Origin: Candidatus Dormiibacterota bacterium | GTDB lineage: Bacteria > Chloroflexota > Dormibacteria > Aeolococcales > Aeolococcaceae | Length of the DNA stretch: 64,000 nucleotides | Direction: 5' to 3' | NCBI GenBank assembly: GCA_963743835.1 | Contig: CAVUQX010000005.1 | Location: 347,959 to 411,958 of the forward strand | In this document: positions 1 to 64,000 of the stretch, piece after piece | Layout: each line of letters opens with the position of its first letter | Position numbering within the stretch: position 1 is the stretch's first letter | Notes under the pieces: model-generated | Databases searched by the model: none | Seen by the model: the letters and a program-made list of their open reading frames with translations, nothing else | What the model was told of the DNA's origin: nothing | Made by a program: the position numbers and the translations under genes

Positions 1-98
1 TCGGAACGCATGCCCGGTCCACACTCTGGGTCGCACCGGGCAACGCTATCCTGTCGGCCGATGTTCACGACGCCGGCCTCCATCGCCGCTCTCGCCGC

Positions 99-882
99 GT
101 GACCGTGCGCGACACGTGGAATCCGAGCCAGTACGAATGTTTTCGCGCGGAGCGCGAGCAACCCTTCCACGACCTGGTCGCGCTGATCACGAAACGGCCC
201 GCTGCTCGCGTGGTCGATCTCGGCTGCGGCACCGGCGTGCTCACCGCGGCCCTGCATCGCGAGCTGCGGGCGACGGTAACGCTCGGAGTCGATTCGTCGG
301 ACGCGATGCTCGAACGAGCCCGCACCCTCGAGACCGGCGGGGTGACATTCATGCGCGGCGACATCGGGGACTGGCAGCCGGATGCGCCATTCGACGTTGT
401 GTTCTCCAACGCGGCGCTGCAATGGGTGGGCGATCATCCAACCCTGTTTGCGCGGCTGAGCGCGATGCTCACGCCGGGCGGCGAGCTGGCGGTTCAGGTG
501 CCCGCCAATTTCGATCACGTCTCGCACACGCTCGCAGCGGACATCGCGCGCGAAGAGCCCTTCGCTGCAGCGATGCAGGGATACACGAGGACGTTCTCGG
601 TGCTCCCGCCCGAGGAGTACGCCGCATTGCTTTATGACCTCGGCTTCGGTGCGCAGTCCGTGCGCCTGCAGGTGTACGGCCATGTGCTCGAGTTCGCCGG
701 ATGCGGTCGTGGAATGGGTTCGCGGGACCCTGTTGACCGACTATGAGTCGCGACTGCCCGAACCGCTGTACCGGGAATTCGTCGCCCGCTATCGGGAACG
801 GTTGCACGCGGCGCTCGGCGATCCGCGCCCGTACTTCTACCCGTTCAAACGCATCCTGCTGTGGGGACGGCGCCCGGACTGA
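99..882 (+). CDS. tam: trans-aconitate 2-methyltransferase (Tam), interrupted by a +1 frameshift near nt 688-700
   Basis: The N-terminal SAM-MTase motif VVDLGCGTGVLT, then ...VYGHVL continues in another frame as SSPDAVVEWVRGTLLTDY...FYPFKRILLWGRR (ORF 634..882). Joined length ~261 aa fits Tam. Confidence 0.6.
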
Positions 883-1547
883 AAGGCCGAAGCGAAAGGA
901 GCACCTGCGTGGAGATCAAGCGGCTCGCCCTCGGCCACCTGTACGTGACCGCTCGTGCCTGGCCCGTGCACGGGTACGTGATCCTCCACGAGCAACTCGG
1001 CGTGGTGCTCGTCGACACCGGATGCGGCGGTCCTGACGAGGTCCTCCGCCATTACAGGGTCGTCAACCGCACGATCGCCGACGCGCTCGGCGACCACGGG
1101 CTCGCACCCATCGACGTCACCATGGTGATCAACACCCACCTGCACTTCGACCACTGCGGGCAGAACCCTGCCTTCGCGCACGCGCCGCTGATGGTTCAGC
1201 GTACCGAGCATGACCGGATGGTTCGGGAGCGGGACGAGGTCACCGAGTGGATCGAAGCCTCCGGCATGGGGTTCGAGCTCGTCGACGGCAGCATGGATAT
1301 TGCCCCCGACCTCCGCATCGTCACAACGCCCGGTCACACGTCGGGTCACCAGTCGGTGGTGGCGACGACTGGTGCCGGTACCGAGCTGTTCATCGGCGAC
1401 GCCGCGTACACGCGGCGGATCTGGGACAGCTCCGGCACCGGCACGCTGCCCGACGGACAGGCGGCCGACATCGATGCGTGGCGCGGCACGCTCGGCACCC
1501 TGAAAGCCCTCACCCCCGATCGGGTGCACTTCTGCCACGACGGCTGA
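861..1547 (+). CDS. MBL-fold metallo-hydrolase (AHL-lactonase-like); start may be GTG at 909
   Basis: HxHxDH motif (NTHLHFDHCGQN), later TPGHTSGH, DTG near the N-terminus. Confidence 0.6.
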   Translation: MGTAPGLKGRSERSTCVEIKRLALGHLYVTARAWPVHGYVILHEQLGVVLVDTGCGGPDEVLRHYRVVNRTIADALGDHGLAPIDVTMVINTHLHFDHCGQNPAFAHAPLMVQRTEHDRMVRERDEVTEWIEASGMGFELVDGSMDIAPDLRIVTTPGHTSGHQSVVATTGAGTELFIGDAAYTRRIWDSSGTGTLPDGQAADIDAWRGTLGTLKALTPDRVHFCHDG

Positions 1548-1560
1548 CCTTCCCGCGCGG

Positions 1561-3120
1561 TCAGGCGACGGCCTTGACGATCTCCTCGCGCAGTCCGGGG
1601 AAGGTGGCGAGATACTCGCGTCGTTCGGCCTTGAGCCGCTCGACCAGGGCGCGATATTCGTCCAAACGGCCCTGGCGCTCGTACAACTTGCGGGGCTGAA
1701 GGATCTCCGCGTCGTCGAGCCCTGGAAGCGAGCTTGCGACCTCGTATCCGAAGTCGGGATCCGGCTCCCACTCGATCGTTCCCTCCGAGATCGCCTTGAC
1801 GATGGCGCTCGAGTACGGGATCGACACCTTCTTGCCGCGCTCGTCGTCGTCGGTGCCGCCGACACGACCGGTGTTGAGCAGATAGACCTGGAAGGTGCTG
1901 CTGTCCATGAGCTCGAGGAACCGGTTTCCCTGCTGCTCGTGACGCAGCGGGAAGAAGGGGTTGGTGCCGGGAACGCGCAGGAACTTGCCGGCCTCCTCCT
2001 TGCCACCCGCGGAGGTGCCGCGCGTCTCGCCGAGCATGAAGTACAGCGCCGCCTGCTCGCGATTGAGGCGCGCCACGCCCGGGATGAGATTGTCATTGCG
2101 ATTGAGGATGAGGAAGTGGTCGACCGACGCCACCTCGCGGGCATCCTTGTGCCATCCCAGCGCATCCATGCGGAAGACGGCGCGGCCGTTGGGCGTGTAC
2201 CCGGTGTCGAAGAAGTCGACGACACCGTCGTCGTTCTGCGAGACGTTCTCGAGGTACGCCTCCGGCTTGACGACGGCGCCGTAGATGCTCGGCTCGAACT
2301 GCGGATCCAGCGCGAACGTCTTCGCAAAGCACCCGTTCTCGGTCGCCACGATCCGTCCGCCCGGGTACAGGGCGACGAAGTCGTCCTGCACGGGCTTGCT
2401 GTCGTTCTGGCGAGTGAATGTCGTGGTTGTCTTGCCGGTGCCGGACAGGCCGATGATCAGGAGCGCCTGATCGCCGCGCGCGGTCGGAACAACCTTGCAG
2501 CCTGCATGCAGTGAAAGCCCACCCTGGTCGTAGGTGAGCTTGTTCCACATCCGCAGCCCGCCCTTCTTCGACTCACCGAAGTAGTCGCTGTTCAGAACGC
2601 GCGTGACCCCGGCCTCGAGGTCGACGGCGATCACGCGATCGTTGGGGTAGCCGGGCGCGTCAAGGTTCGGCGTGTAGATGACCGTGAGCACGGGCGCGAA
2701 CGTGGGTCCCGGCTGCTCCGCCTCGAAGTACAGCCAGTGCTGCATACCGGCGATGTTGGCGTTGGCCGCTTCGATGAACAGCCGCGCAGCGACGCGGTAC
2801 TCGGGATCATTGCCGATGAATCCGTCGATGACGAGCATGTCGTGCTCGCGGATGTACGCATCCTGCCGCGCCGCAATCTTGGCGCCGTCCGCCCTGCTCA
2901 TCGTCTGGTCGGAGTGCTCCTCGGGCCGGTCGGTGACCACGTAGGTGCTGGCCTTGCTTCGCGAGACCACCTTGGTTTGAACGTTGTAGTTGTCGAACTC
3001 GGTGTGCCGGGCGTTGGGCATCCGCGACGTCAACTCGCGCAGCTCCGCGGGGGAGGGGTTCCAGCGGATGGTGCGGGCGCCGGGCAGGGCGCTCGCTTTG
3101 GTGTTGATGACGGCGGACAT
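1561..3120 (-). CDS. pckA: phosphoenolpyruvate carboxykinase (ATP)
   Basis: Full-length match to ATP-PEPCK, including the GLSGTGKTT kinase-1a motif; start taken at MSAVINTK. Confidence 0.9.
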   Translation of the reverse strand: MSAVINTKASALPGARTIRWNPSPAELRELTSRMPNARHTEFDNYNVQTKVVSRSKASTYVVTDRPEEHSDQTMSRADGAKIAARQDAYIREHDMLVIDGFIGNDPEYRVAARLFIEAANANIAGMQHWLYFEAEQPGPTFAPVLTVIYTPNLDAPGYPNDRVIAVDLEAGVTRVLNSDYFGESKKGGLRMWNKLTYDQGGLSLHAGCKVVPTARGDQALLIIGLSGTGKTTTTFTRQNDSKPVQDDFVALYPGGRIVATENGCFAKTFALDPQFEPSIYGAVVKPEAYLENVSQNDDGVVDFFDTGYTPNGRAVFRMDALGWHKDAREVASVDHFLILNRNDNLIPGVARLNREQAALYFMLGETRGTSAGGKEEAGKFLRVPGTNPFFPLRHEQQGNRFLELMDSSTFQVYLLNTGRVGGTDDDERGKKVSIPYSSAIVKAISEGTIEWEPDPDFGYEVASSLPGLDDAEILQPRKLYERQGRLDEYRALVERLKAERREYLATFPGLREEIVKAVA

Positions 3121-3295
3121 GACTCCTCCAATATCCCTGGTCACGATCCCCCCGCTCGACCTCGATCGTCGTTCCAGGCAGGCTTTCCGGACAGCGCGAG
3201 CATAGCAAAGGGTTCCTCGAGGCGTGCCGAGGTAACGGCTTCCGCCGTGTATGGTTGTAGGCTGTCGCTGATGACTTCAAACAGTCCCCAAGCCG

Positions 3296-4231
3296 ATTGC
3301 TGAGGCAACGTCGCTTCGCGAGAAGTCCTGGGTCTTCTTCAACGGTGAGGTCGTTCATTACGCGGATGCCAAGGTCGGCCTGCTCACCCACGGTCTCAAC
3401 TATGGAACCGGCGTTTTCGAGGGCATCCGCGCCTACTGGAACGAGGAGCGTGAGCAGCTCTTTGCGCTGAGCGTCCCGGAGCACTTCGAGCGCATGCACC
3501 AGAACACGCGCGCTCTGCAGATGACCATCCCATGGAGCGTCGAGGAGCTGGTCGCGATCACCGTCGATCTCCTGCGCCGCAACGAGTACCGCGAGGACGC
3601 CTACGTCCGGCCCCTCTCCTTCAAGTCGGCGGAGATCATCGGGGTGAAGTTGCACGACGTCGCGGACAGCTTTGCCATCGTGACCGCACCGATGGGCCTG
3701 TACGTCGGCAATGGCGGCATCCGCTGCATGGTGTCGTCCTGGCGGCGGATCGACGACGCGATGGCCCCCGTGCGCACCAAGTGCACGGGCCTGTACGTGA
3801 ACTCCGCACTCGCCAAAAGTGAGGCCCTGCAAAGCGGGTTCGATGAGGCGATCATGCTGTCCGGAGACGGCCACGTCTGCGAGGGCAGCGCGGAGAACAT
3901 CTTCATCGTCCGCAGGGGCGAGATCATCACGCCGCCGCCGTCGGACAACATCCTGGAGGGCATCACCCGTGCAAAGGTGATGCATCTCGCGCAGGAGGAG
4001 CTCGGGCTCGAGGTCCGCGAGCGGTCGATCGATCGCTCCGAGCTCTACGTCGCCGACGAGGTCTTCCTGGTCGGCACCGGGGCCCAGGTCGCACCCGTGA
4101 TCGAGATCGACCGCAGGCGTATCGGTGACGGCGAGCCCGGCCCGCTCACCAACCGCGTCCAGGATGCGTACCTGAAGGTCGTCACCGGTCGCGACCCGAA
4201 ATACGCCGCCTGGCTGACGCCGATTTACTGA
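3296..4231 (+). CDS. ilvE: branched-chain amino acid aminotransferase (class IV); N-terminal start unclear
   Basis: Collinear with E. coli IlvE (WFNGE..AKV..HGLNYGTGVFEGIRAY ... ENIFIVRRGEIITPP ... GITR). No canonical in-frame start upstream of EKSWVFFNGE. An ATG at 3271 (MTSNSPQADC*) lies in the adjacent frame, suggesting a 1-nt indel, or else a rare ATT/CTG start. Confidence 0.8.
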   Translation: MAEATSLREKSWVFFNGEVVHYADAKVGLLTHGLNYGTGVFEGIRAYWNEEREQLFALSVPEHFERMHQNTRALQMTIPWSVEELVAITVDLLRRNEYREDAYVRPLSFKSAEIIGVKLHDVADSFAIVTAPMGLYVGNGGIRCMVSSWRRIDDAMAPVRTKCTGLYVNSALAKSEALQSGFDEAIMLSGDGHVCEGSAENIFIVRRGEIITPPPSDNILEGITRAKVMHLAQEELGLEVRERSIDRSELYVADEVFLVGTGAQVAPVIEIDRRRIGDGEPGPLTNRVQDAYLKVVTGRDPKYAAWLTPIY

Positions 4232-4266
4232 GCCCCCTGTCTTAGGAACTCAGGCACCGTGGGGGC

Positions 4267-4710
4267 TCAGGCCCGGGCGATCGCGGCCGCGCAGGCGGAG
4301 CAGGTGCCGTAGAAGTCGAGGGCGTCGTGGTCCAGGGCGAACCCGTACCCACCCCTCACCGCGTCGATCAGCTGGTTGACCGCCGTGTCGTCGATCTCCG
4401 TGGTCGACCCGCAGAGGCGGCAGACCAGGTGGTGGTGATGGTTCTCCGCGCACGACGTGTAGACGTGAACGTGGCCCTCCGCCTCGAATCGCTGGGCGAG
4501 CCCGTTCTCGACGAGGAAGTCGAGCGTCCGAAACACGGTTGCGCGGCCGAGGAGCGGGTTCTCAGCACGCAGCGAGTTGTAGAGCTCCTGTGCGCTGACC
4601 GTTCTGCGTGCGCGAGCCAGGGCGCTCGCCACGATCATCCGCTGCAGGGTCAGCCGGTGTCCCTGAGCGGCGAGACGGTCCTTGACGGTGGGCGGTGCTG
4701 CTGCCGGCAC
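4267..4710 (-). CDS. Fur-family metalloregulator (Fur/Zur-like)
   Basis: Fur-like layout with the HHHHLVC..C and C-terminal CxxC motifs (CAENHHHHLVCRLCG..GTCSAC). Confidence 0.8.
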   Translation of the reverse strand: MPAAAPPTVKDRLAAQGHRLTLQRMIVASALARARRTVSAQELYNSLRAENPLLGRATVFRTLDFLVENGLAQRFEAEGHVHVYTSCAENHHHHLVCRLCGSTTEIDDTAVNQLIDAVRGGYGFALDHDALDFYGTCSACAAAIARA

Positions 4711-4714
4711 CGGT

Positions 4715-5794
4715 CTAGGCCGCCCGCTTCAGCCAGCGCTCGGGATGCCGGAGCTCGTCGAGGGTGGGCATCATCTCCGCGGACTCCCAGACTCGATTCA
4801 GCGCGCTGAGCCCGGCGCGATCAACGACGCCGACCGCGAAGTGCTCGCCGACCTCGTACTGGCGCATCTTCATCTCCAGGCCGGTGATGGTGAGCACCAG
4901 CCGCTCGATCGGCCTTCGCTGATGGCGGCGCTGCTGCATGGCCGCCTCGAGCCGGTCGGAGCCGCGAATCGCCTCGCGGCCGGCGCGATGCATGACGAAG
5001 TTGCTGTACCCCTCGAGAACGCTCATCACGGCCTGCACGTGGCGGATCGTCTGCACCTGATTTCGCACCGTGTCGGGCAGCCGGCGAACCATCTGGCTCG
5101 AGGGAAGGAGTGTCTGGCCGTCAGCCGAGAGCGCGTCGAGCATCAATCCGCGCATCACGCTCTCGAGATGCTCGCCGAGCCACGGATGGACCTCGAACTG
5201 CCAGGCATGGGTCAGCTCGTGGAGGATCAGCCAGGGCCGCAGGTCGGTACCGCTGAGATGCAGGTCGCGCTCGATCCCGGCGATGTTGGGCTCGACGAGG
5301 TAGAGGGCGCTCGCCTGACGGGTGTCTCCCGGGACCTCCTCCAGCGCGAGAACCGGGTCGTACTGGCCGAGGACCCGGCGTGCCATCAAGCCGAACAGCT
5401 CGCCGACGTAGCGGTCGAGCACGCGCCGGCTCATGCCGGTCGCCAGCGATTCGGGGACGCTCGCCCGGATGCGCTCGACGGGGGCGAGCAGCCGCTGCAC
5501 CATGCCGAGGTTGGCGTCGATGAAGCCCTTCCGATCGAGGGCGACGAATCGCGGATACGCGGTCAGCGGTACCTGGCAGACCTCGACCAGCAGGGGCGCG
5601 ACCTGCGCCGCCATCTCGGTATAGGCCGCCTCGAGCGCCTCCGCGTTGATACCGGCAGCGCTCCGGAGCTCGCCGCTGCGCGACACGGCGATGCGGCGCA
5701 CGTCATCCCAGTCGACCAGGCGGCGCGGCGTCTGCAGCTGGGGGCGGAGCAGGGCTCGCGCCGACAGCACCGCGCCCGCGCCGACGGCTCCCAC
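4715..5794 (-). CDS. zinc-dependent metalloprotease (DUF2342/F420-associated family)
   Basis: HEXXH motif HELTHAWQ; length and layout typical of the actinobacterial 'zinc-dependent metalloprotease' family. Confidence 0.6.
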   Translation of the reverse strand: MGAVGAGAVLSARALLRPQLQTPRRLVDWDDVRRIAVSRSGELRSAAGINAEALEAAYTEMAAQVAPLLVEVCQVPLTAYPRFVALDRKGFIDANLGMVQRLLAPVERIRASVPESLATGMSRRVLDRYVGELFGLMARRVLGQYDPVLALEEVPGDTRQASALYLVEPNIAGIERDLHLSGTDLRPWLILHELTHAWQFEVHPWLGEHLESVMRGLMLDALSADGQTLLPSSQMVRRLPDTVRNQVQTIRHVQAVMSVLEGYSNFVMHRAGREAIRGSDRLEAAMQQRRHQRRPIERLVLTITGLEMKMRQYEVGEHFAVGVVDRAGLSALNRVWESAEMMPTLDELRHPERWLKRAA

Positions 5795-5878
5795 GGCGAG
5801 CGTGCGGCGGATCTTGTCGCTTCGACTGGCAGGAACTCATGGATCGATCATACGGGGGGACCGCCCGCCGATCGGAAT

Positions 5879-6727
5879 CTACATCGACGACCCCGACCGC
5901 CCGTCGATGTAGACCGGGTGCTCGGGGGGCTTGCCCTCGAGCCAGTAGGCGTCGAGGCGCTCGTCGGTCCAGCCCCGCTCGCGGAGGAACGGCTCGTCGA
6001 GGATCTGCTGTCCGGTGAGCGCCGGCGGTTGGGTGGTGACGATCTCCATCATGGCGTCGCAGAGGATCTCCGGCGATCGCCACTGGCTGCGGTCTCCGAG
6101 GCCCCAGTTGATGCTCGCCAGGCTTTCGATGATGGTCACGGGCCAGAGCGAGTTGCTCGCGATCCCGTCATCAGCGTGCTCGGCTGCGATCCCGATCGCC
6201 AGCCGGGTCATCCCCATCTTGGTGGTCATGTAGGCGACGTGCCCAGGGCTCGGCGTGGTCGTGATCGGCGGCGAGCAGGTGATGACGTGGCCCCAGTGAT
6301 TCGTCACCATGTGCGGCAGCGCGTAGTACGCGCAGAGAAATGCCGCGCGAACGTTGATCTCCCACATCAGGTCGTAGCGCTTCGGCGGGGTGTCCAGGAC
6401 CGGCTGCCACCAGAGCGCGCCCGCGTTGTTGATGAGGATGTCAAGTCGGCCGAAGCGCTCGACGGTGGCATCGACCATCGCTTTGACCTCATCCTCGTGG
6501 CGCACGTCCACCCGTACGGCGAGCGCGGACCCGCCGGCTGCCTCGACCTCTGCCGCGACCGTGTGGATGCTCCCGGGAAGCTTGTCGGTACCGCTCTCCG
6601 ACTTGCCCGTGACGACCACCGACGCGCCCTCGCGAGCGAGGCGCAGCACCATGGCACGCCCGATTCCCCGGCTGGATCCTGTGACCACCGCCACGCGGCC
6701 GTCAAGCGGACGATGTGGCGCGCTCAT
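5879..6727 (-). CDS. SDR-family oxidoreductase (HSDL2-like)
   Basis: VAVVTGSSRGIGRA NAD(P)-binding motif, NNAG, and YxxxK region (HVAYMTTK). Confidence 0.75.
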   Translation of the reverse strand: MSAPHRPLDGRVAVVTGSSRGIGRAMVLRLAREGASVVVTGKSESGTDKLPGSIHTVAAEVEAAGGSALAVRVDVRHEDEVKAMVDATVERFGRLDILINNAGALWWQPVLDTPPKRYDLMWEINVRAAFLCAYYALPHMVTNHWGHVITCSPPITTTPSPGHVAYMTTKMGMTRLAIGIAAEHADDGIASNSLWPVTIIESLASINWGLGDRSQWRSPEILCDAMMEIVTTQPPALTGQQILDEPFLRERGWTDERLDAYWLEGKPPEHPVYIDGRSGSSM

Positions 6728-6775
6728 CGGCGCGCATCATAGGCGCCGCCGCGGTAACCGCACCTCGATCGCGGA

Positions 6776-7470
6776 TCAGGCGACGCGAGCGGCGATCTCC
6801 TTGACGAGGTTCGCGAGCTCGTCGGTGAGCGGTCCCGGCAGGCGGCGCTGGAGTATCTCGAGCACGCTCGTGTAGTACCAGAGCTGGGCGTGGGGATCAG
6901 TCACGGTGAATCGCTGCCACACGGCGTCGCCGTCGGTGCGGAGGTCGGTCACGATGGACCGCGCGTTGTGGACCTTGTCGCAGGCGGAGACGAGCAGGAC
7001 ATCGCTGTCGGCCTCGACGGCGAGTCGCCGCAGATACGTTTCCTTCCGCTCCCGCCATTCCGGCTTCGGCTTCCCGGGTATCGCGACGGCATCGCTGCAG
7101 GCCATGACGATCCGCGCGACCCGGTCCCCGAACTGCTCGTCGATCACCTGGTGGGTCGCCTCGCCGTCCTCCGAATCCTCCACCGCGTCGTGGAGCAGTG
7201 CGGCGATGGCCAGGTCCTCATCGGCGCCGTTCTCCAGGGCCAGCGCGCAGACCGTCATGACGTGAGCCATGTACGGGACGCCGGTTTTCTTGCGCATCTG
7301 CGTCCCGTGGACCGCCCAGGCCAGTGCGAACGCCGCGGCGAACCGACCGGTCAGCGGTGGCGCGGTCTGGGTCCGCTCGGGCACCAGCACATTGTGGGCA
7401 ATGCTCGCCTGCGAACGAAGCACGGCGGGCATGGGAGCCAGAATGGCGCGGTGCGCTTCTCTCTCGGCCA
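6776..7470 (-). CDS. HD-domain phosphohydrolase (RelA/SpoT-hydrolase-like)
   Basis: H..HD motif (AALLHDAVEDS), HGTQMRK; start chosen at MAEREAH because the longer ORF upstream is R/D-rich low-complexity. Confidence 0.65.
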
Positions 7471-7531
7471 TCGACTGCCCGGCGGATTCTGGGGAGGCGT
7501 CTCCACCTACACGCGCCGGCCCCAACATGCG

Positions 7532-7984
7532 GTGCGTCAAGCTGTCCGCGCGACGGGCGCTATCGGCTGCGTGGGCTTCATCGTCCTGCTCGCCGTCCTC
7601 GCGCTCAGCATCACCTACTGGTACATCAGTGTCCCGGTGCTGGGGCTGACGGCCGTCGCGGTCGGCATCACCGTGCATCGCCAGCACGTCAACCGCGCGC
7701 CGGGATCGGTGGTTGCTCCTTTCCCGGCAATGGGTCCGGTCGCGACCACGAGGCCGGTCATCGCCGCACCCCCAGCGCCGGCGCCCGCGCAGTCGCCACC
7801 CCGCGACCCGCGTATCGCGAGCACCCCGCCTTTGACCATGCCCGCCGACACGTTCAAGGTCGGCTCGCTGGTCCACCTCGAGAAGAACGGGAGGCGCGCC
7901 ACGTACTTCGTCGATCACGGACGGACGCCGGACGAGATCGTGCTCAAGCGCGTTTCCGGCACGCCGCCGGCCCCTGATGCCTGA
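7532..7984 (+). CDS. small membrane protein (2 predicted TM helices plus a C-terminal ~45-aa beta-rich domain); first gene of the putative defence module
   Basis: GTG start 61 nt from the divergent HD gene; hydrophobic stretches IGCVGFIVLLAVLALSITYWYI and VLGLTAVAVGITV; C-terminal FKVGSLVHLEKNGRRATYFVDHGRTPDEIVLKRV. Its stop overlaps the ATG of the downstream ATPase by 8 nt. Confidence 0.5.
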   Translation: MRQAVRATGAIGCVGFIVLLAVLALSITYWYISVPVLGLTAVAVGITVHRQHVNRAPGSVVAPFPAMGPVATTRPVIAAPPAPAPAQSPPRDPRIASTPPLTMPADTFKVGSLVHLEKNGRRATYFVDHGRTPDEIVLKRVSGTPPAPDA

Positions 7985-10406
7985 CGCCGCTCTGCTCGGC
8001 CTGGTGGTCGATCGGATCGAGACCCATGCCCCGGCCGACGGTGCGGCGGACCTGATCCTGGCGGCATTTCAGGGGCCGGGTGCTGTCGATGCCGCACTTC
8101 GCGGCGAGGCCTCTGGGGCGCTGACGCCGGTCGCGCAGAGCGTCGCAGCGCCTGCGGCGGTGTACCTCGCCGCGATCGAGGTGGAAGGCTTCCGTGGCAT
8201 CGGCCCGCCAACCACCCTGCACATCGATCCCGGACCCGGCCTCACCCTCGTGGTCGGACGGAACGGCTCGGGGAAGTCGTCGTTCTCGGAAGCGCTCGAG
8301 ATGGTCCTGCTCGGCAGCAATCAGCGTTGGGAGCAGCGCGTCAAGGTCTGGCGTGACGGATGGCAGAACCTCCATCACCGCCATTCGCGGGTGGCGGCGC
8401 AGTTCGCCGTCGACGGACGCCGGCAGCCGCTCCATGTCGGCCGTGTCTGGAAGGATGGCGATGGTGTCGACGGCTCGACATTGATCGTCGATGGCAAGCC
8501 GGCATCAGCGGCCTCCCTCGGATGGGCGCCGCAACTGGCGGGGTATCCGCCGCTGCTCTCGCACAACGAGCTTGAGCACGCGCTCGATCGCGAGCAGTCG
8601 AAGTTATACGACGCACTCGCCGGCATCCTCGGGCTCGGTGATCTCGCCGCTGCGCAGCAGGTGCTGCAGCGGGCTCGGCTGAGCCGGGAGCACGATGCCA
8701 AGGAAGCTCGCGACGCGCTCCCCGCGCTGCGGGGACTCCTCGACCGAACCTCCGACGAACGTGCGGCGGTGGTTCGCGTCGCCCTGTCATCGAAGACGTG
8801 GGACCTCGACGTTGTCGCGAGCACGGTCGGCGGTGAAGCGCAGAGCGGCGAGCGCAGCGTGTTGCGCAAGCTTCGCGACCTCGCGGGTCTGCCGGTGCTC
8901 GACCGTGAGCGGCTCAACGCCGTGACCACCGAGCTGCGTGAGGCTCATGCTGCGACCGACCGACTGCGCGGTACCGACGCGGGAAGGGCGCACGAGGTGG
9001 CATCGCTGCTCCAGCAGGCGCTCGACGTGCACGCACACGCCGAGGGTGAACGCTGCCCGGTGTGTGGCACTGAGGGTGTGTTGACGTACCAGTGGCGCGT
9101 CCAGGCGCGCGACGAGGTGCTGCGGCTTCGAGCGGATGCGGAGGCGGTGCGCAAAGCGCGTGACATGCTGGGTGACGCGATACGCCAGGCTCGGCAGCTG
9201 GTCACCGCACCGCTCAAAACGCTCCGCGACAGTGCTGGCGCGGGCGTCGACGTTGCGCCGGTGATCGCCCTCTGGGAGCGATGGGCCGACGTTGCTGCCG
9301 ATGATGACGCAATCGCACTGGCCGGCCATCTCGAGACACAAGGCGCGCCGCTCATCGCAGCAGTGGCGGATCTGCGCCGGGCAGCATCGGCGGAGCTCGA
9401 GCGATTGGAGCGAGCCTGGCGACCGGCGGCGGAAGCGATCGCCCTCTGGCTGCCCCTGGGACGGAGGACGCTGGAGGCCGACCGCGAGGCCGGCCGCCTC
9501 CGGGAGGCGGAACGCTGGCTCAAGGATGCGCACGACGAGCTGCGTGATGAGCGGTTCCGTCCGATCGCGGGAGCTGTGCAGGAGAACTGGACCGCACTCC
9601 GTCAGGACAGCAACGTGTCGCTCGGCGATCTGCGCCTGCTCGGCGCGTCGAATCAGCGGCGGCTTGCGCTCGATGTCAAGGTCGACGGCGAGGACGGCTC
9701 GGCGCTTGGCGTCATGAGCCAGGGGGAGCTGAACTGCCTCGCGCTGTCGCTCTTCCTGCCGCGTGCCTCGATGCCGGAGTTGCCCTTTCGTTTTGTCGTG
9801 ATTGACGACCCGGTGCAGGCAATGGATCCTGCCAAGGTTGCGGGGCTCGCCACGGTGCTCGCGCGCGCTGCGAGAGACCGCCAGGTCATCGTGCTCACGC
9901 ACGACACGCGTCTTGCGGACGCCATGAGCGCGCTGGACATCAACGCCACGGTGATCGAGGTGGTGCGGCGCGAGCAGTCGATCGTGGAGCTGCGACGCAT
10001 TCAGGACCCGGTGCAGCGGTATATCGAAGATGCCTTTGCGGTCGCGATGAGCAGGGACGTGCCGGAGGAGGCGCTGCGCGTGATCCCAGGCTTCTGCAGG
10101 CTCGCGCTCGAAGCCGCCGCGTCACTCGCTGCGACGAGGCGACTGCTCCACCATGGCAGGACGTATGCGGACGTCCAGGATGTGCTTGCGCAGCCGACCA
10201 CGCTCAACATGTGGCTCGCGCTGGCGTTGCTGAACGATCCCGAGCGCAGCGGTGACGTCGCAGGGTTCCTGCAGAAGCAGTACCCCTGGGCGGTCGAGGC
10301 CGTCAGGGAATGCAACCGCGGAACGCACAGCGGCAAGCTGTTCGGCGACGCGAAGGAGTTCATTCGCAGCATCGAGCAGCTGACGAAGAGGATCCTCGAC
10401 CGTTGA
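7977..10406 (+). CDS. RloC/PrrC-like ABC ATPase with coiled-coil zinc hook and C-terminal HEPN-like domain (candidate anticodon nuclease / abortive-infection protein)
   Basis: Walker A GRNGSGKSS at ~aa 95; long helical insert with CPVCG (CxxC) at ~aa 360; ABC signature/Walker B/D-loop/H-loop SQGELNCLALSLF...FVVIDDPVQAMD...VLTHD at ~aa 590-640; ~170-aa helical C-terminal tail with Rx6H (VRECNRGTH). Confidence 0.6.
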   Translation: MPDAALLGLVVDRIETHAPADGAADLILAAFQGPGAVDAALRGEASGALTPVAQSVAAPAAVYLAAIEVEGFRGIGPPTTLHIDPGPGLTLVVGRNGSGKSSFSEALEMVLLGSNQRWEQRVKVWRDGWQNLHHRHSRVAAQFAVDGRRQPLHVGRVWKDGDGVDGSTLIVDGKPASAASLGWAPQLAGYPPLLSHNELEHALDREQSKLYDALAGILGLGDLAAAQQVLQRARLSREHDAKEARDALPALRGLLDRTSDERAAVVRVALSSKTWDLDVVASTVGGEAQSGERSVLRKLRDLAGLPVLDRERLNAVTTELREAHAATDRLRGTDAGRAHEVASLLQQALDVHAHAEGERCPVCGTEGVLTYQWRVQARDEVLRLRADAEAVRKARDMLGDAIRQARQLVTAPLKTLRDSAGAGVDVAPVIALWERWADVAADDDAIALAGHLETQGAPLIAAVADLRRAASAELERLERAWRPAAEAIALWLPLGRRTLEADREAGRLREAERWLKDAHDELRDERFRPIAGAVQENWTALRQDSNVSLGDLRLLGASNQRRLALDVKVDGEDGSALGVMSQGELNCLALSLFLPRASMPELPFRFVVIDDPVQAMDPAKVAGLATVLARAARDRQVIVLTHDTRLADAMSALDINATVIEVVRREQSIVELRRIQDPVQRYIEDAFAVAMSRDVPEEALRVIPGFCRLALEAAASLAATRRLLHHGRTYADVQDVLAQPTTLNMWLALALLNDPERSGDVAGFLQKQYPWAVEAVRECNRGTHSGKLFGDAKEFIRSIEQLTKRILDR

Positions 10407-10413
10407 GGTCGGC

Positions 10414-10803
10414 ATGACCACGAGGGTTGATGCGCACGCGCTGGTTTCGGCCGCACGCGACCTCATTCGCGACGACGACGCGGCGACGGCAGGCCTCTGG
10501 CCGCGAGCAGCCGCGTTGCTTGCCCGGCAGGGGCTGGAGCTCGCGATGGAGCGGCTCTGGGAGGTGACGGCCCCTGGCCTGGAGCGAACCTCAACGCGAT
10601 GTCAGCTGCTCTGTGTCGGCGATATGCTCAACGATCGCGAGCTCGGCGGCCGCGCGACGCTGACCTGGCGATCGCTCTCCAACGCGTGCCACCACCGCGT
10701 CTATGAGTTGCCACCGACCGCGAGCGAGCTCAACCTGGCGCTCGAGACCGTGTGGGACCTTGCCGAGTCGGTTGAGCGGCTGCGAGGGAAGATCCAGGGC
10801 TGA
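10414..10803 (+). CDS. standalone HEPN-like protein, paralogous to the C-terminal domain of the upstream ATPase
   Basis: GAGG RBS 6 nt upstream and an 8-nt gap after the ATPase stop; Rx6H motif (WRSLSNACHH); shared LND motif and similar spacing to the ATPase tail (LLCVGDMLNDRELGGRA vs LALALLNDPERSGDVA). Confidence 0.5.
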   Translation: MTTRVDAHALVSAARDLIRDDDAATAGLWPRAAALLARQGLELAMERLWEVTAPGLERTSTRCQLLCVGDMLNDRELGGRATLTWRSLSNACHHRVYELPPTASELNLALETVWDLAESVERLRGKIQG

Positions 10804-10814
10804 GCGCGTGGTTC

Positions 10815-10982
10815 TCAGGTCTTCGGAGCGTCGTTGCGCTGCTCGCCTGAACGCTCGAGGAGTTGTCGCAGGGCAGGAAGCACCACCCGGTCCTTCTCCC
10901 GATTGGCTGCCTCCTTTGCCTGCTCGTCGCGCAAGCGCAGGTCGAATCGCTCGCCATTCTGACCGCGGATCCGGTGTTTCAT
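10815..10982 (-). CDS. possible small ribbon-helix-helix-like protein (convergent with the HEPN gene)
   Basis: MKHRIRGQNGERFDLRLRDEQAKEAANREKDRVVLPALRQLLE resembles a CopG/RHH beta-strand plus helix; short, no further support. Confidence 0.25.
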   Translation of the reverse strand: MKHRIRGQNGERFDLRLRDEQAKEAANREKDRVVLPALRQLLERSGEQRNDAPKT

Positions 10983-11176
10983 CGCTACGACGTCGAGGTC
11001 GTCCCGGCCGGCTGACGTGCCGCCCTGCGAGCTGCGACTGGCACGTGTCGCAAACGCATGCCTCGTTGACAACGCTGCGGCAGCAGTCTCAGCACCCTCA
11101 CAGGGCGCACTGATGAACCTCAAATCACCCGCTGTCACTCTCTAACTTAGCCACCTAAGTAACGAGGAACCCGACC

Positions 11177-11938
11177 ATGGACGACCACAACCCAACCTGC
11201 CCACAAGAGTCCGCACCCGCTCGGGTTCGGCGTTACCTGACCCGCAAAACACGTCGAGGGATCATTGCGTTGACGTTGACGGGTGCCGCGGTGGTACTTG
11301 CCGCCTGCGGCACGGCTGCGGCGACAACCACTCCCTCGTCGGCGGCCGCGGGCAGCAACTCCCCGGCCGGCCCTTTCTCCGGCGGCGGAGGTTCGAACGC
11401 TCGGTCTGGACCGGCCGCAGGCGGATCATCCGGGACCGTCAGTGGCGTATCGGCGTCGAGCTTCACCGTTTCGACCGCAGCGGGTCAGAAGGTGACCGTT
11501 GACGAGGCGTCGTCGACCACCTATGAGAAGAACTCGGCCGCGACGTCGGCAAGTGCCATCACGACGGGAGAAGCGGTCCTGGTCCTGGGGACCACCAGTG
11601 GAACGACCATCGCCGCCACGGAGGTCGTTGTGCAATCGAGTGGCAGTTCAGCGGCTGCCTCTGCGGCTGCACGCGTCGTGCCGTTCCAGCAAGGGGCTGC
11701 CACCACGTCAAAGCAACTCGGTCAAATCCCTGCGGACTACAGCCAGGGGTCGGGGACGATCGTCAGCGGGACGACCGCATACAAGGCGACTGAAGCCGCG
11801 CTTGCGGCGTACCCCGGAGGCATCGTTGACCGTGTCGTGCAGCTGAGCAACGGCGAGTTCGAGGTGCATTACATCGGCGTCAACTGGCCGCATCACGTCT
11901 TCGTCAGCCAGGACTTCACGGTCGTCGGAGCCAACTAG
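11177..11938 (+). CDS. lipoprotein with repeated beta-rich (DUF5666-like) segments
   Basis: Signal peptide plus lipobox (LTGAAVVLAAC), Ser/Thr/Gly-rich linker, repeated G-T-V-S motifs; AT-richer upstream region. Confidence 0.6.
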   Translation: MDDHNPTCPQESAPARVRRYLTRKTRRGIIALTLTGAAVVLAACGTAAATTTPSSAAAGSNSPAGPFSGGGGSNARSGPAAGGSSGTVSGVSASSFTVSTAAGQKVTVDEASSTTYEKNSAATSASAITTGEAVLVLGTTSGTTIAATEVVVQSSGSSAAASAAARVVPFQQGAATTSKQLGQIPADYSQGSGTIVSGTTAYKATEAALAAYPGGIVDRVVQLSNGEFEVHYIGVNWPHHVFVSQDFTVVGAN

Positions 11939-12083
11939 AGACACGAAGGTGCGGAATGTGCTCGCCATTGATCGGGTTGCTCGTGGGCATATCCGCACGC
12001 GAGTAGGTGTACGGCAACCTGGCGCAAAGGGCGCCGTACGTGGCGCATCTCGCCGTCCAACTCAACGTCGTCCGTCTGTTGAT

Positions 12084-13298
12084 TCAGGGTGGCGGCTCGA
12101 CCACGGCAACGCCATCAGCGATATGGATGCGCCAGCCCTGCTCGTGCACTCGGCGGTGGTGGGTCCGGCACAACGAGACCAGATTCCCCAGCTCGGTGGG
12201 ACCGTCCGGCCAGTGGATGATGTGGTGCCCATCCGTCCACGCCGGCGGTCGATCGCACCCGGGAAACCGACAGCCCTGATCGCGCAGGTTGAGCGCGGTG
12301 CGGAGGTGGGCCGGGATGGTGCGCGTCTCCCGTCCGACCGCGAGCGGCAGGACCGGTGGGCGGCTGCCGGTCCACGCCGAACCACCCGCAGCCGGCGGCG
12401 CAACGGCCACCACCGTGAGCGCCGCATCACAGGCGATGCGCCGCGCGGTCTCGGGATGGATCGGTCCCACCCCGCGCAGCTCGGCCGGCCAGCCATCGGC
12501 GTCACCCCGGAGCGTGGCCGCGCTCACCGTGAGGGTGAGATGGGGGCGCTGGCCGTGGACATCGCGGTGGTCCCCGCAGCGCAGCTGGGTGGCGGCCAGC
12601 TCGACGAGCGCGTCGGCACGGCGCTGCGAGCCGGTTCGGGTCTCGTCATGGGTCATTCCCTGACTGAGCGCGTCGATGGCGGTCTTCACCAGCGCGCCCC
12701 CTTCGGCGTCGAGCTCCCCGCGAAGGACGAAGACCCCGCCATAGGTCTGCTCGCACTCGAACCAGCGCCGCTCATGGGCGCGGTTGTCGTCGGCGAGCAC
12801 CCCATCGGGATCGATCCGGAGCCGCGCCACCTGGGTGACGGTGCGCATGTCGCCGGGGTCGAGCGTCTCCGCCGCGCCCACCAGGATGTGCTCCAGCAGC
12901 GCCACCTGCGCCACGCCGACATCATTGGCGAGCTGGGCGATCATGGTCACGTTGCTCAGGGAGGCGCGCCCGGCACGGGCGCTGTCGAGCGTGGCCGGGA
13001 GCTCGCCGAGGGTGCGCGCCAGCCGGACGCGGGACGCGCCCGCCTTCCAGGTCACGGCGCAGTGATCGCGCACCCAGGAGGTGGTGCTGCCCGCCCCATC
13101 GGCCAGCGCGCCGTGGGCGCGATCGAAGCGGTCCAGGCGACGGAGGAACTCGGCCTCGAGGCGATCGGCAGCCCGCCGGATGGCGACCAGGTCGTCGCCC
13201 AGCGCCTGTGTGGAGAAGCCGTCGATGGACTCGCCGACGAGTGCATCGATTGCCTCCGTCAGCCGCTGTCGGGCATCCGGTATGGCGAACGCTTCCAT
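12084..13298 (-). CDS. DUF222 / HNH endonuclease-signature protein (mycobacterial 13E12-repeat family)
   Basis: C-terminal HNH motif GCRFPGCDRP...DGHHIIHWPDGPTELGNLVSLCRTHHRRVHE with an N-terminal DUF222-like helical region; start at MEAFAIPD. Confidence 0.8.
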   Translation of the reverse strand: MEAFAIPDARQRLTEAIDALVGESIDGFSTQALGDDLVAIRRAADRLEAEFLRRLDRFDRAHGALADGAGSTTSWVRDHCAVTWKAGASRVRLARTLGELPATLDSARAGRASLSNVTMIAQLANDVGVAQVALLEHILVGAAETLDPGDMRTVTQVARLRIDPDGVLADDNRAHERRWFECEQTYGGVFVLRGELDAEGGALVKTAIDALSQGMTHDETRTGSQRRADALVELAATQLRCGDHRDVHGQRPHLTLTVSAATLRGDADGWPAELRGVGPIHPETARRIACDAALTVVAVAPPAAGGSAWTGSRPPVLPLAVGRETRTIPAHLRTALNLRDQGCRFPGCDRPPAWTDGHHIIHWPDGPTELGNLVSLCRTHHRRVHEQGWRIHIADGVAVVEPPP

Positions 13299-13505
13299 AC
13301 AGAATATTATACCAAACACCTGTTCGCCACCGCACGGACAATGCGGTGCACTTGACTGGTTACAGCCATAGCTGGCAGTAACCGTTCGAGATCTCCGCGA
13401 CGACCGAGGTCCAACGTCCGGATCCGTTGGCGGGTGCCAACTCGACGAAACCCGGCAACGCCAGGGCCCCTCGACGCATGACGCAGTCAACCCCAGTCTG
13501 AGGGT

Positions 13506-14321
13506 CTATCTGTCGGGTCGATCCACGATCGGTACGAAGATCGCCTCGCGATGGTAGTCAAAGTTCATGAGGTCCAAATGATGCTGGCGCGCCATCAACA
13601 ACTGCTGCCCTTCCGTCGCTCGGTCGCCCGTAACGGACAGGCTTTCGGGCATGATCGTGATCGCCCCGAAATCGAACAGCACATGGTCATTCGGGCAAAG
13701 ACACAGGACGTTGTTCATTGCGTCCTTCCCGTTGTGAGGGCGTCCGAGTGGCCGAATGTGGGCGGCCTCAGCATACGGGGCTATCGGGGTGGGCAAGGAG
13801 ATCCGGCAGATTTGGCACGTGTAGTCATACATGCGCTTGACCTCCCGAGTGACGGCAGTGTCCCGAACGATCCGCTGAATCGTTTGGGCGACGCGCTCGG
13901 GGCGTCCCGGCTCGTCGCGTAGCACCAAGACCGCCGACGCGGGGACCTTGCGCAGTTCGTAGCGCCATCGAATGAAACCGTCGCTCGTATGGCGATCGCG
14001 GAAGTAGCTGTCCACCACGTAAACACCGTCATATCGGAAGCTCCGACCAACCTTACGAATGACCCGGACGGGCACGCCGAAATTACGGCTGCGAATCAGG
14101 CCCGCGTTTCCGAGGATCGGTTTCTGGTCGGCAACCGCTCTGGACGTTCCAGGGTCGAGGCCTCCCTGGCCGGTATAGATGACTACGTCCCCTTGATCGT
14201 CATCCGGATAGACACCGGACAAGACGACCGACGCCGCCGGCTGTCCCGCGGCGAAATCTATGCCAGCTTGGAGAGGCCGATGGATGCCGGCGTCTCGGAG
14301 CCCTCGGCGGCTCGGGAACAT
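13506..14321 (-). CDS. SRA(YDG)-HNH methylation-dependent (type IV) restriction endonuclease
   Basis: SRA-domain motifs GVYPDDDQGDVVIYTGQGG and FRYDGVYVV; C-terminal HNH HIRPLGRPHNGKDAMNNVLCLCPNDH; GC ~53-55% against ~70-75% flanking. Confidence 0.75.
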   Translation of the reverse strand: MFPSRRGLRDAGIHRPLQAGIDFAAGQPAASVVLSGVYPDDDQGDVVIYTGQGGLDPGTSRAVADQKPILGNAGLIRSRNFGVPVRVIRKVGRSFRYDGVYVVDSYFRDRHTSDGFIRWRYELRKVPASAVLVLRDEPGRPERVAQTIQRIVRDTAVTREVKRMYDYTCQICRISLPTPIAPYAEAAHIRPLGRPHNGKDAMNNVLCLCPNDHVLFDFGAITIMPESLSVTGDRATEGQQLLMARQHHLDLMNFDYHREAIFVPIVDRPDR

Positions 14322-14451
14322 TGAGCCGACGGGCACCTCAGGCACTTCTCCGTACCTGATAACGGATGGCGTCACGGTGACCTGATGGTACGTGTCCCGC
14401 CGGCCTCCAATCAGAACTAGACATGGGAGGCACTCGGGCCCGCCCAGGCTC

Positions 14452-14501
14452 TTAGCACTCGCGGCCCCCACCCGCTAGCAGTCAGACCCCCCGAGTGCTA
14501 A
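14452..14501 (+). promoter_or_regulatory. CIRCE-like HrcA operator(s) upstream of groEL, atypical arrangement
   Basis: Perfect half-sites TTAGCACTC (14452-14460) and GAGTGCTAA (14493-14501) are separated by 32 nt rather than 9. The internal degenerate halves (aCCcGCTAg, cTAGCAgTC) could make two overlapping N9 CIRCEs. Confidence 0.55.
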
Positions 14502-14546
14502 ACTAGCCCCTGGAACCAAGGCTAGAGGATCAAACCAGGAGGAACC

Positions 14547-16158
14547 ATGGCCAAGCAATTGCTGTTCGACGTCGAGGCCCGCGCCCATCTCAAACGAGGG
14601 GTTGATCGGGTAGCTGACGCCGTGAAGATCACCATCGGCCCCAAGGGCCGGAACGTCGTGCTGGACAAGAAGTTCGGCTCGCCGACCATCACCAACGACG
14701 GAGTCACGATCGCCAAGGAGATCGAGCTCGAGGAGCCCTTCGAGAACATGGGCGCCCAGCTGGTCAAGGAAGTGGCGAGCAAGACCAACGACATCGCTGG
14801 TGACGGGACCACCACCGCCACCGTCCTCGCCCAGGCGCTCATCGCGGCCGGGTTGCAGAACGTCGCTGCCGGCGCCAACCCGATCCAGCTCAAGAAGGGC
14901 ATCGAGCTCGGCGTTGAGGCGATCGTCAAGGCGATCAAGGAGCAGTCGATCCCGATCTCCGAGCGCGAGAAGATCGCCCAGGTCGCGTCGATCTCCGCTG
15001 CTGACCCCACCATCGGCGAGACCGTCGCCGACGCGATGGAGAAGGTCGGCAAGGACGGCGTCATCACCGTCGAGGAGTCGAAGGGCCTCGAGACCGAGCT
15101 CGAGCTCGTCGAGGGCATGCAGTTCGACAAGGGCTACATCTCCGCGTACATGGTCACCAATGCCCAGCGCATGGAGGCCGTGCTCGAGGATCCCTACATC
15201 CTCATCACCGACAAGAAGATCTCGGCGATCGCGGACCTGCTCCCGATCCTCGAGAAGGTCGTCCAGAGTGGCAAGCCGCTGCTGGTGATCGCCGAGGACG
15301 TCGAGGGAGAGGCGCTGGCCACCCTCATCGTCAACAAGCTGCGCGGCACCTTCAACGCCGTCGCGGTCAAGGCGCCGGGGTTCGGTGATCGTCGCAAGGC
15401 GATGCTCCAGGACATCGCGATCCTGACCGGCGGCCAGGTGATCAGCGAGGAGGTCGGCCTCAAGCTCGACTCCGCGCAACTCAGCTCGCTGGGCCGCGCC
15501 CGCAGCGTGACCATCACCAAGGACGACACCACGATCGTCGAGGGCAACGGCAGCAAGGACGCGATCAAGGGCCGGATCGAGCAGATCAAGGCCGAGATCG
15601 AGAAGTCCACCAGCGACTGGGACAAGGAGAAGCTCCAGGAGCGCCTCGCCAAGCTCAGCGGTGGCGTTGCGGTGATCAAGGTCGGCGCGGCGACCGAGAC
15701 CGAGCTCAAGGAGAAGAAGCACCGCATGGAGGACGCCGTGTCCGCCACGCGCGCCGCAGTCGAGGAGGGCATCGTGCCCGGTGGTGGAGTGGTGCTCGTC
15801 AACGCGATCCCCGCGCTCGACAAGGTGAAGGTCGAGGGCGACGTGCTCACCGGCGTGAACATCCTCCGCCGTGCGCTCGAGGAGCCCCTTCGTCAGATCG
15901 CGCAGAACGCCGGGATGGAAGGCTCCGTGGTCGTTGACAAGGTCAAGTCCCTGCCCAAGGGTCAGGGCTTTCGACGCCGCCAAGGGCGAATACGTGGACA
16001 TGGTCAAGGCCGGGATCATCGACCCGACCAAGGTGACCCGATCGGCGGTTCAGAACGCGGCATCGATCGCCGCGCTGCTGCTCACCACCGAGGCGCTGAT
16101 CACCGACATCCCCGAGAAGAAGGGAGCACCGGCCGGTCCGCCGATGCCGGAGTACTGA
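14547..16158 (+). CDS. groEL: chaperonin GroEL (60 kDa), with an apparent +1 frameshift (extra T near 15969-15971)
   Basis: Canonical GroEL from [12 protein letters not shown] to ...[11 protein letters not shown]; the C-terminus ([45 protein letters not shown]...) continues in frame +1 (ORF 15871..16158). Confidence 0.9.
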
Positions 16159-16183
16159 TCGGCAACTGATCCGATTCCTTGGA

Positions 16184-16222
16184 AAGGGCGGTCCGGGTTT
16201 CCCGGGCCGCTCTTTTCTTTGT
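16184..16222 (+). terminator. rho-independent terminator after groEL
   Basis: GC stem gcggtccggg/TTT/cccgggccgc followed by the tcttttcttt T-tract. Confidence 0.6.
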
Positions 16223-16356
16223 CTGTCGCTGTGGCTGTTCGGTGACGCGGCGATGACTCGATCAACGATCGGCTACAACCTGGCGACACCGGAATCCGAA
16301 TGCTCAGCGGCTGCTTAGATTCGAGCGTCAAATTCCGCGTCTTGAGAGGTAATTCA

Positions 16357-16899
16357 ATGGGCGACGCGCAGCCAGACCACTCCCCGGCCCACGCAGTCGG
16401 ATCCGCATTCCTGCACGTCACCGGGATTGGGAGCCGCATCGCCAAACGAGAGGCCGACGAGGAGCAGCTCGACGCGCTCGACGGCAAGCTGCTCACCGAC
16501 CTCGACCGTGAGTTTCACGAGCGCGGCGAGGAAGCCGTGCCGGATCTCGACCTGACGTCGGTCACGACAGTCGACCCCGCGTTCACGCCGGATGCGTTCC
16601 TGCTGATCGCGAGGGACACGTTTCGCGTTCTGCAGGATTCGCACACCGCCGGCGCCCCCGCCCTCGACGCTGACATCGCATCAGCGGAGGTCACGGCCGC
16701 CGCGGTCGTGTCTGGTCGCGAACGAGTTGTCGTCCGTTTCGGGATCATTGGCGCGACCTCGATCAGCCAGGACTGGACCTTCGAGCGCGATCCGTCGGTC
16801 GATACGAGCGCTGACGATGAGGACCATGAGGTGGCCGACGGCGGATGGCTTGTGGCGCATCGTGGATGGCGTCTGACAGGGATCGCCGCCGCCGCCTGA
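16357..16899 (+). CDS. hypothetical protein (possibly Tim44-like/NTF2-fold)
   Basis: ORF with an acidic N-terminal half; no recognisable catalytic motifs. Confidence 0.4.
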   Translation: MGDAQPDHSPAHAVGSAFLHVTGIGSRIAKREADEEQLDALDGKLLTDLDREFHERGEEAVPDLDLTSVTTVDPAFTPDAFLLIARDTFRVLQDSHTAGAPALDADIASAEVTAAAVVSGRERVVVRFGIIGATSISQDWTFERDPSVDTSADDEDHEVADGGWLVAHRGWRLTGIAAAA

Positions 16900-16911
16900 G
16901 CGCACGTCGGG

Positions 16912-17307
16912 TCAGGAGCAGGCGGTGGCGCGGTAGGCGGCGTTGCCCAGGGCGGGCGCGAGCCTGCCCGTGAGGGTGATCGTCGCGTCGCGACCCGGGG
17001 GCGTGCACCCTTGAGGAAAGACCACGAACACGCTCCGGGCGCCGGCGGAGATGTACCCGTCGCAGGTCGTGTGGTTGCACACGTACGGCTCGAAGCTTCC
17101 CGAGAGGGTCGCGGTTCCATCCGAGTTGACCGATCTCACCGGGTTGCCGAAGAGCCCGGTGAACCCCACGACGAAGAGCACCACGATCACGACCACGGCG
17201 ATCACCACCACCGGCACGCCCCAGAACGGGCGCCGGCGCCCGACCGCCGGCTCATCGGTGACGGCACCAACCGATGCCTGCTCGGGGGCGCTCGGCGGAT
17301 TGTCCAT
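16912..17307 (-). CDS. small membrane-anchored Cys-containing protein
   Basis: One TM helix (VPVVVIAVVVIVVLFVVGF), 4 Cys in the ectodomain; start at MDNPPSAP. Confidence 0.4.
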   Translation of the reverse strand: MDNPPSAPEQASVGAVTDEPAVGRRRPFWGVPVVVIAVVVIVVLFVVGFTGLFGNPVRSVNSDGTATLSGSFEPYVCNHTTCDGYISAGARSVFVVFPQGCTPPGRDATITLTGRLAPALGNAAYRATACS

Positions 17308-17334
17308 GGCACTGGTACGGTACCGAAGTCCGCC

Positions 17335-18105
17335 ATGCGGCAGCCGATTGTCTTCGTCACCGACTACGGGCGCGACGACGCATACGCGGCGGCGCTGATC
17401 GGTGCTGTCTGGAACGTCGACGCCGCTGCTGTGTGCGTCGAGGGCACGCACGGGATCCCGCCCGGCGATGTGCTCGCCGGCGCCTACCAGTTGAAAGCCC
17501 TCGCCCGCGCGTTCACCGGCGGGGTGGTCTTCTGCGCGGTGGTCGACCCCGGCGTCGGCACCGACCGGCGAGCCATCGCCATCGAAGCCGGTGACGTCAG
17601 GTGCGTCGGCCCGGACAACGGGCTGGTGTCCTACCTCTGGGAGGAGGCTGCGCCGGCGGACCGCCGAGCAGTGCGTGTGGATGTCGCGTCCGGCGCCTCA
17701 CCCACGTTTCACGGCCGGGACGTCTTCGCGCCCTTCGCCGCGGTGCTCGCATCGCGGGAGCAGTTCGACGGCCAGCGCGCTCTCATCGACGACCCGGTCG
17801 TCCTGCGTGAAGCGTTTGCCCGGCGCGGTGGCGACCGCGTCACCGGGCGGGTCGCGGTGGTCGATCACTTCGGCAACGCCATCACCACCATTCGGGCCGC
17901 GGACCTCGATGGCGCCGAGGTCGGTTCGGTGACCTGGCCGGGGGGCGGATGCGCCGGTCTCGTCACCAGCTATGCCGACATCGACGGTGGCCCCGGAGCG
18001 CTGATCGGGAGCGCCGGCCACCTCGAGGTCGCAGGACGGGGCATCGCGGCGATTGCGGTTGGCGGCCCGCGCCTGGGCGACACCGTGGAGGTGCAGCTCG
18101 CGTGA
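17335..18105 (+). CDS. SAM hydroxide adenosyltransferase (DUF62, fluorinase/chlorinase-like)
   Basis: N-terminal IVFVTDYG..DAY and C-terminal DHFGN motifs typical of DUF62. Confidence 0.7.
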   Translation: MRQPIVFVTDYGRDDAYAAALIGAVWNVDAAAVCVEGTHGIPPGDVLAGAYQLKALARAFTGGVVFCAVVDPGVGTDRRAIAIEAGDVRCVGPDNGLVSYLWEEAAPADRRAVRVDVASGASPTFHGRDVFAPFAAVLASREQFDGQRALIDDPVVLREAFARRGGDRVTGRVAVVDHFGNAITTIRAADLDGAEVGSVTWPGGGCAGLVTSYADIDGGPGALIGSAGHLEVAGRGIAAIAVGGPRLGDTVEVQLA

Positions 18106-18833
18106 CGGCGAGCGGGCGCGAGACATTTGGCGATCTCACCTCCGAGCAGGTGGCCCAACTCGATGCAGCGGCCGCGGACGCCGGGGTGTCGACTCTGCAA
18201 CTCATGGAGATCGCCGGGTGGCAGGTCGCGCGCTGCGCCTGGGGCCACGTCGGCCGTACCGCGCGCGTAGGTGTTGTCGCCGGGTATGGCAACAACGGCG
18301 GCGACGGGCTGGTTGCGGCACGGCACCTTGCGACCTGGGGATGTGCGGTACGGGTGCTCGTCCTTGCCGCCGAGGCGCAGGTGTCAGGTGTGGTGCTGGA
18401 CCACGTCATATCGGCGCGCAGGTGCGGCGTCGACGTCCTCGTGAGCGCGGATCCCGACGCGGTACCCGGAGTCACCGTTGAGGCCGATCTTGTCATTGAC
18501 GCGATCCTCGGCACGGGGTTGCGCAGCGCGCCGCGCGACCCCCAGGCGAGCGGAATACGGGCCATCAACGCGTCGGGGGTCTCCGTCCTCAGCGTCGATG
18601 TCCCGAGCGGCCTCGATGCCACCACCGGCGAGGCCTTCGACCCCACGGTTCGTGCCGCGCTCACCTGCACGCTCACCGCGATGAAGCGGGGTTTGCGGCG
18701 CGGCGACGCCGCCACGCACGCAGGCGCGGTGTGGATTGCCGACATCGGGATGCCCAGAGCGGCATGGCACCGGGCGGGGCTCCACCGACCATCGGGTGTC
18801 ACTGGCGGGGAGTTGGTGCACACTTCGTCCTGA
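18102..18833 (+). CDS. NAD(P)H-hydrate epimerase (YjeF N-terminal domain)
   Basis: GxGNNGGDGLV motif (GYGNNGGDGLVAARHL); GTG start overlaps the upstream stop (GTGA). Confidence 0.7.
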   Translation: MTASGRETFGDLTSEQVAQLDAAAADAGVSTLQLMEIAGWQVARCAWGHVGRTARVGVVAGYGNNGGDGLVAARHLATWGCAVRVLVLAAEAQVSGVVLDHVISARRCGVDVLVSADPDAVPGVTVEADLVIDAILGTGLRSAPRDPQASGIRAINASGVSVLSVDVPSGLDATTGEAFDPTVRAALTCTLTAMKRGLRRGDAATHAGAVWIADIGMPRAAWHRAGLHRPSGVTGGELVHTSS

Positions 18834-18902
18834 TCTCCCCTTGACCGCAGAGGGGAGTCCCGGCTATTCTTCGACCGTACTCCGCGCCCACAGCGCAAAC
18901 GT

Positions 18903-19425
18903 CATGATCAACGTCTCAGCACACATCGTCCCCGAGGCGCGCGAGCTTGCCGCAACCGCACGCGAGCAGCTCGATGATCTAGTCACGTATGCGACGCATC
19001 TGGTCAATCACCAGGCCGACGCCGTGGCCTTCGTCGCCGGGGGGATCCATCACGCGAGCCGCTACCCGCCCGCGCGCCTTCGCGTCGATGGCCGTGCGGC
19101 GCTCTACCGCGCCGTGACCAGGGCCTGCCGGCACGGGCAGCGATTCCCACCGCGGCCGCAGGGCATCGGCAGGATGTTCCGGCGCGGCGCCGGACCCATT
19201 CGTGTCGAGGTCGAAGAAGGCAACGCCGGTCGCATCAATACCGTCAAGCGCGCTCTCGCGATGCTGGGCTTCGACCGCAGAGCGGCTCTGCTCCTTCGTG
19301 ACCTCTGTGGACTCGACTATCACGAGATGTCTCGTGCGCTCGAGTGCTCACCTGAGGCTGCGGCGCGGCTGGTGGCGGCGGCCCGCCGCGAATTCGGTTC
19401 CATCTATCGAGAGATCGCCATATGA
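18903..19425 (+). CDS. ECF-type sigma factor-like protein (region 4 clear, region 2 divergent)
   Basis: Sigma-70 region-4 HTH LLRDLCGLDYHEMSRALECSPEAAARLVAAARREF; stop overlaps the start of the anti-sigma gene (ATGA). Confidence 0.5.
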
Positions 19426-21584
19426 GGTGCAGCCTCCTCGCGCTCAGCAGCTACATCGACACCGAGCTCGACCAGGAGACGGCGGGTGAGCTGGAGGCGC
19501 ATCTGGTGGCGTGCGATCGTTGCCGAACGGCGATTGGCCACCTTCGCGAGGAATCGGGGCGTATCGGCGCGCTCGCCCGCGTCCACGTGCCCGATGACGC
19601 AGTGCACGACCTGTTCCTTCAGATCGGTTTGATTGCGGAGGACGACGAGTTGCCCGACGGACCTGTGCATCGCGATCGACCGGCTCCCGTGGAGGCCCCG
19701 CCCTGGTTCGGCGCCGAGCGAGGTGCAGCGCTGCCCTGGGCGCCCCGGCCGACCGGACACGATCCGTCCCAAACCCGCGAGTTGGTCGGGGAGCGCTCGC
19801 CGATCGCCGCGGTCGCCAAACCGCCCGAGCTGTTGCTCTGGAACGAGACGATCGACCAGATCCCGACCGCAGCGCCCGTGCCGCCGCCCGTGCACGTGGT
19901 GCCCGCTCCGGAACCGGTGCCGATCCCCGAGATCGAGCCGGAGCTGGTTGCGATCGAGCCATACCCGATCACGAGCACCGTCGTCGGTTTCGAACCTGCG
20001 ACCGATACCCATCTCAAGCCCGAACCGGTGGATCATTTCGACCGAGACTCGGTCTCCGCCTTCGAGGCCGAGGCGCCGTTCCCCGAACCCACGTTCAGCG
20101 AGCCGCAACCGCCGGAGGTCATGGCCCCAGAACCGCAACCACCGGATCTCTCGACGTCGGCGCCCATGGTGGCCCCACCACGCCTGGCCACCGGCCCGAA
20201 CGCATTCCAGCGGGTTCGCGACGTCGTCGCAGTTCGCTTCGCGCTTCGCCGTCGTGGGGAGGCAGACTTCAACTCCGGGGTCGAGATCGTCAGTGGGGTG
20301 GGTGCGCCTCGATGGGACCAGCGTGCCCGTTCCCGGCACTGGAGCGAGAGTCCGCCGATCATGGCCGCCGCCGCCCCCGCCCCCGCTCCCGCCCCCGCGG
20401 TCATCGAGCCGCGGGCGCCGGCCGTGCACAGGCCGAATCCGTTCAGCAGGCTCGTGGCCCGCATCACCGCCGCGCCGGCGGTCGCCGATGTCGACGACGC
20501 GGTGCCGGACGAGGCGCATGACGAGCTTGGATTCGCATCGGATCGAGACGTGACCGCACCCGTCGATGCGAAGGCAACGCAGAACGAGGTCGAGGCGACG
20601 CCACCGCCCGAGCTCGCCGACGTGCTCAGTGAGGTCGCAAGTCTTGCCGCGCCGCTGGAACGCCCCCATACACCGGTCGCCAACGGCACCTACGCGGACC
20701 CGCGAACCTGGATGGACGACAAGCCCGAGGAGCCGACGTTCCAGTACCGCGGCGCCGGAAGTGCTTCAGCCCCCGCCGCAGAGCCGGACACCCCGACAGT
20801 CGAGGAGGGCGAGACACCGTTTGGCGAAATTGGACTGAGGGACGAGGGGGCATCGCCACCGGCGGTGGGGCGCCATGTCCGGCGTCTGCAGTCGGGCCGC
20901 TCGGGTCGCCGCGAGTGGAATCCAACCCAACCGGTCACCGGCCGTCACGTGTTGCCGCTCGGCGGACCTGCGGTCGCCGCTGCGGACCGCGACCGTCGCC
21001 TGTGGCTGTTCGGCGCAATCACCCTGGTGCTGATGCTGCTCGGTCTGCTCGTCGGCAGGCAGGTCACGCAAACGGGATCGCCGCTCGCCGCGACCCTGCC
21101 GCGCGCCACGCCCACGCACCACGCAACCACCGCCGCGCCACCGACGACGGCCCCGCTTCCGGTGGCCACCCCGGCGCTGTCGCCGATTGCGATCATCCCC
21201 ACGGCGCCGACGCCGCAACAGCTCACCGGGACCAAAACGCTCGGCAACGGGGCCAGTGGATTCTCGGTCGCCGACGTCCGCTACGGCGAGCATCCCAATG
21301 ACTTCCGCCTGGTGTTCGACATGGCATTCCCGAACACGGTCACCGGCGACCCGGCCACGGTGATCGGCTACGACGGGGCGACGACGCTCTACGTGGAGTT
21401 CACCGGCGTCAGCGGAGCGTCCAACATCGCGACCATGCCGCCGCACCAGGTGGTCGTGTCAGTGGTGGCGCTTCCCGCGGTTCGCAACTCGGACCGGCTG
21501 GTGTTCAAGATCACGCTGACCAAGAAGGCGGCCTTCGACCCCTACTACCTCTCGGGCGCTCGCCTGGTCATCGACATCACCTAA
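19422..21584 (+). CDS. ZAS-family anti-sigma factor with a long Pro-rich linker, one TM helix and a C-terminal extracytoplasmic domain
   Basis: N-terminal HxxxCxxC zinc motif (HLVACDRC); ~450-aa Pro/Ala/Glu-rich low-complexity region; TM WLFGAITLVLMLLGLLV; ~180-aa C-terminal domain. Confidence 0.65.
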   Translation: MRCSLLALSSYIDTELDQETAGELEAHLVACDRCRTAIGHLREESGRIGALARVHVPDDAVHDLFLQIGLIAEDDELPDGPVHRDRPAPVEAPPWFGAERGAALPWAPRPTGHDPSQTRELVGERSPIAAVAKPPELLLWNETIDQIPTAAPVPPPVHVVPAPEPVPIPEIEPELVAIEPYPITSTVVGFEPATDTHLKPEPVDHFDRDSVSAFEAEAPFPEPTFSEPQPPEVMAPEPQPPDLSTSAPMVAPPRLATGPNAFQRVRDVVAVRFALRRRGEADFNSGVEIVSGVGAPRWDQRARSRHWSESPPIMAAAAPAPAPAPAVIEPRAPAVHRPNPFSRLVARITAAPAVADVDDAVPDEAHDELGFASDRDVTAPVDAKATQNEVEATPPPELADVLSEVASLAAPLERPHTPVANGTYADPRTWMDDKPEEPTFQYRGAGSASAPAAEPDTPTVEEGETPFGEIGLRDEGASPPAVGRHVRRLQSGRSGRREWNPTQPVTGRHVLPLGGPAVAAADRDRRLWLFGAITLVLMLLGLLVGRQVTQTGSPLAATLPRATPTHHATTAAPPTTAPLPVATPALSPIAIIPTAPTPQQLTGTKTLGNGASGFSVADVRYGEHPNDFRLVFDMAFPNTVTGDPATVIGYDGATTLYVEFTGVSGASNIATMPPHQVVVSVVALPAVRNSDRLVFKITLTKKAAFDPYYLSGARLVIDIT

Positions 21585-21594
21585 TCGAGGGCCG

Positions 21595-23169
21595 TCATCC
21601 GGCGGTGGTGGTCGCCTCCTCATGCGCCGCGGGAGCTTCGGCGCTGACGTTGGGCGCGCCATGGCGCTCGCGAAGATCGAACTTCAGGACCTTGCCCGCG
21701 GGATTGCGGGGCAGCACGTCGATGAAGACAACCGACTTCGGTTGCTTGTAGCGAGCCAGCTTGTCCTGTGAGAACTCGACGACCTCCTGCTCGGTGAGGG
21801 ACACCCCTTCCTTGCACACCACCACCGCGCGGACCAACTCGCCCCAGCGCGGATCCTGCACGCCGATCACGGCGACCTCCTTGATGCCGGGATGCTGGTA
21901 CAGCGCGTCCTCGACCTCCGCGGGATAGACGTTCTCACCGCCGGTGATGATCATGTCCTTCTTGCGATCGACGATGAAGAAATACCCGTCGGCGTCGCGG
22001 ATGCCCACGTCACCGGTGTGGAACCAACCGTCGATCAGCACCTCCGCGGTGGCGTCGGGTCGATTCCAGTATCCCTTCATCACGTTTGGGCCACGAACGA
22101 CAATTTCGCCCCGCTCACCATCGGGAACGTCATGACCGTCGGCGTCGACGACCTTGACGTCCGTGAAGAATGGCGCGATGCCCGCCGAGCCGAGCTTCTC
22201 GGACGCCATCGCCGAGGGGAGGAACGACGCGAACGGCGAGGTCTCGGTGAGCCCATAGCCCTGGTTGAATGGAAGGCCGCGGGCACCGTAGACCTTGATC
22301 AGCGCTTCCGGAACCGGCGCCCCGCCGCACGAGAGCACGCGGATGCTGCTCAGATCGCGAGTGGTGAACTCGGGATGCTGTGCCATGAACAGGAACATCG
22401 CGGGAACGCCGAACATCGATGTGATGTGGAACTTCTCGATGTTCTCGAGCACCATACCGGGCTCGAACATCTGCTCGAGCACCACCGTCGCGCCTTTCAA
22501 GAAGGAGAGGAGTGGCGTGACGTTGAGCCCGCCGATGTGGAAGAGCGGCGCCACCACGAGGGTGATCTCCTGGGAGGTCGCGTCATCCGCGAGCATGGCG
22601 TTGATGTTGTTCCAGATGATGTTGCCGTGAGTGAGCATCGCTCCCTTGGGGCGGCCGGTCGTCCCCGACGTGTACATGATCAGCGCGACGTCGCTCATCG
22701 CCACCGGGTAATCGAGGTTGGTGTCGCGCTGATCGTGAAGCAGCGAGTCGAAGCCGCGGGCACCACGCTGCTCAACGGCGCACACGTATTCGCGAACGCT
22801 CAGATCGTCGCGGATCGAGTCGACGATCGCTGAGAAGGCCTCCTCATACACCAGGGTGTGCAGGCCGGCGTCGCGAACGATGAAGCTCAGCTCGGGCCCG
22901 GTCAGCCGGAAGTTGAGCGGCACGAAGATTGCATCGAGCTTGGCCGCGGCGAACAGGGTGAAGAAGAAGTGGGGATGATTGAGCCCGAGGAACCCAACTC
23001 GGTCGCCGGGGTTCACTCCCAGCGCGTGGAGTCCGTGAGCCACCCGGTTGGTGATCCGATCGAGCTCCGCGTAGGTCCACCGCTCGTCGCGGAAGATCAG
23101 CGCGATGCTGTTCGGGTTGAGCTGTGCGCGCCGGCTCAGCGTGAAACCGATGCCCTGGTCGTTCGCCAT
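21595..23169 (-). CDS. fadD: long-chain fatty-acid--CoA ligase (AMP-dependent synthetase)
   Basis: AMP-binding motif YTSGTTGRPKG, GYGLTE, and the C-terminal PRNPAGKVLK motif. Confidence 0.85.
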   Translation of the reverse strand: MANDQGIGFTLSRRAQLNPNSIALIFRDERWTYAELDRITNRVAHGLHALGVNPGDRVGFLGLNHPHFFFTLFAAAKLDAIFVPLNFRLTGPELSFIVRDAGLHTLVYEEAFSAIVDSIRDDLSVREYVCAVEQRGARGFDSLLHDQRDTNLDYPVAMSDVALIMYTSGTTGRPKGAMLTHGNIIWNNINAMLADDATSQEITLVVAPLFHIGGLNVTPLLSFLKGATVVLEQMFEPGMVLENIEKFHITSMFGVPAMFLFMAQHPEFTTRDLSSIRVLSCGGAPVPEALIKVYGARGLPFNQGYGLTETSPFASFLPSAMASEKLGSAGIAPFFTDVKVVDADGHDVPDGERGEIVVRGPNVMKGYWNRPDATAEVLIDGWFHTGDVGIRDADGYFFIVDRKKDMIITGGENVYPAEVEDALYQHPGIKEVAVIGVQDPRWGELVRAVVVCKEGVSLTEQEVVEFSQDKLARYKQPKSVVFIDVLPRNPAGKVLKFDLRERHGAPNVSAEAPAAHEEATTTAG

Positions 23170-23237
23170 ACCTGGAAGCCTCCGATTGCCACTTCGCCGC
23201 AGAGCGATTCTCCCATCCACCGCATGGGAACGTTTCG

Positions 23238-24005
23238 CTAGGCGGTCCAGCCTCCGTCGACGACCAGGACTGACCCGGTGACGAACGATGCGGCGTCAGA
23301 GGCGAGAAAGAGCGCTGCTCCCGCGATCTCGTCCGGGACCGCGTGGCGGCCGAGCGCGGTCTGCGCGAGGATGTGGTCGTGGATCTCGGTCGTCTCCACG
23401 AGGTAGCGTGCGAGCTTGGTCTCGACGAGGCCCGGTGCGATCGCGTTGACACGGATCCCGAGCGGGCCCAGCTCACGCGACAGCGTGCGCGTGAGCGTGA
23501 TGAGCGCTGCCTTGCTCATGTTGTATGCGCCGGTGAGGGACTCGGGACGTATGCCGGCGACCGACGCCATGTTGATGACGCTCCCGCCGTGGTCGCTCAT
23601 CCAGGCGGCAACCGCATGGCGCGTGAGGCGGATCGGGCCCATCACGTTGACGTCCCAGATCTTGCCGATCGCCCCCTCGTCGGCGTCGAGGATCGGTCCG
23701 TACTGCGGGTTGGTCGCAGCGTTGTTCACCAGGATGTCGAGCCGCCCCGTTTGGCGCATCACCTCTCCGACCAGCGCCTCGCAGGTCGCGGCGTCGCCAA
23801 CGTGCCCGGGCACGGCGACGGCCAGCCCTCCCCCGGCGACGATCTCAGCAGCCGCGGCCTCGCATGCGTCGCCGTGACGGGCGTTGAGCGCCACGGTTGC
23901 CCCCGCCTCCGCGAGCGCTTTGGCGATGGCGAGCCCGATGCCGCGGCTCCCGCCCGTCACCAGGGCGACACGGCCGTCGAGAGCGAACCGCTCAGCGACG
24001 CCCAT
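23238..24005 (-). CDS. SDR-family oxidoreductase (FabG-like)
   Basis: TGGSRGIG, NNAA, YNMSK motifs. Confidence 0.8.
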   Translation of the reverse strand: MGVAERFALDGRVALVTGGSRGIGLAIAKALAEAGATVALNARHGDACEAAAAEIVAGGGLAVAVPGHVGDAATCEALVGEVMRQTGRLDILVNNAATNPQYGPILDADEGAIGKIWDVNVMGPIRLTRHAVAAWMSDHGGSVINMASVAGIRPESLTGAYNMSKAALITLTRTLSRELGPLGIRVNAIAPGLVETKLARYLVETTEIHDHILAQTALGRHAVPDEIAGAALFLASDAASFVTGSVLVVDGGWTA

Positions 24006-24007
24006 GC

Positions 24008-24658
24008 TCAGTTGAGGCTGGAGGTGCCGGCGTGGTCCTTCGAACGGACCAGCATGCGGTCAAGGAGCGCTGCCTCGCGGCGGAGCAGGCGCAGGCACGC
24101 GACGAGCCGCTCAGCGGTGCCGTCGGTCTCGAGCAGGCGCTGGCGCTGGGCGGTCTCGACCTGCATCGCCGCCGCGACGAGGTAGGACAGCAACTCCGGG
24201 TCGGAGGGCAGTCCGAACTCGAACTGGTCCTCCTGGCCGATGCCGCGGAGCTGTCCGGCGTAGCCACGAAAGGCGGAGGTGACCGCGGCTGCGAGCCGCT
24301 CCGTGTCATCGACCGCGGCCGGGATGTCCTGGAGGTAATGGACCGAGCCGACCAGGTATGGCCGCTGGTGTGAGAACGAGTCGACGTGAAAGCGAGACGC
24401 GCCCACAACCGTGAGGTTGTACCCGCCGTCGGGGAGTTCCTCGATCTCGTCGAGCTGCGCCAGCGTGCCGACCTGGTACGGGACCGCGCCGCCACCGGTC
24501 TCCTGACCGGAGCGGATCGCGACGATGCCGAAGGTGGTCGACGCCCTTCGGCAGTCCCGCATCATCGCCTTGTAGCGCTCCTCGAAGATGTGGAGCGACA
24601 TCGGCATGTGCGGGAAGAGCACGGTGCCCAGCGGAAACAGCGGGACTTCGATGGCCAT
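24008..24658 (-). CDS. LON N-terminal substrate-binding domain protein
   Basis: PLFPL..VLFP Lon N-domain signature at the N-terminus. Confidence 0.6.
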   Translation of the reverse strand: MAIEVPLFPLGTVLFPHMPMSLHIFEERYKAMMRDCRRASTTFGIVAIRSGQETGGGAVPYQVGTLAQLDEIEELPDGGYNLTVVGASRFHVDSFSHQRPYLVGSVHYLQDIPAAVDDTERLAAAVTSAFRGYAGQLRGIGQEDQFEFGLPSDPELLSYLVAAAMQVETAQRQRLLETDGTAERLVACLRLLRREAALLDRMLVRSKDHAGTSSLN

Positions 24659-24686
24659 CAGGTGACGGTCCGCGCCCGCATAGCGC

Positions 24687-24884
24687 CTAGGCGGCTTTGC
24701 AGTTCTTGGTGTGCTTGATGATCCGTTCGCGGCGCGGTTCGCCTGGACGGCGGCTGTGCCGGAATGCGATCTCGACGCCGATCTCGTTCTGACGCATGAA
24801 GTTGTGGCAGATCGGGCACCGGACGTGTGTGAGGATGTCGCGCTGGGAGGCGACGCCCTTGGATTCCTTGATCGTGTTTGCCAT
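24687..24884 (-). CDS. small zinc-ribbon-like protein (65 aa)
   Basis: CPICHN...NCK cysteine pairs; basic; local GC lower (~58%). Confidence 0.35.
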   Translation of the reverse strand: MANTIKESKGVASQRDILTHVRCPICHNFMRQNEIGVEIAFRHSRRPGEPRRERIIKHTKNCKAA

Positions 24885-24953
24885 GGCTGCTGAGGCTCCT
24901 TGAGGGATGGGCTAATTCGATTGTACGCGGCGTCGGGGTACGATTCGCCGCCG

Positions 24954-25487
24954 ATGTCTCAATACCTCGGCGGCCTTCGGCTGCGTCTCATCGGCATCGC
25001 GGCGGGCGCAGCCCTGACCGGTCTGGCACTCGGCGGGTGCGGCACCCTGGTCACGGTCAGCAGCCAGATCACCCCCCCGCCTCCGAACTGCTCGACCCCG
25101 CGCCCGGTCAGCGCCTCCGACTCGTTCGGCACCGTTGTGGCGCTGCAGCCGGGCGCTTCCGGTCTGCAGTTCGGGGAGATCAGCGTCGGCTGCGGGAAGG
25201 TCGCCAAATCCACGTCGAACGTGAACGTCCAGTTCACGGTGTGGCTTTCGACGGGCAAGCTGGTGATCACCACCCGAGGGGCGAATCAGCCGGTCAACGC
25301 CCTGCAACTCTCCAACCCGTCGACGCTCCCGTTCTGGAGGGTGGGTGTGCCCGGCATGAAGGTCGGGGGGACGCGAAGGCTGATCGTGCCGCCCGCGCTG
25401 GGGTTCGGTGCAACCGGGAACTCGTCGGCGAACGTGCCGGGCAACGCCACCCTGGTCGTCGACGTCGAACTGGTCTCCGTGGCCTGA
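24954..25487 (+). CDS. FKBP-type peptidyl-prolyl cis-trans isomerase lipoprotein
   Basis: Lipobox LALGGC; FKBP C-terminal motifs GVPGMKVGGTRRLIVPPALGFG...ATLVVDVELV. Confidence 0.75.
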   Translation: MSQYLGGLRLRLIGIAAGAALTGLALGGCGTLVTVSSQITPPPPNCSTPRPVSASDSFGTVVALQPGASGLQFGEISVGCGKVAKSTSNVNVQFTVWLSTGKLVITTRGANQPVNALQLSNPSTLPFWRVGVPGMKVGGTRRLIVPPALGFGATGNSSANVPGNATLVVDVELVSVA

Positions 25488-25503
25488 GCCGCCGCTGCGC
25501 GGG

Positions 25504-25623
25504 CTAGGAGCGAGCCCTGCTCCAGAGGATGAACAGGCCCAGGCACGTTCCCGCGGAGAGCAGGACGAACGCGACTGGGATGCCGATCACCACCGAGAGG
25601 CCGGGAGCCGACGTTGCGAACAT
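25504..25623 (-). CDS. possible 39-aa single-TM micro-protein
   Basis: MFATSAPGLSVVIGIPVAFVLLSAGTCLGLFILWSRARS; speculative. Confidence 0.2.
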   Translation of the reverse strand: MFATSAPGLSVVIGIPVAFVLLSAGTCLGLFILWSRARS

Positions 25624-25676
25624 GCGGTGTGAAGCATACCGCCAAGACGATCCTCGTCCCGGCTGCCGGGGTCAGC

Positions 25677-26366
25677 TCAGGAGGCGACTTCCATGCGGGC
25701 GCCGAGCAGTCCCAGCTCGATGTCGTGCATCACCGTGATCCGGAACGCCTGGCGCGCGGCGGCATCCAGCTCCGGTGCGACGGTCTCGTTGCGCGGCCGG
25801 CCGATCCACGGCGGCTGGTGGCGGCCCATGGGCTCGCCGCCGACCCGCACGATGACCGCGCGATCGTCTTCCTCATCGACCTCGATGGACACGTGCTGGA
25901 GGACGCCGGTGCTGTCGACCAGGGTCCAGGAGCGCAGCCAGACGGGCATTGTGCTTCCCGGAACCCGCACCGGACGGACGGCGCCGCTGACGACGTATGC
26001 GTCCTTATGGGGAGCATCGGCGGTGAGCGCGATGCGAACCGCGGTGTCCAGCTCACCACCGACCCAGGTGGCGAGCGACGGGGCGCGGTTCTCGACATCG
26101 GGCAGCATGTGCGTGAAGAAACCGTTCGAGAGTGAGGGTGCCACCGTGGCGTGGCGGCGGCAGTAGGGGAGCCCGAGGACAATCCGGCTGTGCTCGTCGC
26201 ACCAGGTGGTGCCGCACTTCACCTGTCGACGGTCCACGTAGGTGCAGCGGCAGGTGGCAGGCTTGGAGCACTCGCCGTCGAGGCACTTGCCCAAGGTGTC
26301 ATGGTCGCCGCCGTCCGGCCCGCTGCCGCCCGACTGCTTCCTCGCGAGCCGCTGCCACGGCTTCAT
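25677..26366 (-). CDS. hypothetical Cys-rich protein
   Basis: ORF with an N-terminal cluster of ~10 Cys (CLDGECSKPATCRCTY..CGTTWCDEH..YCRRH). Confidence 0.4.
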   Translation of the reverse strand: MKPWQRLARKQSGGSGPDGGDHDTLGKCLDGECSKPATCRCTYVDRRQVKCGTTWCDEHSRIVLGLPYCRRHATVAPSLSNGFFTHMLPDVENRAPSLATWVGGELDTAVRIALTADAPHKDAYVVSGAVRPVRVPGSTMPVWLRSWTLVDSTGVLQHVSIEVDEEDDRAVIVRVGGEPMGRHQPPWIGRPRNETVAPELDAAARQAFRITVMHDIELGLLGARMEVAS

Positions 26367-26535
26367 CTTGTCCAACGTAGGTAACTCCTCGGCACCCACG
26401 AAACGGTGCCAGGACCACAGCCTAGTCGCCTTTCCGCCCCGATCCCGGTGAGCGCATCCATCTTGTTACGCCTCGGATGCCGGTCGTGACCTCGGCAAGT
26501 CGCCAGGGAACCGCTCCCTCGCGATCCTCCGTAGT

Positions 26536-26612
26536 TGGTACCCCGTATCGGATTCGAACCGATGGTCTCCGCCTTGAGAGGGCGGTGTCCTGGGCCACTA
26601 GACGAACGGGGC
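26536..26612 (-). tRNA. tRNA-Glu (anticodon CUC)
   Basis: Manually folded cloverleaf: acceptor GCCCCGT/ACGGGGT, anticodon stem CCGCC/GGCGG with loop CTCTCAA, T-arm ATCGG-TTCGAAT-CCGAT, encoded CCA. Confidence 0.85.
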
Positions 26613-26649
26613 CCGAAGGCCCCGGATCATATCAGCGCTACAAGACGGC

Positions 26650-28536
26650 TCAGACCTGCTCGGGCGCTGCCATCCCCAGCGTGTGCAGCGCGTCGGCGAG
26701 CGTGGCGCGTGTCGCCGCCACCAGGCCGCGACGGAATCGGCGCACCGAGGCATCCTCCTCCCGGACGATCGCCGGGGTGTGCTCATAGAAGTCGCTGAAC
26801 GCTGACGCAAGACCGAACGCATAGGTGGTGAGCAGCGACGGCGACAGCGCAAGCGCCGTCTCGGTCAGCGCGCGCGGGTACGCCTCGATGCTGTGGAGGA
26901 GCTCTCGCTCCGCCGGGTGCAGCTCGTGGGGCACCATGATGGCCGCACCGTCGTCGCCGACCTTGCGGAGAATGCCGGCGGCTCGCGCGTGCGCGTACTG
27001 CAGGTAGACGCCGGTGTCGCCGGTGACGCGGAGCGCCTCGTCGAAATCGAACGCGATGATCTGGTTGAGCGAGAACTTGAGCAGGTAATAGCGCACCGCC
27101 CCGGCGGCGACCAGCGTTGCGCCGGCTGCGTCGCGGGCGTTGGCGGTGAGACGCGCGATGGCACGGTCGAGCAGGCCGTCAGCGCGAACCTCGATGCCGC
27201 GCCGTCCGCTCAGCGCCACGCTGTCGCGCCCCTCTTCGATCTCCACACCGAGCTCGGCCGCAGCGGCAGGTGTCAGTGCGACCACCTCGTAGCTGAGGTG
27301 GATCGAGTTGTCGGCCTCCCGGTCGTGATGCAGCCGGCGCAGCGCTCGCTGCACGACCCGCTGCGGGTACGCCTGGCGTGCATCGATGACGTTGATCACC
27401 CGCTGTGCCCGCCCGAAATGAGCCGGTGGCGCTCCCGGCTGCGGCACCGACGACGTGGTCATGATCGTCGGGTCACTATCCCATGGAACGTAGAAGAAGT
27501 CGCGTCCCAGGAGGCCGAACTTCCAGAGCTGGTAAGCGATATCCTTCGCCGTATACGTCGCGATACCGTCAGACTTGACCAGAACCTTGGTGTCGTCATC
27601 GCCTTCGTCATCGGCACCCTCGGCCGGCATCACCCAGCAGCCGGCGAGCCGGCCTGTCTCGACATGGACGATCGCGCCGGTCTCGCGCAGCAGCTCGAAG
27701 GCCTGCCGCCAGAAGCCGAGGCCGATGATGTCCGACTCCCAGGTGAGCAGGTCGTAGACGATGTCGAACCGCCGCATGGTGGCGAGGTGCGCGTTCACGA
27801 TCCGCCGCGCAACTTCCTTGACGAACGCCGCCGTCTCATTGCCGCCCTCCTCGATCTGGCGCAGCACGGCGCGACGCTGCTCGAGCAGCCCGGGGTCCGT
27901 GTCGTAACGAGCGGACACCGCGATGTATACCCGCGAGCAGTACTGGTCGAACGGCTCGTCCGGCATCGGCTCGACGCCGAGCTCGCGGATGCCGACCACG
28001 ACGTCGGCAACCTGGACGCCGGTGTCATCGATGTAGTTGTTCACCTCCACGGTGTGCCCGGTGCGCCGGAGGACCCGGGCAACGGTGTCTCCGATGCATG
28101 CATTGCGCAGATGCCCGACGTGCGCCGCCTTGTTGGGGTTGGTGGCGGTGTGCTCGACGAGGGTCTTACCGGCGGCTGCGGCCGCTTCGGTGGGCAGGTC
28201 GACCGCGCCGGTCGTCTCCAGGACCGTCGCCGCAGCGATCACTGCTTCGGCCCAGGCGCGGTCGTCGAGTTGGGCGTTGACGTACCCCGGCGGCGTCACC
28301 GTCCAGGCCCGCACCCGGGGAACCTGGGCGGTCTGGAGGTGCTCGGCGAGCTCCGCTGCGATCGCTGCCGGCGCGCGGCGCAGCACCCTGGCGAGGCCGA
28401 GCGGTGCGGGCGACGACCAGTCGCCGAACTCGGGGCGAGCCGACCGCTCGATCACGACCTCGAAGGCGGGGTCGACCCCGATGGCGTCGAGGGCACGCCG
28501 GACGGCTTCGACGAGCAGCGTCCTGGTGTCAGCCAT
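26650..28536 (-). CDS. argS: arginine--tRNA ligase
   Basis: Class-I HIGH-type motif (NPNKAAHVGH), C-terminal anticodon-binding domain; start at MADTRTLL. Confidence 0.85.
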   Translation of the reverse strand: MADTRTLLVEAVRRALDAIGVDPAFEVVIERSARPEFGDWSSPAPLGLARVLRRAPAAIAAELAEHLQTAQVPRVRAWTVTPPGYVNAQLDDRAWAEAVIAAATVLETTGAVDLPTEAAAAAGKTLVEHTATNPNKAAHVGHLRNACIGDTVARVLRRTGHTVEVNNYIDDTGVQVADVVVGIRELGVEPMPDEPFDQYCSRVYIAVSARYDTDPGLLEQRRAVLRQIEEGGNETAAFVKEVARRIVNAHLATMRRFDIVYDLLTWESDIIGLGFWRQAFELLRETGAIVHVETGRLAGCWVMPAEGADDEGDDDTKVLVKSDGIATYTAKDIAYQLWKFGLLGRDFFYVPWDSDPTIMTTSSVPQPGAPPAHFGRAQRVINVIDARQAYPQRVVQRALRRLHHDREADNSIHLSYEVVALTPAAAAELGVEIEEGRDSVALSGRRGIEVRADGLLDRAIARLTANARDAAGATLVAAGAVRYYLLKFSLNQIIAFDFDEALRVTGDTGVYLQYAHARAAGILRKVGDDGAAIMVPHELHPAERELLHSIEAYPRALTETALALSPSLLTTYAFGLASAFSDFYEHTPAIVREEDASVRRFRRGLVAATRATLADALHTLGMAAPEQV

Positions 28537-28593
28537 ATCGCGCAAGGGTAACGGGGAGCACGCCTGCGTCCCGACGGGCGACAATGCGCCGCC

Positions 28594-29457
28594 GTGGACT
28601 CGCGACCATGCGTGATCCCGGCCGCGGGCCTGGGGACGCGCTTTCTCCCTGCCACCAAGGAGCTGCCCAAGGAGCTGCTCCCGGTTCTCGATCGCCCCGT
28701 CATCCAATGGGCGGCCGAGGAGGCCGTGGCATCGGGTGCTGATGAGATCATCCTCGTCCTGGCCGAGGGCAAGGAGGCGCTGGCGGCGCATCTTCGCCCC
28801 GATCCCCCGCTGGAGCGCCTGCTCGAGGAGCGGGGGAAGACCGCCGAGTTGGAGGCCGTGCGCCGGGCCGGAAACCTCTCTCGGGTCACCGTGGCCCGCC
28901 AGGCGTCGCCGCGGGGCCTCGGTGATGCGGTGCTCTGCGCTGCCCGCGCGGTGGGGGATCGCACGTTCCTCTGCATGCTTCCCGACGACCTGTCGCTTGG
29001 CGAGCCGCCGGTGCTCCGCCAGCTATGGGACGCGCATGAGCGGCTCGGGACGGCCATCCTTGCGTTGATGCGTGTGCCCAGTGACCAGATCTCCAGGTAC
29101 GGGTGCGCCGAGATCGCCGAGTCGCGTGGCAAGCTGCATCGCGTGAGTGGCCTTGTCGAGAAACCGCCTGCCGCCGAGGCCCGGAGCGACCTCGCCGTGA
29201 TGGGCAGGTACGTGCTCACCCCGGCGATCTTTCCCGCGCTGCGCGACACGACGCCCGGCGCACTCGGCGAGATCCAGCTCACGGACGCGATCGGCCGCCT
29301 GCTCGCGACCGACGAGGTCTGGGGCGTGGAGTTTGAAGGCGAGCTGCTCGACGTCGGGACGCCGGCGGGATGGCTGGCGACGAACATGCGCCTCGCACGC
29401 GGGCATCCCGAATTCGAGAGCGCCTTTGCCGGCGTCGACCCGACCGGTGGCGCGTGA
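28594..29457 (+). CDS. galU: UTP--glucose-1-phosphate uridylyltransferase
   Basis: VIPAAGLGTRFLPATKELPKELLPV N-terminal signature. Confidence 0.85.
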   Translation: MDSRPCVIPAAGLGTRFLPATKELPKELLPVLDRPVIQWAAEEAVASGADEIILVLAEGKEALAAHLRPDPPLERLLEERGKTAELEAVRRAGNLSRVTVARQASPRGLGDAVLCAARAVGDRTFLCMLPDDLSLGEPPVLRQLWDAHERLGTAILALMRVPSDQISRYGCAEIAESRGKLHRVSGLVEKPPAAEARSDLAVMGRYVLTPAIFPALRDTTPGALGEIQLTDAIGRLLATDEVWGVEFEGELLDVGTPAGWLATNMRLARGHPEFESAFAGVDPTGGA

Positions 29458-29927
29458 ACGCACTTCGCCGTGAGTGGGGCGCGGTCACCTTCGTGGTGAC
29501 GATCCTGGTCGGCGCCCTCGCGGTGGCGATCTCCCTGGGATTGTCCGCGGCTCATGGCACCCCCACCCCGTCAGCCGCACCCTGCCCGACGTACACCCCG
29601 TATGTGGTCACGCCGACGCCGGTCCCGACCGCGACGCCGAAGCCCACCACAAGCGGCAAGGCAACCCCGACGGCAACGCCAACCGCGACCCCGATCCCCA
29701 CCGCGATCGCGACCCCAACTCCGTTCAACCCGGCGCTGCAGGGTTGCCCGACAGCGCCACTTGCACCGATTGTCTCGCCGACGCCGACCCCCAAGACAAG
29801 CCCCACCGCTGTCGGTGCGACACCGACTGCAACGCCGACGCCCACCCCAACGCCGGTCCCGACCACCCCGCCGAACTCGACGCCGCTGCCCACCGCGACC
29901 CCGACCCCGACACCCTCGTCCGGCTGA
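29457..29927 (+). CDS. Pro/Thr-rich membrane-anchored low-complexity protein
   Basis: GTG overlaps the galU stop; one TM then (TPTPTATP)n repeats. Confidence 0.4.
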   Translation, partial: NALRREWGAVTFVVTILVGALAVAISLGLSAAHGTPTPSAAPCPTYTPYVVTPTPVPTATPKPTTSGKATPTATPTATPIPTAIATPTPFNPALQGCPTAPLAPIVSPTPTPKTSPTAVGATPTATPTPTPTPVPTTPPNSTPLPTATPTPTPSSG

Positions 29928-29939
29928 GCGGAACCGGCC

Positions 29940-30467
29940 TCAGAGCGCGAAGAGCAGCCTGCTGCCGTTGACCGGGGTGATCGACGAGCGCTGCAGCTCG
30001 ATGTCCACCGAAGGCGGATGCCCGGTCTCGATCACCACCGCGATGCTTTCTGAGAGGCGCAGGCCACCGATGCGGACGCAATCCCGTAGGAACGTGAAGG
30101 CCATGGGGCGCACGAGGTTCCAGATGTAGCCGCGCACCGCCTGCGCGGTCTCCGCGGACTCGAGGACGTTTTCACCGGGACGCATGCTCCGGTCCTGAAA
30201 AGCAAGCACGCAGACCTGATCGGTGAGCTGCACCGGTGCGGTCCACGAGTACTGGTCGTCGTCGGCCATCGATCCGACGATCCGATCCTTGTCGCTGAAA
30301 AGCGCGAGCCGCTCCACCAGCAGGTGCATCGGACCGGCAGGTCCCTCGACGAAGAGCGGGATGTCGCGGAGCGGCTCGCTGCGCTCCTGTGCCGGGTAGC
30401 GCGCGGAGAATCCCAGATCCTCGATGCCACTGAATGGCGCGGGCACCTTGATGACGAGCTCGTCCAT
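29940..30467 (-). CDS. hypothetical protein
   Basis: 175-aa ORF, no recognisable motifs. Confidence 0.4.
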   Translation of the reverse strand: MDELVIKVPAPFSGIEDLGFSARYPAQERSEPLRDIPLFVEGPAGPMHLLVERLALFSDKDRIVGSMADDDQYSWTAPVQLTDQVCVLAFQDRSMRPGENVLESAETAQAVRGYIWNLVRPMAFTFLRDCVRIGGLRLSESIAVVIETGHPPSVDIELQRSSITPVNGSRLLFAL

Positions 30468-30561
30468 CAGCGAGCCTCACTCAGCAGGACGGTCACGTTG
30501 CTCATCACGCTAACCCTGTGCGGGAATCTAACACAGCGGTTGTGATCATCGAGGTCGTCGA

Positions 30562-31758
30562 GTGATTGCTACACTCGCGCGACCATGCCGGCACTCGACG
30601 ACGTTCGAAGTCCTCGATCTGACCAGGTTGCTCCCGGGGCCATTCTGCACGGTGCTCCTCGCCGACTTCGGCGCCGACGTCATCAAGGTCGAGGACACCG
30701 CCGGCGGTGACTACCTGCGCTGGATGCCGCCGCTCGTCGATGAGTACTCGGCGATGTTCCATCCGCTCAACCGCAACAAGCGCTCGCTCGCGATCGATCT
30801 CAAGAATCCCATGGGGCGTGAGGCGTTTCTCCGCCTTGCCACCACCGCCGACGTGGTGGTCGAGAGCTTCCGACCCGGAGTGATGGATCGTCTCGGCATC
30901 GGGTTTGCCTCGTTGCGCGAGGTGAACCCAAGGCTCGTGCTCTGCAGCATCAGCGGTTATGGCCAGGATGGACCGTTTCGCGACCGCGCCGGCCACGACC
31001 TGAACTACGCGGCGGTCGCCGGCGTGCTCCTGCTCGGCAGCAGCACTGCTGAGAGCGGTCCGCCGATCCCCGGCCTGCAGGTCGGAGACCTCGGCGGCGG
31101 CGCCATGAACGCGGCGCTTGCGATCATGATCGCGCTGCACCATGCCGCCCGCACCGGCAGCGGACAGCACTGCGACGTCTCCATGGTCGACGGCCTGATC
31201 AGCTGGACGGGCGTGCACGCGTCACAGCTTTTCGCCACCGGTGAGCCACCGGAGCCCGGTGGCGGCTTGCTGACCGGGCGCCACCCGTGCTACCGGATCT
31301 ATCCGTGTGCCGACGGGTATCTCTCGGTCGGTGCGCTCGAGCCGAAATTCTGGCGCGAGTTTGTCGAGATGATCGGTCTGCCCGAGCTGGGGGGCAACGG
31401 CCTCGCCGACGGCGAGGAAGGGCGACGAACGGTTGCGGCGGTGACGGCCGTGCTGCGCACGCGGACTCGCGCCGAATGGGAGACCGCCCTCGAAGGACAT
31501 GACGTCTGCGTCGAGCCCGTGCTCGACATCGGCGAAACCTTCGAGCATCGCCAGGCGGTCAGCCGGGGCATGCGTCTCGACGCCGGTGACGGCAGACCAA
31601 CGGCGCAAACGGGATTTCCCATCCGGCTCGCGGAATCTCCGGCGGCGTACCGACGGCCCGCGCCCGGGTACGGTGAGCACACCAACGAAGTGCTCACCGA
31701 GGCGGGGTACGACGGCGATGAACTCGCCGCGCTGCGCACCGCAGGGGCGATAGGGTGA
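30562..31758 (+). CDS. CoA-transferase family III (CaiB/BaiF-like) protein
   Basis: VLDLTRLLPGPFCT ... catalytic-Asp region typical of family III CoA-transferases; GTG start. Confidence 0.8.
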   Translation: MIATLARPCRHSTTFEVLDLTRLLPGPFCTVLLADFGADVIKVEDTAGGDYLRWMPPLVDEYSAMFHPLNRNKRSLAIDLKNPMGREAFLRLATTADVVVESFRPGVMDRLGIGFASLREVNPRLVLCSISGYGQDGPFRDRAGHDLNYAAVAGVLLLGSSTAESGPPIPGLQVGDLGGGAMNAALAIMIALHHAARTGSGQHCDVSMVDGLISWTGVHASQLFATGEPPEPGGGLLTGRHPCYRIYPCADGYLSVGALEPKFWREFVEMIGLPELGGNGLADGEEGRRTVAAVTAVLRTRTRAEWETALEGHDVCVEPVLDIGETFEHRQAVSRGMRLDAGDGRPTAQTGFPIRLAESPAAYRRPAPGYGEHTNEVLTEAGYDGDELAALRTAGAIG

Positions 31759-32408
31759 GCCCGGCCGAGGGGGCGACGCAGAGCTCGCGGCACGCTCCGC
31801 GAACCACGCGCAGCGCGCAGACGCGTGAGCGCATCATCGCCGCCGCCACCGAGGTGTTTGCGCGCTCCGGATTTCATGGCGCGAAGGTCGCCGACATCGC
31901 TGAGCAGGCCGGGATCGCCTACGGGCTTGTCTATCACTACTTCCACAACAAGGAAGACATCCTCGCCGCGATCTTCACCGAGCGGTGGGCGCAGTACGTC
32001 ACATACCTGCACGGCGTCGGCGACATGGACATCGGTTTTCGCGAGCAGATGCGCAGGCTCGTGCACTTCTGGGTCGAGGTGTACCGCCGCGAGCCGGATC
32101 TCATGACGGTGATGATCAATGAGGTCACGCGCTCGTATGAGTTCCTCGAGTCGCACGACATCGGCACCGTGATGGTGGCCTTCGAAGCCATCGAGCAGAT
32201 CATCCGGAGGGCTCGGGATCGCGGTGAGGTTGCGGGCGGCGTCGATCCGCAGCTGGCCAGCTATGTGGTCTTCGGCGCCGCCGAGATGGTGCTCACCGGC
32301 TATGTCATGGGGACGTTGCGGCGCGACCAGCCCGCCGCATTCGCCGGCGACGAAACGCAGATGCTCGAGGTCCTCCTCGACGGGCTCGCGCCGCGGCCGG
32401 CTACCTGA
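31755..32408 (+). CDS. TetR-family transcriptional regulator
   Basis: N-terminal HTH IIAAATEVFARSGFHGAKVADIAEQAGIAYGLVYHYF. Confidence 0.8.
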   Translation: MSPAEGATQSSRHAPRTTRSAQTRERIIAAATEVFARSGFHGAKVADIAEQAGIAYGLVYHYFHNKEDILAAIFTERWAQYVTYLHGVGDMDIGFREQMRRLVHFWVEVYRREPDLMTVMINEVTRSYEFLESHDIGTVMVAFEAIEQIIRRARDRGEVAGGVDPQLASYVVFGAAEMVLTGYVMGTLRRDQPAAFAGDETQMLEVLLDGLAPRPAT

Positions 32409-32994
32409 CCGCGTTCTCCCACCAGTCGTCGACGGCGCGCGCCGTGGCTTCGAGCCCGTGCGTGTTGTCGATGATCCAGGTTGCGCGATCACGCTTCTCG
32501 TCGATCGGCAGTTGCGCCGCGAGCCGCTGCAGCGCGGCCGCCTCGTCGAGCCCGTTTCGCTCGCGCAGCCGCCGGATCTGCACCTCGCGGGGCGCGTAGA
32601 CGAGCAGAACACCCTCGAACATCGGCTCGCGTGCATTCTCGAAGAGCAGCGGGATGTCGACGGCCACCAGTGGGGCCGGGCCTGCGAGTGCGTCCGCGAC
32701 GCGATCGCGCATGAGCTCGGCGATGCGAGGGTGCGTGATCTGATCGAGGTCGCTGCGTGCTCGGGCATCAGCGAAGACGATCCTCCCGAGACGTTCGCGG
32801 TCAAGGCTGCCGTCCGGTTGCATCACGTCCGATCCGAATCGCGCCGCCACCTCCTCCAACGCCGGCTCACCGCGGCTCACGACCTCGCGGGCAAGCTGGT
32901 CGGCATCGATGACCGCCGCGCCGTGCGCTTCGAGCATGCGATCGACAGTGCTCTTGCCGGTTGCGATCCCCCCGGTGACGCCGATCAGTCGCAT
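32401..32994 (-). CDS. coaE: dephospho-CoA kinase
   Basis: IGVTGGIATGKST P-loop and overall CoaE length. Confidence 0.85.
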   Translation of the reverse strand: MRLIGVTGGIATGKSTVDRMLEAHGAAVIDADQLAREVVSRGEPALEEVAARFGSDVMQPDGSLDRERLGRIVFADARARSDLDQITHPRIAELMRDRVADALAGPAPLVAVDIPLLFENAREPMFEGVLLVYAPREVQIRRLRERNGLDEAAALQRLAAQLPIDEKRDRATWIIDNTHGLEATARAVDDWWENAVR

Positions 32995-33033
32995 CGTCCC
33001 GGACCGTACTCCAGCGCCGGGTCCGACCGGCGG

Positions 33034-34641
33034 TTAGCCGCCGGCGGGCCCGGCGCACGCACCGCCGTTCGCCCATGACGCGTCGCCGCGGAGAAACAGG
33101 AGCATGCCGTGGTCGCGGTCGTCGACGATCGCCGTCCACTCCGGCGAGCGAGCCAGCTCGTCGGTCAGCGTGCCCGCGCTGTACAGCACCGCGGTGGTGT
33201 TGCTCGAGTCAAGAAGCTGCATCGCCGCCGGAGCGGTGACGGCACCGGCGGCGATGCGCTCGTAGTCGGTGAACACCGACGTGCCGAGCGAGATCGACTC
33301 GCCATATTCATACACGGATGCACGTGGCCACAGCCGGTCGATGACGTATCCCCCGGTCCCATAGGCGGTGAACACGCGCTGCGTTGTCGGGCTGCGCGCG
33401 AGCAGCCCGGTGGCACACGACGGGTACGCGGCGGCGACCCCCTGCTGTGTCGCGCTCTGCGCCACGCGGGTACCGACCACCCCTACGCCGAGGACGCCGA
33501 CGGCGAGGAGTGCAGCCCCCATGACCGGAACCGGCCGCCGCGATCGTGCGATGCCACGCGGCCGTGCACGACGCGCACTGATCGACCCAATCACGCCGGC
33601 GGCCATCGCCATCCACGGCGGGGTCATCACCGCGACGCAGATGGCGGTGTTGCGCACCGACGTGAGCGCGAGCCCTGCCCCCACTGCGGCAATCGCGAAG
33701 TCGCGGAGGTCGAAGTGATGCCGCAACGCAGGCCGGGCGAGCACCGTCACGGTGAGCGCGGCGAAGGAGAGCAGCAGTGCAAGCAGGACCCACATCGTCG
33801 GATCCCCAAAGTTGGGTGATTGCCACTCGATGATGCCCTTCTGGCGCTCGGTGGACCCGGTGGTCGCGGCGAACACGAAGAGCGACGGACCGTAAGGGTT
33901 GACGCAGGCGGCGAGCACCGATGCGCCGACCGCGACGGCGAGGCCCTTGATGCGCCGCATGGGAGCGACGGCGCCGACGCCCCACCGGCGCTTGACCGCC
34001 TCGACGACGACGACGATCACGAGAAAGCCGATGCCCGCGATGAACCCGGCATGCAGGTTCGCCCACAGGAGGAACAGCGGGGGCAGCAGCCAGAGACGCC
34101 TGCCACCGGAGCGCAGATACAACTCGGCGATCCAGAGCGTCCAGCAGACGAGTGCGAACGTGAAGACCTGCGGCCGCGTCCCGAGGACGGGCTCGGCCGT
34201 ACGCGCGGCGAGCGCAAGTCCCACCGCGAGAACGACAGGCCCGGCGCCGCGAAGGCGGCCCCGCAGCAGCGTCGCGAGCATGGCGCTCCACGCGACCAGT
34301 CCCATCAGCACGGTCACGAGGAAGAGGCCACCAACCGCGGCGAGGGCAGCGAAGACTGTCTCCGACAACCATTCGTGTGCGACCAGTGGATTGCCGAACG
34401 CGGTATAGGCGAAGAGCTCGCCGGCGGGGATCTGGTGGTGCGCGATGATCCAATCACCGAGGCGGATGTGCCACCAGACATCGGGGTCGCTCAGCGCGTC
34501 GAGACCGACGCCGCCGGTGAGCACGAGAACCGCTCCCAGCAGGGCCCGACGCGGATCCGACAGCCAGGCGAAAATCCGGCCGCGTCTGTCAGGCGTCTGT
34601 GGTGCCGATGCCGGTTCGGCGGCGCGGATCAGGGTTGCCAT
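33034..34641 (-). CDS. polytopic membrane protein (GT-C glycosyltransferase-like)
   Basis: >10 TM helices across the N-terminal two-thirds, soluble C-terminal domain. Confidence 0.45.
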   Translation of the reverse strand: MATLIRAAEPASAPQTPDRRGRIFAWLSDPRRALLGAVLVLTGGVGLDALSDPDVWWHIRLGDWIIAHHQIPAGELFAYTAFGNPLVAHEWLSETVFAALAAVGGLFLVTVLMGLVAWSAMLATLLRGRLRGAGPVVLAVGLALAARTAEPVLGTRPQVFTFALVCWTLWIAELYLRSGGRRLWLLPPLFLLWANLHAGFIAGIGFLVIVVVVEAVKRRWGVGAVAPMRRIKGLAVAVGASVLAACVNPYGPSLFVFAATTGSTERQKGIIEWQSPNFGDPTMWVLLALLLSFAALTVTVLARPALRHHFDLRDFAIAAVGAGLALTSVRNTAICVAVMTPPWMAMAAGVIGSISARRARPRGIARSRRPVPVMGAALLAVGVLGVGVVGTRVAQSATQQGVAAAYPSCATGLLARSPTTQRVFTAYGTGGYVIDRLWPRASVYEYGESISLGTSVFTDYERIAAGAVTAPAAMQLLDSSNTTAVLYSAGTLTDELARSPEWTAIVDDRDHGMLLFLRGDASWANGGACAGPAGG

Positions 34642-34718
34642 GCAAGCGCAGCCTAGGTGCCTGCCCGCCCCGAAAACGGTTCGCGGCCGGCTGGCGACAG
34701 ATTCGTATACTCCACGCG

Positions 34719-35234
34719 ATGGCCACCGACACCCGGTCCCCCAAGCGTCGTCAGACCTCAGCGAGCACCAGTTCGAGGCAGACGCCGGCGCCGGTCGCCG
34801 CCTACTCCGGTCATACGATTTCCTGGCGACACTGCCTGATCGGTCTCGCGGTCGGCGAGGTCGCGCTGCTCGTGATCAGCAATGTCGAACTCATCGCCAC
34901 CAACGCGGCCTTCGGGTCCACGTCCAACGGCAACATCGACGGTGGCGTGGTCGGAGTGTCGACCCTCCTGGCGGTGATCCTCGGGGGCTGGCTCGCCGCC
35001 CAACTCGCCGGACGCTTCGGCCTCTACCAGGGCATCGTCGTTGCCATCGGCTTCATCGCCGTCGGCGCGATCTATACGTTCTTCCAGGAATCGTCGATCA
35101 TCGCCGCATCGCTCGGCACCAACAGCCACCACCTCATCGACCTCGGCCCGATGGACCTGGGCAATCTCTTCAGCGGTGATCTGCTCGCGCTCTTCGGCGG
35201 GTCGGTCGGCGGCCTGCTATCCGGAAAGCGATAG
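34719..35234 (+). CDS. small membrane protein
   Basis: 4 hydrophobic helices; no known motifs. Confidence 0.4.
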   Translation: MATDTRSPKRRQTSASTSSRQTPAPVAAYSGHTISWRHCLIGLAVGEVALLVISNVELIATNAAFGSTSNGNIDGGVVGVSTLLAVILGGWLAAQLAGRFGLYQGIVVAIGFIAVGAIYTFFQESSIIAASLGTNSHHLIDLGPMDLGNLFSGDLLALFGGSVGGLLSGKR

Positions 35235-35280
35235 AAGCGAGCCATGGGGCGCAGCGTCGGCCGACGCGACGCTCAGGCGG

Positions 35281-35604
35281 TCAGACCCCGACGGCTCCTG
35301 CTGGCGTGGGCTGTCCGGAGATGGGGGCCTCGCGGTAGGACTGGCCGATGAGATCGACCCGGCCCAGCGACTGGGCAAACTCCAGACACGCAGCGCGCGT
35401 GAACCGAAGGTGCTTCCCGGGTGTGTGCCAGGCGCGCAAGTGACCCTGAGCGACGGCGCGACGGAGCGTCGAACGCGAGACACCGCAGAGTGCCGCCGCT
35501 TCGCCAGTTGTGAGGATCTCTTCCTCGCGCTCTGCCAATTCCTCCTCCTCCAGACCGTCAGCGTATAGAGACCCGGGCTCGGATCTCAAGGTGCAGTTAT
35601 ACAA
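35281..35604 (-). CDS. excisionase/MerR-family HTH DNA-binding protein
   Basis: LTTGEAAALCGVSRSTLRRAVAQGHLRAW helix-turn-helix. Confidence 0.6.
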   Translation of the reverse strand: MYNCTLRSEPGSLYADGLEEEELAEREEEILTTGEAAALCGVSRSTLRRAVAQGHLRAWHTPGKHLRFTRAACLEFAQSLGRVDLIGQSYREAPISGQPTPAGAVGV

Positions 35605-35648
35605 CGGTTTGGCGGGGTCGTGTGGGTCATCCCGTTGGGTGATGCTAG

Positions 35649-35670
35649 GAACGTATCGGCCGAACGTATA
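35649..35670. promoter_or_regulatory. direct repeat GAACGTAT x2 (14-nt period) in the divergent promoter between the HTH gene and moxR
   Basis: ggaacgtatcggccgaacgtatac; AT-richer intergenic region. Confidence 0.3.
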
Positions 35671-35725
35671 CTCCAGACGAGGTCAACTGACTCACCAGCC
35701 CGGTTGAGAAGGCGCGAGGATCACC

Positions 35726-36682
35726 ATGAACGTCGATGTCCAGGCGATGGCACGGCGTCTGCAGGGGAGCCTCGGGACAGTCATCGTAGGGAAGGAAGCA
35801 GAGATCGAACTCTGCATCGTGGGGCTCCTGTGCCGCGGTCACCTTCTCATCGAGGATGTCCCCGGCACCGGCAAGACGCTTCTCGCCAAAGCGCTCGCGC
35901 GCAGCAGTGGCTGCAGCTTCGAGCGAGTGCAATTCACCCCGGATCTGCTCCCCGGCGATGTGACCGGAGTGAGCGTCTACAACCCGCAGGATCAAACGTT
36001 TGAATTCCGCAAAGGGCCGATCTTCGCCCAGGTGCTGCTTGCGGACGAGATCAACCGGGCGACGCCCAAGACACAATCGGCACTGCTGGAGGCGATGGAG
36101 GAGTGGCAGGTGACCGTCGACGGCACCAGCCATCCACTCCCCGATCCCTTCATGGTTCTGGCGACGCAGAACCCGATCGAGCTGGGTGGAACGTTCCCGC
36201 TTCCGGAGGCGCAGGTCGATCGCTTCCTGCTCAAGCTCCGACTGGGCTACCTGCCGGCCGACGAGGAGGTCGCGATGCTCGATCGCTTCCAGTCGGACAG
36301 CCCGCTCGGCTCACTCGAACCGGTGACCGATGCAATGGAGATCAAGGCAGCCCAGGAGGTGTGCCGGGGCATCTACTGCGATGCGACCCTCAAGGACTAT
36401 TGCGTCAGGATCGTCCGGCGGACCCGCGAACACCGCGACGTCTCGCTCGGTTCGTCGCCACGCGGCACACTCGGCCTGCTCCATGCGGGACAGGCTCGCG
36501 CCGCACTTGCTGGCCGGGATTTCGTCCTGCCCGATGACATCAAGGACATCGCGGCCAACGTGCTCGAACATCGGGTCATGCTCCGTCCCAACGCCGAGCT
36601 GCGCGGCCTGACCGCGTCAGCGGTGCTCGAGGAGGTGCTGGCAACGGAGTCGGTGCCGATGACGGGCCGGCGCCTGGCGTGA
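35726..36682 (+). CDS. MoxR-family AAA+ ATPase
   Basis: Walker A GTGKT, Walker B LLADEINR, MoxR C-terminal region. Confidence 0.85.
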   Translation: MNVDVQAMARRLQGSLGTVIVGKEAEIELCIVGLLCRGHLLIEDVPGTGKTLLAKALARSSGCSFERVQFTPDLLPGDVTGVSVYNPQDQTFEFRKGPIFAQVLLADEINRATPKTQSALLEAMEEWQVTVDGTSHPLPDPFMVLATQNPIELGGTFPLPEAQVDRFLLKLRLGYLPADEEVAMLDRFQSDSPLGSLEPVTDAMEIKAAQEVCRGIYCDATLKDYCVRIVRRTREHRDVSLGSSPRGTLGLLHAGQARAALAGRDFVLPDDIKDIAANVLEHRVMLRPNAELRGLTASAVLEEVLATESVPMTGRRLA

Positions 36683-36713
36683 CAGGCTCCGCGGCGAGCG
36701 CCCGGAGCGCCCC

Positions 36714-37907
36714 GTGACAGCGCGTGTCCCGCTGATCGCGTGCGTGGCGGTACTCGCCTTCTTCGCCGGGATCACCGGTGTACGTCTCGCATACACGCTG
36801 GCCTACGTCCTCGTCCTGCTCCTGGTGGTCGCCTACATCTGGTCGCGCCTGCTCGCTCGCAAGCTGCGCGTCACCCGGGAATCCCCTGAGGGCTCATTCA
36901 TGATGGGAGAGCCGTTCGAGGAGACGTTCACGGTCAAGAACGAGAGCGGACTTCGGCTGCCGTACTGCGAGGTTCGCGACGGCACCAAGCTCCCCGGCTA
37001 TGCACCCGGACGCGCCTTCGCCCTCGCCGCCGGCGGGTCGGTCACCTGGACGGCGCGAGGCATGTTCAACCTCCGAGGCGTGCATCACTTCGGACCGCTC
37101 GAGGCGCGCCTCGGGGATCCTTTCGGGCTCTTTCCGCGTCGTATCCGTGTGGCACCGGAGAACGAGGTGATCGTCTATCCAGCGATCCACGCGCTCCTGC
37201 ACAGCGTTCCCCAGTGGAGCGGCAACGGGGTTGCCGAGGCCCATCGCGGCCAGCCGGTGGATGTGCCGCCCGACGTGTCGACCATCCGGGATTACGCGCC
37301 CACCGACGGGCTGAGCCGCATCCACTGGGCGTCGACGGCGCGCACCGGGCGTTTGATCAGTCGCACGTTCGACACCGGACAGAGTGCCGACCTGCTGATC
37401 GTCCTCGACCTGCAGCGCGGCATGCACGCCGGCTCGGGCATCGAATCGTCGCTCGAGTACGCGATCGCGGTGTGCGCATCGGTGGCGCACGGCGCGATCC
37501 GCCGCGGTCAGGCGGTCGGACTCGTCACCAACTCGCGCAGCGGCGCGAGCTTTGGCGCCGGGCGAGGCGAGGTGCAACGGCTCAGGCTGCTCGACTTCCT
37601 CGCGCTCGCAACCGACGATGGACTCCGCAGCCTCGCCGACACGATCAGCAAACATGGTGATGGCTGGCGCGGCCGGGGTGGCATGGTGGTGATCACGCCG
37701 AACCGCTCGAGCGACTGGGTGGAAGCGCTCGTCGACAGCGCGACGCGCGGCCAGCGCCATCTGTGCATCTTCATCGAACCGACGTCGTTCGGCGCCACCG
37801 GGCAGGCCCTGCGTATTCCAGCCGCGTGGCGGCTCGCGCTCGACTGGTGGGTCGTTCGTCGCGGCGACGTGCTCGGTTCGGGCGAGCGCACGACGGCAGC
37901 CGGCTGA
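36714..37907 (+). CDS. DUF58 (vWA-like) protein
   Basis: IRDYAPTDGLSRIHWASTARTG signature of DUF58. Confidence 0.8.
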   Translation: MTARVPLIACVAVLAFFAGITGVRLAYTLAYVLVLLLVVAYIWSRLLARKLRVTRESPEGSFMMGEPFEETFTVKNESGLRLPYCEVRDGTKLPGYAPGRAFALAAGGSVTWTARGMFNLRGVHHFGPLEARLGDPFGLFPRRIRVAPENEVIVYPAIHALLHSVPQWSGNGVAEAHRGQPVDVPPDVSTIRDYAPTDGLSRIHWASTARTGRLISRTFDTGQSADLLIVLDLQRGMHAGSGIESSLEYAIAVCASVAHGAIRRGQAVGLVTNSRSGASFGAGRGEVQRLRLLDFLALATDDGLRSLADTISKHGDGWRGRGGMVVITPNRSSDWVEALVDSATRGQRHLCIFIEPTSFGATGQALRIPAAWRLALDWWVVRRGDVLGSGERTTAAG

Positions 37908-37911
37908 CCAG

Positions 37912-40215
37912 ATGGACGCGTACGTCGACCGCCCCATCCAACTCCGCGAACCGGTGCTGGGCAAGGCATCCCGGGACCACAGCTTCGAGATCGCCGCCGT
38001 GCTCTGCATCGCTCTGATCGCCGCCACGGCGTGGGCGGTGCTCGCCGCCGGGTGGGTCCACGGCGGTGGCGGCGCGATTGTGGTCGCGGTGACATCGGTG
38101 ATCGAGGCGGCGCTTCTCGCCCAGGCCCGCGCTCCGCGCGTCACCACCGCGATCGCGGCGCCATTCCTGGGTCTCGCAGCCATCGTGCCGACAACACTTG
38201 CTGCGATGCCGGCGCTTCCGGGACAGTCGGCCGGCGCCGTCGCCGGGCGTTACCTGAGCGCGATCTTCACCGGCCTCGCCTCGACGCAGGACTGGGACTT
38301 CACCGTCGGGCTCTGCGCGATCCTCTTCCTCTGCGGGTACTGGCTGGGATGGATGGTCCTTCGCGAGCACCGCGGCGTCCTCGCGGTGATCCCGGTGTTC
38401 TCAGTTCTTGCCACCAATGTCGTCAACGCGGCGAGTTCCGATCCGATCGCGCTGCCTGAGACGATCGCGGTGGTCCTCGCCATCGGCGTGGTCGCCGCCG
38501 CATATCTGGGGTCGCTCGGCGATCGGTGGGCGGTGTCGCGCATCACCCCGCTGGAGGGCCTCGGCCGGCGCTTCGGCAGCAGCGCCGCCGTGGTTGCCGT
38601 CGTGCTCACGATCGTTGCGCTGGTGCTCCCCCCCGTATCCACCACGGACATCTCGGCACGTCTCTTTCCCCATGGGCTCAACTTTGGGTCGGGCGGTCGC
38701 GGCAACGGAGGCATCGTCCCCGGAGGTGCCGACACCATCGGCTTCAACCCGTCGGTGATCCTGGGCGGACGGCTCATCAGCCATCCACAGCCGGTCATGA
38801 CCTACAGCTCCAACAGCACGTCACCTGTGTACATCCGTGTCGACAACGACACGCAGTTCGCCGACGGCAGCTGGTTTCCGGAGAGTCCCAACGCGTCGGC
38901 CGGTGATTCCTGGAGCGAGCTCCAGTTCCCGCAGGGTTTGCTCCCCCGTGACATCAACCTGGCTGACGGTGGTGTCAGCAAGGCCGAAACCGTGGTCACC
39001 GCCACCCTGGCCCTCCGGCCGAAGGCGACCGGGGCGACGCCTCTCGTGCCCTTCCCAGGAGATCCCCTCTCCGTCAACCTGCCGGGCCACGCCGGCGGAC
39101 AGCTCGACAATGCGGCGACCGGGCTCTACACCATCGACGAGGTGACACTCGACCAGGACATCGATGTGCCGACAACGATTCAGACCAGCGCGTACGTCTC
39201 GACTGCATCAGCAGCGCAGTTGGAGGCAGCGGGAATGAACTACCCGGCGTGGGTCAATCAGTACACGACCCTCAACGACGGCTCGACCAACGCCCAGACG
39301 ATTCTCGACCTCGCCAAACAGTGGATCGCCGGCGGCCCGACCGACCCCTACGACGAGGCGATCGCCATCCAGAATCATCTGCGCGATCCCCTGTACTTCC
39401 AGTACACACTCAATCCGCCCCCGGACACGGACAGCGCCGTGTGGCCAGTCCTCTTCTTTCTGACCACGAGCCACAAGGGGTACTGCCAGTACTTCGCCTC
39501 CGCCATGGGATCGATGCTCCGCAGCCTCAACATCCCCACCCGGCTGGTGAGCGGGTACGGCCCGGGAACAACGCTTGCCCAGAATCAACGCGGCGGACCG
39601 TCCCAGGAAGAAGTCACCACCAGCGATGCGCACAGCTGGGTCGAGGCGTACTTCCCGCGCTACGGTTGGATTCCCTTCGAGCCCACGCCACCCTCGAGGC
39701 AGGGCAACTACCAGCCCTTCCCGCGTGGCGGGGGGGCGGTCACGGCCCAGGTCACCCCGCTGCCGGCAACCCCCAGGCCGGTGCCGACTGCCAAGCCTGG
39801 CAATCTGAACGGCACTGACCCCACGACCGGCAACACCCCGAAGGCTCACGCCTCGCTGCCCGCGTCGGTGGTCGTGTCGCTTGCGGTGCTCGCCGCGGTC
39901 GTTGTACTGATCCTCGCCCTGGCGCTCTGGATGCTGCTCCCGCGCTCGCTGGACGGGGCCTGGAAGCGTGTCGAGGCACTGGGGGTGATCTCGGGGGTGG
40001 ACCGCCGAAAATCGGAGACCCACAGGGCCTTTGCCGCTCGCCTGGCGCGCGCTCGACCGCGCGCTGAGGCCGCGCTCGGCGACCTGGCCGGCGTGACCGC
40101 GCGGGCCGAGTTCAGTGCGTCCGGCGCCTCGGGACGCGAGCGGGCGCAGGCGCTGCGGACCTGGCGTCGCGCGCTGTTCCTGGCTACATTGCGGCCGAGG
40201 AAATCTCCAGGCTGA
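37912..40215 (+). CDS. transglutaminase-like membrane protein (DUF3488 + TGase core)
   Basis: N-terminal multi-TM region; TGase core GYCQYFASAMGSMLRSLNIPTRLVSGY ... DAHSWVEAYFPRYGWIPFEPT (Cys-His-Asp). Confidence 0.8.
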   Translation: MDAYVDRPIQLREPVLGKASRDHSFEIAAVLCIALIAATAWAVLAAGWVHGGGGAIVVAVTSVIEAALLAQARAPRVTTAIAAPFLGLAAIVPTTLAAMPALPGQSAGAVAGRYLSAIFTGLASTQDWDFTVGLCAILFLCGYWLGWMVLREHRGVLAVIPVFSVLATNVVNAASSDPIALPETIAVVLAIGVVAAAYLGSLGDRWAVSRITPLEGLGRRFGSSAAVVAVVLTIVALVLPPVSTTDISARLFPHGLNFGSGGRGNGGIVPGGADTIGFNPSVILGGRLISHPQPVMTYSSNSTSPVYIRVDNDTQFADGSWFPESPNASAGDSWSELQFPQGLLPRDINLADGGVSKAETVVTATLALRPKATGATPLVPFPGDPLSVNLPGHAGGQLDNAATGLYTIDEVTLDQDIDVPTTIQTSAYVSTASAAQLEAAGMNYPAWVNQYTTLNDGSTNAQTILDLAKQWIAGGPTDPYDEAIAIQNHLRDPLYFQYTLNPPPDTDSAVWPVLFFLTTSHKGYCQYFASAMGSMLRSLNIPTRLVSGYGPGTTLAQNQRGGPSQEEVTTSDAHSWVEAYFPRYGWIPFEPTPPSRQGNYQPFPRGGGAVTAQVTPLPATPRPVPTAKPGNLNGTDPTTGNTPKAHASLPASVVVSLAVLAAVVVLILALALWMLLPRSLDGAWKRVEALGVISGVDRRKSETHRAFAARLARARPRAEAALGDLAGVTARAEFSASGASGRERAQALRTWRRALFLATLRPRKSPG

Positions 40216-40921
40216 GCAGGTCGTGGGCGACCAGCGCGCCCGGCAGGTGACGGCGCTCTGCGAGGTGGCTCAGCAGGAAGCGCGTTCCCGGATTCTCGAT
40301 CATCAGTCCGGCCACCTCGTTGCGCCACAGATGGCCACCCGAGGTCGGACCGTCCCACCCGGTGCACTCGCAGACGAAGAGGTCGCATCCCACGATCGAC
40401 CGGCGGAGCCCACCGCACATCTCGCTGTCGCCTGAGAATCCGATCGAGACGCCCGTGGCGTCGGTCAGGCGGTAGGCAAGCGACGGACCCGTGCTGTGCA
40501 CCACGGCGTGGCTCTGGACGCGATAGCCCGCCAGCTCGACGTCGCTACCGTCCTGCAGCACCGCGTACTCGGGAGCGACGTTGACATCGACCTCGTTGCG
40601 GATGTGCGAGCCATAGCCGTCACTGAGCAGGCGCGAAACGTATTCACGGGTCCCGACCGGTCCACCGATCACCAGCGCCCCGGGGGACGTGGTGTCAGCG
40701 AACGCCCGGGCTCCAAGGATCGTCGGCAGCGTGAAGCTATGGTCCGCATGGAAGTGGGTGAGCAGGATCAGCGTGATCGCGTGGATCGACGTCGCGGCGC
40801 GGCGAACCAGGGCCGGGACCGGGGCGCCACAGTCGACCAGAACGCGTCCGTCGACGAGGTACCCGGCGTTGCAGCCGCAGGAGCTGAAGGCGCTGCCGCT
40901 GCCGAGGACGGTGAGGCGCAT
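40184..40921 (-). CDS. MBL-fold metallo-hydrolase
   Basis: LTHFHADH motif. Confidence 0.7.
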
Positions 40922-40965
40922 CAGGGAAGATTAGCCGCAGCCTGGACGGTGGTATCAACACTGGC

Positions 40966-43601
<2,636 letters not shown>

Positions 43602-43607
43602 TCGCGA

Positions 43608-44502
43608 TCAGGTCCGCGACGGCGCGGCTCTCGCGGCAAGCACCGACCCGCAGAGGATGAGCACGAATCCCACGGCGATCCCGCCGGTCAGTCGTTCGTG
43701 GAGCAGGAGCACTCCGAGGGTGACCGCAACCGCCGGGTTCACGTACGTGATCACCGTCGACCGGACCGGCCCGATCTCCCGGATGAGCGCGAAGAAGACC
43801 AGGAACGCAAGCGCGGTGCAGACGATGCCCAGCGTGAGCACGGCGGCGATCACCTCGCCCGACGGCCAGGCGTGGGGCAGCTGGATGAGCGCAACCGGCG
43901 CGTAGGCGACCGCCGCCAGGAGCAGCGAGCTCGCGATCACCCCGAGCGACGGGAGGTCACTCAGCTTGCGGTTGATGATGTACGGCCCGGTCGCGTAACA
44001 GATCGCGACCCCGAGCACCTCCGCGATCGCCCCGAAGGTGGACGACGAGACGTCGAAGCCGACCAGCACGCCCACCCCGACGAGGCCAACACACAGGCCG
44101 AGGATCCGGCGCCAGCCGTGGTGCTCTCCACTTCGCGTGACCAGCCCGATCACCACGCCGATGAGGGGCACCGTCGACACCAGCAGCCCGGACAACGAGC
44201 TCGAGATGCGCAACTCGGCATCCGAGAGCAGCACCCACGGGATCCCCATCTCGATGATCGTGTAGGCGACGATCCACCCCCAGCGACCGCGCAGCGGACG
44301 GAGGTCGACGCGACTGAGGGCGATCGGGACCAAGAGGAGGGCGCCCAGCGCGAACCGGAAGAAGACGAGATCGACGGGCCCCAGGCCCTCGAGAACTCAC
44401 CTTGATGAGCAGGTAGGGGATGCCCCAGATCACGCACATCGCGACGAAGAGGACCAAGCCGCGTCTGCTCACGGCGAGATCTTCTACGCTGTGCGGCTCC
44501 AC
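43608..44502 (-). CDS. EamA/DMT-family transporter, frameshifted near 44395
   Basis: N-terminal MEPHSVEDLAVSRRGLVLFVAMCVIWGIPYLLIKV, then the frame shifts; the continuation EGLGPVDLVFFRFALGALLLVPIALSRVDLRPL... is in the adjacent frame (ORF 43608..44333). Confidence 0.65.
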
Positions 44503-45225
44503 ATGACGCAGCCCCCCCCGTCACGCGTCCCGAGCCCCCTGCTCCTCGCCATCTCGTCGCTTTTCGTCGCGACGCTCGTGGCGTCGAACATCCTCGCGGT
44601 CAAGATCGCCGACGTCGGACCGTTCTCGGTCCCGGCTGCGATCGTGATCTTTCCGCTCGCATACCTCTTCGGCGATGTGCTCACCGAGGTGTGGGGCTAC
44701 CGTGTGGCGCGCACGGTGATATGGACGGGATTCTTCGCGAACATCATCGTGGTCCTCTTCATAGCGGCTGCGATCGCCATCCCTGCCGACGGCCACTACA
44801 GCGATCAGGCCGCATACGCGCGCGTGCTCGGAGAGAGCCCGCAACTCGTGCTCGCCTCGCTCACGGCCTACCTGCTCGGCGAATTTCTCAACGCATTCGT
44901 GCTCGCGAGATTGAAGGTCGCTACCAAGGGGCGCTTCCTGTGGACGCGAACCATCGGGTCAACGCTCGTCGGCCAGGGAGTGGACAGCGCCGTCTTCATC
45001 TCGCTCGCATTTGGCGGTCTGCAGCCCTGGTCCGTGCTCATCATCATCATTCGCGACGTGTGGGTTGTGAAGGTGCTCTACGAAGTGATCGCCACCCCGA
45101 TCACCTATGCCCTGGTCACAGCGGCCAAGCGCATCGAGGGTGTGGACACGTACGATCGCGACACCAAGTTCGCACCGATCCCGCTCGCATCGCTGCGTGC
45201 GCGATTGCGCGGAGCCGAGCAATGA
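44503..45225 (+). CDS. queuosine-precursor transporter (YhhQ/DUF165)
   Basis: Polytopic membrane protein immediately upstream of queF, overlapping it (ATGA). Confidence 0.7.
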   Translation: MTQPPPSRVPSPLLLAISSLFVATLVASNILAVKIADVGPFSVPAAIVIFPLAYLFGDVLTEVWGYRVARTVIWTGFFANIIVVLFIAAAIAIPADGHYSDQAAYARVLGESPQLVLASLTAYLLGEFLNAFVLARLKVATKGRFLWTRTIGSTLVGQGVDSAVFISLAFGGLQPWSVLIIIIRDVWVVKVLYEVIATPITYALVTAAKRIEGVDTYDRDTKFAPIPLASLRARLRGAEQ

Positions 45226-45662
45226 GCGAGGAGCTCTACGGCACGCGCGCCATCCGCGAAGCCAGGCTCGAGGCGTTCGACAACCGCACCCCCGACCGCG
45301 ACTACACCATCCAGTTCACCATCCCCGAGTTCACCTGCCTCTGCCCGATCTCCGGGTTCCCCGACTTCGCAACCCTGCACATCCGATACGTCCCCGGCCC
45401 ACGATGCGTCGAGCTGAAATCGCTGAAGCTGTACATCAACGGCTACCGCAATCAAAACGTGTACCACGAGGACGTCGTCAACGTCGTCCTCGGTGACCTG
45501 GTCACGCTGCTCGAACCCCGGTACTGCGAAGTCGTCGGCGATTTCAACGTGCGCGGCAATATCAAGACGATCGTTCGCGCAAAGCATCGCGATGCGAACT
45601 GGAGCGGTGACGCCGACCCCTGGTGGTCCACGGAAGGAAACGGGGCACTAACGGGCCAGTAG
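45222..45662 (+). CDS. queF: NADPH-dependent 7-cyano-7-deazaguanine reductase
   Basis: QueF motif EFTCLCPISGFPDFA and the nitrile-reductase region. Confidence 0.85.
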   Translation: MSEELYGTRAIREARLEAFDNRTPDRDYTIQFTIPEFTCLCPISGFPDFATLHIRYVPGPRCVELKSLKLYINGYRNQNVYHEDVVNVVLGDLVTLLEPRYCEVVGDFNVRGNIKTIVRAKHRDANWSGDADPWWSTEGNGALTGQ

Positions 45663-45682
45663 CCGCCACCCTCCGACGACCT

Positions 45683-45830
45683 CCGGAGGCAGGGGAGGTG
45701 ACGCCGGTCGCTCGGGCCGCAGCGAATTTGGAAGCGACCGAGAGAGCGCGACAATCTGCTTGCGCGAGAGAGGGAGCGGACAAGCTGAGCAGCGGCCCGA
45801 GTGACCGGGTGGCGCCTCCCCTGTCTCCGC
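45683..45830 (+). other. long nested GC-rich inverted repeat (structured element or I-shaped terminator) after queF
   Basis: Outer arms ccggaggcaggggaggtgacgcc / ggcgcctcccctgtctccg and inner arms gtcgctcgggccgc / gcggcccgagtgac enclose ~70 nt. Confidence 0.4.
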
Positions 45831-45965
45831 GAGCAGCGCGAACGGAAAGGCCGGATATGTCGGCTGGAGTACCCCGTTTCCGAAAGTTCCGGGGCATACT
45901 GCACGCCAGGTCACGGCACGTGCCGATAAGCATTCGTTTTCTCCACATCTCAGCAAGACATTTCG

Positions 45966-46703
45966 ATGGCCATACACACACTTCCCGCCGGCTGGTCGCT
46001 TCTTGCCACGCGCCCGCGTGACGAGCTGCATCAGGCGCTGCTCACGAGTACTTGCGAGCGCTCGTTTGAGGATGTTCCGATCGATTGGTGGGATCGCTCA
46101 GCCGATGTCTGGCGACCCACGTCGATCGTTCGCCTGCTTGGGGGCGTATGGGATGTGGGTCGCGACGTCGAGGTCCTCGTGCCCGATACGGGGGGCCCGT
46201 CGGCCGCTCGGATCAGCATTGCCCAGGTGCGGCTGTCGAGGTTGCTGACCGCCGGTGTCTCGCGGTACTGGGTGGCTCGCTATCAGAAGCTGCTGGTGCT
46301 GCGCCTCATCGAGCAGGCAGCCGTGCTCGGCGGCGACCCTGATCCGTTGCGACGGCTGGCGGCGCGGTTGCGACACCAGGAGTCGCTCGGATATGACGTC
46401 TGGGCGACGGCATATTCCACGGGCGCTCGTGAGGGTGTCGACCTCCCGCCGGAGGTGCCGCCGGCCACTGACGACAACGGCTGGGAGCCGGCGGGCGCGG
46501 ACGATTCGGCGGCCGTCATTCACGCAGCCGTACGCATTCTTGCCGCCGATCTTCTGCGGCTTGATGAAGCTCTCGAAGAGGCGGGCGCCACCGCGTCCGA
46601 ACGGGCTGCGCATCCGCTGCTCGCCGCGATCACGTCACTCCTGCTGCGCTCCCCGGCAACGCCGATGGTCACCCCAGCGGGATCCGGTTCTCACCTGGCC
46701 TGA
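45966..46703 (+). CDS. hypothetical protein
   Basis: 245-aa ORF with good codon bias; no motifs recognised. Confidence 0.4.
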   Translation: MAIHTLPAGWSLLATRPRDELHQALLTSTCERSFEDVPIDWWDRSADVWRPTSIVRLLGGVWDVGRDVEVLVPDTGGPSAARISIAQVRLSRLLTAGVSRYWVARYQKLLVLRLIEQAAVLGGDPDPLRRLAARLRHQESLGYDVWATAYSTGAREGVDLPPEVPPATDDNGWEPAGADDSAAVIHAAVRILAADLLRLDEALEEAGATASERAAHPLLAAITSLLLRSPATPMVTPAGSGSHLA

Positions 46704-47988
46704 GCAGCACGCGAACCGCCGCGTCGTTGCGGCACTCCTCACGGACGCGAAGCCAGAGCCTGTCGCCGTCGATCTCGAATCCGGCGCCCGACGGCGCAAG
46801 CACGGCCACCACCTGCGGGTCGATGGCACCGACGCCATCGAACTCGGGAAGCCCTCCGGCCAATGCCACAACGCACGGCAACTCGTGTAATCGTCGCGAC
46901 CATGCGGCGATGGGCACCCTCGGCATCGGCTCGCCGAGCAGCGTCGCCAGCAGGAGGGCCAGGCCGCCGATGTTCGAACGAGCCGGCTCGTCGATGTGAT
47001 CCGACAGCGCCCGCTCGTGGACGAGCCCCGCGACGACCTCGCGAGCCCGAACGCTCGAATCGTCCGGAGGCACCGCCACCCAGAGCGCCCGTAAGCCCAA
47101 CCGGGCGCTGAAACCGGCATCCACCACGATGCGCCCCGGCACGGAGTTGGCGGCGGCTTCGATGGTCGCGAGCCGGGACCCGAGCCCCGTCGGGCTTCCT
47201 GGGGCGAGCCCGGTCTCCTCGTCCCAGGCCCGCGTCGCGCGAAGTACGCGACCGTGACGGAGCGCGGCGAGCGGCAACGCCAGGCGTCGGATCCCCAGCT
47301 CGAGGGTTGCGGCGAGTGCCCCATCGCCGGTGGTGCGTGGCGGATACACGGTGCCGCCGATGGCGTCCGAGGCAATCCGGGCGAAGCCGAGGCCCCAGCG
47401 ATCGCGCTCGGCTCGCCGCCGCGCGGACGTGATGCGGGGCGCCGCTCCAACGTGACGCCAGACGACCCGGAACGTGGTGCGGTCGACCTCGAGACGAACC
47501 GCTGTGGCGGCGTCGTGACGTTCCGCGTTGACGGCGAGCTGGACAAGCACCAACGCGGCGATCTCGGGACCGAGAACCGGACGCGCAGCTCCCGCGGCTC
47601 CCGCGGCCACCTCCACCCGGAGGCCGGTGCGGGCGGTGATTCCCGCGCGAGCCAGGTCGATGACGTCATCGGTGGTGCCCCACCCGCCCGGCTCGCGCCC
47701 GGCGACGAGCCGCAGGGAGCCGGCGAGCATGCGAACCCGCTGCGCCTGGGTGCCCGTGAGTGAATTTGCCGCGCGGTCAATGGCGTCGAGCAACCGGCTG
47801 AGCAGCTCATCGCATTGCGCGGACGCGGGTTCGGTTCGCACCACGAGGCGCATGCTGCGAACCGGGTAGGAAACGGCTCCGGGTCCGGGCCCGTCCCATT
47901 CGGGAGTTCGTGCGACCACGGCGCCCGCGGTATCCACGAGCGCCGCGGCCAGCGGCAGCTCGGCGATCTCGGGCAGGGTGAGATTCAC
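46669..47988 (-). CDS. GHKL (histidine-kinase-like) ATPase-domain protein
   Basis: N-box-like LAVNAERHDA, G-box-like GLGFARIASDAIGGTV; GTG start overlaps the upstream stop. Confidence 0.5.
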   Translation of the reverse strand: MNLTLPEIAELPLAAALVDTAGAVVARTPEWDGPGPGAVSYPVRSMRLVVRTEPASAQCDELLSRLLDAIDRAANSLTGTQAQRVRMLAGSLRLVAGREPGGWGTTDDVIDLARAGITARTGLRVEVAAGAAGAARPVLGPEIAALVLVQLAVNAERHDAATAVRLEVDRTTFRVVWRHVGAAPRITSARRRAERDRWGLGFARIASDAIGGTVYPPRTTGDGALAATLELGIRRLALPLAALRHGRVLRATRAWDEETGLAPGSPTGLGSRLATIEAAANSVPGRIVVDAGFSARLGLRALWVAVPPDDSSVRAREVVAGLVHERALSDHIDEPARSNIGGLALLLATLLGEPMPRVPIAAWSRRLHELPCVVALAGGLPEFDGVGAIDPQVVAVLAPSGAGFEIDGDRLWLRVREECRNDAAVRVLLRPGENRIPLG

Positions 47989-48653
47989 GCGTCGCCGTCC
48001 GGCGAGACCACCTCGGTTGTGCTCACGCTGAGCCGATACTTGCGGTTGCCGTGACTCACGAGGCGCACGGCGGAGTTGTGGGTGTGCAGCCACTCGCCGA
48101 AACGGCGCACCGCCTTGGTTGCTGTATCCGAGTGGAAGGTGACGATGTCGGGGTGGTGCACCACCAGCCGGATCGCCTCGCGGTGATGGTGCTGGTCCAG
48201 CGTCGGCAGGTGCACGACGACGGTGCCGTCATGGATGCGGAGATCGCCGACCGTGCGGTCGAGCATTCTGTCGATGCGCTCGAGCAATGAGGCATCGCCG
48301 TCGCGCTTGTCGTGGAGGAGGGCGCGCGGATGCGAGCGCTGGATTTGGCTCCGAACGTTGAACGCGTCGATGTTCTGCGAGTAGACGATCACCGGGCACT
48401 CGCGGAGTTCGCGCGCGAGTCGCGACAGCACGTCGCCGCTGCTCGCGCTGCGATCGGGAGCCTTGCCCAGGTCCCAGTCGATGATCGCCAGCACGGGTCT
48501 GCTCGAGTACCGGTTGTTCTCGAGCAGCGACAGGGCGCGCGACGCACTCCGGGCGCCGAGCGGATGAAACCGCTTGCGTGTGAAGTGGTTTTGCAGCTCA
48601 TCGAGCGTGTCGGCGTCGTCCTCGAGGATGAGCACCTCCGGATTTGCTCTCAT
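47985..48653 (-). CDS. response-regulator receiver (REC) domain protein with an uncharacterised C-terminal domain
   Basis: LILEDD and phospho-acceptor-like IIDWDLG motifs. Confidence 0.55.
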   Translation of the reverse strand: MRANPEVLILEDDADTLDELQNHFTRKRFHPLGARSASRALSLLENNRYSSRPVLAIIDWDLGKAPDRSASSGDVLSRLARELRECPVIVYSQNIDAFNVRSQIQRSHPRALLHDKRDGDASLLERIDRMLDRTVGDLRIHDGTVVVHLPTLDQHHHREAIRLVVHHPDIVTFHSDTATKAVRRFGEWLHTHNSAVRLVSHGNRKYRLSVSTTEVVSPDGDA

Positions 48654-49372
48654 CGCTGCGACCGGACCGGACCTTGCACCAACGTCATGCATGCGGCCCC
48701 GTCGCGCTGCGGAGACCACCCGGCGTGGTGCCGAGCCAGCGCCTCCGAGACCGCTCGGAAGTTGCGTGCAGGCAGTGCGAATCCGTTCGGGTAGGCCGCG
48801 ATCAACGATTCGAGCGTGGCGCCGCGCAACAGCGTGCCATCCTCGAGTTCGACGCCGCTGCCCGGGGCGAGGCGCATCCCGCCGACGCTGGCGGTGCATG
48901 CGCGTCGGACCGCATCGAGCAGGGCTGCCGGCCGGACGAAGCGGCGCGCGTGGCTCGGGAGCCCGGCGGGAGGAGTGCCGAGCCAATAGGTCAACACCGG
49001 GCGGTTGCGGAGCAGCGATGCGAGCGCAGGGGTCAGCGTCACGGCGCTGCCGACGACCATCCACGGCCACGGCAGACACGCGACCGCGATCGCGTCGCCG
49101 TCATCGGAGCGCCCGTCCCGGACGACCGCCATGCCGCCGGGCACCGCATCGCGCACCGCGACGGCCAGCTCGCCGTCGACGGTGATCACGAGAATGGCGC
49201 GACCTCGATCGGGTGCGCGCACGCCGAGCATCCACGGAGCGTCGACAACCCCCACGCGAAACCCCTCCCAGCCAGGCGTCACGAGCGAACGGAAGGGTCC
49301 GTGCCCGCGGTCGGCCACGCCAAGTGTAGTGGTGACAGGGGTCGGGTGGGCCGGCAATGCGGACACGGACAC
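48650..49372 (-). CDS. hypothetical protein (first gene of the REC/GHKL operon)
   Basis: 240-aa ORF; 4-nt overlap with the REC gene. Confidence 0.4.
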   Translation of the reverse strand: MSVSALPAHPTPVTTTLGVADRGHGPFRSLVTPGWEGFRVGVVDAPWMLGVRAPDRGRAILVITVDGELAVAVRDAVPGGMAVVRDGRSDDGDAIAVACLPWPWMVVGSAVTLTPALASLLRNRPVLTYWLGTPPAGLPSHARRFVRPAALLDAVRRACTASVGGMRLAPGSGVELEDGTLLRGATLESLIAAYPNGFALPARNFRAVSEALARHHAGWSPQRDGAACMTLVQGPVRSQR

Positions 49373-49449
49373 CGCCTAACCATCAGGCGCCGCCCCGGAC
49401 ATCGCGCGGACAGACACCGTGCCCCACGACGTGGCAGACTGAGCGCGGT

Positions 49450-50718
49450 ATGTCGACCTCAGACGCCGGGGAGCCAGCCACCGAACCGGTCCGGCTGGCG
49501 CTCACCGGGATCATCCACAGCCCCCTCGTCGATCGAGCTGGGGGCAGGCTCGGCCGTGTGGACGACATCATTGCCCGATTCGCTGAGGGCGGCTATCCGC
49601 CGGTCACCGGCCTGGTCGGACGCATCGCCGGCCGGCGGCTCTTCATTCCCCGAGACCGGATCGCCGACATGAAACCGGGAAGGGTGCAGCTCGCCGGAGA
49701 GGATCTCAACCTCGCCCACTTCGAGCGACGCCAGGGAGAGGTGCTCCTCGGTGACGACGTGCTCGGGCGCCGGCTCATCAGCGTGGACGCGGGCCGGCTC
49801 GTGGTCGCGCACGACATCGAGCTGCGCTCCCAGGACGGGAAGTGGGTCGTCGCGGGCGTCGACACCCGCCCGCGAGGTCTGCGCGGGCGCCTTCTCGGCG
49901 GGCGTTCGGACAATCCCGGATTCGTGGACTGGGCAGCGGTCGAGCCCTTCGTGGGCCACGTTCCCAGCTCGCGATTGCTCATGCCACTCCGTCGCCTCCG
50001 ACGCCTTCATCCCGCGCAGATCGCCGATCTCGTCGAAGCTGCATCGCACGACGAGGGTGAAGAGATCATCTCGGCGGTGCATGGCGATCCAGAGCTCGAG
50101 GCCGACGTCTTCGAGGAGTTGAACACCGAGCATCAGGTGGAGTTTCTCCGCGACAAGTCGGACGCCGAGGCCGCCGCGGTGCTCGCCGAGATGGGGCCCG
50201 ACGATGCGGCCGACCTGGTCACCGAGCTGGACCAGCCGCGACGTGCGCCGATTCTTTCGCTGCTCCCACCGACGCAGCAGGCCAAGGTCCGAGCGCTGCT
50301 CAGCTATGGGCAGAGCAGCGCCGGCGGACTCATGAGCCCGGACTTCGTGTCGGTCACTTCCGATGCGACCGTGTCCGCCGCGGTCGCCGCGGTCTGCGCG
50401 GCCGATGTTGTCCCTCAGGTCGCCGCCGATGTGTTCCTGCTCGACGATGGCCACCTCGCCGGCTCGGTGCCGCTCATCGAGCTGCTTCGCGCCGATGGTG
50501 CGATGCGCATCTCGGAGCTTGTGGAGCACAGCAATGCATCCGTGCACGTCGATGATGATTTCCCAGAGGTGGCGCGCCGAATGGCCGACTTCAACCTCAC
50601 CGTCGTTGCAGTCCTCGATGACGACGACCGGGTCATCGGCGTCATCACTGTCGACGATGTGCTCGAGGCGATGCTGCCCAACTCGTGGCGACGCCGCGCG
50701 GAGGCCGACGGGGACTGA
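49450..50718 (+). CDS. PRC-barrel + MgtE-N + CBS-pair cytoplasmic protein (no pore domain)
   Basis: Acidic MgtE_N-like helical region followed by two CBS-like segments (VVAVLDDDDRVIGVITVDDVLEAM). Confidence 0.55.
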   Translation: MSTSDAGEPATEPVRLALTGIIHSPLVDRAGGRLGRVDDIIARFAEGGYPPVTGLVGRIAGRRLFIPRDRIADMKPGRVQLAGEDLNLAHFERRQGEVLLGDDVLGRRLISVDAGRLVVAHDIELRSQDGKWVVAGVDTRPRGLRGRLLGGRSDNPGFVDWAAVEPFVGHVPSSRLLMPLRRLRRLHPAQIADLVEAASHDEGEEIISAVHGDPELEADVFEELNTEHQVEFLRDKSDAEAAAVLAEMGPDDAADLVTELDQPRRAPILSLLPPTQQAKVRALLSYGQSSAGGLMSPDFVSVTSDATVSAAVAAVCAADVVPQVAADVFLLDDGHLAGSVPLIELLRADGAMRISELVEHSNASVHVDDDFPEVARRMADFNLTVVAVLDDDDRVIGVITVDDVLEAMLPNSWRRRAEADGD

Positions 50719-50898
50719 GCTCGCGCCTCGGGGTCGAGCGCGGGTTGTACACTCCAGGGACATCAACCACGTTGTTTGGGGTGTATTCAGCAGCACATGG
50801 ACGGCGGCGACAGTCCCCAGTCCCGGCAACACACGGGCCGGCCCGCCTCGAGGTAGCGACCTACTCGTGACCTCCTGAGCCGACGGGCCCGCTCAGTC

Positions 50899-52587
50899 TT
50901 GCCGTCATCGACGGTGGGAGGTCCGAAATTGGCCAAGGAGAAAGCTCGCAAGGCGGCTGCCGGGGCGGCGCGCGCCACGGCAGTGTCGAATGACGCCCAT
51001 CACGGCGACATCCGCGGCGCGTTCGGGACCATCGGCGAGCACGACCCCTCGGGAGCGCGCACGTGGCGACGGCGGCTCCTGGCGCTCGCGGTGATCATTG
51101 GCCCGGGACTGATCGTGATGGTCGGGGACAACGACGCAGGCGGCGTCTCGACCTATGCGGCCGCCGGACAGGACTTCGGGACAAGCCTGCTCTGGACGCT
51201 GCTCCTGCTGATCCCGGTGCTCATCGTCAACCAGGAGATGGTGGTTCGCCTGGGCGCCGTTTCCGGCGTCGGACATGGACGCCTCATCTTCGAGCGGTTC
51301 GGCAAGGCCTGGGGTCGCTTCGCGGTCAGCGATCTGTTCGTGCTCAACTTTCTCACGATCGCGACGGAGTTCATCGGCATATCGCTGGGCGCTCAATATT
51401 TCGGAGTACCGGCGTGGGTCGCGGTGCCACTCGCCGGTTTGCTGCTCGTCGGCATCACCGTGACCGGACGCTTCGAAACGTGGGAGCGGCTGATGTTCAT
51501 CATCCTTTTCGGCAACCTGCTGTGCATCCCGTTGATGTTTCTCTGTCATCCGACCCTGGGTCCGGTGCTTCAGCACTTCGTCACCCCAGGCGTGCAGGGT
51601 GGGTTCAAATCCGATGGAGTGCTGCTCATCGTCGCCATCGTCGGGACCACCATCACGCCGTGGCAGCTGTTCTTCCAGCAATCGAACGTCGTCGACAAGC
51701 GCATCACTCCTCGGTGGATCCCGTACGAGCGCGCGGATACGGCCATCGGCGCACTCATCGTCGTCATCGGCGCCAGCGCGATCATGATTGCCACGGCATT
51801 CGCGTTCAGTCACAACGGGACTGGGGCGGGGAACGCGAATGCATTCACCAACGCTTACGACCTCGCCAAAGGTCTGGCGTCGCACGCCGGCCCGGCGGTG
51901 GGTGCGATCTTCTCGATCCTGCTGATCGATGCCTCCATCGTCGGAGCGAGTGCCGTGACGCTCTCGACCTCCTACGCGTTCGGTGACACATTCGGCATCA
52001 GAAATTCCCTGCACAGGTCGTGGCGCGAGGCGCGCCAGTTCTACGCGATGTTCACGGGACTGGTCGTTCTGGCAGCTGCATTCGTTCTCATCCCCGGCGT
52101 TCCCCTCGGGCTGGTGACGACTGCAGTGCAAGCTCTGGCGGGCGTCATGTTGCCGAGCGCGTGTCTGTTTCTCCTCTTCCTGTGCAACGACCGGGACGTG
52201 CTCGGGCCCTGGGTCAATCGGCCGTGGTTCAACCTGCTGGCGTCGCTGATCCTGGGCGTGCTGCTGATCCTCTCGGTCATCCTTGTGGTATCGACGATCT
52301 TTCCGACCATTGACGTCGCGCGTCTGTTCCTGATCCTCGCTGCTGTCATGATCGTCGGCTTGCTGTTCGCCATCGCCATCAATGTTCGAGCCCGTAGAGC
52401 GATGCCGCCGGATCCTCGAATGCAGGAGGAGCGCGAGACCTGGCGCATGCCATCACTGGCGCTGCTCAATCAACCCGCCAAGTCGCGCGGCCGATTCATC
52501 GCTCTCTGCACGGTGCGCGGTTACGCGATCATCGCGATGGTGAGCCTGCTCATCAAGACGATCCTCGCCTCCCACGGCGGGCACTAG
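50899..52587 (+). CDS. mntH: NRAMP-family divalent metal (Mn2+/Fe2+) transporter
   Basis: NRAMP motifs GPGLIVMVGDNDAGGVSTY and MVVRLGAVSGVG; 11-12 TM helices. Confidence 0.8.
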   Translation: MPSSTVGGPKLAKEKARKAAAGAARATAVSNDAHHGDIRGAFGTIGEHDPSGARTWRRRLLALAVIIGPGLIVMVGDNDAGGVSTYAAAGQDFGTSLLWTLLLLIPVLIVNQEMVVRLGAVSGVGHGRLIFERFGKAWGRFAVSDLFVLNFLTIATEFIGISLGAQYFGVPAWVAVPLAGLLLVGITVTGRFETWERLMFIILFGNLLCIPLMFLCHPTLGPVLQHFVTPGVQGGFKSDGVLLIVAIVGTTITPWQLFFQQSNVVDKRITPRWIPYERADTAIGALIVVIGASAIMIATAFAFSHNGTGAGNANAFTNAYDLAKGLASHAGPAVGAIFSILLIDASIVGASAVTLSTSYAFGDTFGIRNSLHRSWREARQFYAMFTGLVVLAAAFVLIPGVPLGLVTTAVQALAGVMLPSACLFLLFLCNDRDVLGPWVNRPWFNLLASLILGVLLILSVILVVSTIFPTIDVARLFLILAAVMIVGLLFAIAINVRARRAMPPDPRMQEERETWRMPSLALLNQPAKSRGRFIALCTVRGYAIIAMVSLLIKTILASHGGH

Positions 52588-53438
52588 GTCGGCTTCGGTA
52601 CCGCCGCAAACGGCGTGACGCAGGGGCGACCGGGCGCGTGCTCGTACACAAGGTGGCCGCTCCCCGCGACAACTGTCGACGCCGAAACGGTGCCGTAGAC
52701 GTCGCCATGGATGCACGCGGCGTGCACCGGTGAGTCACCTGCCGAGGTGTGATCGGCAAGCATGGCGCGCAGTCCCGCGATCACCTCGCCGGAACCGTCG
52801 CCATCCGCCAGGACACGTCGCATGCCGTCGCTCAGCATCGCCACCTTCGGGTTCTTCGCGTCGTCCACATCGCGTGTGGTGAGCACATGCGGGCCGGGGG
52901 CGAGCTCGACCACGCGTACCGGGCCCGAGTCGTCCACGTGCGCCACCAGCGCCCGGTCCTCGTCCACCCAGAGCACGTTGACCGGGTTGTAGCGGCCGGG
53001 CCCAAGCTCGCGCAGCCCCGCTGCGACATCCGCACGGCCGGCGGTCAGCAACGCGACCGGGATCTCCCCTCGCGACCGGCGCGTGGGATTCGGCGGGACC
53101 GGCGGGCCGTCCTCGGGATGGCGGTTGGTCACCGCGCAGATGGCGCCGTCCGCCGATACGGCGAGCCAGGTTCCGCCGGCCACCAGGTCGCGACCGCCGA
53201 CGATCAGCGGGCTCTCGCTGAGGACGCCCGGCGGCGCACTGGGGCGGGCAATGAGCTCATCGCGATTCGCCGCCAGCACGATCGGCGCCGTCGCGGCGCA
53301 TCTCCAGGCGAGGAGGATCGTGCACACCGGGCGAATCGTATGCGGAGGGCCCACGCCGGTGTGAACACTGTGAACGGGGGCTCGCGACGCCGTGACGAGA
53401 CACCGACTTCCATCTTGGCAGGCAGGTATTAAGACCAC
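52584..53438 (-). CDS. NRDE-family (DUF833/TANGO2-like) protein
   Basis: CTILLAW...VLAANRDE signature. Confidence 0.65.
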   Translation of the reverse strand: MVLIPACQDGSRCLVTASRAPVHSVHTGVGPPHTIRPVCTILLAWRCAATAPIVLAANRDELIARPSAPPGVLSESPLIVGGRDLVAGGTWLAVSADGAICAVTNRHPEDGPPVPPNPTRRSRGEIPVALLTAGRADVAAGLRELGPGRYNPVNVLWVDEDRALVAHVDDSGPVRVVELAPGPHVLTTRDVDDAKNPKVAMLSDGMRRVLADGDGSGEVIAGLRAMLADHTSAGDSPVHAACIHGDVYGTVSASTVVAGSGHLVYEHAPGRPCVTPFAAVPKPT

Positions 53439-53453
53439 AGTTGGATCACGTCA

Positions 53454-54197
53454 ATGAATGCAAACGTCATTCGCAAGCAGACGCGTCAGAGGCGCCCCAG
53501 AGGCCGCGCAGCGCTCGCGCTCCTTCCTGGTGTGTTCGCACTCATGCTCGTGGGGGTCTCAAGCGTCGCGGCGTCCATCCCGGCGCAGACCCAGACGCGC
53601 ACGGCTGCCGCGGCAAAATCCCATTCGAAGCAGTGCTGGCACGGCACCAACCCCGACGGGACGTGCTGCCCTAAGAGCGGCTGTCCCACGCCACCCGCGT
53701 CACCAACATCCTCGCCGACATTGACCCCGAGTCCCAGCCCAAGTCCGTCCGGCGGTGGCAACAACGGGAACGGCGGCGGTCCGACGCCGAACCCGACCGC
53801 CACCGCAACAAGCACTCCGGCGCCCACCACGACCCCGGCGCCGACGCCGACATCCAAGCCGGTGACCAGCGGAGGATCGGGTGGCGGCCATTCGACCGGA
53901 GGCGGCTCCACCGTCGGCGTCTCCCGGGGGTCCGCCGCTGATACCGACGTCACGCACGTCCAGCCTCAGGTCGATCCGACGCCGTTCGCGCCCCTCACCA
54001 GCGCTGTGACCGTCGTTACTTCGGGTCAGGGCCTCGACGCTGCCCGGATCCCACCCGTCGAAGCGCTCACGCCGCTGAGCGGCCTCGAGTTCGGCAGCGG
54101 CCTGAACCTCGGGCCGATCCTCCTTCTCATCGACATGATCGGGATCGGTCTTCTCGCCTACCTGGTTCGGACCCGCTGGCTCGCTCCCGAGGGCTGA
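53454..54197 (+). CDS. secreted Pro/Thr/Gly-rich protein with a C-terminal TM anchor
   Basis: Signal peptide, CCPKSGC motif, PT/G-rich repeats, C-terminal hydrophobic helix. Confidence 0.45.
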   Translation: MNANVIRKQTRQRRPRGRAALALLPGVFALMLVGVSSVAASIPAQTQTRTAAAAKSHSKQCWHGTNPDGTCCPKSGCPTPPASPTSSPTLTPSPSPSPSGGGNNGNGGGPTPNPTATATSTPAPTTTPAPTPTSKPVTSGGSGGGHSTGGGSTVGVSRGSAADTDVTHVQPQVDPTPFAPLTSAVTVVTSGQGLDAARIPPVEALTPLSGLEFGSGLNLGPILLLIDMIGIGLLAYLVRTRWLAPEG

Positions 54198-54952
54198 GCC
54201 ACCGCGACCGGGCCCGCGCCCTCGCCGATATCCACCAGCCCATTGGCGATCGCAGCCGCCGTTACCGCGGCGGCGCGGCGGGCGGCCTCCGAGAGCGGCG
54301 TTCCCTTTGCGAGCTCGGCGGCCAGGGTTGCCGAGTGCGTGCATCCGGTGCCGTGGGTCGCGGTTCCGTCGATCCACGTGGTCGGGATCTCGACGTGTTC
54401 GGTCCCGTCGAAGAGCAGGTCTGAGCCCATGCCGTCGCCATCGGTGATGACGACCGCGCCGGCGCCACGGGCGACGATCCGCTCGGCCAGCGCTCGGCGG
54501 TCACCGTCGGCGCCCGCGAGCACCCGGGCTTCGGCGAGGTTGGGTGTCACCACAGTCGCCAGGGGGAGCAGGGAGCCGATCAGCACCTCGATCGCGTCCG
54601 GCGCCAGCAGGGTCGACCCGGTGCTGGCGCGGAGGACGGGATCGACCACGAGCGGCGTGGGGTGGGCTCGGAGAAAGTCCGCCACCGCCGCGATGATCTC
54701 GGCCGACAGCAGTGCTCCGGTCTTGGCGGCATCGACCCCGATATCGTCGTAGACGGCTTCGAGCTGCGCGGTGATGATCCAGCCGGGCAGCGCGTGGGTG
54801 GCCAGGACTGCGGTGGTGTTCTGCGCCGTGACCCCGACGATCGCGGTCATGCCATGGCAGCCCGCGGCAGCGAATGCCTTGAGGTCGGCCTGGATCCCGG
54901 CCCCACCGCCGGAATCGGATGTTGCGATCGACAGGCAGCGCGGCGATGTCAC
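54158..54952 (-). CDS. thiD: hydroxymethylpyrimidine/phosphomethylpyrimidine kinase
   Basis: [20 protein letters not shown]-terminal signature. Confidence 0.85.
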
Positions 54953-54983
54953 CGGCCCATCGTAGTTGTAGGGGGGTGCGCCC

Positions 54984-56837
54984 TCAGCTGGCGACCTGGT
55001 GCACCGGGTCGGGCGTCCGCGCGATCACCGGGGTGCGCGCGGCCTCGTCGAATACCACGAAGCGATTCTTGCCCTGACGCTTGGCGAGGTACATGGCCAT
55101 GTCCGCACGGCGCATCAGCTCCTCTGGCTCGGGCGCATCAGCCGCATCCTCGACGACGGCGACGCCGACGCTCGCGCCGATGGTGATCATCGCGTCGCCC
55201 ATCGGGATCGGCCGCCGCAGTGTGTCGATGATCCGCCCGGCAACCACGGCCGCATCGCTGAAGTGACGCATCCCATCGAGGAGCATGCCGAACTCGTCGC
55301 CGCCGAGGCGTGCGGCGAGGTCGAGCTTGCGGACCTGCACGCGGAGGCGCGCGGCGACTGCGCTGAGGACGCGATCACCCACCGCGTGCCCGAAGTTGTC
55401 GTTGATCTCCTTGAAACCGTCGAGGTCGATGAACATCACGGCGACCGGCCGCTGCGAGCTGGCGAGCTGCGACAGCGAGGTTGCAACCGTCTCGATGAAG
55501 AGCGAGCGGTTGGCAATCTGGGTGAGCGGGTCGTAGAAGGCGCGGCGCGCCAACTCGGCCTTCTCGACCGACATCGCCTTGATCGCCTCGGCGAGCTGGC
55601 CGTTCTCGAGCGCGACGCTGATAAGCCCGGCGACGGTGCTGAGCAGGTTCTGTTCGTGTGTTCCGAACTTCACACCCCGGGTCGGATTGAGCAGCAACAG
55701 CATGCCCTGCGGGCCCTCGATGCCGCGCAGCACCACGACGGTGCCGGCATCGGCGGAGCGTTCCGCGAGTGCCAGCCCGAGGGACTGGTCCCGCTCCATC
55801 GACCCGGTCATGATCGCGCTGGTGCGCAGCTCGTTGAGGACTTCCTGCTCGGCGAAGGTCAGATCGGACGTTGTGGCCTGCGCGTGCTCGTCGTCGCCGG
55901 TGGAGCTGAACCGGACTGCAGGCCCACGCGTCTCCGGGATCACGACCAGCTCGGCGCGCTCGACCCCGAACATCTTGGTGATGCCGTTCAACAGCTCCCC
56001 CGCCCGCTCGCCGACCTGGCGTGTCGAGTGCAGGATCTCGGTGGTGCGATAGAGGAACTCGTTGCGGTCTGCACGACGCTGGCTCTCGCCGGCGGCAATC
56101 TGTCCGGCGAGCACGAGGATCACCGGTGGAACCAGTGCGAAAGCCAGGACGGGCCGTGTCGACAGGATCATCAGCGCCACCACGCCGAGCGACGCATTGG
56201 TGGTAGTCGCGATGAGCTGGAACAGGTATGCACGCGCTACCTCGCCGATGTTGAGCCGGCCCTGCGCGATGGTGGTGCCGGCATTCAGCGCAATCGGATA
56301 CACGAACCAACCGGCCGCGATCATCGCCGCGGCGAAGGCGACGATGCTGTGTACCGCAAGGGGATCGGAGGGCACCGGGCCGACTGCGTTGAAGACGAGG
56401 ACGGCCACCCCGATGTACACGACGTCGAGTGCCGCGTTGGCGAAATCCTTGATCCAGCGGATACGACGCTGCCGGGTCCAGCTGGCGAGCAGGACACCGA
56501 CCACGTAGCACGCGAGCAGCTGATGCGGGTCGACCAGGAACAGGCCGATCGCAACCGGGATCTCGGTGAGCGAGAGCGTGGAGACCTCGCGATGGACGCG
56601 CACCTGCACGAAGAGCAGGCTGGTCACGTAGCAGATCGGCAGCTCCACCCACCAGGGGATCGCCCCCATGACCGTGACCCGGTGGACATCGTGCAGCGGC
56701 AGCAACCAGAGTGCGGCGCCGATCAGCCCAAGGAAAGCAGAGAAGACGACCAGTCGCTGGGGACCGTTGAGCCGCCCGATCCGGGCACGCGCCCGTGCCA
56801 TGAGAACCGGTGGATGCGCCACCGACATCTCACTCAT
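54984..56837 (-). CDS. membrane sensor + GAF + GGDEF diguanylate cyclase
   Basis: 6-7 TM N-terminal domain; GGDEF active site RLGGDEF; DxLT region. Confidence 0.85.
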   Translation of the reverse strand: MSEMSVAHPPVLMARARARIGRLNGPQRLVVFSAFLGLIGAALWLLPLHDVHRVTVMGAIPWWVELPICYVTSLLFVQVRVHREVSTLSLTEIPVAIGLFLVDPHQLLACYVVGVLLASWTRQRRIRWIKDFANAALDVVYIGVAVLVFNAVGPVPSDPLAVHSIVAFAAAMIAAGWFVYPIALNAGTTIAQGRLNIGEVARAYLFQLIATTTNASLGVVALMILSTRPVLAFALVPPVILVLAGQIAAGESQRRADRNEFLYRTTEILHSTRQVGERAGELLNGITKMFGVERAELVVIPETRGPAVRFSSTGDDEHAQATTSDLTFAEQEVLNELRTSAIMTGSMERDQSLGLALAERSADAGTVVVLRGIEGPQGMLLLLNPTRGVKFGTHEQNLLSTVAGLISVALENGQLAEAIKAMSVEKAELARRAFYDPLTQIANRSLFIETVATSLSQLASSQRPVAVMFIDLDGFKEINDNFGHAVGDRVLSAVAARLRVQVRKLDLAARLGGDEFGMLLDGMRHFSDAAVVAGRIIDTLRRPIPMGDAMITIGASVGVAVVEDAADAPEPEELMRRADMAMYLAKRQGKNRFVVFDEAARTPVIARTPDPVHQVAS

Positions 56838-57056
56838 GTCACGTCACGACGCGGCTGTCCCCTGAGCACTTGCGAACGACCTCCTGTCAGAACATCGGTC
56901 CGTCCCCCTAGACCGGCGGCTCGATTGTGTCGCGACATCCCGCTGCGTCAGTCCACGGGAGCGTCACAGCGTGGTAACGACCCCGGAACAGCAATGTCAG
57001 ACCTGAATTGGGGTTTGGTCCGCGTGCGGTCCGATGCTGTCACATAGCCTCGTGAC

Positions 57057-57527
57057 ATGACCATCACAGACGACCGCGCAACCACCCCGACACCGGCTGC
57101 AGCACCGCCGTCGTACGTCCGCCGTCACCCCATCCTCGCCGCCTTTGGCGTCCTTTCAGGGTTGTCCCTGTTCTCCGCGCTCTGGCCGCTGAGCGCGATC
57201 GTGGTCGGCGTCGCCGTCGCGGGTCACGCGACCGGCCTGGATCGCGCCGCTCTGCACCTCGCGGAACGCCTCGGCGTTCGCATCTGGTCATCCATGCACC
57301 ACCGCGCTCGCCCCGAACCGACACCGGCCGCACCGACACCTACGGCGCCGGTCGGGCCGGATCCTTCAGCCCCGCGCCACGAGGCGCATCCGCCCGCGGC
57401 GCCATCGGTACGATCGCAGCGCGCGCCGCACCCGCATGCGCCCACCACCCACCGGCACGAACCCGTACGCCGCCCCAGAACGGTGGAGCGCCACGCCGGC
57501 GCTAAGATCGACGGCCCTGGGCTCTGA
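57057..57527 (+). CDS. hypothetical membrane protein with a Pro-rich tail
   Basis: 2 hydrophobic helices then a PAAPTPTAPVGP tail. Confidence 0.35.
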   Translation: MTITDDRATTPTPAAAPPSYVRRHPILAAFGVLSGLSLFSALWPLSAIVVGVAVAGHATGLDRAALHLAERLGVRIWSSMHHRARPEPTPAAPTPTAPVGPDPSAPRHEAHPPAAPSVRSQRAPHPHAPTTHRHEPVRRPRTVERHAGAKIDGPGL

Positions 57528-57542
57528 GCCCTGGGCCGAAGG

Positions 57543-58976
57543 TCAGCCCAGCCGGGCGCGCGCCTCACCGAGACGTTGCAGCGATTTCTCGGGACCGAGA
57601 AACTCCATGGCTTCGATCACGGGCAGCCCGGCGGCGGTGCCGAGGACGGCGACATAGAGGACGCGGAACGCATCGCGGGGCTTCACGCCCCGGGTTTCGG
57701 CAACGGCGCGAAGCCGCTCGAGGAGCGTGTCGTGGTCCGCGAGGGCACCCGCCTCGATGGCCTCGATAGCGGCATCGATCATCGCCACGGCGGTCGCCTG
57801 GTCGACCTTCTTCGGCGGGAATTCGACGCTCGCGTCGAGCGTGACCTCGCCGAGCAGCGGTGCGCAGAGGCGGGTCGCATCGGCCAGGGTCACCATCCGC
57901 TCGCGGAGCAGCGGGATGAGCTGTCGCCGCGTTTCCTTGCTCGTTCCCGGAAGGTGAAACTCGAGCGCCTCGACGAGGTCGTCGGTGCTCATGCGCCGGA
58001 TGTGGATGCCATTCAGATCGTCGAGTCGCTTCGGGTCGAAGATCGCCGCAGCGGAGTTGACGCGCTCGAGCGTGAAGCGCTCGCAGAGCTCCTCGGGTGT
58101 GAAGACCTCCTGCTCGTCACCCGATGACCACCCGAGCAGCGCGATGGCGTTGACGATCGCCGACGGCAGGTAGCCGAGCTCACCGTACTCGAGGACGTTG
58201 CGTGCGCCACGGCGCTTGCTGAGCTTCTGATGGTCCGGTCCGAGCACCGCCGGAACGTGCGCGAAGCGCGGGGCAGTCCAGCCGAATGCCGCATACAGCG
58301 CAAGGTGTTTCGGGGTCGATGGGATCCACTCGTCGGAGCGGATCACATGACTGATCTCCATCAGATGATCGTCGACGACAACCGCGAGGTGGTACGTCGG
58401 AAACCCGTCCGATTTGAGGAGGACCTGGTCGTCGATGTCCGAGTTGTTGAAGCTCACGTGGCCGCGAACGTCGTCGTCCCATTCCGTGACCCCATCCGGC
58501 ATGAGCAGCCGCACCACTGCGGGCATTCCGTTCGCGCGTTCCTGCGCGACCTCGGCCTGACGGGTCAGACAGCGCCGGTCATAGCGCGTCGGTTCCGACC
58601 GTGCGCGCTGCGCATCGCGCATCGCCGCGAGCCGGGCAGGGGTGCACGTGCACCAGTACGCATTGCCGTCGGCGACGAGCCTGTCGGCGTGCTCGCGATA
58701 GATGGCGATGCGCAACGACTGGATGTACGGGTCGTGGGGACCGCCGACCTCGGGGCCCTCACTCCAGTTGAGCCCCAGCCAGCTCAGCGTTTCGAGGATG
58801 AGCGCCTCGGTTCCGGGGATGTAGCGCTCCTGGTCGGTGTCCTCGATGCGCAGGATGAAGTCCCCGCCCGCATGACATGCGGCGAGCCATGCGAACAAGG
58901 CCGTCCGAACGGAGCCGAAATGCAGCGCACCGGTTGGTGATGGCGCGAAACGGGTGCGAACCCGCGCGTCCGGCAC
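57543..58976 (-). CDS. gltX: glutamate--tRNA ligase
   Basis: HIGH-class motif (PSPTGALHFG) and KMSKS-like KLSKR. Confidence 0.9.
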   Translation of the reverse strand: MPDARVRTRFAPSPTGALHFGSVRTALFAWLAACHAGGDFILRIEDTDQERYIPGTEALILETLSWLGLNWSEGPEVGGPHDPYIQSLRIAIYREHADRLVADGNAYWCTCTPARLAAMRDAQRARSEPTRYDRRCLTRQAEVAQERANGMPAVVRLLMPDGVTEWDDDVRGHVSFNNSDIDDQVLLKSDGFPTYHLAVVVDDHLMEISHVIRSDEWIPSTPKHLALYAAFGWTAPRFAHVPAVLGPDHQKLSKRRGARNVLEYGELGYLPSAIVNAIALLGWSSGDEQEVFTPEELCERFTLERVNSAAAIFDPKRLDDLNGIHIRRMSTDDLVEALEFHLPGTSKETRRQLIPLLRERMVTLADATRLCAPLLGEVTLDASVEFPPKKVDQATAVAMIDAAIEAIEAGALADHDTLLERLRAVAETRGVKPRDAFRVLYVAVLGTAAGLPVIEAMEFLGPEKSLQRLGEARARLG

Positions 58977-58986
58977 TAGGACAAAC

Positions 58987-59445
58987 TCAGCGCGGCGCGA
59001 AGAGCACGAGTGTCAGGATGGTCCACGCCAGCAACCCGACGATGAGCATCGGCGCGTCGAGGTTGGAGACCACGACGGCCATGACGCGTGGCGAGCCCCC
59101 GCCACCGGTCGATGTGGCCGCGTCGCCGACCCGAACCACGCCCGGGGGCTTGCCGACGTCGGCCATTCCCCACGGCGGAGGCGGAGCCAGTGGGGTGCCG
59201 CGCGGTGTGACATGCACCTCCTCGTCCTGACGCCGCAACCGCTCCTCGTAGAGGATGCCCACGATGAGGAACGTGCCGAGCCCACCCGTCGCCAGGCCCA
59301 TCAGGATGAGGATGATGCCGAGCGCCGTGTTGAGATAGTCGTTGTAGACGTGGCCCCCGAGCAGGTCGAGGACGCCCCCGACGATGAGCGCAGCGGCCAC
59401 GAGGCCGAAGCCCAGGGTCTTGCCGGCGATCTCGCGGATTGGCAT
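58987..59445 (-). CDS. membrane protein
   Basis: 3-4 TM helices; start at MPIREIAGK. Confidence 0.4.
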   Translation of the reverse strand: MPIREIAGKTLGFGLVAAALIVGGVLDLLGGHVYNDYLNTALGIILILMGLATGGLGTFLIVGILYEERLRRQDEEVHVTPRGTPLAPPPPWGMADVGKPPGVVRVGDAATSTGGGGSPRVMAVVVSNLDAPMLIVGLLAWTILTLVLFAPR

Positions 59446-59512
59446 GCCGCGAGTATACCGGCGCGCTGAGTACGCCTCGCGACCGGTGACCGAACCTAAG
59501 ATTGGCGGTCGC

Positions 59513-59584
59513 GCCCGCATCGTCTAGCGGTCAGGACACCACCCTTTCAAGGTGGTAACCGGGGTTCAACTCCCCGTGCGGGTA
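59513..59584 (+). tRNA. tRNA-Glu (anticodon UUC)
   Basis: Manually folded: acceptor GCCCGCA/TGCGGGT, D-arm GTCT-AGCGGTCA-GGAC, anticodon stem CCACC/GGTGG with loop CTTTCAA, T-arm CGGGG-TTCAACT-CCCCG; CCA not encoded. Confidence 0.8.
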
Positions 59585-59691
59585 GCTGACCTGTTCTATG
59601 GTCAGTTCCAAGGGTTCGAGGAACGCGTATCAGTCACAGGCGACGACGTAGCGCTGGGCGTGCCAGCGTGTAAGTCATGCCAGCGTGTAAG

Positions 59692-60603
59692 TCAGAGGAA
59701 CGTGACGCGGGGCGCTTCCTGCTTGCCCTGGGCGAAACCTGCACGGGCGGCCGGGACGCGGTTCGCCGGATCCATCAGGTTCGTGCCCATAGCGGCTCGG
59801 GAATCGGCGTCCGGAGTGATCACCTCGACGTGGCTGCCCTGCTTGCGCAGGGCCTCCACGTGGCTTGCCAGGTCGGTGCCCGGAAATCTGCGGAGGCCCT
59901 CGAACTGGCCTTCCGGTGGAGTCCCGCTCCGTCCGCCCAACGGCGAGAGCACCACGACGTGCGCATAGCCCGAGGCAAGGTCGGCGTTTTCGGTAGCGCG
60001 CACGCCACCGTCGATGTAGCGACTCCCGTTGATGGCGACCGTTGGGACAACACCGGGCGCGGCAGTGCTCGCGGTGACCGCGTCCACAAGATCGACCCCG
60101 GAATCGCGGTCGAACGCAGCCAACTCGCCGGTCTGCGCGTCGACGGCCGTCACGATCATCGGCCTGTCCGGCCATTCAGGGCGAGGCAGCCTGGCGGCGA
60201 CCATTGCTCGGCGCTGTTCCGCCCCGGGTCCGAGGGCTTTGTCGCTCTCCAACCCGAACGCGCCCATCGCACGCTGTAGATCGGCTGCCGAGGTGGCGGC
60301 GGCGCCGATGGCCCTCATCCGCTCGAACACCGGGGCCATGGGCAGGGACGGCGGCCGTTCCCGGTTCTGTCCGACCGGTTGAGCAGGCGGGGACAGCACC
60401 GCGGCCAAGAGGTCGGCCGCCGGGATACCGCTGCGCACCTGCGCTGCGGCGGTGGCCCCGGCCGATGTGCCGACCACCAAATCGGCGGTCTCACTCATAT
60501 CGACACCAGCTTCGGCCAAGCCTGCGATGACACCGATCTCCCACGCGTTGCCGGCAGCCCCTCCACCACCGAGAACGAGAGCAACGTTGTGCACCACCCG
60601 CAC
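59692..60603 (-). CDS. patatin-like phospholipase
   Basis: GGGGAAG oxyanion motif and GTSAG serine lipase motif. Confidence 0.8.
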   Translation of the reverse strand: MRVVHNVALVLGGGGAAGNAWEIGVIAGLAEAGVDMSETADLVVGTSAGATAAAQVRSGIPAADLLAAVLSPPAQPVGQNRERPPSLPMAPVFERMRAIGAAATSAADLQRAMGAFGLESDKALGPGAEQRRAMVAARLPRPEWPDRPMIVTAVDAQTGELAAFDRDSGVDLVDAVTASTAAPGVVPTVAINGSRYIDGGVRATENADLASGYAHVVVLSPLGGRSGTPPEGQFEGLRRFPGTDLASHVEALRKQGSHVEVITPDADSRAAMGTNLMDPANRVPAARAGFAQGKQEAPRVTFL

Positions 60604-60609
60604 ACTATC

Positions 60610-62136
60610 TCAGTCGGCTGCGGTTTCAGTGCCGGTCCGCAGCGGCGGCCCGTCGACCGCGCAATGCAGTGGGTGCTCCACGGATCGCTTTTGCGCCCCG
60701 GGGCGCTGGCCATTGCGGATGGTCGCGGCGGCAAGAAGGCCCCCCGCGGCGCAGATCACCGCCGCGATGAAGGCCGCGTGCTGAAACCCGGTTTCGAACA
60801 CCGCGGGGTGCAGGTAGCTGTTGCCGGTGATGCCGGCGACCGCGGGGAGCAGCGCGACCGCCAGCAGGCTTCCGGTCCGCGCAACCGTGTTGTTGACGGC
60901 GGAGGCAAGGCCGCTTCGCTCTGCAGGCGCGGATGACATCGCCGTTGCCGTGAGCGGCGCCACCGTCAGTGCCAATCCGAAACCGAACACCACCACAGCG
61001 GGCAACACCTCGATGAGGTAGTTCCCACCCGAATTGATCCGCGCAAAAAGCGCGAGCCCGGCCGCGACCACAATCGGTCCAACCGACATCTGCAAACGGG
61101 GTCCGATTCGTGCAGAGAGCGCGCCTGAGCGCGACGACAGCGCGAACAACATGAACGTGATTGGCAGCAACGATGCGCCCGCCGCCGTGGGACCGTAGTG
61201 CGACACCTGCTGCAGCTCGATGGGGAGGAGGAAGAACATCCCGCCGAGCATCCCGTAGATGAGGAGCGTCACCCCGTTCGTCGCGCTGAACTGGCGTGAC
61301 TTGAAGATGTCGAGGGGAACGATCGGCGCCCGAACGCGCAGCTCGACGATGATGAACGCGACCAGCGATACGATGCCGATGATCAGGGCACCCACGACCG
61401 GGCCAGACGTCCACCGACCGCTCGATCCCTGGATGAGCCCGTATGAGATGCCCACCAGCGCGAGGATGGTGAGCGCGCTGCCGGCGATGTCGATGTACCC
61501 GCTCGCGTTGGGATCCCGCGTCTCTGGAACGTGCCGAATCGAGATGTAGATCACCGCTGCGGCGATCGGTACGTTGATCAGGAAGATCAACCGCCAGGAC
61601 ACGGCGGTGATCAGGAAGCCTCCGACAAACGGACCGATCGCCGTGGCGACGCCGCCGAGGCCTGACCATGCGCCGATGACCCGCCCGCGCTCACCGGGAA
61701 CGAACGAGGCCTCGAGAATGGCGAGGCTTCCGGGCGTGAGCAGCGCGCCACCGACACCCTGCAATCCTCGTGCGGCGATCAGCAGGCCGATGTTGGGAGC
61801 GGTCGCGCAGATGAGTGACGCGACCGCGAACCACGCCACACCGATGACGAAGACCTTCCTGCGCCCGTACCGGTCGGACAGCGCGCCCGACAGCAGGATG
61901 AGACCGGCAAGGGTGAGCAGGTAGCCCGCCGATACCCATTGCAGGCCATCGATCTGAGCGTGGAACTCCTTGCCGATGGCCGGCTGCGCAATCCCGACGA
62001 CGGTGGCGTCGAGCTGCGCCATCGCGCTTCCGAACACCGTCGCCGTGAGCACCCACTTCCCGCGGGCGGTGGAGAGATGCAGGCCGCCGGCGTCCTCGGG
62101 GATGCTCGCGACGGCTGAGGGGCCGCCTTCAGTCAC
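60610..62136 (-). CDS. MFS transporter (DHA2/EmrB-like, 14 TM)
   Basis: MFS signature region GALSDRYGRRKV; ~14 TM segments. Confidence 0.8.
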   Translation of the reverse strand: MTEGGPSAVASIPEDAGGLHLSTARGKWVLTATVFGSAMAQLDATVVGIAQPAIGKEFHAQIDGLQWVSAGYLLTLAGLILLSGALSDRYGRRKVFVIGVAWFAVASLICATAPNIGLLIAARGLQGVGGALLTPGSLAILEASFVPGERGRVIGAWSGLGGVATAIGPFVGGFLITAVSWRLIFLINVPIAAAVIYISIRHVPETRDPNASGYIDIAGSALTILALVGISYGLIQGSSGRWTSGPVVGALIIGIVSLVAFIIVELRVRAPIVPLDIFKSRQFSATNGVTLLIYGMLGGMFFLLPIELQQVSHYGPTAAGASLLPITFMLFALSSRSGALSARIGPRLQMSVGPIVVAAGLALFARINSGGNYLIEVLPAVVVFGFGLALTVAPLTATAMSSAPAERSGLASAVNNTVARTGSLLAVALLPAVAGITGNSYLHPAVFETGFQHAAFIAAVICAAGGLLAAATIRNGQRPGAQKRSVEHPLHCAVDGPPLRTGTETAAD

Positions 62137-62785
62137 CCCATTCGACGTCGCCGTAGAAACCCCGTGGCTTGGGGTGACGATTGTAGGCGGCAACTCCCTT
62201 GCGACTGGCGGCGATGGTCGTGGTCGTGCCATGCCCCGGAAGCACGACTGTTTCCTCCGGTAATGGCAGCAACTTGGCGGTGATGCTCTCCATGATGGTT
62301 TCCAGGTCGCCATGCGCGCTGGTCTTGCCCGGACCGCCCCCGAACAGGGTGTCGCCGGTGATCACCGCGGTGCCGACGCGCAACGAGATGCTGCCGGGCG
62401 TGTGGCCCGGCGTGTGGATGATGCCGATCCGAACGCTGCCGACCGGGACCTCGGCGCCGTCGTCGAGGCGGCCATCGATGCGCTCCTCAGGGATCTTCAC
62501 CTCGTGGCTGCCGACCAGGACCGGAGCGCCTGTCGCGGACCGCACCGCGTCATAGGTCATCCAGTGATCGGGGTGCCAGTGCGTCGCGATCACGGTCTGC
62601 ACCCCACCCTCGGCGGCGATTGCCGCGAGCAGCGGTTCCTCATCGAGCGGCATGTCAACCAGCGCCGCCACTCCGGAGGACACGTCGCGTACCACGTACG
62701 CGTTGTTCCCGTACGGCCCCATCGGGCCGATCTTGACGATGCGGACACCACCGTCCTCGAAGACGGTGATCTCAGCGCCGCCCAC
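62129..62785 (-). CDS. MBL-fold metallo-hydrolase (glyoxalase-II-like)
   Basis: THWHPDH and HTPGHTPGS motifs. Confidence 0.75.
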   Translation of the reverse strand: MGGAEITVFEDGGVRIVKIGPMGPYGNNAYVVRDVSSGVAALVDMPLDEEPLLAAIAAEGGVQTVIATHWHPDHWMTYDAVRSATGAPVLVGSHEVKIPEERIDGRLDDGAEVPVGSVRIGIIHTPGHTPGSISLRVGTAVITGDTLFGGGPGKTSAHGDLETIMESITAKLLPLPEETVVLPGHGTTTTIAASRKGVAAYNRHPKPRGFYGDVEWGD

Positions 62786-63491
62786 GCGCTCCCGACTTGG
62801 CGGGCGCCTTTCGCGACGCGACCGGTTTTGGTGCATCTCCCTTGGCTGCCGCCTCGGCGCGAAGTGACGCCTTGAAGGCACGCTTCTGTGCCTGGTAGTG
62901 CTCGCGTTCCGCGACCGTTCTGACGTCTGCGAGGGTCGGCCAGTCTGGAGCGACGCTCTCCCATCCGGCCGGCGTGACCCCCAGGTGTTTGGCGACGACC
63001 CCGACCATGATCCGCGCCTTGGCGGCGCCGAAGCCGGGCAGCGCGGCGAATCGTCGAAGCAACTCCTTCGCGTCGCCGGCCTCTGTCCAGATCCTGGTCG
63101 TCTCCCCGCCGTACTCGTCGGTGATCACCTTGCAGAGCCCGTAGACGCGTTGCGCCATGCTCACGGGGAAGCGATGCAGCGCCGGCGGCGTCCGGAACGC
63201 CTGCTCAACCCTGGCCGGATCCATGGCCGCAACCTCAACCGGGTCGATGGTGCCGAGGCGTTCGCGCATGCGCAGCGGCCCCTGGAACGCCCACTCGATC
63301 GGCACCTGCTGGTCGAGGCAGAAGCCGATGAGGAGCGCCGTGGGATCCTCGCTGATGAGCTGATCGGCCTCGGGATCGCCGGTCCACTGCAGCCGCAGGG
63401 TCGTCGCGACGGGCTTCTCCACGGCGTGTACGGTAGCGCGCCGCGGGTTGGAACTGAGGCAATAGCTCGCGACTGCGTACACTCGGCGCAT
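62772..63491 (-). CDS. HhH-GPD base-excision DNA repair family protein
   Basis: HhH-GPD region LPGFGAAKARIMVGV; overall similarity to the EndoIII-like superfamily. Confidence 0.65.
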   Translation of the reverse strand: MRRVYAVASYCLSSNPRRATVHAVEKPVATTLRLQWTGDPEADQLISEDPTALLIGFCLDQQVPIEWAFQGPLRMRERLGTIDPVEVAAMDPARVEQAFRTPPALHRFPVSMAQRVYGLCKVITDEYGGETTRIWTEAGDAKELLRRFAALPGFGAAKARIMVGVVAKHLGVTPAGWESVAPDWPTLADVRTVAEREHYQAQKRAFKASLRAEAAAKGDAPKPVASRKAPAKSGARGRR

Positions 63492-63783
63492 GTCGTGGCT
63501 CGGGCGTCTTTTCGGGTCGAAGCCATCGGCTGCGCCGCTGAACAGCGTGGTCGTCGCAAGCGACCTCGTCCAGCCCCTGACCGCGACTGGCGCCGAGCTC
63601 GCGACGGCCGTCGATGCCGCCCTCCGCGCCTATCTCGACGCGCAGGCGAAAGCGCTGGCCGCCGGCGAGCCCGAGCGAATTCCCTTCTGGCTGCGCCGCG
63701 ACGTCGAAAACGCGGGCGACCTCGAGGACGAGCTCCGCGACCGCGTCATCCAGCGTCGAGCGGCCGAGGAAGAAGCGCGCTGA
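63490..63783 (+). CDS. small hypothetical protein
   Basis: 97-aa ORF, acidic C-terminus. Confidence 0.3.
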   Translation: MSWLGRLFGSKPSAAPLNSVVVASDLVQPLTATGAELATAVDAALRAYLDAQAKALAAGEPERIPFWLRRDVENAGDLEDELRDRVIQRRAAEEEAR

Positions 63784-63809
63784 TCACGTCCCGTCGGGAA
63801 GGCTGACGA

Positions 63810-64000
63810 TGCGAGCGCTGGTATTCAAGGACGTCGGCACGGTTGAGCTCGTCGACGTGCCGAAACCCCGCATCCAGGAATCCGGGGACGCGCTGGTCCG
63901 CGTGACCAGGTCGGCGATCTGTGGCAGCGACCTGCACGTGGTCCACGGCCGCATCCCCGGGATGAGCCCGGGCGGCATTCTGGGCCATGAGTTCGTCGGT
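63810..64000 (+). CDS. zinc-type alcohol dehydrogenase (N-terminal fragment; runs off the window)
   Basis: MRALVFKD...CGSDLHVVHG...GHEFVG GroES-like/ADH_N motifs. Confidence 0.7.

Follow-up and report, generated by a model that had tools for sequence, protein, structure and literature searches.

PrrC and RloC, fusions of an ABC ATPase with a HEPN domain, and the SMC-like sensors of Lamassu represent two established couplings of DNA sensing to bacterial suicide. In RloC, a zinc hook and a DNA-dependent ATPase gate the fused HEPN nuclease, and mutation of the Arg-X3-Glu-X36–52-His triad that characterizes RloC and PrrC abolishes RloC activity. The RloC of G. kaustophilus comprises 804 aa, with K44, C291, D572 and R692/E696/H737 as its reference residues. 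In Lamassu (LmuACB or DdmABC; ABC-3C), the zinc-hook protein LmuB senses DNA ends and thereby frees the effector LmuA, which must oligomerize and carries a C-terminal oligomerization domain, and the third gene encodes the middle component LmuC, known in types MC1–MC8. Further ABC-HEPN fusions, such as APECO1_4465 and ERFG_01251, have been described from E. coli and from Neisseria/Kingella-type hosts (Anantharaman et al., 2013).

The locus analyzed here, which lies in a window of 64,000 nucleotides, combines elements of these systems in two adjacent genes (Table 1). The first encodes an ABC ATPase head split by a long coiled coil with a zinc hook, followed by a C-terminal HEPN-fold domain, and the second a stand-alone HEPN protein. 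Judged on their sequences, the two genes form a distinct and as yet unnamed ABC-HEPN plus HEPN module, with an RloC-like layout and a Lamassu-like sensor. The fusion protein resembles APECO1_4465 and ERFG_01251 in joining an ABC ATPase to a C-terminal HEPN domain and in its mobile or defence contexts, but the comparison is by description only, and no paired free HEPN is mentioned for those proteins (Anantharaman et al., 2013).

Table 1. Positions in the window of the two-gene module, its motifs and the upstream reading frame.
Feature	Position	Strand	Basis
Upstream ORF of 177 aa, hydrophobic over a long stretch (by eye), its last 8 nt inside the ATPase gene	7451..7984	+	frame-2 GC3 signal
Gene for the ABC ATPase, coiled-coil/zinc-hook and HEPN fusion, 809 aa	7977..10406	+	translation, coding frame, Pfam, homologues
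N-terminal extension before the ATPase head, aa 1–62	7977..8162	+	conserved in alignment of homologues
Walker A/P-loop GRNGSGKSS, aa 94–102	8256..8282	+	G, K and S residues 72/72
Helical coiled-coil insert between the ATPase head halves, about aa 200–545	8574..9611	+	LmuB and Rad50 matches, motif spacing
Zinc hook CPVCG, aa 360–364	9054..9068	+	C360, V362, C363 72/72; P361 71/72
ABC signature motif MSQGE, aa 580–584	9714..9728	+	72/72
Walker B/D-loop FVVIDDP, aa 606–612	9792..9812	+	D610, D611, P612 72/72
H-loop THD, aa 641–643	9897..9905	+	H642, D643 72/72
C-terminal HEPN-fold domain, aa 678–809	10008..10403	+	
R708-x3-E712 in helix 2 of the fused HEPN, directly preceded by C707	10098..10112	+	conservation
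R777-to-H784 stretch (Rx6H segment of VRECNRGTH, aa 776–784)	10305..10328	+	conservation
Junction: TGA stop, overlapping GAGG ribosome-binding site, 7-nt gap, ATG	10404..10413	+	sequence
Gene for the stand-alone HEPN partner protein, 129 aa	10414..10803	+	

The ATPase head and its zinc hook

The reading frame of the fusion protein is backed by third-position GC, and its translation holds every motif named in the initial annotation. Database searches retrieve more than 1400 homologues, and the protein matches the Pfam families SMC_N, AAA_21 and AAA_23. Its closest homologues, at 88–96% identity, are proteins from Dormibacterota metagenome-assembled genomes, and the organism is therefore assigned to Candidatus Dormibacterota rather than to the Actinomycetota, as first proposed. 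The N-terminal extension holds no known domain in a Pfam scan. The view that the ABC head is split by a long hook-bearing insert held up well: the head and hook motifs, including the signature region MSQGELNCLALSLF (aa 580–593), were followed through 72 full-length homologues, which come from several phyla. The CPVC hook falls about 260 aa past Walker A and about 217 aa ahead of the signature motif, a spacing that places it at the apex of the insert. An NCBIfam Rad50 match covers aa 308–366, and the Pfam Rad50_zn_hook match at the hook is weak and non-significant (E 0.3).

Among described defence ATPases, the best matches of the ATPase are Lamassu LmuB and mad3. The PADLOC LmuB model (PDLC03859) matches over head and coiled coil with E-values of 1.2e-20 to 6e-23, its alignment spanning aa 248–651. 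For three members of the family, the 25 highest-ranking PADLOC hits are headed by LmuB and mad3 and include no PrrC or RloC model. The Pfam family AAA_13, which includes PrrC and RloC, scores 29.2 bits on the 809-aa protein against a cut-off of 36, and aligns to the ATPase head only. By these profile comparisons, the ATPase resembles LmuB more than it resembles RloC; LmuB is likewise SMC/Rad50-like and bears a zinc hook, and its coiled coil is similarly long.

The fused and stand-alone HEPN modules

The C-terminal tail had been described as all-helical, and the AlphaFold model bears this out, with helices running from aa 678 to 808. In the predicted structure, these helices form the four-helix up-down bundle with an insert between helices 2 and 3 that defines the HEPN fold; the structure models made use of the sequences of database matches. 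The expected relationship to known HEPN or anticodon-nuclease families did not emerge at the sequence level, since hmmsearch against Pfam, PADLOC, PHROGs and PDB returned no significant match for this domain or for the small downstream protein, PADLOC remaining empty at E-values up to 10 when the C-terminal domain was used alone. A Foldseek search with the C-terminal model likewise gave no significant PDB match (best E 0.23). Structurally, both HEPN modules of the locus come closest to the minimal HEPN proteins of HEPN-MNT toxin-antitoxin pairs (AF0298, TT1696, SO_3166/HepT), which share their size, helix order and a His at the junction of helices 3 and 4, but which are paired with an MNT nucleotidyltransferase and carry an Rx4H Arg, whereas the modules studied here lack both and are paired with an SMC-like ATPase instead.

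An alignment of the fused domain from 80 species identifies R708 and E712 as invariant (80/80 each), preceded by the almost equally conserved C707 (79/80). The Rx6H hallmark on which the HEPN assignment originally relied stands in its second half, with H784 present in 74 of the 80 sequences and absent from the fused domain in 6 loci, and G782 and N780 in 70 and 61, respectively. Its first residue is less constant: position 777 is R in 32 and K in 28, so that a basic residue occurs in 60 of 80. In the AlphaFold model, H784 sits at the canonical HEPN motif site and E712 on the long second helix, where the conserved acidic residue of HEPN domains is expected. In both HEPN modules, conserved cysteines adjoin the motif residues.

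The small downstream protein presents a similar picture. H93 is its sole residue conserved in 77/77 sequences, E42 is found in 76 of them and, in the structure model, falls within the long second helix, and R31 and R38 are nearly invariant. The canonical HEPN Arg, 4–6 residues before the His, is absent, and position 90, separated from the motif His by two residues (x2), is R in 34/77 and N in the copy of the window. The Glu-His spacer amounts to 50 residues in this protein. Fused and free modules align colinearly in a profile-profile comparison, with their motifs in register (E 2.5e-4), and a second such comparison is weak (E 0.021, probability 2%); the small protein is probably a paralogue of the fused domain. 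In a Pfam search of 38 members at E-values up to 5, no family matched significantly, HEPN and DUF4145 appearing once each (1/38, at E 0.079 and 0.18).

Linkage of the two genes is the rule. They adjoin in 76 of 80 loci, in the Dormibacterota, Actinomycetota, Acidobacteriota, Gemmatimonadota, Chloroflexota and other phyla, which indicates that the small gene is not incidental, and in distant loci the start codon of the partner mostly overlaps the ATPase stop by 4 nt. Pairwise distances of the two proteins are correlated (r 0.76–0.93). Taken with the gene junctions, these data characterize the small HEPN protein as an obligate partner whose gene is translationally coupled to that of the ATPase. 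The ATPase frame stops ahead of the small gene in 76/76 loci, and apparent in-frame ATPase-HEPN-HEPN fusions, seen in an HMM search of stop-to-stop ORFs, were rejected as overlapping-frame artefacts of high-GC DNA.

The similarity to Lamassu extends to the presence of a small single-domain protein alongside a zinc-hook ATPase, as with LmuC, and LmuB models, aligned through the coiled coil, rank first or second in the PADLOC searches. The locus nevertheless is very improbable as a compact Lamassu (ABC-3C) system. It comprises two genes instead of three, and no conserved gene for a separate LmuA adjoins them; the effector-type domain, a HEPN, is fused to the ATPase, an arrangement not described in the Lamassu literature drawn on here. 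Furthermore, the small protein adopts a HEPN fold and, since it matches no Pfam family, matches none of the ABC-3C middle-component families, provided that Pfam includes these.

The layout proposed at the outset, that of RloC, is upheld in the order of its parts: a single chain of about 800 aa, as in G. kaustophilus, in which a full ABC head, interrupted by a coiled coil bearing a CxxC hook, precedes a helical HEPN-type domain at the C-terminus. Both the fused and the free HEPN also display an Arg-x3-Glu followed by a His, as in PrrC/RloC, and in the fused domain the His has a small residue ahead of it. Membership in the RloC/PrrC family does not follow from this likeness, and it is very doubtful that the protein is a divergent but true RloC orthologue, a wobble-nucleotide-excising tRNA anticodon nuclease next to which the small gene would be incidental. 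Against such orthology stand the sub-threshold, head-only AAA_13 score and the PADLOC results given above, a spacer of 71 residues between E712 and H784 instead of the 36–52 of RloC and PrrC, the 62-aa N-terminal extension and the downstream free HEPN gene, which RloC lacks. Moreover, the actinobacterial RloC proteins listed in 2008 differ from the present family in length and host. The separation from RloC is drawn from the published description of RloC and from the Pfam and PADLOC profiles.

The coupling of a candidate toxin to a small downstream gene also recalls toxin-antitoxin arrangements. ABC heads dimerize upon ATP binding, and ATP-dimerized heads would juxtapose both C-termini of the fusion protein. 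It is accordingly conceivable, if unlikely, that the small HEPN acts as a non-catalytic, antitoxin-like inhibitor that masks the dimerization surface of the fused HEPN, which would stay inactive until the ATPase drives the small protein off, and equally unlikely that the active enzyme is a homodimer of fused HEPN domains joined by ATP-engaged heads. The lack of the canonical Arg in the small protein, and the Asn of the window copy at position 90, fit an inactive cap. The universal H93 and the near-invariant E42, R31 and R38 are hard to explain for a mere cap, however, and in one subclade the His is gone from the fused domain but kept in the small protein.

Genomic context and distribution

The initial annotation placed two extra small genes next to the fusion gene. 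The downstream one, the second HEPN, belongs to the unit. The upstream 177-aa ORF, whose junction with the ATPase gene reads ATGCCTGA, matches no Pfam family in a Pfam scan and was dismissed as a third component, since its conservation is confined to 24 syntenic Dormibacterota loci; it is probably a lineage-specific neighbour outside the unit. No third conserved gene was found in distant loci, where up- and downstream neighbours vary between phyla. The neighbourhood in the window consists of an oppositely oriented HD_4 gene, the hydrophobic ORF, the HEPN gene and a DUF5666 gene. Neither paralogues elsewhere in the window nor, in a scan of positions 7200–11300, promoters or terminators were found.

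The family is present in at least 563 of 185,579 species representatives, patchily spread over many phyla, and the fused domain falls into 919 clusters at 50% identity and the partner into 1625 clusters at 90%. Its members are currently annotated as ‘AAA family ATPase’ and ‘hypothetical protein’; PADLOC 2.0, NCBIfam and PHROGs contain no family model, nor does Pfam for either HEPN module. Across phyla, the flanking genes include GmrSD, an integrase, helicases, NB-ARC/TPR proteins, WYL regulators and toxin-antitoxin pairs. Streptomyces plasmids, such as pM92 (WP_272591550/WP_272591551), also carry the pair, and it occurs in two copies in some genomes. In about 25 Dormibacterota species, the pair is found at a single, constant position on the chromosome, and its divergence keeps step with that of the adjacent housekeeping genes, which is unusual for defence genes and counts against a role in defence. 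The lack of homologues in viral contigs, scanned with two peptide patterns, counts against it as well.

This stability in the Dormibacterota would suit an SMC/Rad50-like genome-maintenance or stress complex devoid of nuclease activity, in which the HEPN folds would be non-catalytic modules binding ligands, RNA or proteins. Many HEPN domains are indeed non-catalytic, among them those found at the C-termini of nucleotidyltransferases and in part of the MtlR family. Likewise, the Rx4–6H motif is incomplete in both modules, the conserved cysteines beside the motif residues could form a metal site, and the only GO term that PGAP attaches to the family is ‘double-strand break repair’, a generic one. 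Even so, such a complex is improbable, and it is similarly improbable that the small protein is an accessory subunit comparable to a kleisin or to LmuC-type proteins. Maintenance functions sit poorly with the patchy spread, with plasmid-borne and multiple copies and with the location of the pair in defence islands. No SbcD/Mre11-type phosphoesterase partner, which the initial annotation had listed, together with best hits to SbcC/RecN-type repair proteins, as evidence that would speak against its reading, was found among the window neighbours. Lastly, His and Glu are kept at the catalytic positions of both modules.

A putative DNA-sensing RNase switch

The reading favoured here, considered somewhat more likely than not, is that of a two-gene cassette, a Rad50/LmuB-type hook ATPase-HEPN with a coupled free HEPN, that would serve as a DNA-sensing RNase switch in defence. 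Its anatomy, folds, residue conservation, gene linkage and distribution are observed; DNA sensing, heteromer formation, RNase activity and the role in defence are drawn from the analogy with RloC and Lamassu. In the proposed switch, the first gene provides an ABC head split by an antiparallel coiled coil of about 340 residues with a CPVC tip, and a divergent C-terminal HEPN. Acting as a dimer, the ATPase and hook would sense abnormal DNA, for instance DNA ends or replicating DNA of foreign origin, and ATP-driven engagement of the heads would alter the pairing of the HEPN modules. HEPN RNases need two HEPN domains per active cleft, and the C-terminal and free HEPN most likely pair together. An active RNase, either completed or set free once DNA is sensed, would then cut tRNA or other RNA, stop translation and abort the infection. 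The retention of H93 in all small proteins (77/77) while 6 loci have lost H784 from the fused domain was counted in favour of this switch. The intact ATPase and hook motifs, the LmuB-type sensor, the R-x3-E…H pattern, the gene linkage, the colinear alignment of the two modules, the varied genomic contexts and the RloC precedent speak for it as well; the incomplete canonical Arg, the Foldseek result and the second profile-profile comparison speak against it.

A more specific version, that of an immune or domesticated stress module, can be put forward only tentatively. In this version, the Lamassu/Rad50-type ATPase would hold the free HEPN through a fused half- or pseudo-HEPN, and DNA ends would either complete a heteromeric RNase site or release a self-pairing HEPN; the conserved Cys and His residues might form a zinc site between subunits, and the system would be a stable chromosomal resident of the Dormibacterota.

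The module represents a new combination of a Lamassu-like zinc-hook sensor with two HEPN modules, one fused to it and the other free but obligate, in a sizeable family that extends over at least six phyla, Streptomyces plasmids included, and yet is unnamed. If the proposed switch is correct, it would offer, on the one hand, a simple two-protein model of an SMC-type machine gating an RNase and, on the other hand, a model for two unequal HEPN domains sharing one active site, and it would add a candidate defence system for poorly covered soil phyla.

Translation and boundaries of the two-gene unit

Translation of the ATPase gene yields a stop-free frame that agrees with GC content at all three codon positions, bearing out the initial annotation as regards the ORF and its motifs (GRNGSGKSS, CPVCG, SQGELNCLALSLF, FVVIDDP and VRECNRGTH). 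The Walker A G/K/S, MSQGE, the Walker B DDP, the H-loop His and the C/V/C of C-P-V-C are each present in 72/72 full-length homologues from several phyla; the motif observation is real and well past chance. Pfam matches the head alone (SMC_N, AAA_21, AAA_23 and AAA_15, with AAA_13 under its cut-off) and has no match for aa 655–809, and a PDB sequence search with the ATPase returns SMC and Rad50 heads and nothing else. Databases hold more than 1400 relatives, and the closest are Candidatus Dormibacterota MAG proteins (88–96% identity), which assigns the window to that phylum and not to the Actinomycetota, the host first proposed. Directly after the P-loop helix lies a strongly conserved motif, RW…VWxDGWxNLHH (W125, W129, N131, L132 and H133 invariant or almost so), which is confined to the ATPase-HEPN family and could contact DNA or a ligand.

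With each species represented by a single genome, scanning found a relative in at least 563 species, and the best 80 loci were retained for comparison. The gene for a small, stand-alone HEPN protein lies immediately 3' of the ATPase gene in 76 of these 80; in locus L055 the small gene is instead upstream and runs in the opposite direction, and the ATPase frame there has a longest ORF of 996 aa from a putative start. The three loci without a homologue all end at or near a contig edge. Most distant loci have a 4-nt overlap of stop and start; in the window, 7 nt separate the two genes and a GAGG overlaps the ATPase stop codon. Pairwise distances for the small protein correlate with those for each part of the ATPase (r 0.76–0.93), and the two genes therefore travel together. 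Two extra small genes had been proposed beside the ATPase, and only the downstream one has held. The upstream ORF was ruled out as a third component: its homologues among the 80 loci are restricted to 24 from Dormibacterota, which also have the flanking HD_4, SDR and Zincin_2 genes in common. Since neighbours in other phyla are mutually unrelated (among them GmrSD, permeases, beta-lactamase, integrase, helicases, a UvrA-like protein, peptidases), the unit comprises two genes, not three.

Coordinates of the features discussed, in window numbering
Feature	Position	Strand	Remarks
Zincin_2/SDR/HD_4 genes	4715-7400		upstream flank of the pair
HD_4 gene	6776-7400	-	RelA/SpoT-type hydrolase domain
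Upstream ORF	7451-7984	+	long hydrophobic stretch; 8-nt overlap with ATPase start
ATPase gene	7977-10406	+	809 aa
RW…VWxDGWxNLHH motif	8325-8381		aa 117-135 of ATPase
C707 codon	10095-10097		fused HEPN
C779 codon	10311-10313		fused HEPN
Small HEPN gene	10414-10803	+	129-aa ORF; homologue in 77/80 loci
C67 codon	10612-10614		small protein
C92-H93 codons	10687-10692		small protein
DUF222 + HNH endonuclease gene	12084-13490	-	
SAD/SRA + HNH_2 gene	13506-14471	-	321 aa
groEL	14547-16169		
tRNA-Glu	26536-26612	-	
tRNA-Glu	59513-59584	+	

Fused and free HEPN modules

The HEPN domain fused to the ATPase (aa 678–809) is recognized by neither Pfam (30 members), PADLOC (E up to 10), PHROGs nor PDB hmmsearch. 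In the structure model, H784 lies directly past helix 770–781, with R708 and E712 both part of the long helix 2; a survey of HEPN proteins places the catalytic His and a conserved acidic residue at exactly the positions matching H784 and the R708/E712 helix. R708, E712 and G727 are conserved in 80/80 species, followed by C707 (79), H784 (74), G782 (70) and N780 (61). The Rx6H read in the tail is thus correctly placed, but its Arg, R777, is only a 75% R/K position (R in 32 and K in 28 of 80), and R-x3-E…H is the stronger signature; its Glu and His are 71 residues apart, and the His follows directly on a small residue (A, T or S). A profile of the domain retrieved 919 proteins (E ≤ 0.001) from 1.84 billion cluster representatives; among the best 150, complete-looking proteins are mostly ~805–830 aa, a few reaching up to 1000 aa, with the domain C-terminal, and shorter entries look like fragments. 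At a Vicinamibacterales locus (L083, 7468–10372), the gene call divides the ATPase into 750 aa and a further 106-aa piece that precedes the small HEPN gene; a frameshift would explain this, or else the fused HEPN is naturally split there.

In the small protein, no residue but H93 is retained in all 77 sequences, and R31 (76/77), R38 (73/77), E42 (76/77), Q64, C67, W85, C92 and Y97 are near-invariant; conservation is lacking at the canonical Arg position, and R90 occurs in 34/77 (N in the window copy). The resulting pattern, R38-x3-E42 followed after 50 residues by H93, is again R-x3-E…H. When profiles of the two modules, each built from 80 species, are aligned with one another, the match is colinear across 104 columns (E 2.5e-4, probability 43%) and brings both R-x3-E and both His motifs into register; shallower alignments gave a weak match (E 0.021). 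The small protein is read as a probable paralogue of the fused HEPN. Its family comprises 1625 clusters at 90% identity, and the members listed are ~120–145 aa long, are called 'hypothetical protein' wherever a name is given and have no Pfam family.

Since each active site of a HEPN RNase is built from two domains, the fused and free modules would most likely pair with each other. H784 is lost in six loci that retain the small-protein His, namely an Acidobacteriota subclade (L039, L049, L061, L063 and L080) and L055. Less probably, the small protein would be an inhibitor; the universality of its His, and the absence of a fused-domain His from one subclade, favour a small subunit that takes part in catalysis. 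One His-less domain reads FRRCEEGSE in place of CNRGxH, beside a small protein that still has CHH. Cysteines also adjoin key motif residues in both modules (C707; C779, 58/80; C67 and C92, 74/77 each), and may form a site for metal binding or redox chemistry, to which both subunits might contribute.

Genomic setting and distribution

Housekeeping genes surround the pair in the window, with PEPCK, Zincin_2, SDR and HD_4 upstream and, downstream, DUF5666, DUF222-HNH and SRA-HNH genes before groEL. Some 25 Dormibacterota species (loci L001–L034) carry it at this same site, between Zincin_2/SDR/HD_4 and groEL, with a divergence similar to that of its neighbours, indicating that the clade inherits it vertically, as defence cassettes seldom are. 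This settled inheritance speaks for a less likely rival reading, a repair or maintenance complex without catalysis; the conservation of His and Glu at the catalytic positions of both modules speaks against it.

The stretch between the pair and groEL varies in length and content among Dormibacterota. The SAD/SRA-HNH_2 protein combines domains typical of type IV restriction nucleases, which are directed at methylated DNA, and its gene, lacking a counterpart in the 80 related loci, is a recent arrival in the window genome. The DUF222-HNH gene has relatives in eight of the related loci, all from Dormibacterota; most of these hits fall downstream of the small HEPN gene and short of groEL, at differing distances, a pattern that marks a variable spot adjoining groEL. 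The HD_4 gene, divergent and upstream of the pair, is kept beside it in Dormibacterota only, and its stop-to-stop ORF (380 aa) is far longer than its conserved part. Both tRNA-Glu genes in the window (anticodons CTC and TTC) are far from the pair, and no tRNA gene adjoins it there.

Elsewhere, the pair occurs on Streptomyces plasmids, one of them conjugative and another typed as non-mobilizable, next to NB-ARC/TPR, DUF6119 and UvrD-like genes, and it adjoins GmrSD on Streptomyces chromosomes. The Vicinamibacterales contig places it within a clear defence island, whose surrounding 20 kb are dense in defence and toxin-antitoxin genes (HNH, Schlafen-type helicase, PIN toxin-antitoxin, WYL regulator, RNase H-helicase). 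Some genomes carry two copies, and a scan of viral contigs with two peptide patterns did not find the pair. Taken together, these settings point to a cassette that moves horizontally and has become vertically inherited within a single phylum.

Relation to RloC and Lamassu

The best PADLOC models for the window ATPase and two distant members are Lamassu LmuB (E 1e-20 to 6e-23, aligned through the coiled coil) and mad3, followed by PDC-S06, HEC-01A, AriA, GajA and PtuA heads. The PrrC/RloC triad has been defined as Arg-X3-Glu-X36–52-His, often with Ser preceding the His, and all three residues are essential in RloC. RloC also sets the example of a fused HEPN nuclease under the control of a zinc hook and a DNA-dependent ATPase: hook mutations turn the nuclease on, and DNA and ATP hydrolysis are required. 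That the pair is a true RloC orthologue is an unlikely reading, favoured by the R-x3-E…H pattern and the fused HEPN; however, the spacer is 71 residues here, AAA_13 stays under its cut-off, and no PrrC/RloC model is among the best 25 PADLOC matches of the three members, so that the family membership first proposed is not sustained. Less likely still, the pair would be a compact Lamassu. In Lamassu, LmuB senses DNA ends through a Rad50-like build with a zinc hook and acts alongside LmuC, a small protein, and a distinct effector, which is released and must oligomerise; an LmuB-type sensor and a small partner are present here, but a separate LmuA is missing. The pair thus departs from each system in a defining trait: from RloC in sequence-family membership, as judged from profile models, and from Lamassu in the missing LmuA.

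By analogy, the pair may nevertheless work like both. A dimeric, hook-linked ATPase would sense abnormal DNA, and ATP-driven head movement would alter the pairing of HEPN modules, either completing a heteromeric site or, as in Lamassu, freeing the small HEPN to pair with itself; the outcome would be RNA cleavage (of tRNA, by analogy) and growth arrest. RefSeq names the two products 'AAA family ATPase' and 'hypothetical protein', and a literature search found no published account of an ABC-HEPN protein with an obligate free HEPN. The fused, gated HEPN of RloC and the LmuB sensor of Lamassu with its small partner are already known; what appears new is an ABC-HEPN protein paired with an obligate free HEPN.

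Follow-up and report, generated by a model that had tools for sequence, protein, structure and literature searches.

What does a free-standing HEPN protein do directly behind an ABC ATPase that itself appears to end in a HEPN-type domain? Among ATPase-gated anticodon nucleases RloC and PrrC are the textbook cases, each regarded as a single-protein system. The usual requirement of HEPN RNases is a homodimer or, as in Cas13, a chain that contains two such domains. In the 64,000-nucleotide stretch of Candidatus Dormiibacterota DNA analysed here, which we call the window, a gene for a predicted ATPase of this kind is followed after a few nucleotides by a small gene. The original prediction held that a standalone HEPN paralogue of the ATPase tail is encoded immediately downstream of the ATPase; this was right in substance, and an R-x6-H motif proposed as a detail was not. 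If true, a near-obligate second HEPN subunit with the same Arg-x3-Glu...His set would be a new regulatory or catalytic arrangement of HEPN RNases, and the pair would offer a simple genetic handle on how SMC-like ATPases switch an attached nuclease on.

The gene pair and its occurrence

The two genes and their junction are arranged in the window as follows.

7977..10406, + strand: ATPase gene, 809 aa (ORF list)
10405..10408, + strand: GAGG, Shine-Dalgarno-like, overlapping the ATPase stop codon and 5 nt before the small-gene ATG
10414..10803, + strand: small gene, 129-aa standalone HEPN-fold protein (ORF list)

The ATPase stop codon is TGA (10404-10406), and 7 nt lie between this stop and the start of the small gene. 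The layout as first described, with a GAGG ribosome-binding site and a small ORF right after the ATPase stop, is correct.

The small ORF is a real gene. Its product has 262 close homologues, all of ~129 aa and mostly from Candidatus Dormibacterota MAGs, and the family profile, searched in full with HMMER, gathers 938 representatives at 50% identity; of the 150 listed, nearly every one is a standalone protein of 110-150 aa. To the question whether the ORF is translated the answer is clearly yes, with dN/dS values of 0.04-0.18 against ten orthologues. No Pfam, NCBIfam or PADLOC model matches the small protein of the window or 93 diverse members of its family. The HEPN models of Pfam match 0 of the 93 at E<=0.01, and these models (HEPN_SAV_6107 and others) match neither window protein at E<=1. 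Run on the window proteins, the 93 small-family members and 22 tails, the three collections gave no HEPN or defence family for either domain, and a PDB sequence-profile search with the small family furnished chance matches only and no detectable relative. A large family (938 clusters at 50% identity), present in at least four soil-bacterial phyla, is here without a model in Pfam, NCBIfam or PADLOC. Once it is annotated, catalogues of defence and toxin genes would gain a two-gene system that can be detected.

The pairing was followed from both sides. A genome scan that started from the small gene, with one genome per species and a profile of 20 sequences, gave 80 loci in Dormibacterota, Chloroflexota, Vicinamibacterales and other Acidobacteriota, Acidimicrobiia and Actinomycetota; in every one of them (80/80) an ATPase head with a HEPN tail is encoded directly upstream. 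An independent search for the tail motif in metagenome contigs gave 75 loci with room downstream, and the small gene directly follows the tail in 73 of these. Whether the two genes always co-occur had been posed as a check, and the association is near-absolute in both directions. The junctions fall within -17..+17 nt in 73 of 78 loci, the commonest values being +7 (19 loci) and -4 (15 loci). We conclude that this is a real, ancient and nearly obligate pair, fixed in soil bacteria of at least four phyla, and that the two genes are one translationally coupled module.

The two metagenome loci without the small gene differ from each other. L153 (3926..4551) has an intact ATPase followed by an ORF6N-like gene, as read by eye from the N-terminal sequence. 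In L161 (1080..2994) an insertion interrupts the tail within the domain, and HTH-type regulators are among the ORFs of this insertion. A protein search with the tail profile gave mostly ATPase fragments on short contigs.

Two HEPN-type domains and their relatedness

AlphaFold2 models the small protein with confidence (pLDDT 90.8, pTM 0.85), as helices 7-19, 28-52, 61-72, 75-94 and 103-128. Its best structural matches include 2hsb, 1wol, 5yep, 7ae2 and 8xdj. The model of the ATPase tail (residues 660-809) is good from residue 678 on (pLDDT 86.6). The compact up-down helical bundle of ~100-130 residues with HEPN topology that characterises the superfamily was found, and the top PDB neighbours, mostly MNT-associated HEPNs, are the same for tail and small protein. 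A Foldseek search of the PDB with the tail model gave no significant match, with HEPN toxins dominating the weak list, and for this reason the model-based HEPN assignment is only moderate for the tail; that of the small protein, which likewise depends on its predicted structure, we regard as firm. The idea that both domains are HEPN-like is thereby borne out, since both model as HEPN folds.

Residue conservation was counted over 93 diverse small-family members, which share 31-61% identity with the window protein, and over 76 tails. The conserved elements are located as follows.

10005..10403, + strand: HEPN-fold ATPase tail, residues ~677-809
10077..10112, + strand: tail motif R701-x6-R708-x3-E712 (RVIPGFCRLALE); R701 100%, R708 99%, E712 100% of 76
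10311..10328, + strand: tail motif C779-N-R-G-T-H784; C779 97%, N780 93%, H784 97%
10504..10539, + strand: small-protein motif R31-x6-R38-x3-E42 (RAAALLARQGLE); R31 90%, R38 98%, E42 100% of 93
10678..10704, + strand: small-protein motif S89-N-A-C-H93-H-R-V-Y97; H93 100%, Y97 91%, S89 89%, C92 78%

The two sets read R38-x3-E42-x50-H93 in the small protein and R708-x3-E712-x71-H784 in the tail, the longer Glu-His spacing of the latter coinciding with an extra short helix of the tail model. Around H93 the family consensus is L-S-[R/N]-A-C-H-x3-Y. In the models, H93 stands at the C-terminal end of helix 75-94 and H784 at the end of helix 111-125 (tail-model numbering), each before the last loop; the conserved His of both domains is the end of the penultimate helix. 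The C779 motif occupies the place where Rx4H is expected in a HEPN, with Cys in place of Arg. The R-x6-H that had been read into the small protein is a chance occurrence, as R86 is Arg in only 3 of the 93 sequences and mostly Ala or Ser. In the tail the His (H784) is kept, position 777, the equivalent of 86, is Lys or Arg in 79%, and the Rx4 position is Cys. From a further proposed shared motif, LND[RP]ExxG[DR], the Asp survives (D74 in 72% of the small family, D754 in 96% of tails) and the rest is not conserved. What both families do share, R-x6-R-x3-E and the His that ends the penultimate helix, differs from the motifs first proposed.

The canonical HEPN Rx4-6H motif is thus incomplete here: both domains keep the His and are without the canonical Arg, although position 90 of the small protein (R-x2-H) is Arg in 43% of the 93. 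Without a conserved canonical Rx4-6H Arg in either domain, catalysis is not assured. Anantharaman et al. describe HEPN exceptions that keep the His, lose the Arg and conserve other basic residues, and consider them possibly active (PMC3710099). The Glu is invariant in both domains and its order is reversed, R-x3-E instead of the typical Ex3[KR] of HEPNs, which as a sequence pattern matches PrrC and RloC rather than a typical HEPN. The residues R38 (98%), E42 (100%) and H93 (100%) of the small protein would likewise fit the RloC triad Arg-x3-Glu-x36-52-His.

A family-wide Cys-x3-Cys...Cys-His metal site in the small protein was considered and rejected: outside Dormibacterota, Ala, Thr or Ser takes the place of C63, and the frequent cysteines are C67 (77%) and C92 (78%) only, of which C92 adjoins H93. 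The tail has two near-invariant cysteines (97-100%), C707 (10095..10097) beside R708 and C779 (10311..10313) five residues before H784. C707/C779 and C67/C92 may belong to a metal or redox site near the putative active site; a response to Zn is known from RloC (PMC2610378).

How closely the two domains are related is harder to say. BLASTP detects no similarity between the small protein and the ATPase, and over 160 loci the HMMER profiles of small protein and tail did not match each other. With hhalign, close homologues gave an insignificant P=0.079 and the 93 diverse small proteins an insignificant P=0.031. When 34 diverse tails were set against the 93 small proteins, P=0.0029 was obtained, with a score of 23.1 and a probability of 10.7%, the signal having risen as the diversity of the alignments rose. 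The match comprises 110 colinear columns that span both domains and lies ~5.8 SD above 60 column-shuffled tail profiles (11.5 +/- 2.0, max 16.8; reversed profile 10.7). It superposes R31/R38/E42 on R701/R708/E712, with an identical R-x6-R-x-A-L-E pattern. The colinearity that had been seen by eye is therefore recovered by hhalign (110 columns, P=0.0029) and not by BLASTP. As for the HHalign comparison suggested as a check, a probability of 10.7% fails if read literally, while P=0.003 and a score well above the shuffles favour a relationship, and we call the outcome equivocal.

These profile comparisons point to a real but distant homology of tail and small protein. Specific paralogy is likely, not proven: the profiles were compared with each other only. 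This restriction helps a reading in which tail and small protein are independently recruited HEPN families that resemble each other as any two HEPNs would; the silence of BLASTP and HMMER and the hhalign probability of 10.7% would agree with it. We consider it rather unlikely, because both domains share the identical R-x6-R-x-A-L-E spacing, the reverse of the usual HEPN Ex3[KR], both are without the motif Arg and carry the His at the end of the penultimate helix, and both have similar sizes and the same top PDB neighbours.

Comparison with RloC and other systems

The head of the ATPase carries the following elements.

8256..8282, + strand: Walker A/P-loop GRNGSGKSS, residues 94-102; invariant in the ATPase alignment and covered by AAA_23 and AAA_29
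9054..9065, + strand: CPVC, residues 360-363, candidate zinc hook; C360, P361, V362 and C363 invariant
9714..9809, + strand: ABC signature MSQGE (580-584) through Walker B FVVIDD (606-611); invariant columns
9900-9902, + strand: switch His H642; invariant

All ABC ATPase motifs that are expected of an RloC, namely Walker A, signature, Walker B/D-loop and switch His, are present. The CPVC is the midpoint of a ~275-residue insert between the two head lobes, and this region gives weak matches to Rad50_zn_hook (residues 344-365, E=0.3) and to the NCBIfam model Rad50_Sulf (residues 308-366, E=0.0015). We found 1439 homologues of the ATPase, and a profile of 25 of them has SMC and Rad50 heads as its closest solved sequences. 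Pfam matches (SMC_N at 5.4e-17, AAA_21 and AAA_23) are confined to the head and leave the residues after ~655 uncovered. AAA_13, which we take to be the Pfam family that holds RloC and PrrC, stays below threshold with 29.2 bits against a cut-off of 36, matching the head and not reaching the tail; the matches of SMC_N, AAA_21 and AAA_13 cover residues 568-652. NCBIfam adds weak SMC, Rad50 and RecF head matches only. Among the PADLOC matches listed, those to mad3, LmuB, HEC-01A, AriA and GajA involve the head only, and models for RloC or PrrC are not among the 25 listed. By its motifs and domain order we assign the protein as a Rad50/SMC-like ABC ATPase with a C-terminal HEPN tail and an RloC-like architecture.

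What defines RloC is a set of ABC ATPase motifs, a CX2C zinc hook within a coiled-coil insert and a C-proximal Arg-X3-Glu-X36-52-His, and mutation of any triad residue abolishes its anticodon nuclease activity (Davidov & Kaufmann 2008, PMC2610378). The Geobacillus kaustophilus protein has 804 aa and the triad R692/E696/H737 (PMC2610378). The ATPase of the window is similar in length (809 aa), has the ABC motifs and a central CX2C in a long insert, and ends in a HEPN-type domain with R708/E712/H784 as its Arg-x3-Glu...His. It differs in the Glu-His spacing of the tail, 71 as against 36-52, a range into which the 50 of the small protein falls. RloC is moreover described as one protein only; the loci studied here almost always co-encode a second, free HEPN that has the same triad. 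The AAA_13 gathering score is not reached, no RloC model occurs among the 25 PADLOC matches listed, the tail has no PADLOC family, and the system is not a single polypeptide. With AAA_13 and PADLOC membership both wanting, the ATPase is RloC-like in design and not a member of the RloC family.

PrrC likewise joins an ABC ATPase N-domain to a C-terminal HEPN nuclease with an Arg320-Glu324-His356-type triad and is a latent, regulated RNase. It has, however, neither coiled-coil nor zinc hook, and a linked type Ic R-M system, not a HEPN paralogue, keeps it silent; hsd genes do not occur beside the pair here. The ERFG_01251-type ABC-HEPN of Anantharaman et al. 2013 is also an ABC ATPase fused to a HEPN, one that is closer to MNT-associated HEPNs than to those of PrrC and RloC (PMC3710099). 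The PDB neighbours of the domains studied here are mostly MNT-associated too, a likeness drawn from the description only, but the ERFG_01251 type is listed as keeping Rx4-6H and is not reported to have a free HEPN partner.

HepT/MntA and other HEPN toxin-antitoxin pairs also have a small standalone HEPN of ~130 aa with a conserved Tyr after the His (H-x3-Y here, Rx4HxY there). They differ in that here no MNT nucleotidyltransferase gene is adjacent, the small protein is without the motif Arg, and the partner is a large ABC ATPase that bears its own HEPN domain. Two genes for an SMC/ABC-type ATPase and a small nuclease-fold partner are also the design of PARIS (AriA/AriB), Lamassu (LmuB/LmuA), Septu and Gabija. 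The effector fold here is HEPN and not TOPRIM, Cap4 or HNH, and the ATPase, unusually, also carries a copy of the effector fold.

The claim that such a pairing is not part of the RloC and PrrC systems agrees with what we found, as it is absent from PMC2610378, PMC3710099 and PADLOC. More broadly, a co-encoded free HEPN partner is not mentioned in the RloC, PrrC and HEPN literature examined, a body that does not extend to the ABC ATPase survey of Krishnan et al. 2020. The pairing is not captured by Pfam, NCBIfam and PADLOC and is best regarded as a new, two-gene form of RloC/PrrC-type ATPase-gated HEPN nuclease.

Roles of the second HEPN and genomic setting

Our preferred reading, to which we give a probability of roughly 45%, is a two-subunit RloC-like RNase module in which a tail:small heterodimer would be the RNase site of an ATPase-gated machine. 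The small protein would bind the ATPase tail through the usual HEPN dimer interface, and the RNase site would combine a tail with a small protein, each with its own Arg-x3-Glu...His set; the unlike HEPN pair would then be the two-chain counterpart of the two HEPN domains that Cas13 has in a single chain. ATPase and zinc hook would gate the site on a DNA or nucleotide signal, as in RloC, with cleavage of tRNA or other RNA and translation shut-off under phage attack or DNA damage as the likely outcome. Physical heterodimerisation, nuclease activity, trigger and RNA target are steps that we infer. HEPN RNases are active as canonical dimers that join the catalytic residues of two domains, and RnlA activity needs such a dimer together with R255, E258, R318 and H323, the antitoxin RnlB binding that dimer (PMC8266594). 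Mechanistically, a partner is not a necessity, since PrrC and RloC function with no second HEPN subunit.

Of what is conserved in the small protein, R31, R38, E42, H93 and Y97 are kept at 90-100% across the 93 sequences, which is unexpected for a passive plug. This bears on the proposal that the small HEPN is an inhibitor or antitoxin: it would block the dimer interface of the tail until activation removes or degrades it, whereupon the tails homodimerise and cut RNA. Such a role would suit the need of HEPN RNases for canonical dimerisation and the way in which RnlB inhibits by binding the dimer (PMC8266594), and the layout, a small gene close behind its partner in one operon, recalls toxin-antitoxin loci. 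The small family is also slightly acidic, with a median pI of 6.0 vs 7.1 for the tail, although net charge and pI do not discriminate among the role models. The partner in a toxin-antitoxin pair would be expected to lack catalytic residues, and the small protein keeps triad-like ones; the retention of R38, E42 and H93 argues against a passive decoy and still leaves room for an inhibitor. Antitoxins often evolve fast, whereas the dN/dS of the small gene is low, and the small gene is missing behind the ATPase in just 2 of the 75 metagenome loci, one of them with a truncated tail. On balance we find an inhibitor unlikely.

Alternatively, in the manner of PARIS or Lamassu, the small HEPN might be the nuclease and the tail a docking pseudo-partner, from which a trigger would release the small HEPN to homodimerise. 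The tail keeps R701, R708, E712 and H784 at 97-100%, which a mere docking domain would not need, and release and homodimers are without evidence; this role also seems improbable to us. Very unlikely, in our view, is a HEPN pair without RNase activity that serves the Rad50-like machine as a sensor or specificity module binding a nucleotide, RNA or DNA ligand. HEPN families with the His but without the motif Arg are still considered potentially active (PMC3710099), and RloC and PrrC also deviate from the classical HEPN. The invariant His and Glu together with the Arg fit the Arg-x3-Glu...His that is essential in both of these proteins.

Beyond the two-subunit RNase module that we prefer for the window, one may speculate, with some doubt, that the pair represents a widespread and undescribed class of two-subunit RloC-like RNases, in which a Rad50-type zinc-hook ATPase would provide one half-site and an obligate free HEPN the other, under SMC-like gating. 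In Dormibacterota such a module might be inherited vertically and act in translation shut-off upon DNA damage or stress, rather than as a gene of mobile phage-defence islands. The neighbourhoods of the pair are mixed, with many loci among housekeeping genes; many Dormibacterota loci are syntenic with the window, nearby groEL included. No third gene was found to be conserved in the neighbourhood across phyla, and a scan of viral contigs gave no relative. Housekeeping neighbours, synteny among Dormibacterota MAGs and the absence from viral contigs mean that a classical mobile defence role is not established. One relative, in locus L083, has as its neighbours a CBASS operon (CD-NTase, E1/E2, JAB, patatin), BrxR and a PLD-like gene. 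In the window itself, genes for an SRA-HNH and a DUF222-HNH protein lie 1.3-3.7 kb downstream of the pair. The neighbours in L083 and the SRA-HNH gene, 3 kb from the pair, count in favour of the reading that we prefer. The first (13506..14471, - strand) combines SAD/SRA and HNH_2 and looks like a methyl-directed type IV restriction nuclease; the second (12084..13490, - strand), with DUF222 and HNH, adjoins it.

Several irregular loci were seen along the way. What appeared in L083 to be a three-gene version with a separate 137-aa tail (2932..5818) was rejected, as it stems from a frameshift before the tail and the missing strands are readable in another frame; L082 is also full of frameshifts. 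In L067 (4740..7360) the small gene occurs twice, flanking a segment of ~2.2 kb and accompanied by repeated flanking sequence; either an insertion caused this duplication or the assembly is at fault. Just after the pair in the window, the convergent ORF 10815..11138 (- strand) is poorly conserved: only its last ~35 codons are kept, in a few close relatives, and other parts match sequence ~1.3 kb away in the loci of those relatives. These scattered matches suggest a local rearrangement or a gene remnant. Upstream, ORF 6776..7918 (- strand, 380 aa) has an HD_4 match over residues 196-334 only, and its N-terminal ~190 codons are rich in Arg, Gly and Asp and probably non-coding; the true start of this gene is therefore likely further downstream. 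Finally, the groEL of the window (14547..16169, + strand) appears frameshifted near its 3' end, where the long ORF runs out of frame into a tail rich in Arg and Gly. The C-terminus that is canonical for GroEL is found in another frame, in a 95-aa ORF (15871..16158, + strand), pointing either to a sequencing or assembly error or to a pseudogene.

Follow-up and report, generated by a model that had tools for sequence, protein, structure and literature searches.

A probable mosaic accessory segment upstream of groEL in Candidatus Dormibacterota carries a TagI-like SRA-HNH nuclease gene and a DUF222-HNH element

Upstream of groEL, positions 10806-14450 of the 64,000-nucleotide stretch of DNA analysed here (the window) very probably form a mosaic accessory segment in a recombination-prone slot, made up of four independently varying modules. 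The slot would lie between a lineage-conserved operon encoding an SMC/Rad50-like ATPase and the groEL promoter. Its modules would be the scar of a PhD/PIN toxin-antitoxin pair and a DUF6036 nucleotidyltransferase gene, a lipoprotein gene, a DUF222-HNH selfish element of 1.3 kb whose own promoter is probably leaderless, and a single-gene cassette of ~1.07 kb encoding a TagI-like SRA-HNH protein. An earlier note on this DNA had mentioned actinobacteria in connection with the 13E12 family. The host is Candidatus Dormibacterota; its GroEL is 99% identical to that of a Candidatus Dormiibacterota MAG, and the next matches all belong to Dormibacterota. The features are as follows, with their evidence in brackets.

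7977-10406, plus strand: SMC/Rad50-like ABC ATPase gene, 809 aa, left-hand slot boundary (Pfam SMC_N, 62 bits)
10414-10803, plus strand: 129-aa partner gene of the ATPase (conserved in relatives)
10806-14450, no strand: variable accessory segment, from the ATPase/small-protein operon to the groEL promoter region (blastn against L009)
10815-10919, minus strand: remnant, last 35 codons of a DUF6036 nucleotidyltransferase gene (tblastn with the L002 protein)
10920-11006, plus strand: remnant, last 29 codons of a PIN (VapC-like) toxin gene (tblastn with the L002 PIN protein)
11177-11938, plus strand: accessory lipoprotein gene, 253 aa (lipobox; weak DUF5666)
12084-13382, minus strand: probable DUF222-HNH selfish element, 1.3 kb (DNA homology to the L089 copy; upstream motif conservation)
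12084-13298, minus strand: DUF222-HNH gene, 404 aa, ATG start (Pfam; homologue length)
13306-13316, minus strand: putative extended -10 box of the element (6-7 nt before the ATG)
13331-13343, minus strand: conserved box upstream of the DUF222-HNH gene
13358-13383: palindrome GGTTACTGCCAGCTATGGCTGTAACC upstream of the DUF222-HNH gene
13506-14375, minus strand: predicted SRA-HNH type IV modification-dependent restriction endonuclease gene, 289 aa, GTG start (Pfam; TagI match; residues)
14451-14546, plus strand: conserved groEL upstream region, right-hand slot boundary (homology resumption in L009 and L092)

Horizontal acquisition, which the earlier note had read from low GC, is supported chiefly by comparative genomics and not by GC. 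In blastn searches against the closest reference genome (L009), the aligned parts of the window were only 3949-10805 and 14451-19944. The flanks of the segment are 81-84% identical at the nucleotide level, and L009 replaces the segment itself by 3.2 kb encoding a 424-aa protein, a YbjN-like protein, an ArsR regulator and a SnoaL protein. The relative L092, with flanks at ~91% nucleotide identity, retains the DUF222-HNH unit and lacks the lipoprotein and SRA-HNH genes; 368 bp of unrelated DNA stand where the SRA-HNH cassette (~13370-14447) would be, and homology resumes at 14448. In L125 the groEL-proximal position is taken by another HNH_2 nuclease, with an uncharacterised N-domain of ~180 aa. 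The empty site that the earlier note had suggested looking for is seen in the more distant relatives L012, L013 and L014, where groEL has a Zincin_2 (metalloprotease) gene (window 4715-5794) as its immediate, divergently oriented neighbour; in L010 a single gene intervenes. No copy of the SRA-HNH gene occurs at the groEL locus in L009, L125 or L010-L014. The span singled out in the earlier note (10815-14321) nearly equals the segment that varies between genomes.

The SRA-HNH gene was assigned as a type IV enzyme in the earlier note, and this assignment held. The ORF at 13506-14471 (minus strand, 321 aa) matches Pfam SAD_SRA (PF02182; E = 7e-36, 123.7 bits against a cut-off of 30.7, residues 39-177) and HNH_2 (PF13391; E = 1.3e-10, 41.4 bits against a cut-off of 21). 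All homologues are ~289 aa long, so the true gene is shorter than the ORF and its GTG start was placed at 14375. A phmmer search of the PDB aligned the protein over its full length with TagI (6ghs_A; E = 1.6e-53, query 40-311 to chain 7-302, 42% identity). The YDG-type pocket, the VIYTGQGG motif and the Cys pairs of the HNH domain that had been reported are all present in the translation. In ORF numbering, the pocket residues Y88, Y99, D91 and Q68 correspond to TagI Y55, Y67, D58 and Q35 and are kept in nearly all of 11 homologues. The Cys4 zinc site (C219, C222, C257, C259) corresponds to TagI C210, C213, C248 and C250, and H238, N254, H263, D250 and D267 correspond to TagI H229, N245, H254, D241 and D258. 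All of these TagI positions, and likewise H288, are conserved in the protein and the 11 homologues; the roles of the pocket, zinc and catalytic residues are taken from PMC6212794. Three TagI positions are altered family-wide (H33P, Q226E, N259F). Since the TagI variant N259A was reported to be nearly inactive (PMC6212794), details of the dimer interface may differ from TagI. Purifying selection acts on the gene (dN/dS = 0.09 against L090).

These features support, from sequence, a TagI/ScoA3IV-type modification-dependent (type IV) endonuclease. Like TagI (PDB 6GHS), ScoA3IV (Sco5333) and TbiR51I, the protein has an N-terminal SRA domain followed by a C-terminal HNH_2 domain, is of similar size (289 aa, compared with ~300 aa), and shares the Y/D/Y pocket, thumb Gln, Cys4 zinc site and H-N-H plus Asp metal ligands. 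No methyltransferase gene adjoins it in the window, and it may be solitary as in that family. The characterised enzymes come from Actinobacteria, whereas the protein described here belongs to Dormibacterota and to a distinct subclade. A motif scan of the 64-kb window found no C5-methyltransferase motif (PCQxFS/ENV) in any real frame, and no methyltransferase gene adjoins the SRA-HNH gene in L090, L003 or L007. PADLOC matched the protein to a generic HNH only. A phosphorothioate-dependent (SBD) reading was rejected; the NCBIfam model matched at 44 bits against a cut-off of 180, over the HNH part only. If it works as TagI, ScoA3IV and TbiR51I do, the protein would dimerise via its HNH domains, and each SRA domain would flip 5-methyl- or 5-hydroxymethyl-cytosine into a pocket with tyrosine walls Y56 and Y67 and aspartate D59 as reader (289-aa numbering). 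A zinc-stabilised beta-beta-alpha-Me HNH site (H206, N222, H231, D235) would then nick or cut DNA some distance away. The outcome would be restriction of phages and plasmids with modified cytosines, in a host that lacks such modification; modification dependence, cleavage and a defence role are thus predicted from the characterised enzymes.

The composition of the SRA-HNH gene is unusual to a lesser degree than first described. Its GC content is 61.3-61.8% (GC3 72%) and not 53-55%, and the flanking genes are at 65-70% and not 70-75%, in a window of 67.7% GC. The dip is real, as this gene ranks lowest in GC among 59 predicted genes (mean 67.8, sd 2.3, z ~ -2.6; for GC3, z ~ -1.9) and windows of 966 bp that are as GC-poor fall at the 0.6th percentile of the 64 kb; its size is ~6 points rather than 15-20. 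The variable segment as a whole is at 65.9% GC, compared with 67.7% for the remaining window. Orthologues in other hosts also lie 4-7 points below their own flanks, so the deficit is in part a property of the gene family. On its own, such a modest deficit neither proves nor dates transfer.

The shared deficit would also suit a long-standing Dormibacterota gene, passed on vertically, which some relatives lost and whose low GC is its family composition. Such a history would further fit a 66%-identical copy in another Dormibacteria MAG (L007), and the three congeners that carry the gene at the same locus with divergence resembling that of their flanks. We consider it unlikely, because beyond the ~91% cluster the gene sits in unrelated neighbourhoods (homologues of 66-72% identity, L003-L007), an Acidobacteriaceae MAG homologue (65%) is as similar as the Dormibacteria one (66%), and the locus has no copy in L009, L125 and L010-L014. 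Moreover, L092 has unrelated replacement DNA there and not a simple deletion scar. The nearest relatives of the protein are from uncultured peat and soil bacteria (63-95% identity), and the exact protein is seen only on contigs of ~1 kb. The earlier note held that relatives with the same genes at this locus would speak against transfer; among the genomes compared, these are only congeners ~91-93% identical in DNA (L090, L002), and the equally close L092 and all more distant relatives lack the SRA-HNH gene. It had also raised a contig misjoin, and a chimeric assembly at the groEL locus would account for both the composition dip and the gene content. A probable single-base assembly error in groEL of the window and the break in the L091 assembly right after the 129-aa gene are compatible with this. 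Yet the same gene order and junctions recur in independent assemblies from different samples, namely L090 (a 3.57-Mb contig), L002 and L001, the last a short-read contig, 99% identical, that spans the DUF222 5' end, the SRA-HNH gene and the groEL start. We therefore treat a misjoin as having a negligible chance. Horizontal acquisition by the slot thus remains the reading that we prefer.

The DUF222-HNH gene behaves as a separate unit. All of its homologues are ~404 aa, so the ORF at 12084-13490 (minus strand; Pfam DUF222, PF02720, E = 1.7e-30, 106.9 bits; HNH, PF01844, E = 8.3e-05, 23.1 bits) was corrected to 12084-13298. The gene is intact (dN/dS = 0.15), with a complete C..C...HH..H...N...C..HH...H motif in its translation. 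A copy in an unrelated locus (L089) shows 91% DNA homology over exactly 12084-13382, ending at the stop codon, and L092 carries the unit with different flanks. Across 38 metagenomic copies the upstream motifs are conserved, with a consensus of the palindrome GTTAYTGCC-N5-6-GGCNRTAAC and a TGnTAyAAT box 6-7 nt before the ATG; the other boundary is the stop codon. The metagenomic copies were retrieved by a protein-based scan, and an exact DNA pattern from the promoter region had no match in JGI metagenomes. A scan for sigma-70 promoters and terminators over 10700-14700 found nothing. More than 120 protein clusters at 74-100% identity represent the family (exact look-ups of the 100%- and 98%-identical proteins, P0121 and P0122, gave no record), and the flanks of the metagenomic copies (79 loci) fall into many unrelated groups. 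The window itself holds a single copy, and ENA contig_52 bears two (L089 and L090). From these data, the unit is a multi-copy, probably selfish element with its own promoter-like region and probably leaderless expression, and the repetitive, mobile 13E12-type character that the earlier note ascribed to it is borne out.

REP13E12 of Mycobacterium tuberculosis and other actinobacteria likewise encodes DUF222 followed by a C-terminal HNH, is similar in unit size (~1.3 kb here) and has copies dispersed in one genome. The mycobacterial repeat is reportedly ~1.4 kb long. The element described here belongs to the same protein family in a different phylum, Dormibacterota; its unit boundaries are resolved, and no prophage attachment function is evident. 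The L089 and L090 copies on the same contig are 94.8% identical, a closer match than between syntenic orthologues, which suggests gene conversion in the manner reported for REP13E12 (PMC13061034). The biological function of REP13E12 and DUF222-HNH is still undefined in the literature.

In the window, L090 and L002 the two nuclease genes are co-directional neighbours with 123 bp between them, an arrangement that would suit one two-nuclease defence system with a sensor-nuclease and a helper nuclease, or the joint defence islet of the earlier note. Each gene is nevertheless found without the other elsewhere: DUF222-HNH occurs without SRA-HNH in L092 and L089, tblastn found SRA-HNH in 0 of the 79 metagenomic loci with a DUF222-HNH relative, with their many unrelated flanks, and SRA-HNH has no adjoining DUF222 in L003-L008. 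Together with the conserved promoter-like region that DUF222-HNH has for itself, this makes a joint system highly improbable, and we keep to two separate modules.

The left part of the segment records a loss. The first remnant is 86% identical to residues 141-175 of the intact DUF6036 protein of L002, and the second is 90% identical to residues 100-128 of the L002 PIN protein (both tblastn). L002 has 1.3 kb of extra DNA exactly at window position 10917, and the whole DUF6036 gene is kept in L002, L090 and L092. From this alignment, the two remnants are read as the scar of a deletion of ~1.3 kb that removed the PhD antitoxin, most of the PIN gene and most of the DUF6036 gene. A 107-aa ORF at 10815-11138 was rejected as a real gene, being a fusion of the two remnants. 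The earlier note had described the DNA upstream of the lipoprotein gene as AT-rich; it is mildly low in GC (63% over 10804-11176), but the stretch is the PIN/PhD/DUF6036 deletion scar. The lipoprotein has a signal peptide with an L-A-A-C lipobox and a Pfam DUF5666 match of 25.4 bits, below the cut-off. Its gene is present in L090 and L002, is absent from L092 and L009, and has no defence role.

The 809-aa ATPase bordering the slot is conserved in the lineage and lies outside the variable segment; it and the 129-aa gene are present in L009, L090, L091, L092 and L125. It matches Pfam SMC_N, AAA_23 and AAA_21, and its AlphaFold model (pLDDT 83) has SMC/Rad50 fold matches, with long antiparallel helices around the hook. 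CPVC 360-363, R708-x3-E712 and H784 are invariant in 45 homologues. The RloC-like label of the earlier note is plausible as an architectural resemblance only. As in RloC, a Rad50-like anticodon nuclease, a long coiled coil bearing the invariant CxxC (CPVC) hook interrupts the ABC/SMC head, and the length is similar (~805 aa). The all-helical C-terminal domain carries an invariant R-x3-E and a downstream invariant His that may correspond to the RloC triad; their Glu-to-His spacing of 71 is outside the published range (Arg-x3-Glu-x36-52-His). The match to Pfam AAA_13 (PF13166) is below the cut-off (29.2 bits against 36, residues 576-646 only), and unlike in RloC the gene is always followed by the conserved 129-aa gene. 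The best fold matches of the C-terminal domain are HEPN toxins and are not significant (E >= 0.35, TM <= 0.44). PADLOC gave partial matches to LmuB, mad3, GajA and HEC-01A via the ABC head.

The segment is not bordered by a tRNA, an integrase or any meaningful repeats, whether direct or inverted. Since recombinase and tRNA are absent, the modules were probably transferred by homologous recombination through the conserved flanks. A phage vector has no support, since viral contigs hold no relatives of either nuclease. Gain followed by loss and independent gains fit the absence of SRA-HNH from L092 equally well. The slot resembles defence islands and hotspots of integration in that its flanks are conserved and the cargo between them changes from genome to genome, including an SMC-like ATPase, a nucleotidyltransferase, a type IV nuclease and a toxin-antitoxin pair. 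It differs from them in its small size (3-7 kb), in lacking a recombinase or tRNA, and in also carrying non-defence genes (lipoprotein, ArsR, SnoaL, dehydrogenase); PADLOC recognised no complete defence system there.

As an instance of defence genes gained by horizontal transfer, the locus is genuine but rather unremarkable, and none of the SRA-HNH or DUF222 findings overturns current understanding. A bolder reading, which we regard as a long shot, is that the groEL-upstream position in this Dormibacterota clade serves specifically for the exchange of modification-dependent HNH_2 nucleases whose sensor domains are interchangeable (SRA in the window, the ~180-aa N-domain in L125), where DUF222-HNH genes would be autonomous homing-type genes (palindrome, leaderless promoter, nuclease) whose breaks and gene conversion drive cassette turnover. 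If true, REP13E12/DUF222, for long an enigmatic family, would gain a mechanistic role. The DUF222-HNH element provides a clean anatomical definition of a 13E12-type mobile unit outside the actinobacteria. With the SRA-HNH protein, the methylcytosine-dependent restriction enzymes, whose biochemistry is understood, would gain a member in Dormibacterota, a phylum that is uncultured and plentiful in soil and permafrost. These genomes appear to swap short defence cassettes at one particular slot next to an essential gene. The finding also suggests that selection in soil and permafrost habitats comes in part from phages or plasmids whose cytosines are modified.

The small variable slot beside groEL presents what we regard as a genuine case of a predicted type IV restriction gene that has been horizontally exchanged and that lies next to a selfish HNH element unrelated to it. 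The gene order in the 64-kb window, derived from the ORF list and Pfam, is:

4715-5794, minus strand, Zincin_2 metalloprotease
5879-6727, minus strand, short-chain dehydrogenase
6776-7918 (ORF), minus strand, HD_4 protein
7977-10406, plus strand, SMC/ABC-type ATPase of 809 aa
10414-10803, plus strand, 129-aa protein of no family
11177-11938, plus strand, lipoprotein (weak DUF5666)
12084-13490 (ORF), minus strand, DUF222 and HNH protein (Pfam)
13506-14471 (ORF), minus strand, SAD_SRA and HNH_2 protein (Pfam)
14547-16169, plus strand, groEL

Pfam thus bears out the domain content that the earlier note had read for the two nucleases. Based on comparison with homologues, both genes are shorter than their ORFs: the SRA-HNH gene encodes 289 aa from a GTG at 14375, and the DUF222-HNH gene 404 aa from an ATG at 13298. 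The HD_4 ORF (6776-7918, 380 aa) is over-extended, as gene calls in relatives give 204-298 aa and the Pfam match spans only residues 196-334. The groEL gene is frameshifted at 15961-15978 by an extra T at about 15969-15971 (GGGCTTTCGAC in the window versus GGGC-TTCGAC in the congeneric assembly L090 and in L009, the closest reference genome). Thus, its final ~70 codons are shifted to another frame (ORF 15871-16158); the shift is probably a homopolymer error of the assembly, not the mark of a pseudogene. With GroEL as the query against one genome per species, the best match was a Candidatus Dormiibacterota MAG (L009; 99% identity), followed by five Dormibacterota-type MAGs at 81-91% and all others at 72% or less; the idea of an actinobacterial host falls with this ranking.

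The alignment to L009 stops exactly at 10805/10806 and resumes at 14450/14451. Between these points L009 instead encodes a protein of 424 aa whose family is unknown, another with a YbjN-like chaperone fold, an ArsR regulator and a SnoaL protein. Four congeneric assemblies (L090, L002, L092 and L091) have flanks that are about 90-93% identical, and the slot contents are modular. L090 and L002 carry the full set (DUF6036, PhD, PIN, lipoprotein, DUF222-HNH and SRA-HNH), which the window shares minus the DUF6036/PhD/PIN block, lost in a 1.3-kb deletion; at the junction the final 35 codons of DUF6036 (10815-10919, minus strand) meet the final 29 of PIN (10920-11006, plus strand). L092 has DUF6036, PhD, part of PIN and the DUF222-HNH unit without the lipoprotein and SRA-HNH genes, and an unrelated 368 bp (68% GC) replaces window ~13370-14447. 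The L091 contig terminates directly after the 129-aa gene (contig end at 12880), as expected if assembly failed at a variable or repeated segment. In the more distant Dormibacterota L012, L013 and L014, groEL is directly adjoined by a divergent Zincin_2 gene, and in L010 one extra gene lies between. Thus, the whole 5.8-14.5 kb interval is sub-lineage-specific, and 10806-14450 is its most fluid portion. The gene for a ~424-aa protein without a known family is paired with one for a YbjN/TY-Chap3-like protein, and this pair adjoins the 129-aa gene both in L009 (6797-8490) and in the related genome L125 (5461-7410), neither of which has the SRA-HNH cassette; the pair is an alternative cargo module.

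Homologues of the SRA-HNH protein at 66-72% identity occur in wholly different neighbourhoods (L003-L008), and among the named sources of homologues are MAGs of Dormibacteria (66%) and Acidobacteriaceae (65%). A contig misjoin, which the earlier note had named as a possible refutation, is ruled out by assemblies made independently, one of them a short-read contig (L001) that is 99% identical across 13320-14602. The slot has neither a tRNA gene nor a recombinase, and no repeats bound it; the viral contigs searched contained no relatives of either nuclease. The simplest idea is that slot contents are exchanged by homologous recombination via the conserved flanks. Base composition had been offered as evidence of acquisition, and this holds qualitatively but not in its figures. 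The SRA-HNH gene was said to be 53-55% GC between genes of 70-75%; we measured 61.3-61.8% (GC3 72%) and 65-70%, respectively. Still, it has the lowest GC among the 59 predicted genes (GC 67.8 +/- 2.3; GC3 82.2 +/- 5.1), equally low windows of its length fall at the 0.6th percentile, and the whole window is 67.7% GC. Ahead of the lipoprotein gene, the sequence has 63% GC. SRA-HNH orthologues in three further genomic backgrounds likewise fall 4-7 points short of their flanks. Thus, the deficit is partly a family trait, and is insufficient alone to argue for horizontal transfer.

The SRA-HNH protein can be aligned from end to end with TagI, a restriction endonuclease of known crystal structure (6GHS; E 1.6e-53, 42% identity). 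We mapped functional residues from the TagI paper (PMC6212794) onto an alignment with 11 homologues. Conserved positions, in TagI numbering, are the thumb Gln35; the pocket residues Tyr55 and Tyr67, with the reader Asp58; the zinc cysteines 210, 213, 248 and 250; and His229, Asp241, Asn245, His254, Asp258 and His288. Among the mapped residues only H33P, Q226E and N259F differ from TagI, and these differences are subfamily-wide. PADLOC gives the protein a generic HNH match only, and an NCBIfam phosphorothioate-type model matches far under threshold, restricted to the HNH part. The dN/dS of 0.09 against the L090 orthologue indicates that the gene is maintained. Its dS (window 13506-14375 vs L090 16806-17675) is 0.45, about double that of flanking genes (0.19-0.25; groEL 0.10); possible causes are weaker codon bias and a recombination history of the cassette's own. 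TagI cuts 5mC or 5hmC DNA, not glucosyl-5hmC, and tolerates several sequence contexts, and Dcm+ E. coli is poisoned by ScoA3IV and TbiR51I (PMC6212794). By analogy, the best inference is that the protein would share the mechanism of TagI-type enzymes.

The DUF222-HNH gene is a selfish element separate from the SRA-HNH gene. A 93%-identical protein is encoded between tRNA-synthetase genes and relA on the 3.57-Mb contig of L090 (L089), and DNA homology between this locus and the window coincides exactly with 12084-13382, with the stop codon at one end and a point 84 bp ahead of the ATG at the other. L092 also has this unit in common with the window. The L089 and L090 copies match each other at 94.8% identity, more closely than either matches the syntenic counterparts in the window or L092 (90-91%), which fits gene conversion or recent duplication, as in the mycobacterial REP13E12 repeats, whose function is still termed undefined (PMC13061034). 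These habitats contain many members of the family (>120 clusters at 74-100% identity), and 38 metagenomic copies have a common upstream region, with a leader of ~90 bp (window 13299-13383, minus strand) that contains:

13358-13383, minus strand, palindrome GTTAYTGCC-N5-6-GGCNRTAAC
13331-13343, minus strand, CATTGTCCGTG box
13306-13316, minus strand, GCGAACAGRTGTTTGGTAyAAT (TGnTAyAAT), ending 6-7 nt before the ATG

From its sequence, the TGnTAyAAT motif looks like an extended -10 element of a leaderless transcript. Some copies (L094, L096, L097, L111 and L114 among them) form a subgroup with a further upstream stretch in common, GGATCCCGGCC...GACGTCGACC...CGCCCCGA; this may extend the element or mark a site that it prefers to target. 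A two-nuclease system of SRA-HNH and DUF222-HNH was considered and rejected: tblastn found SRA-HNH at 0 of the 79 DUF222-HNH metagenome loci, and the copies have flanks of many unrelated groups. Thus, the two nucleases are coincidental co-residents of a hotspot.

The 809-aa protein had been called RloC-like. RloC is defined by the motif Arg-x3-Glu-x36-52-His, a zinc hook of the CxxC type and a chain of 804 aa (PMC2610378). The head is SMC/Rad50-type (Pfam SMC_N 62 bits; fold matches), a long helical insert bears an invariant CPVC (360-363) at its tip, and the all-helical C-terminal domain has invariant R708-x3-E712 and H784. The likeness is real, but falls short on three points: the spacing is 71 residues rather than 36-52, Pfam AAA_13 is under threshold, and the best matches of the C-domain model (pLDDT 92), HEPN toxins, are non-significant (E >= 0.35). 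The ATPase and its 129-aa partner are present in all relatives examined (L009, L090-L092 and L125) and are widespread in Dormibacterota at 52-96% identity; they are the fixed left border of the slot, not mobile cargo. The ATPase is always followed by the conserved 129-aa gene, which matched no family. An ORF of 128-175 aa in L090 and L092 shares 8 nt with the start of the ATPase gene, and the window counterpart is a possible small ORF that ends at 7984 and includes a predicted membrane helix. These three genes may constitute an uncharacterised conflict system widespread in Dormibacterota. Of the compact defence islet proposed by the earlier note, the predicted type IV nuclease, toxin-antitoxin remnants and a possibly RloC-like ATPase stand, but the slot also holds non-defence cargo.

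In L125 the groEL-proximal position is occupied by a gene for a 307-aa protein (1357-2280, plus strand), divergent from groEL. Its C-terminal linker and HNH_2 resemble the SRA-HNH enzyme (26% identity, E 2e-07; PADLOC HNH 68.6 bits), and its ~180-aa N-terminal domain, which matched no family, may be a different modification sensor. The adjoining gene (2340-3824) encodes an ADP-ribosylglycohydrolase fused to a dual-specificity phosphatase domain. This different HNH_2 fusion and the clean definition of the DUF222-HNH unit are the most interesting by-products of the analysis, and the SRA-HNH enzyme itself adds a member, from a phylum that has been little studied, to a family already known.
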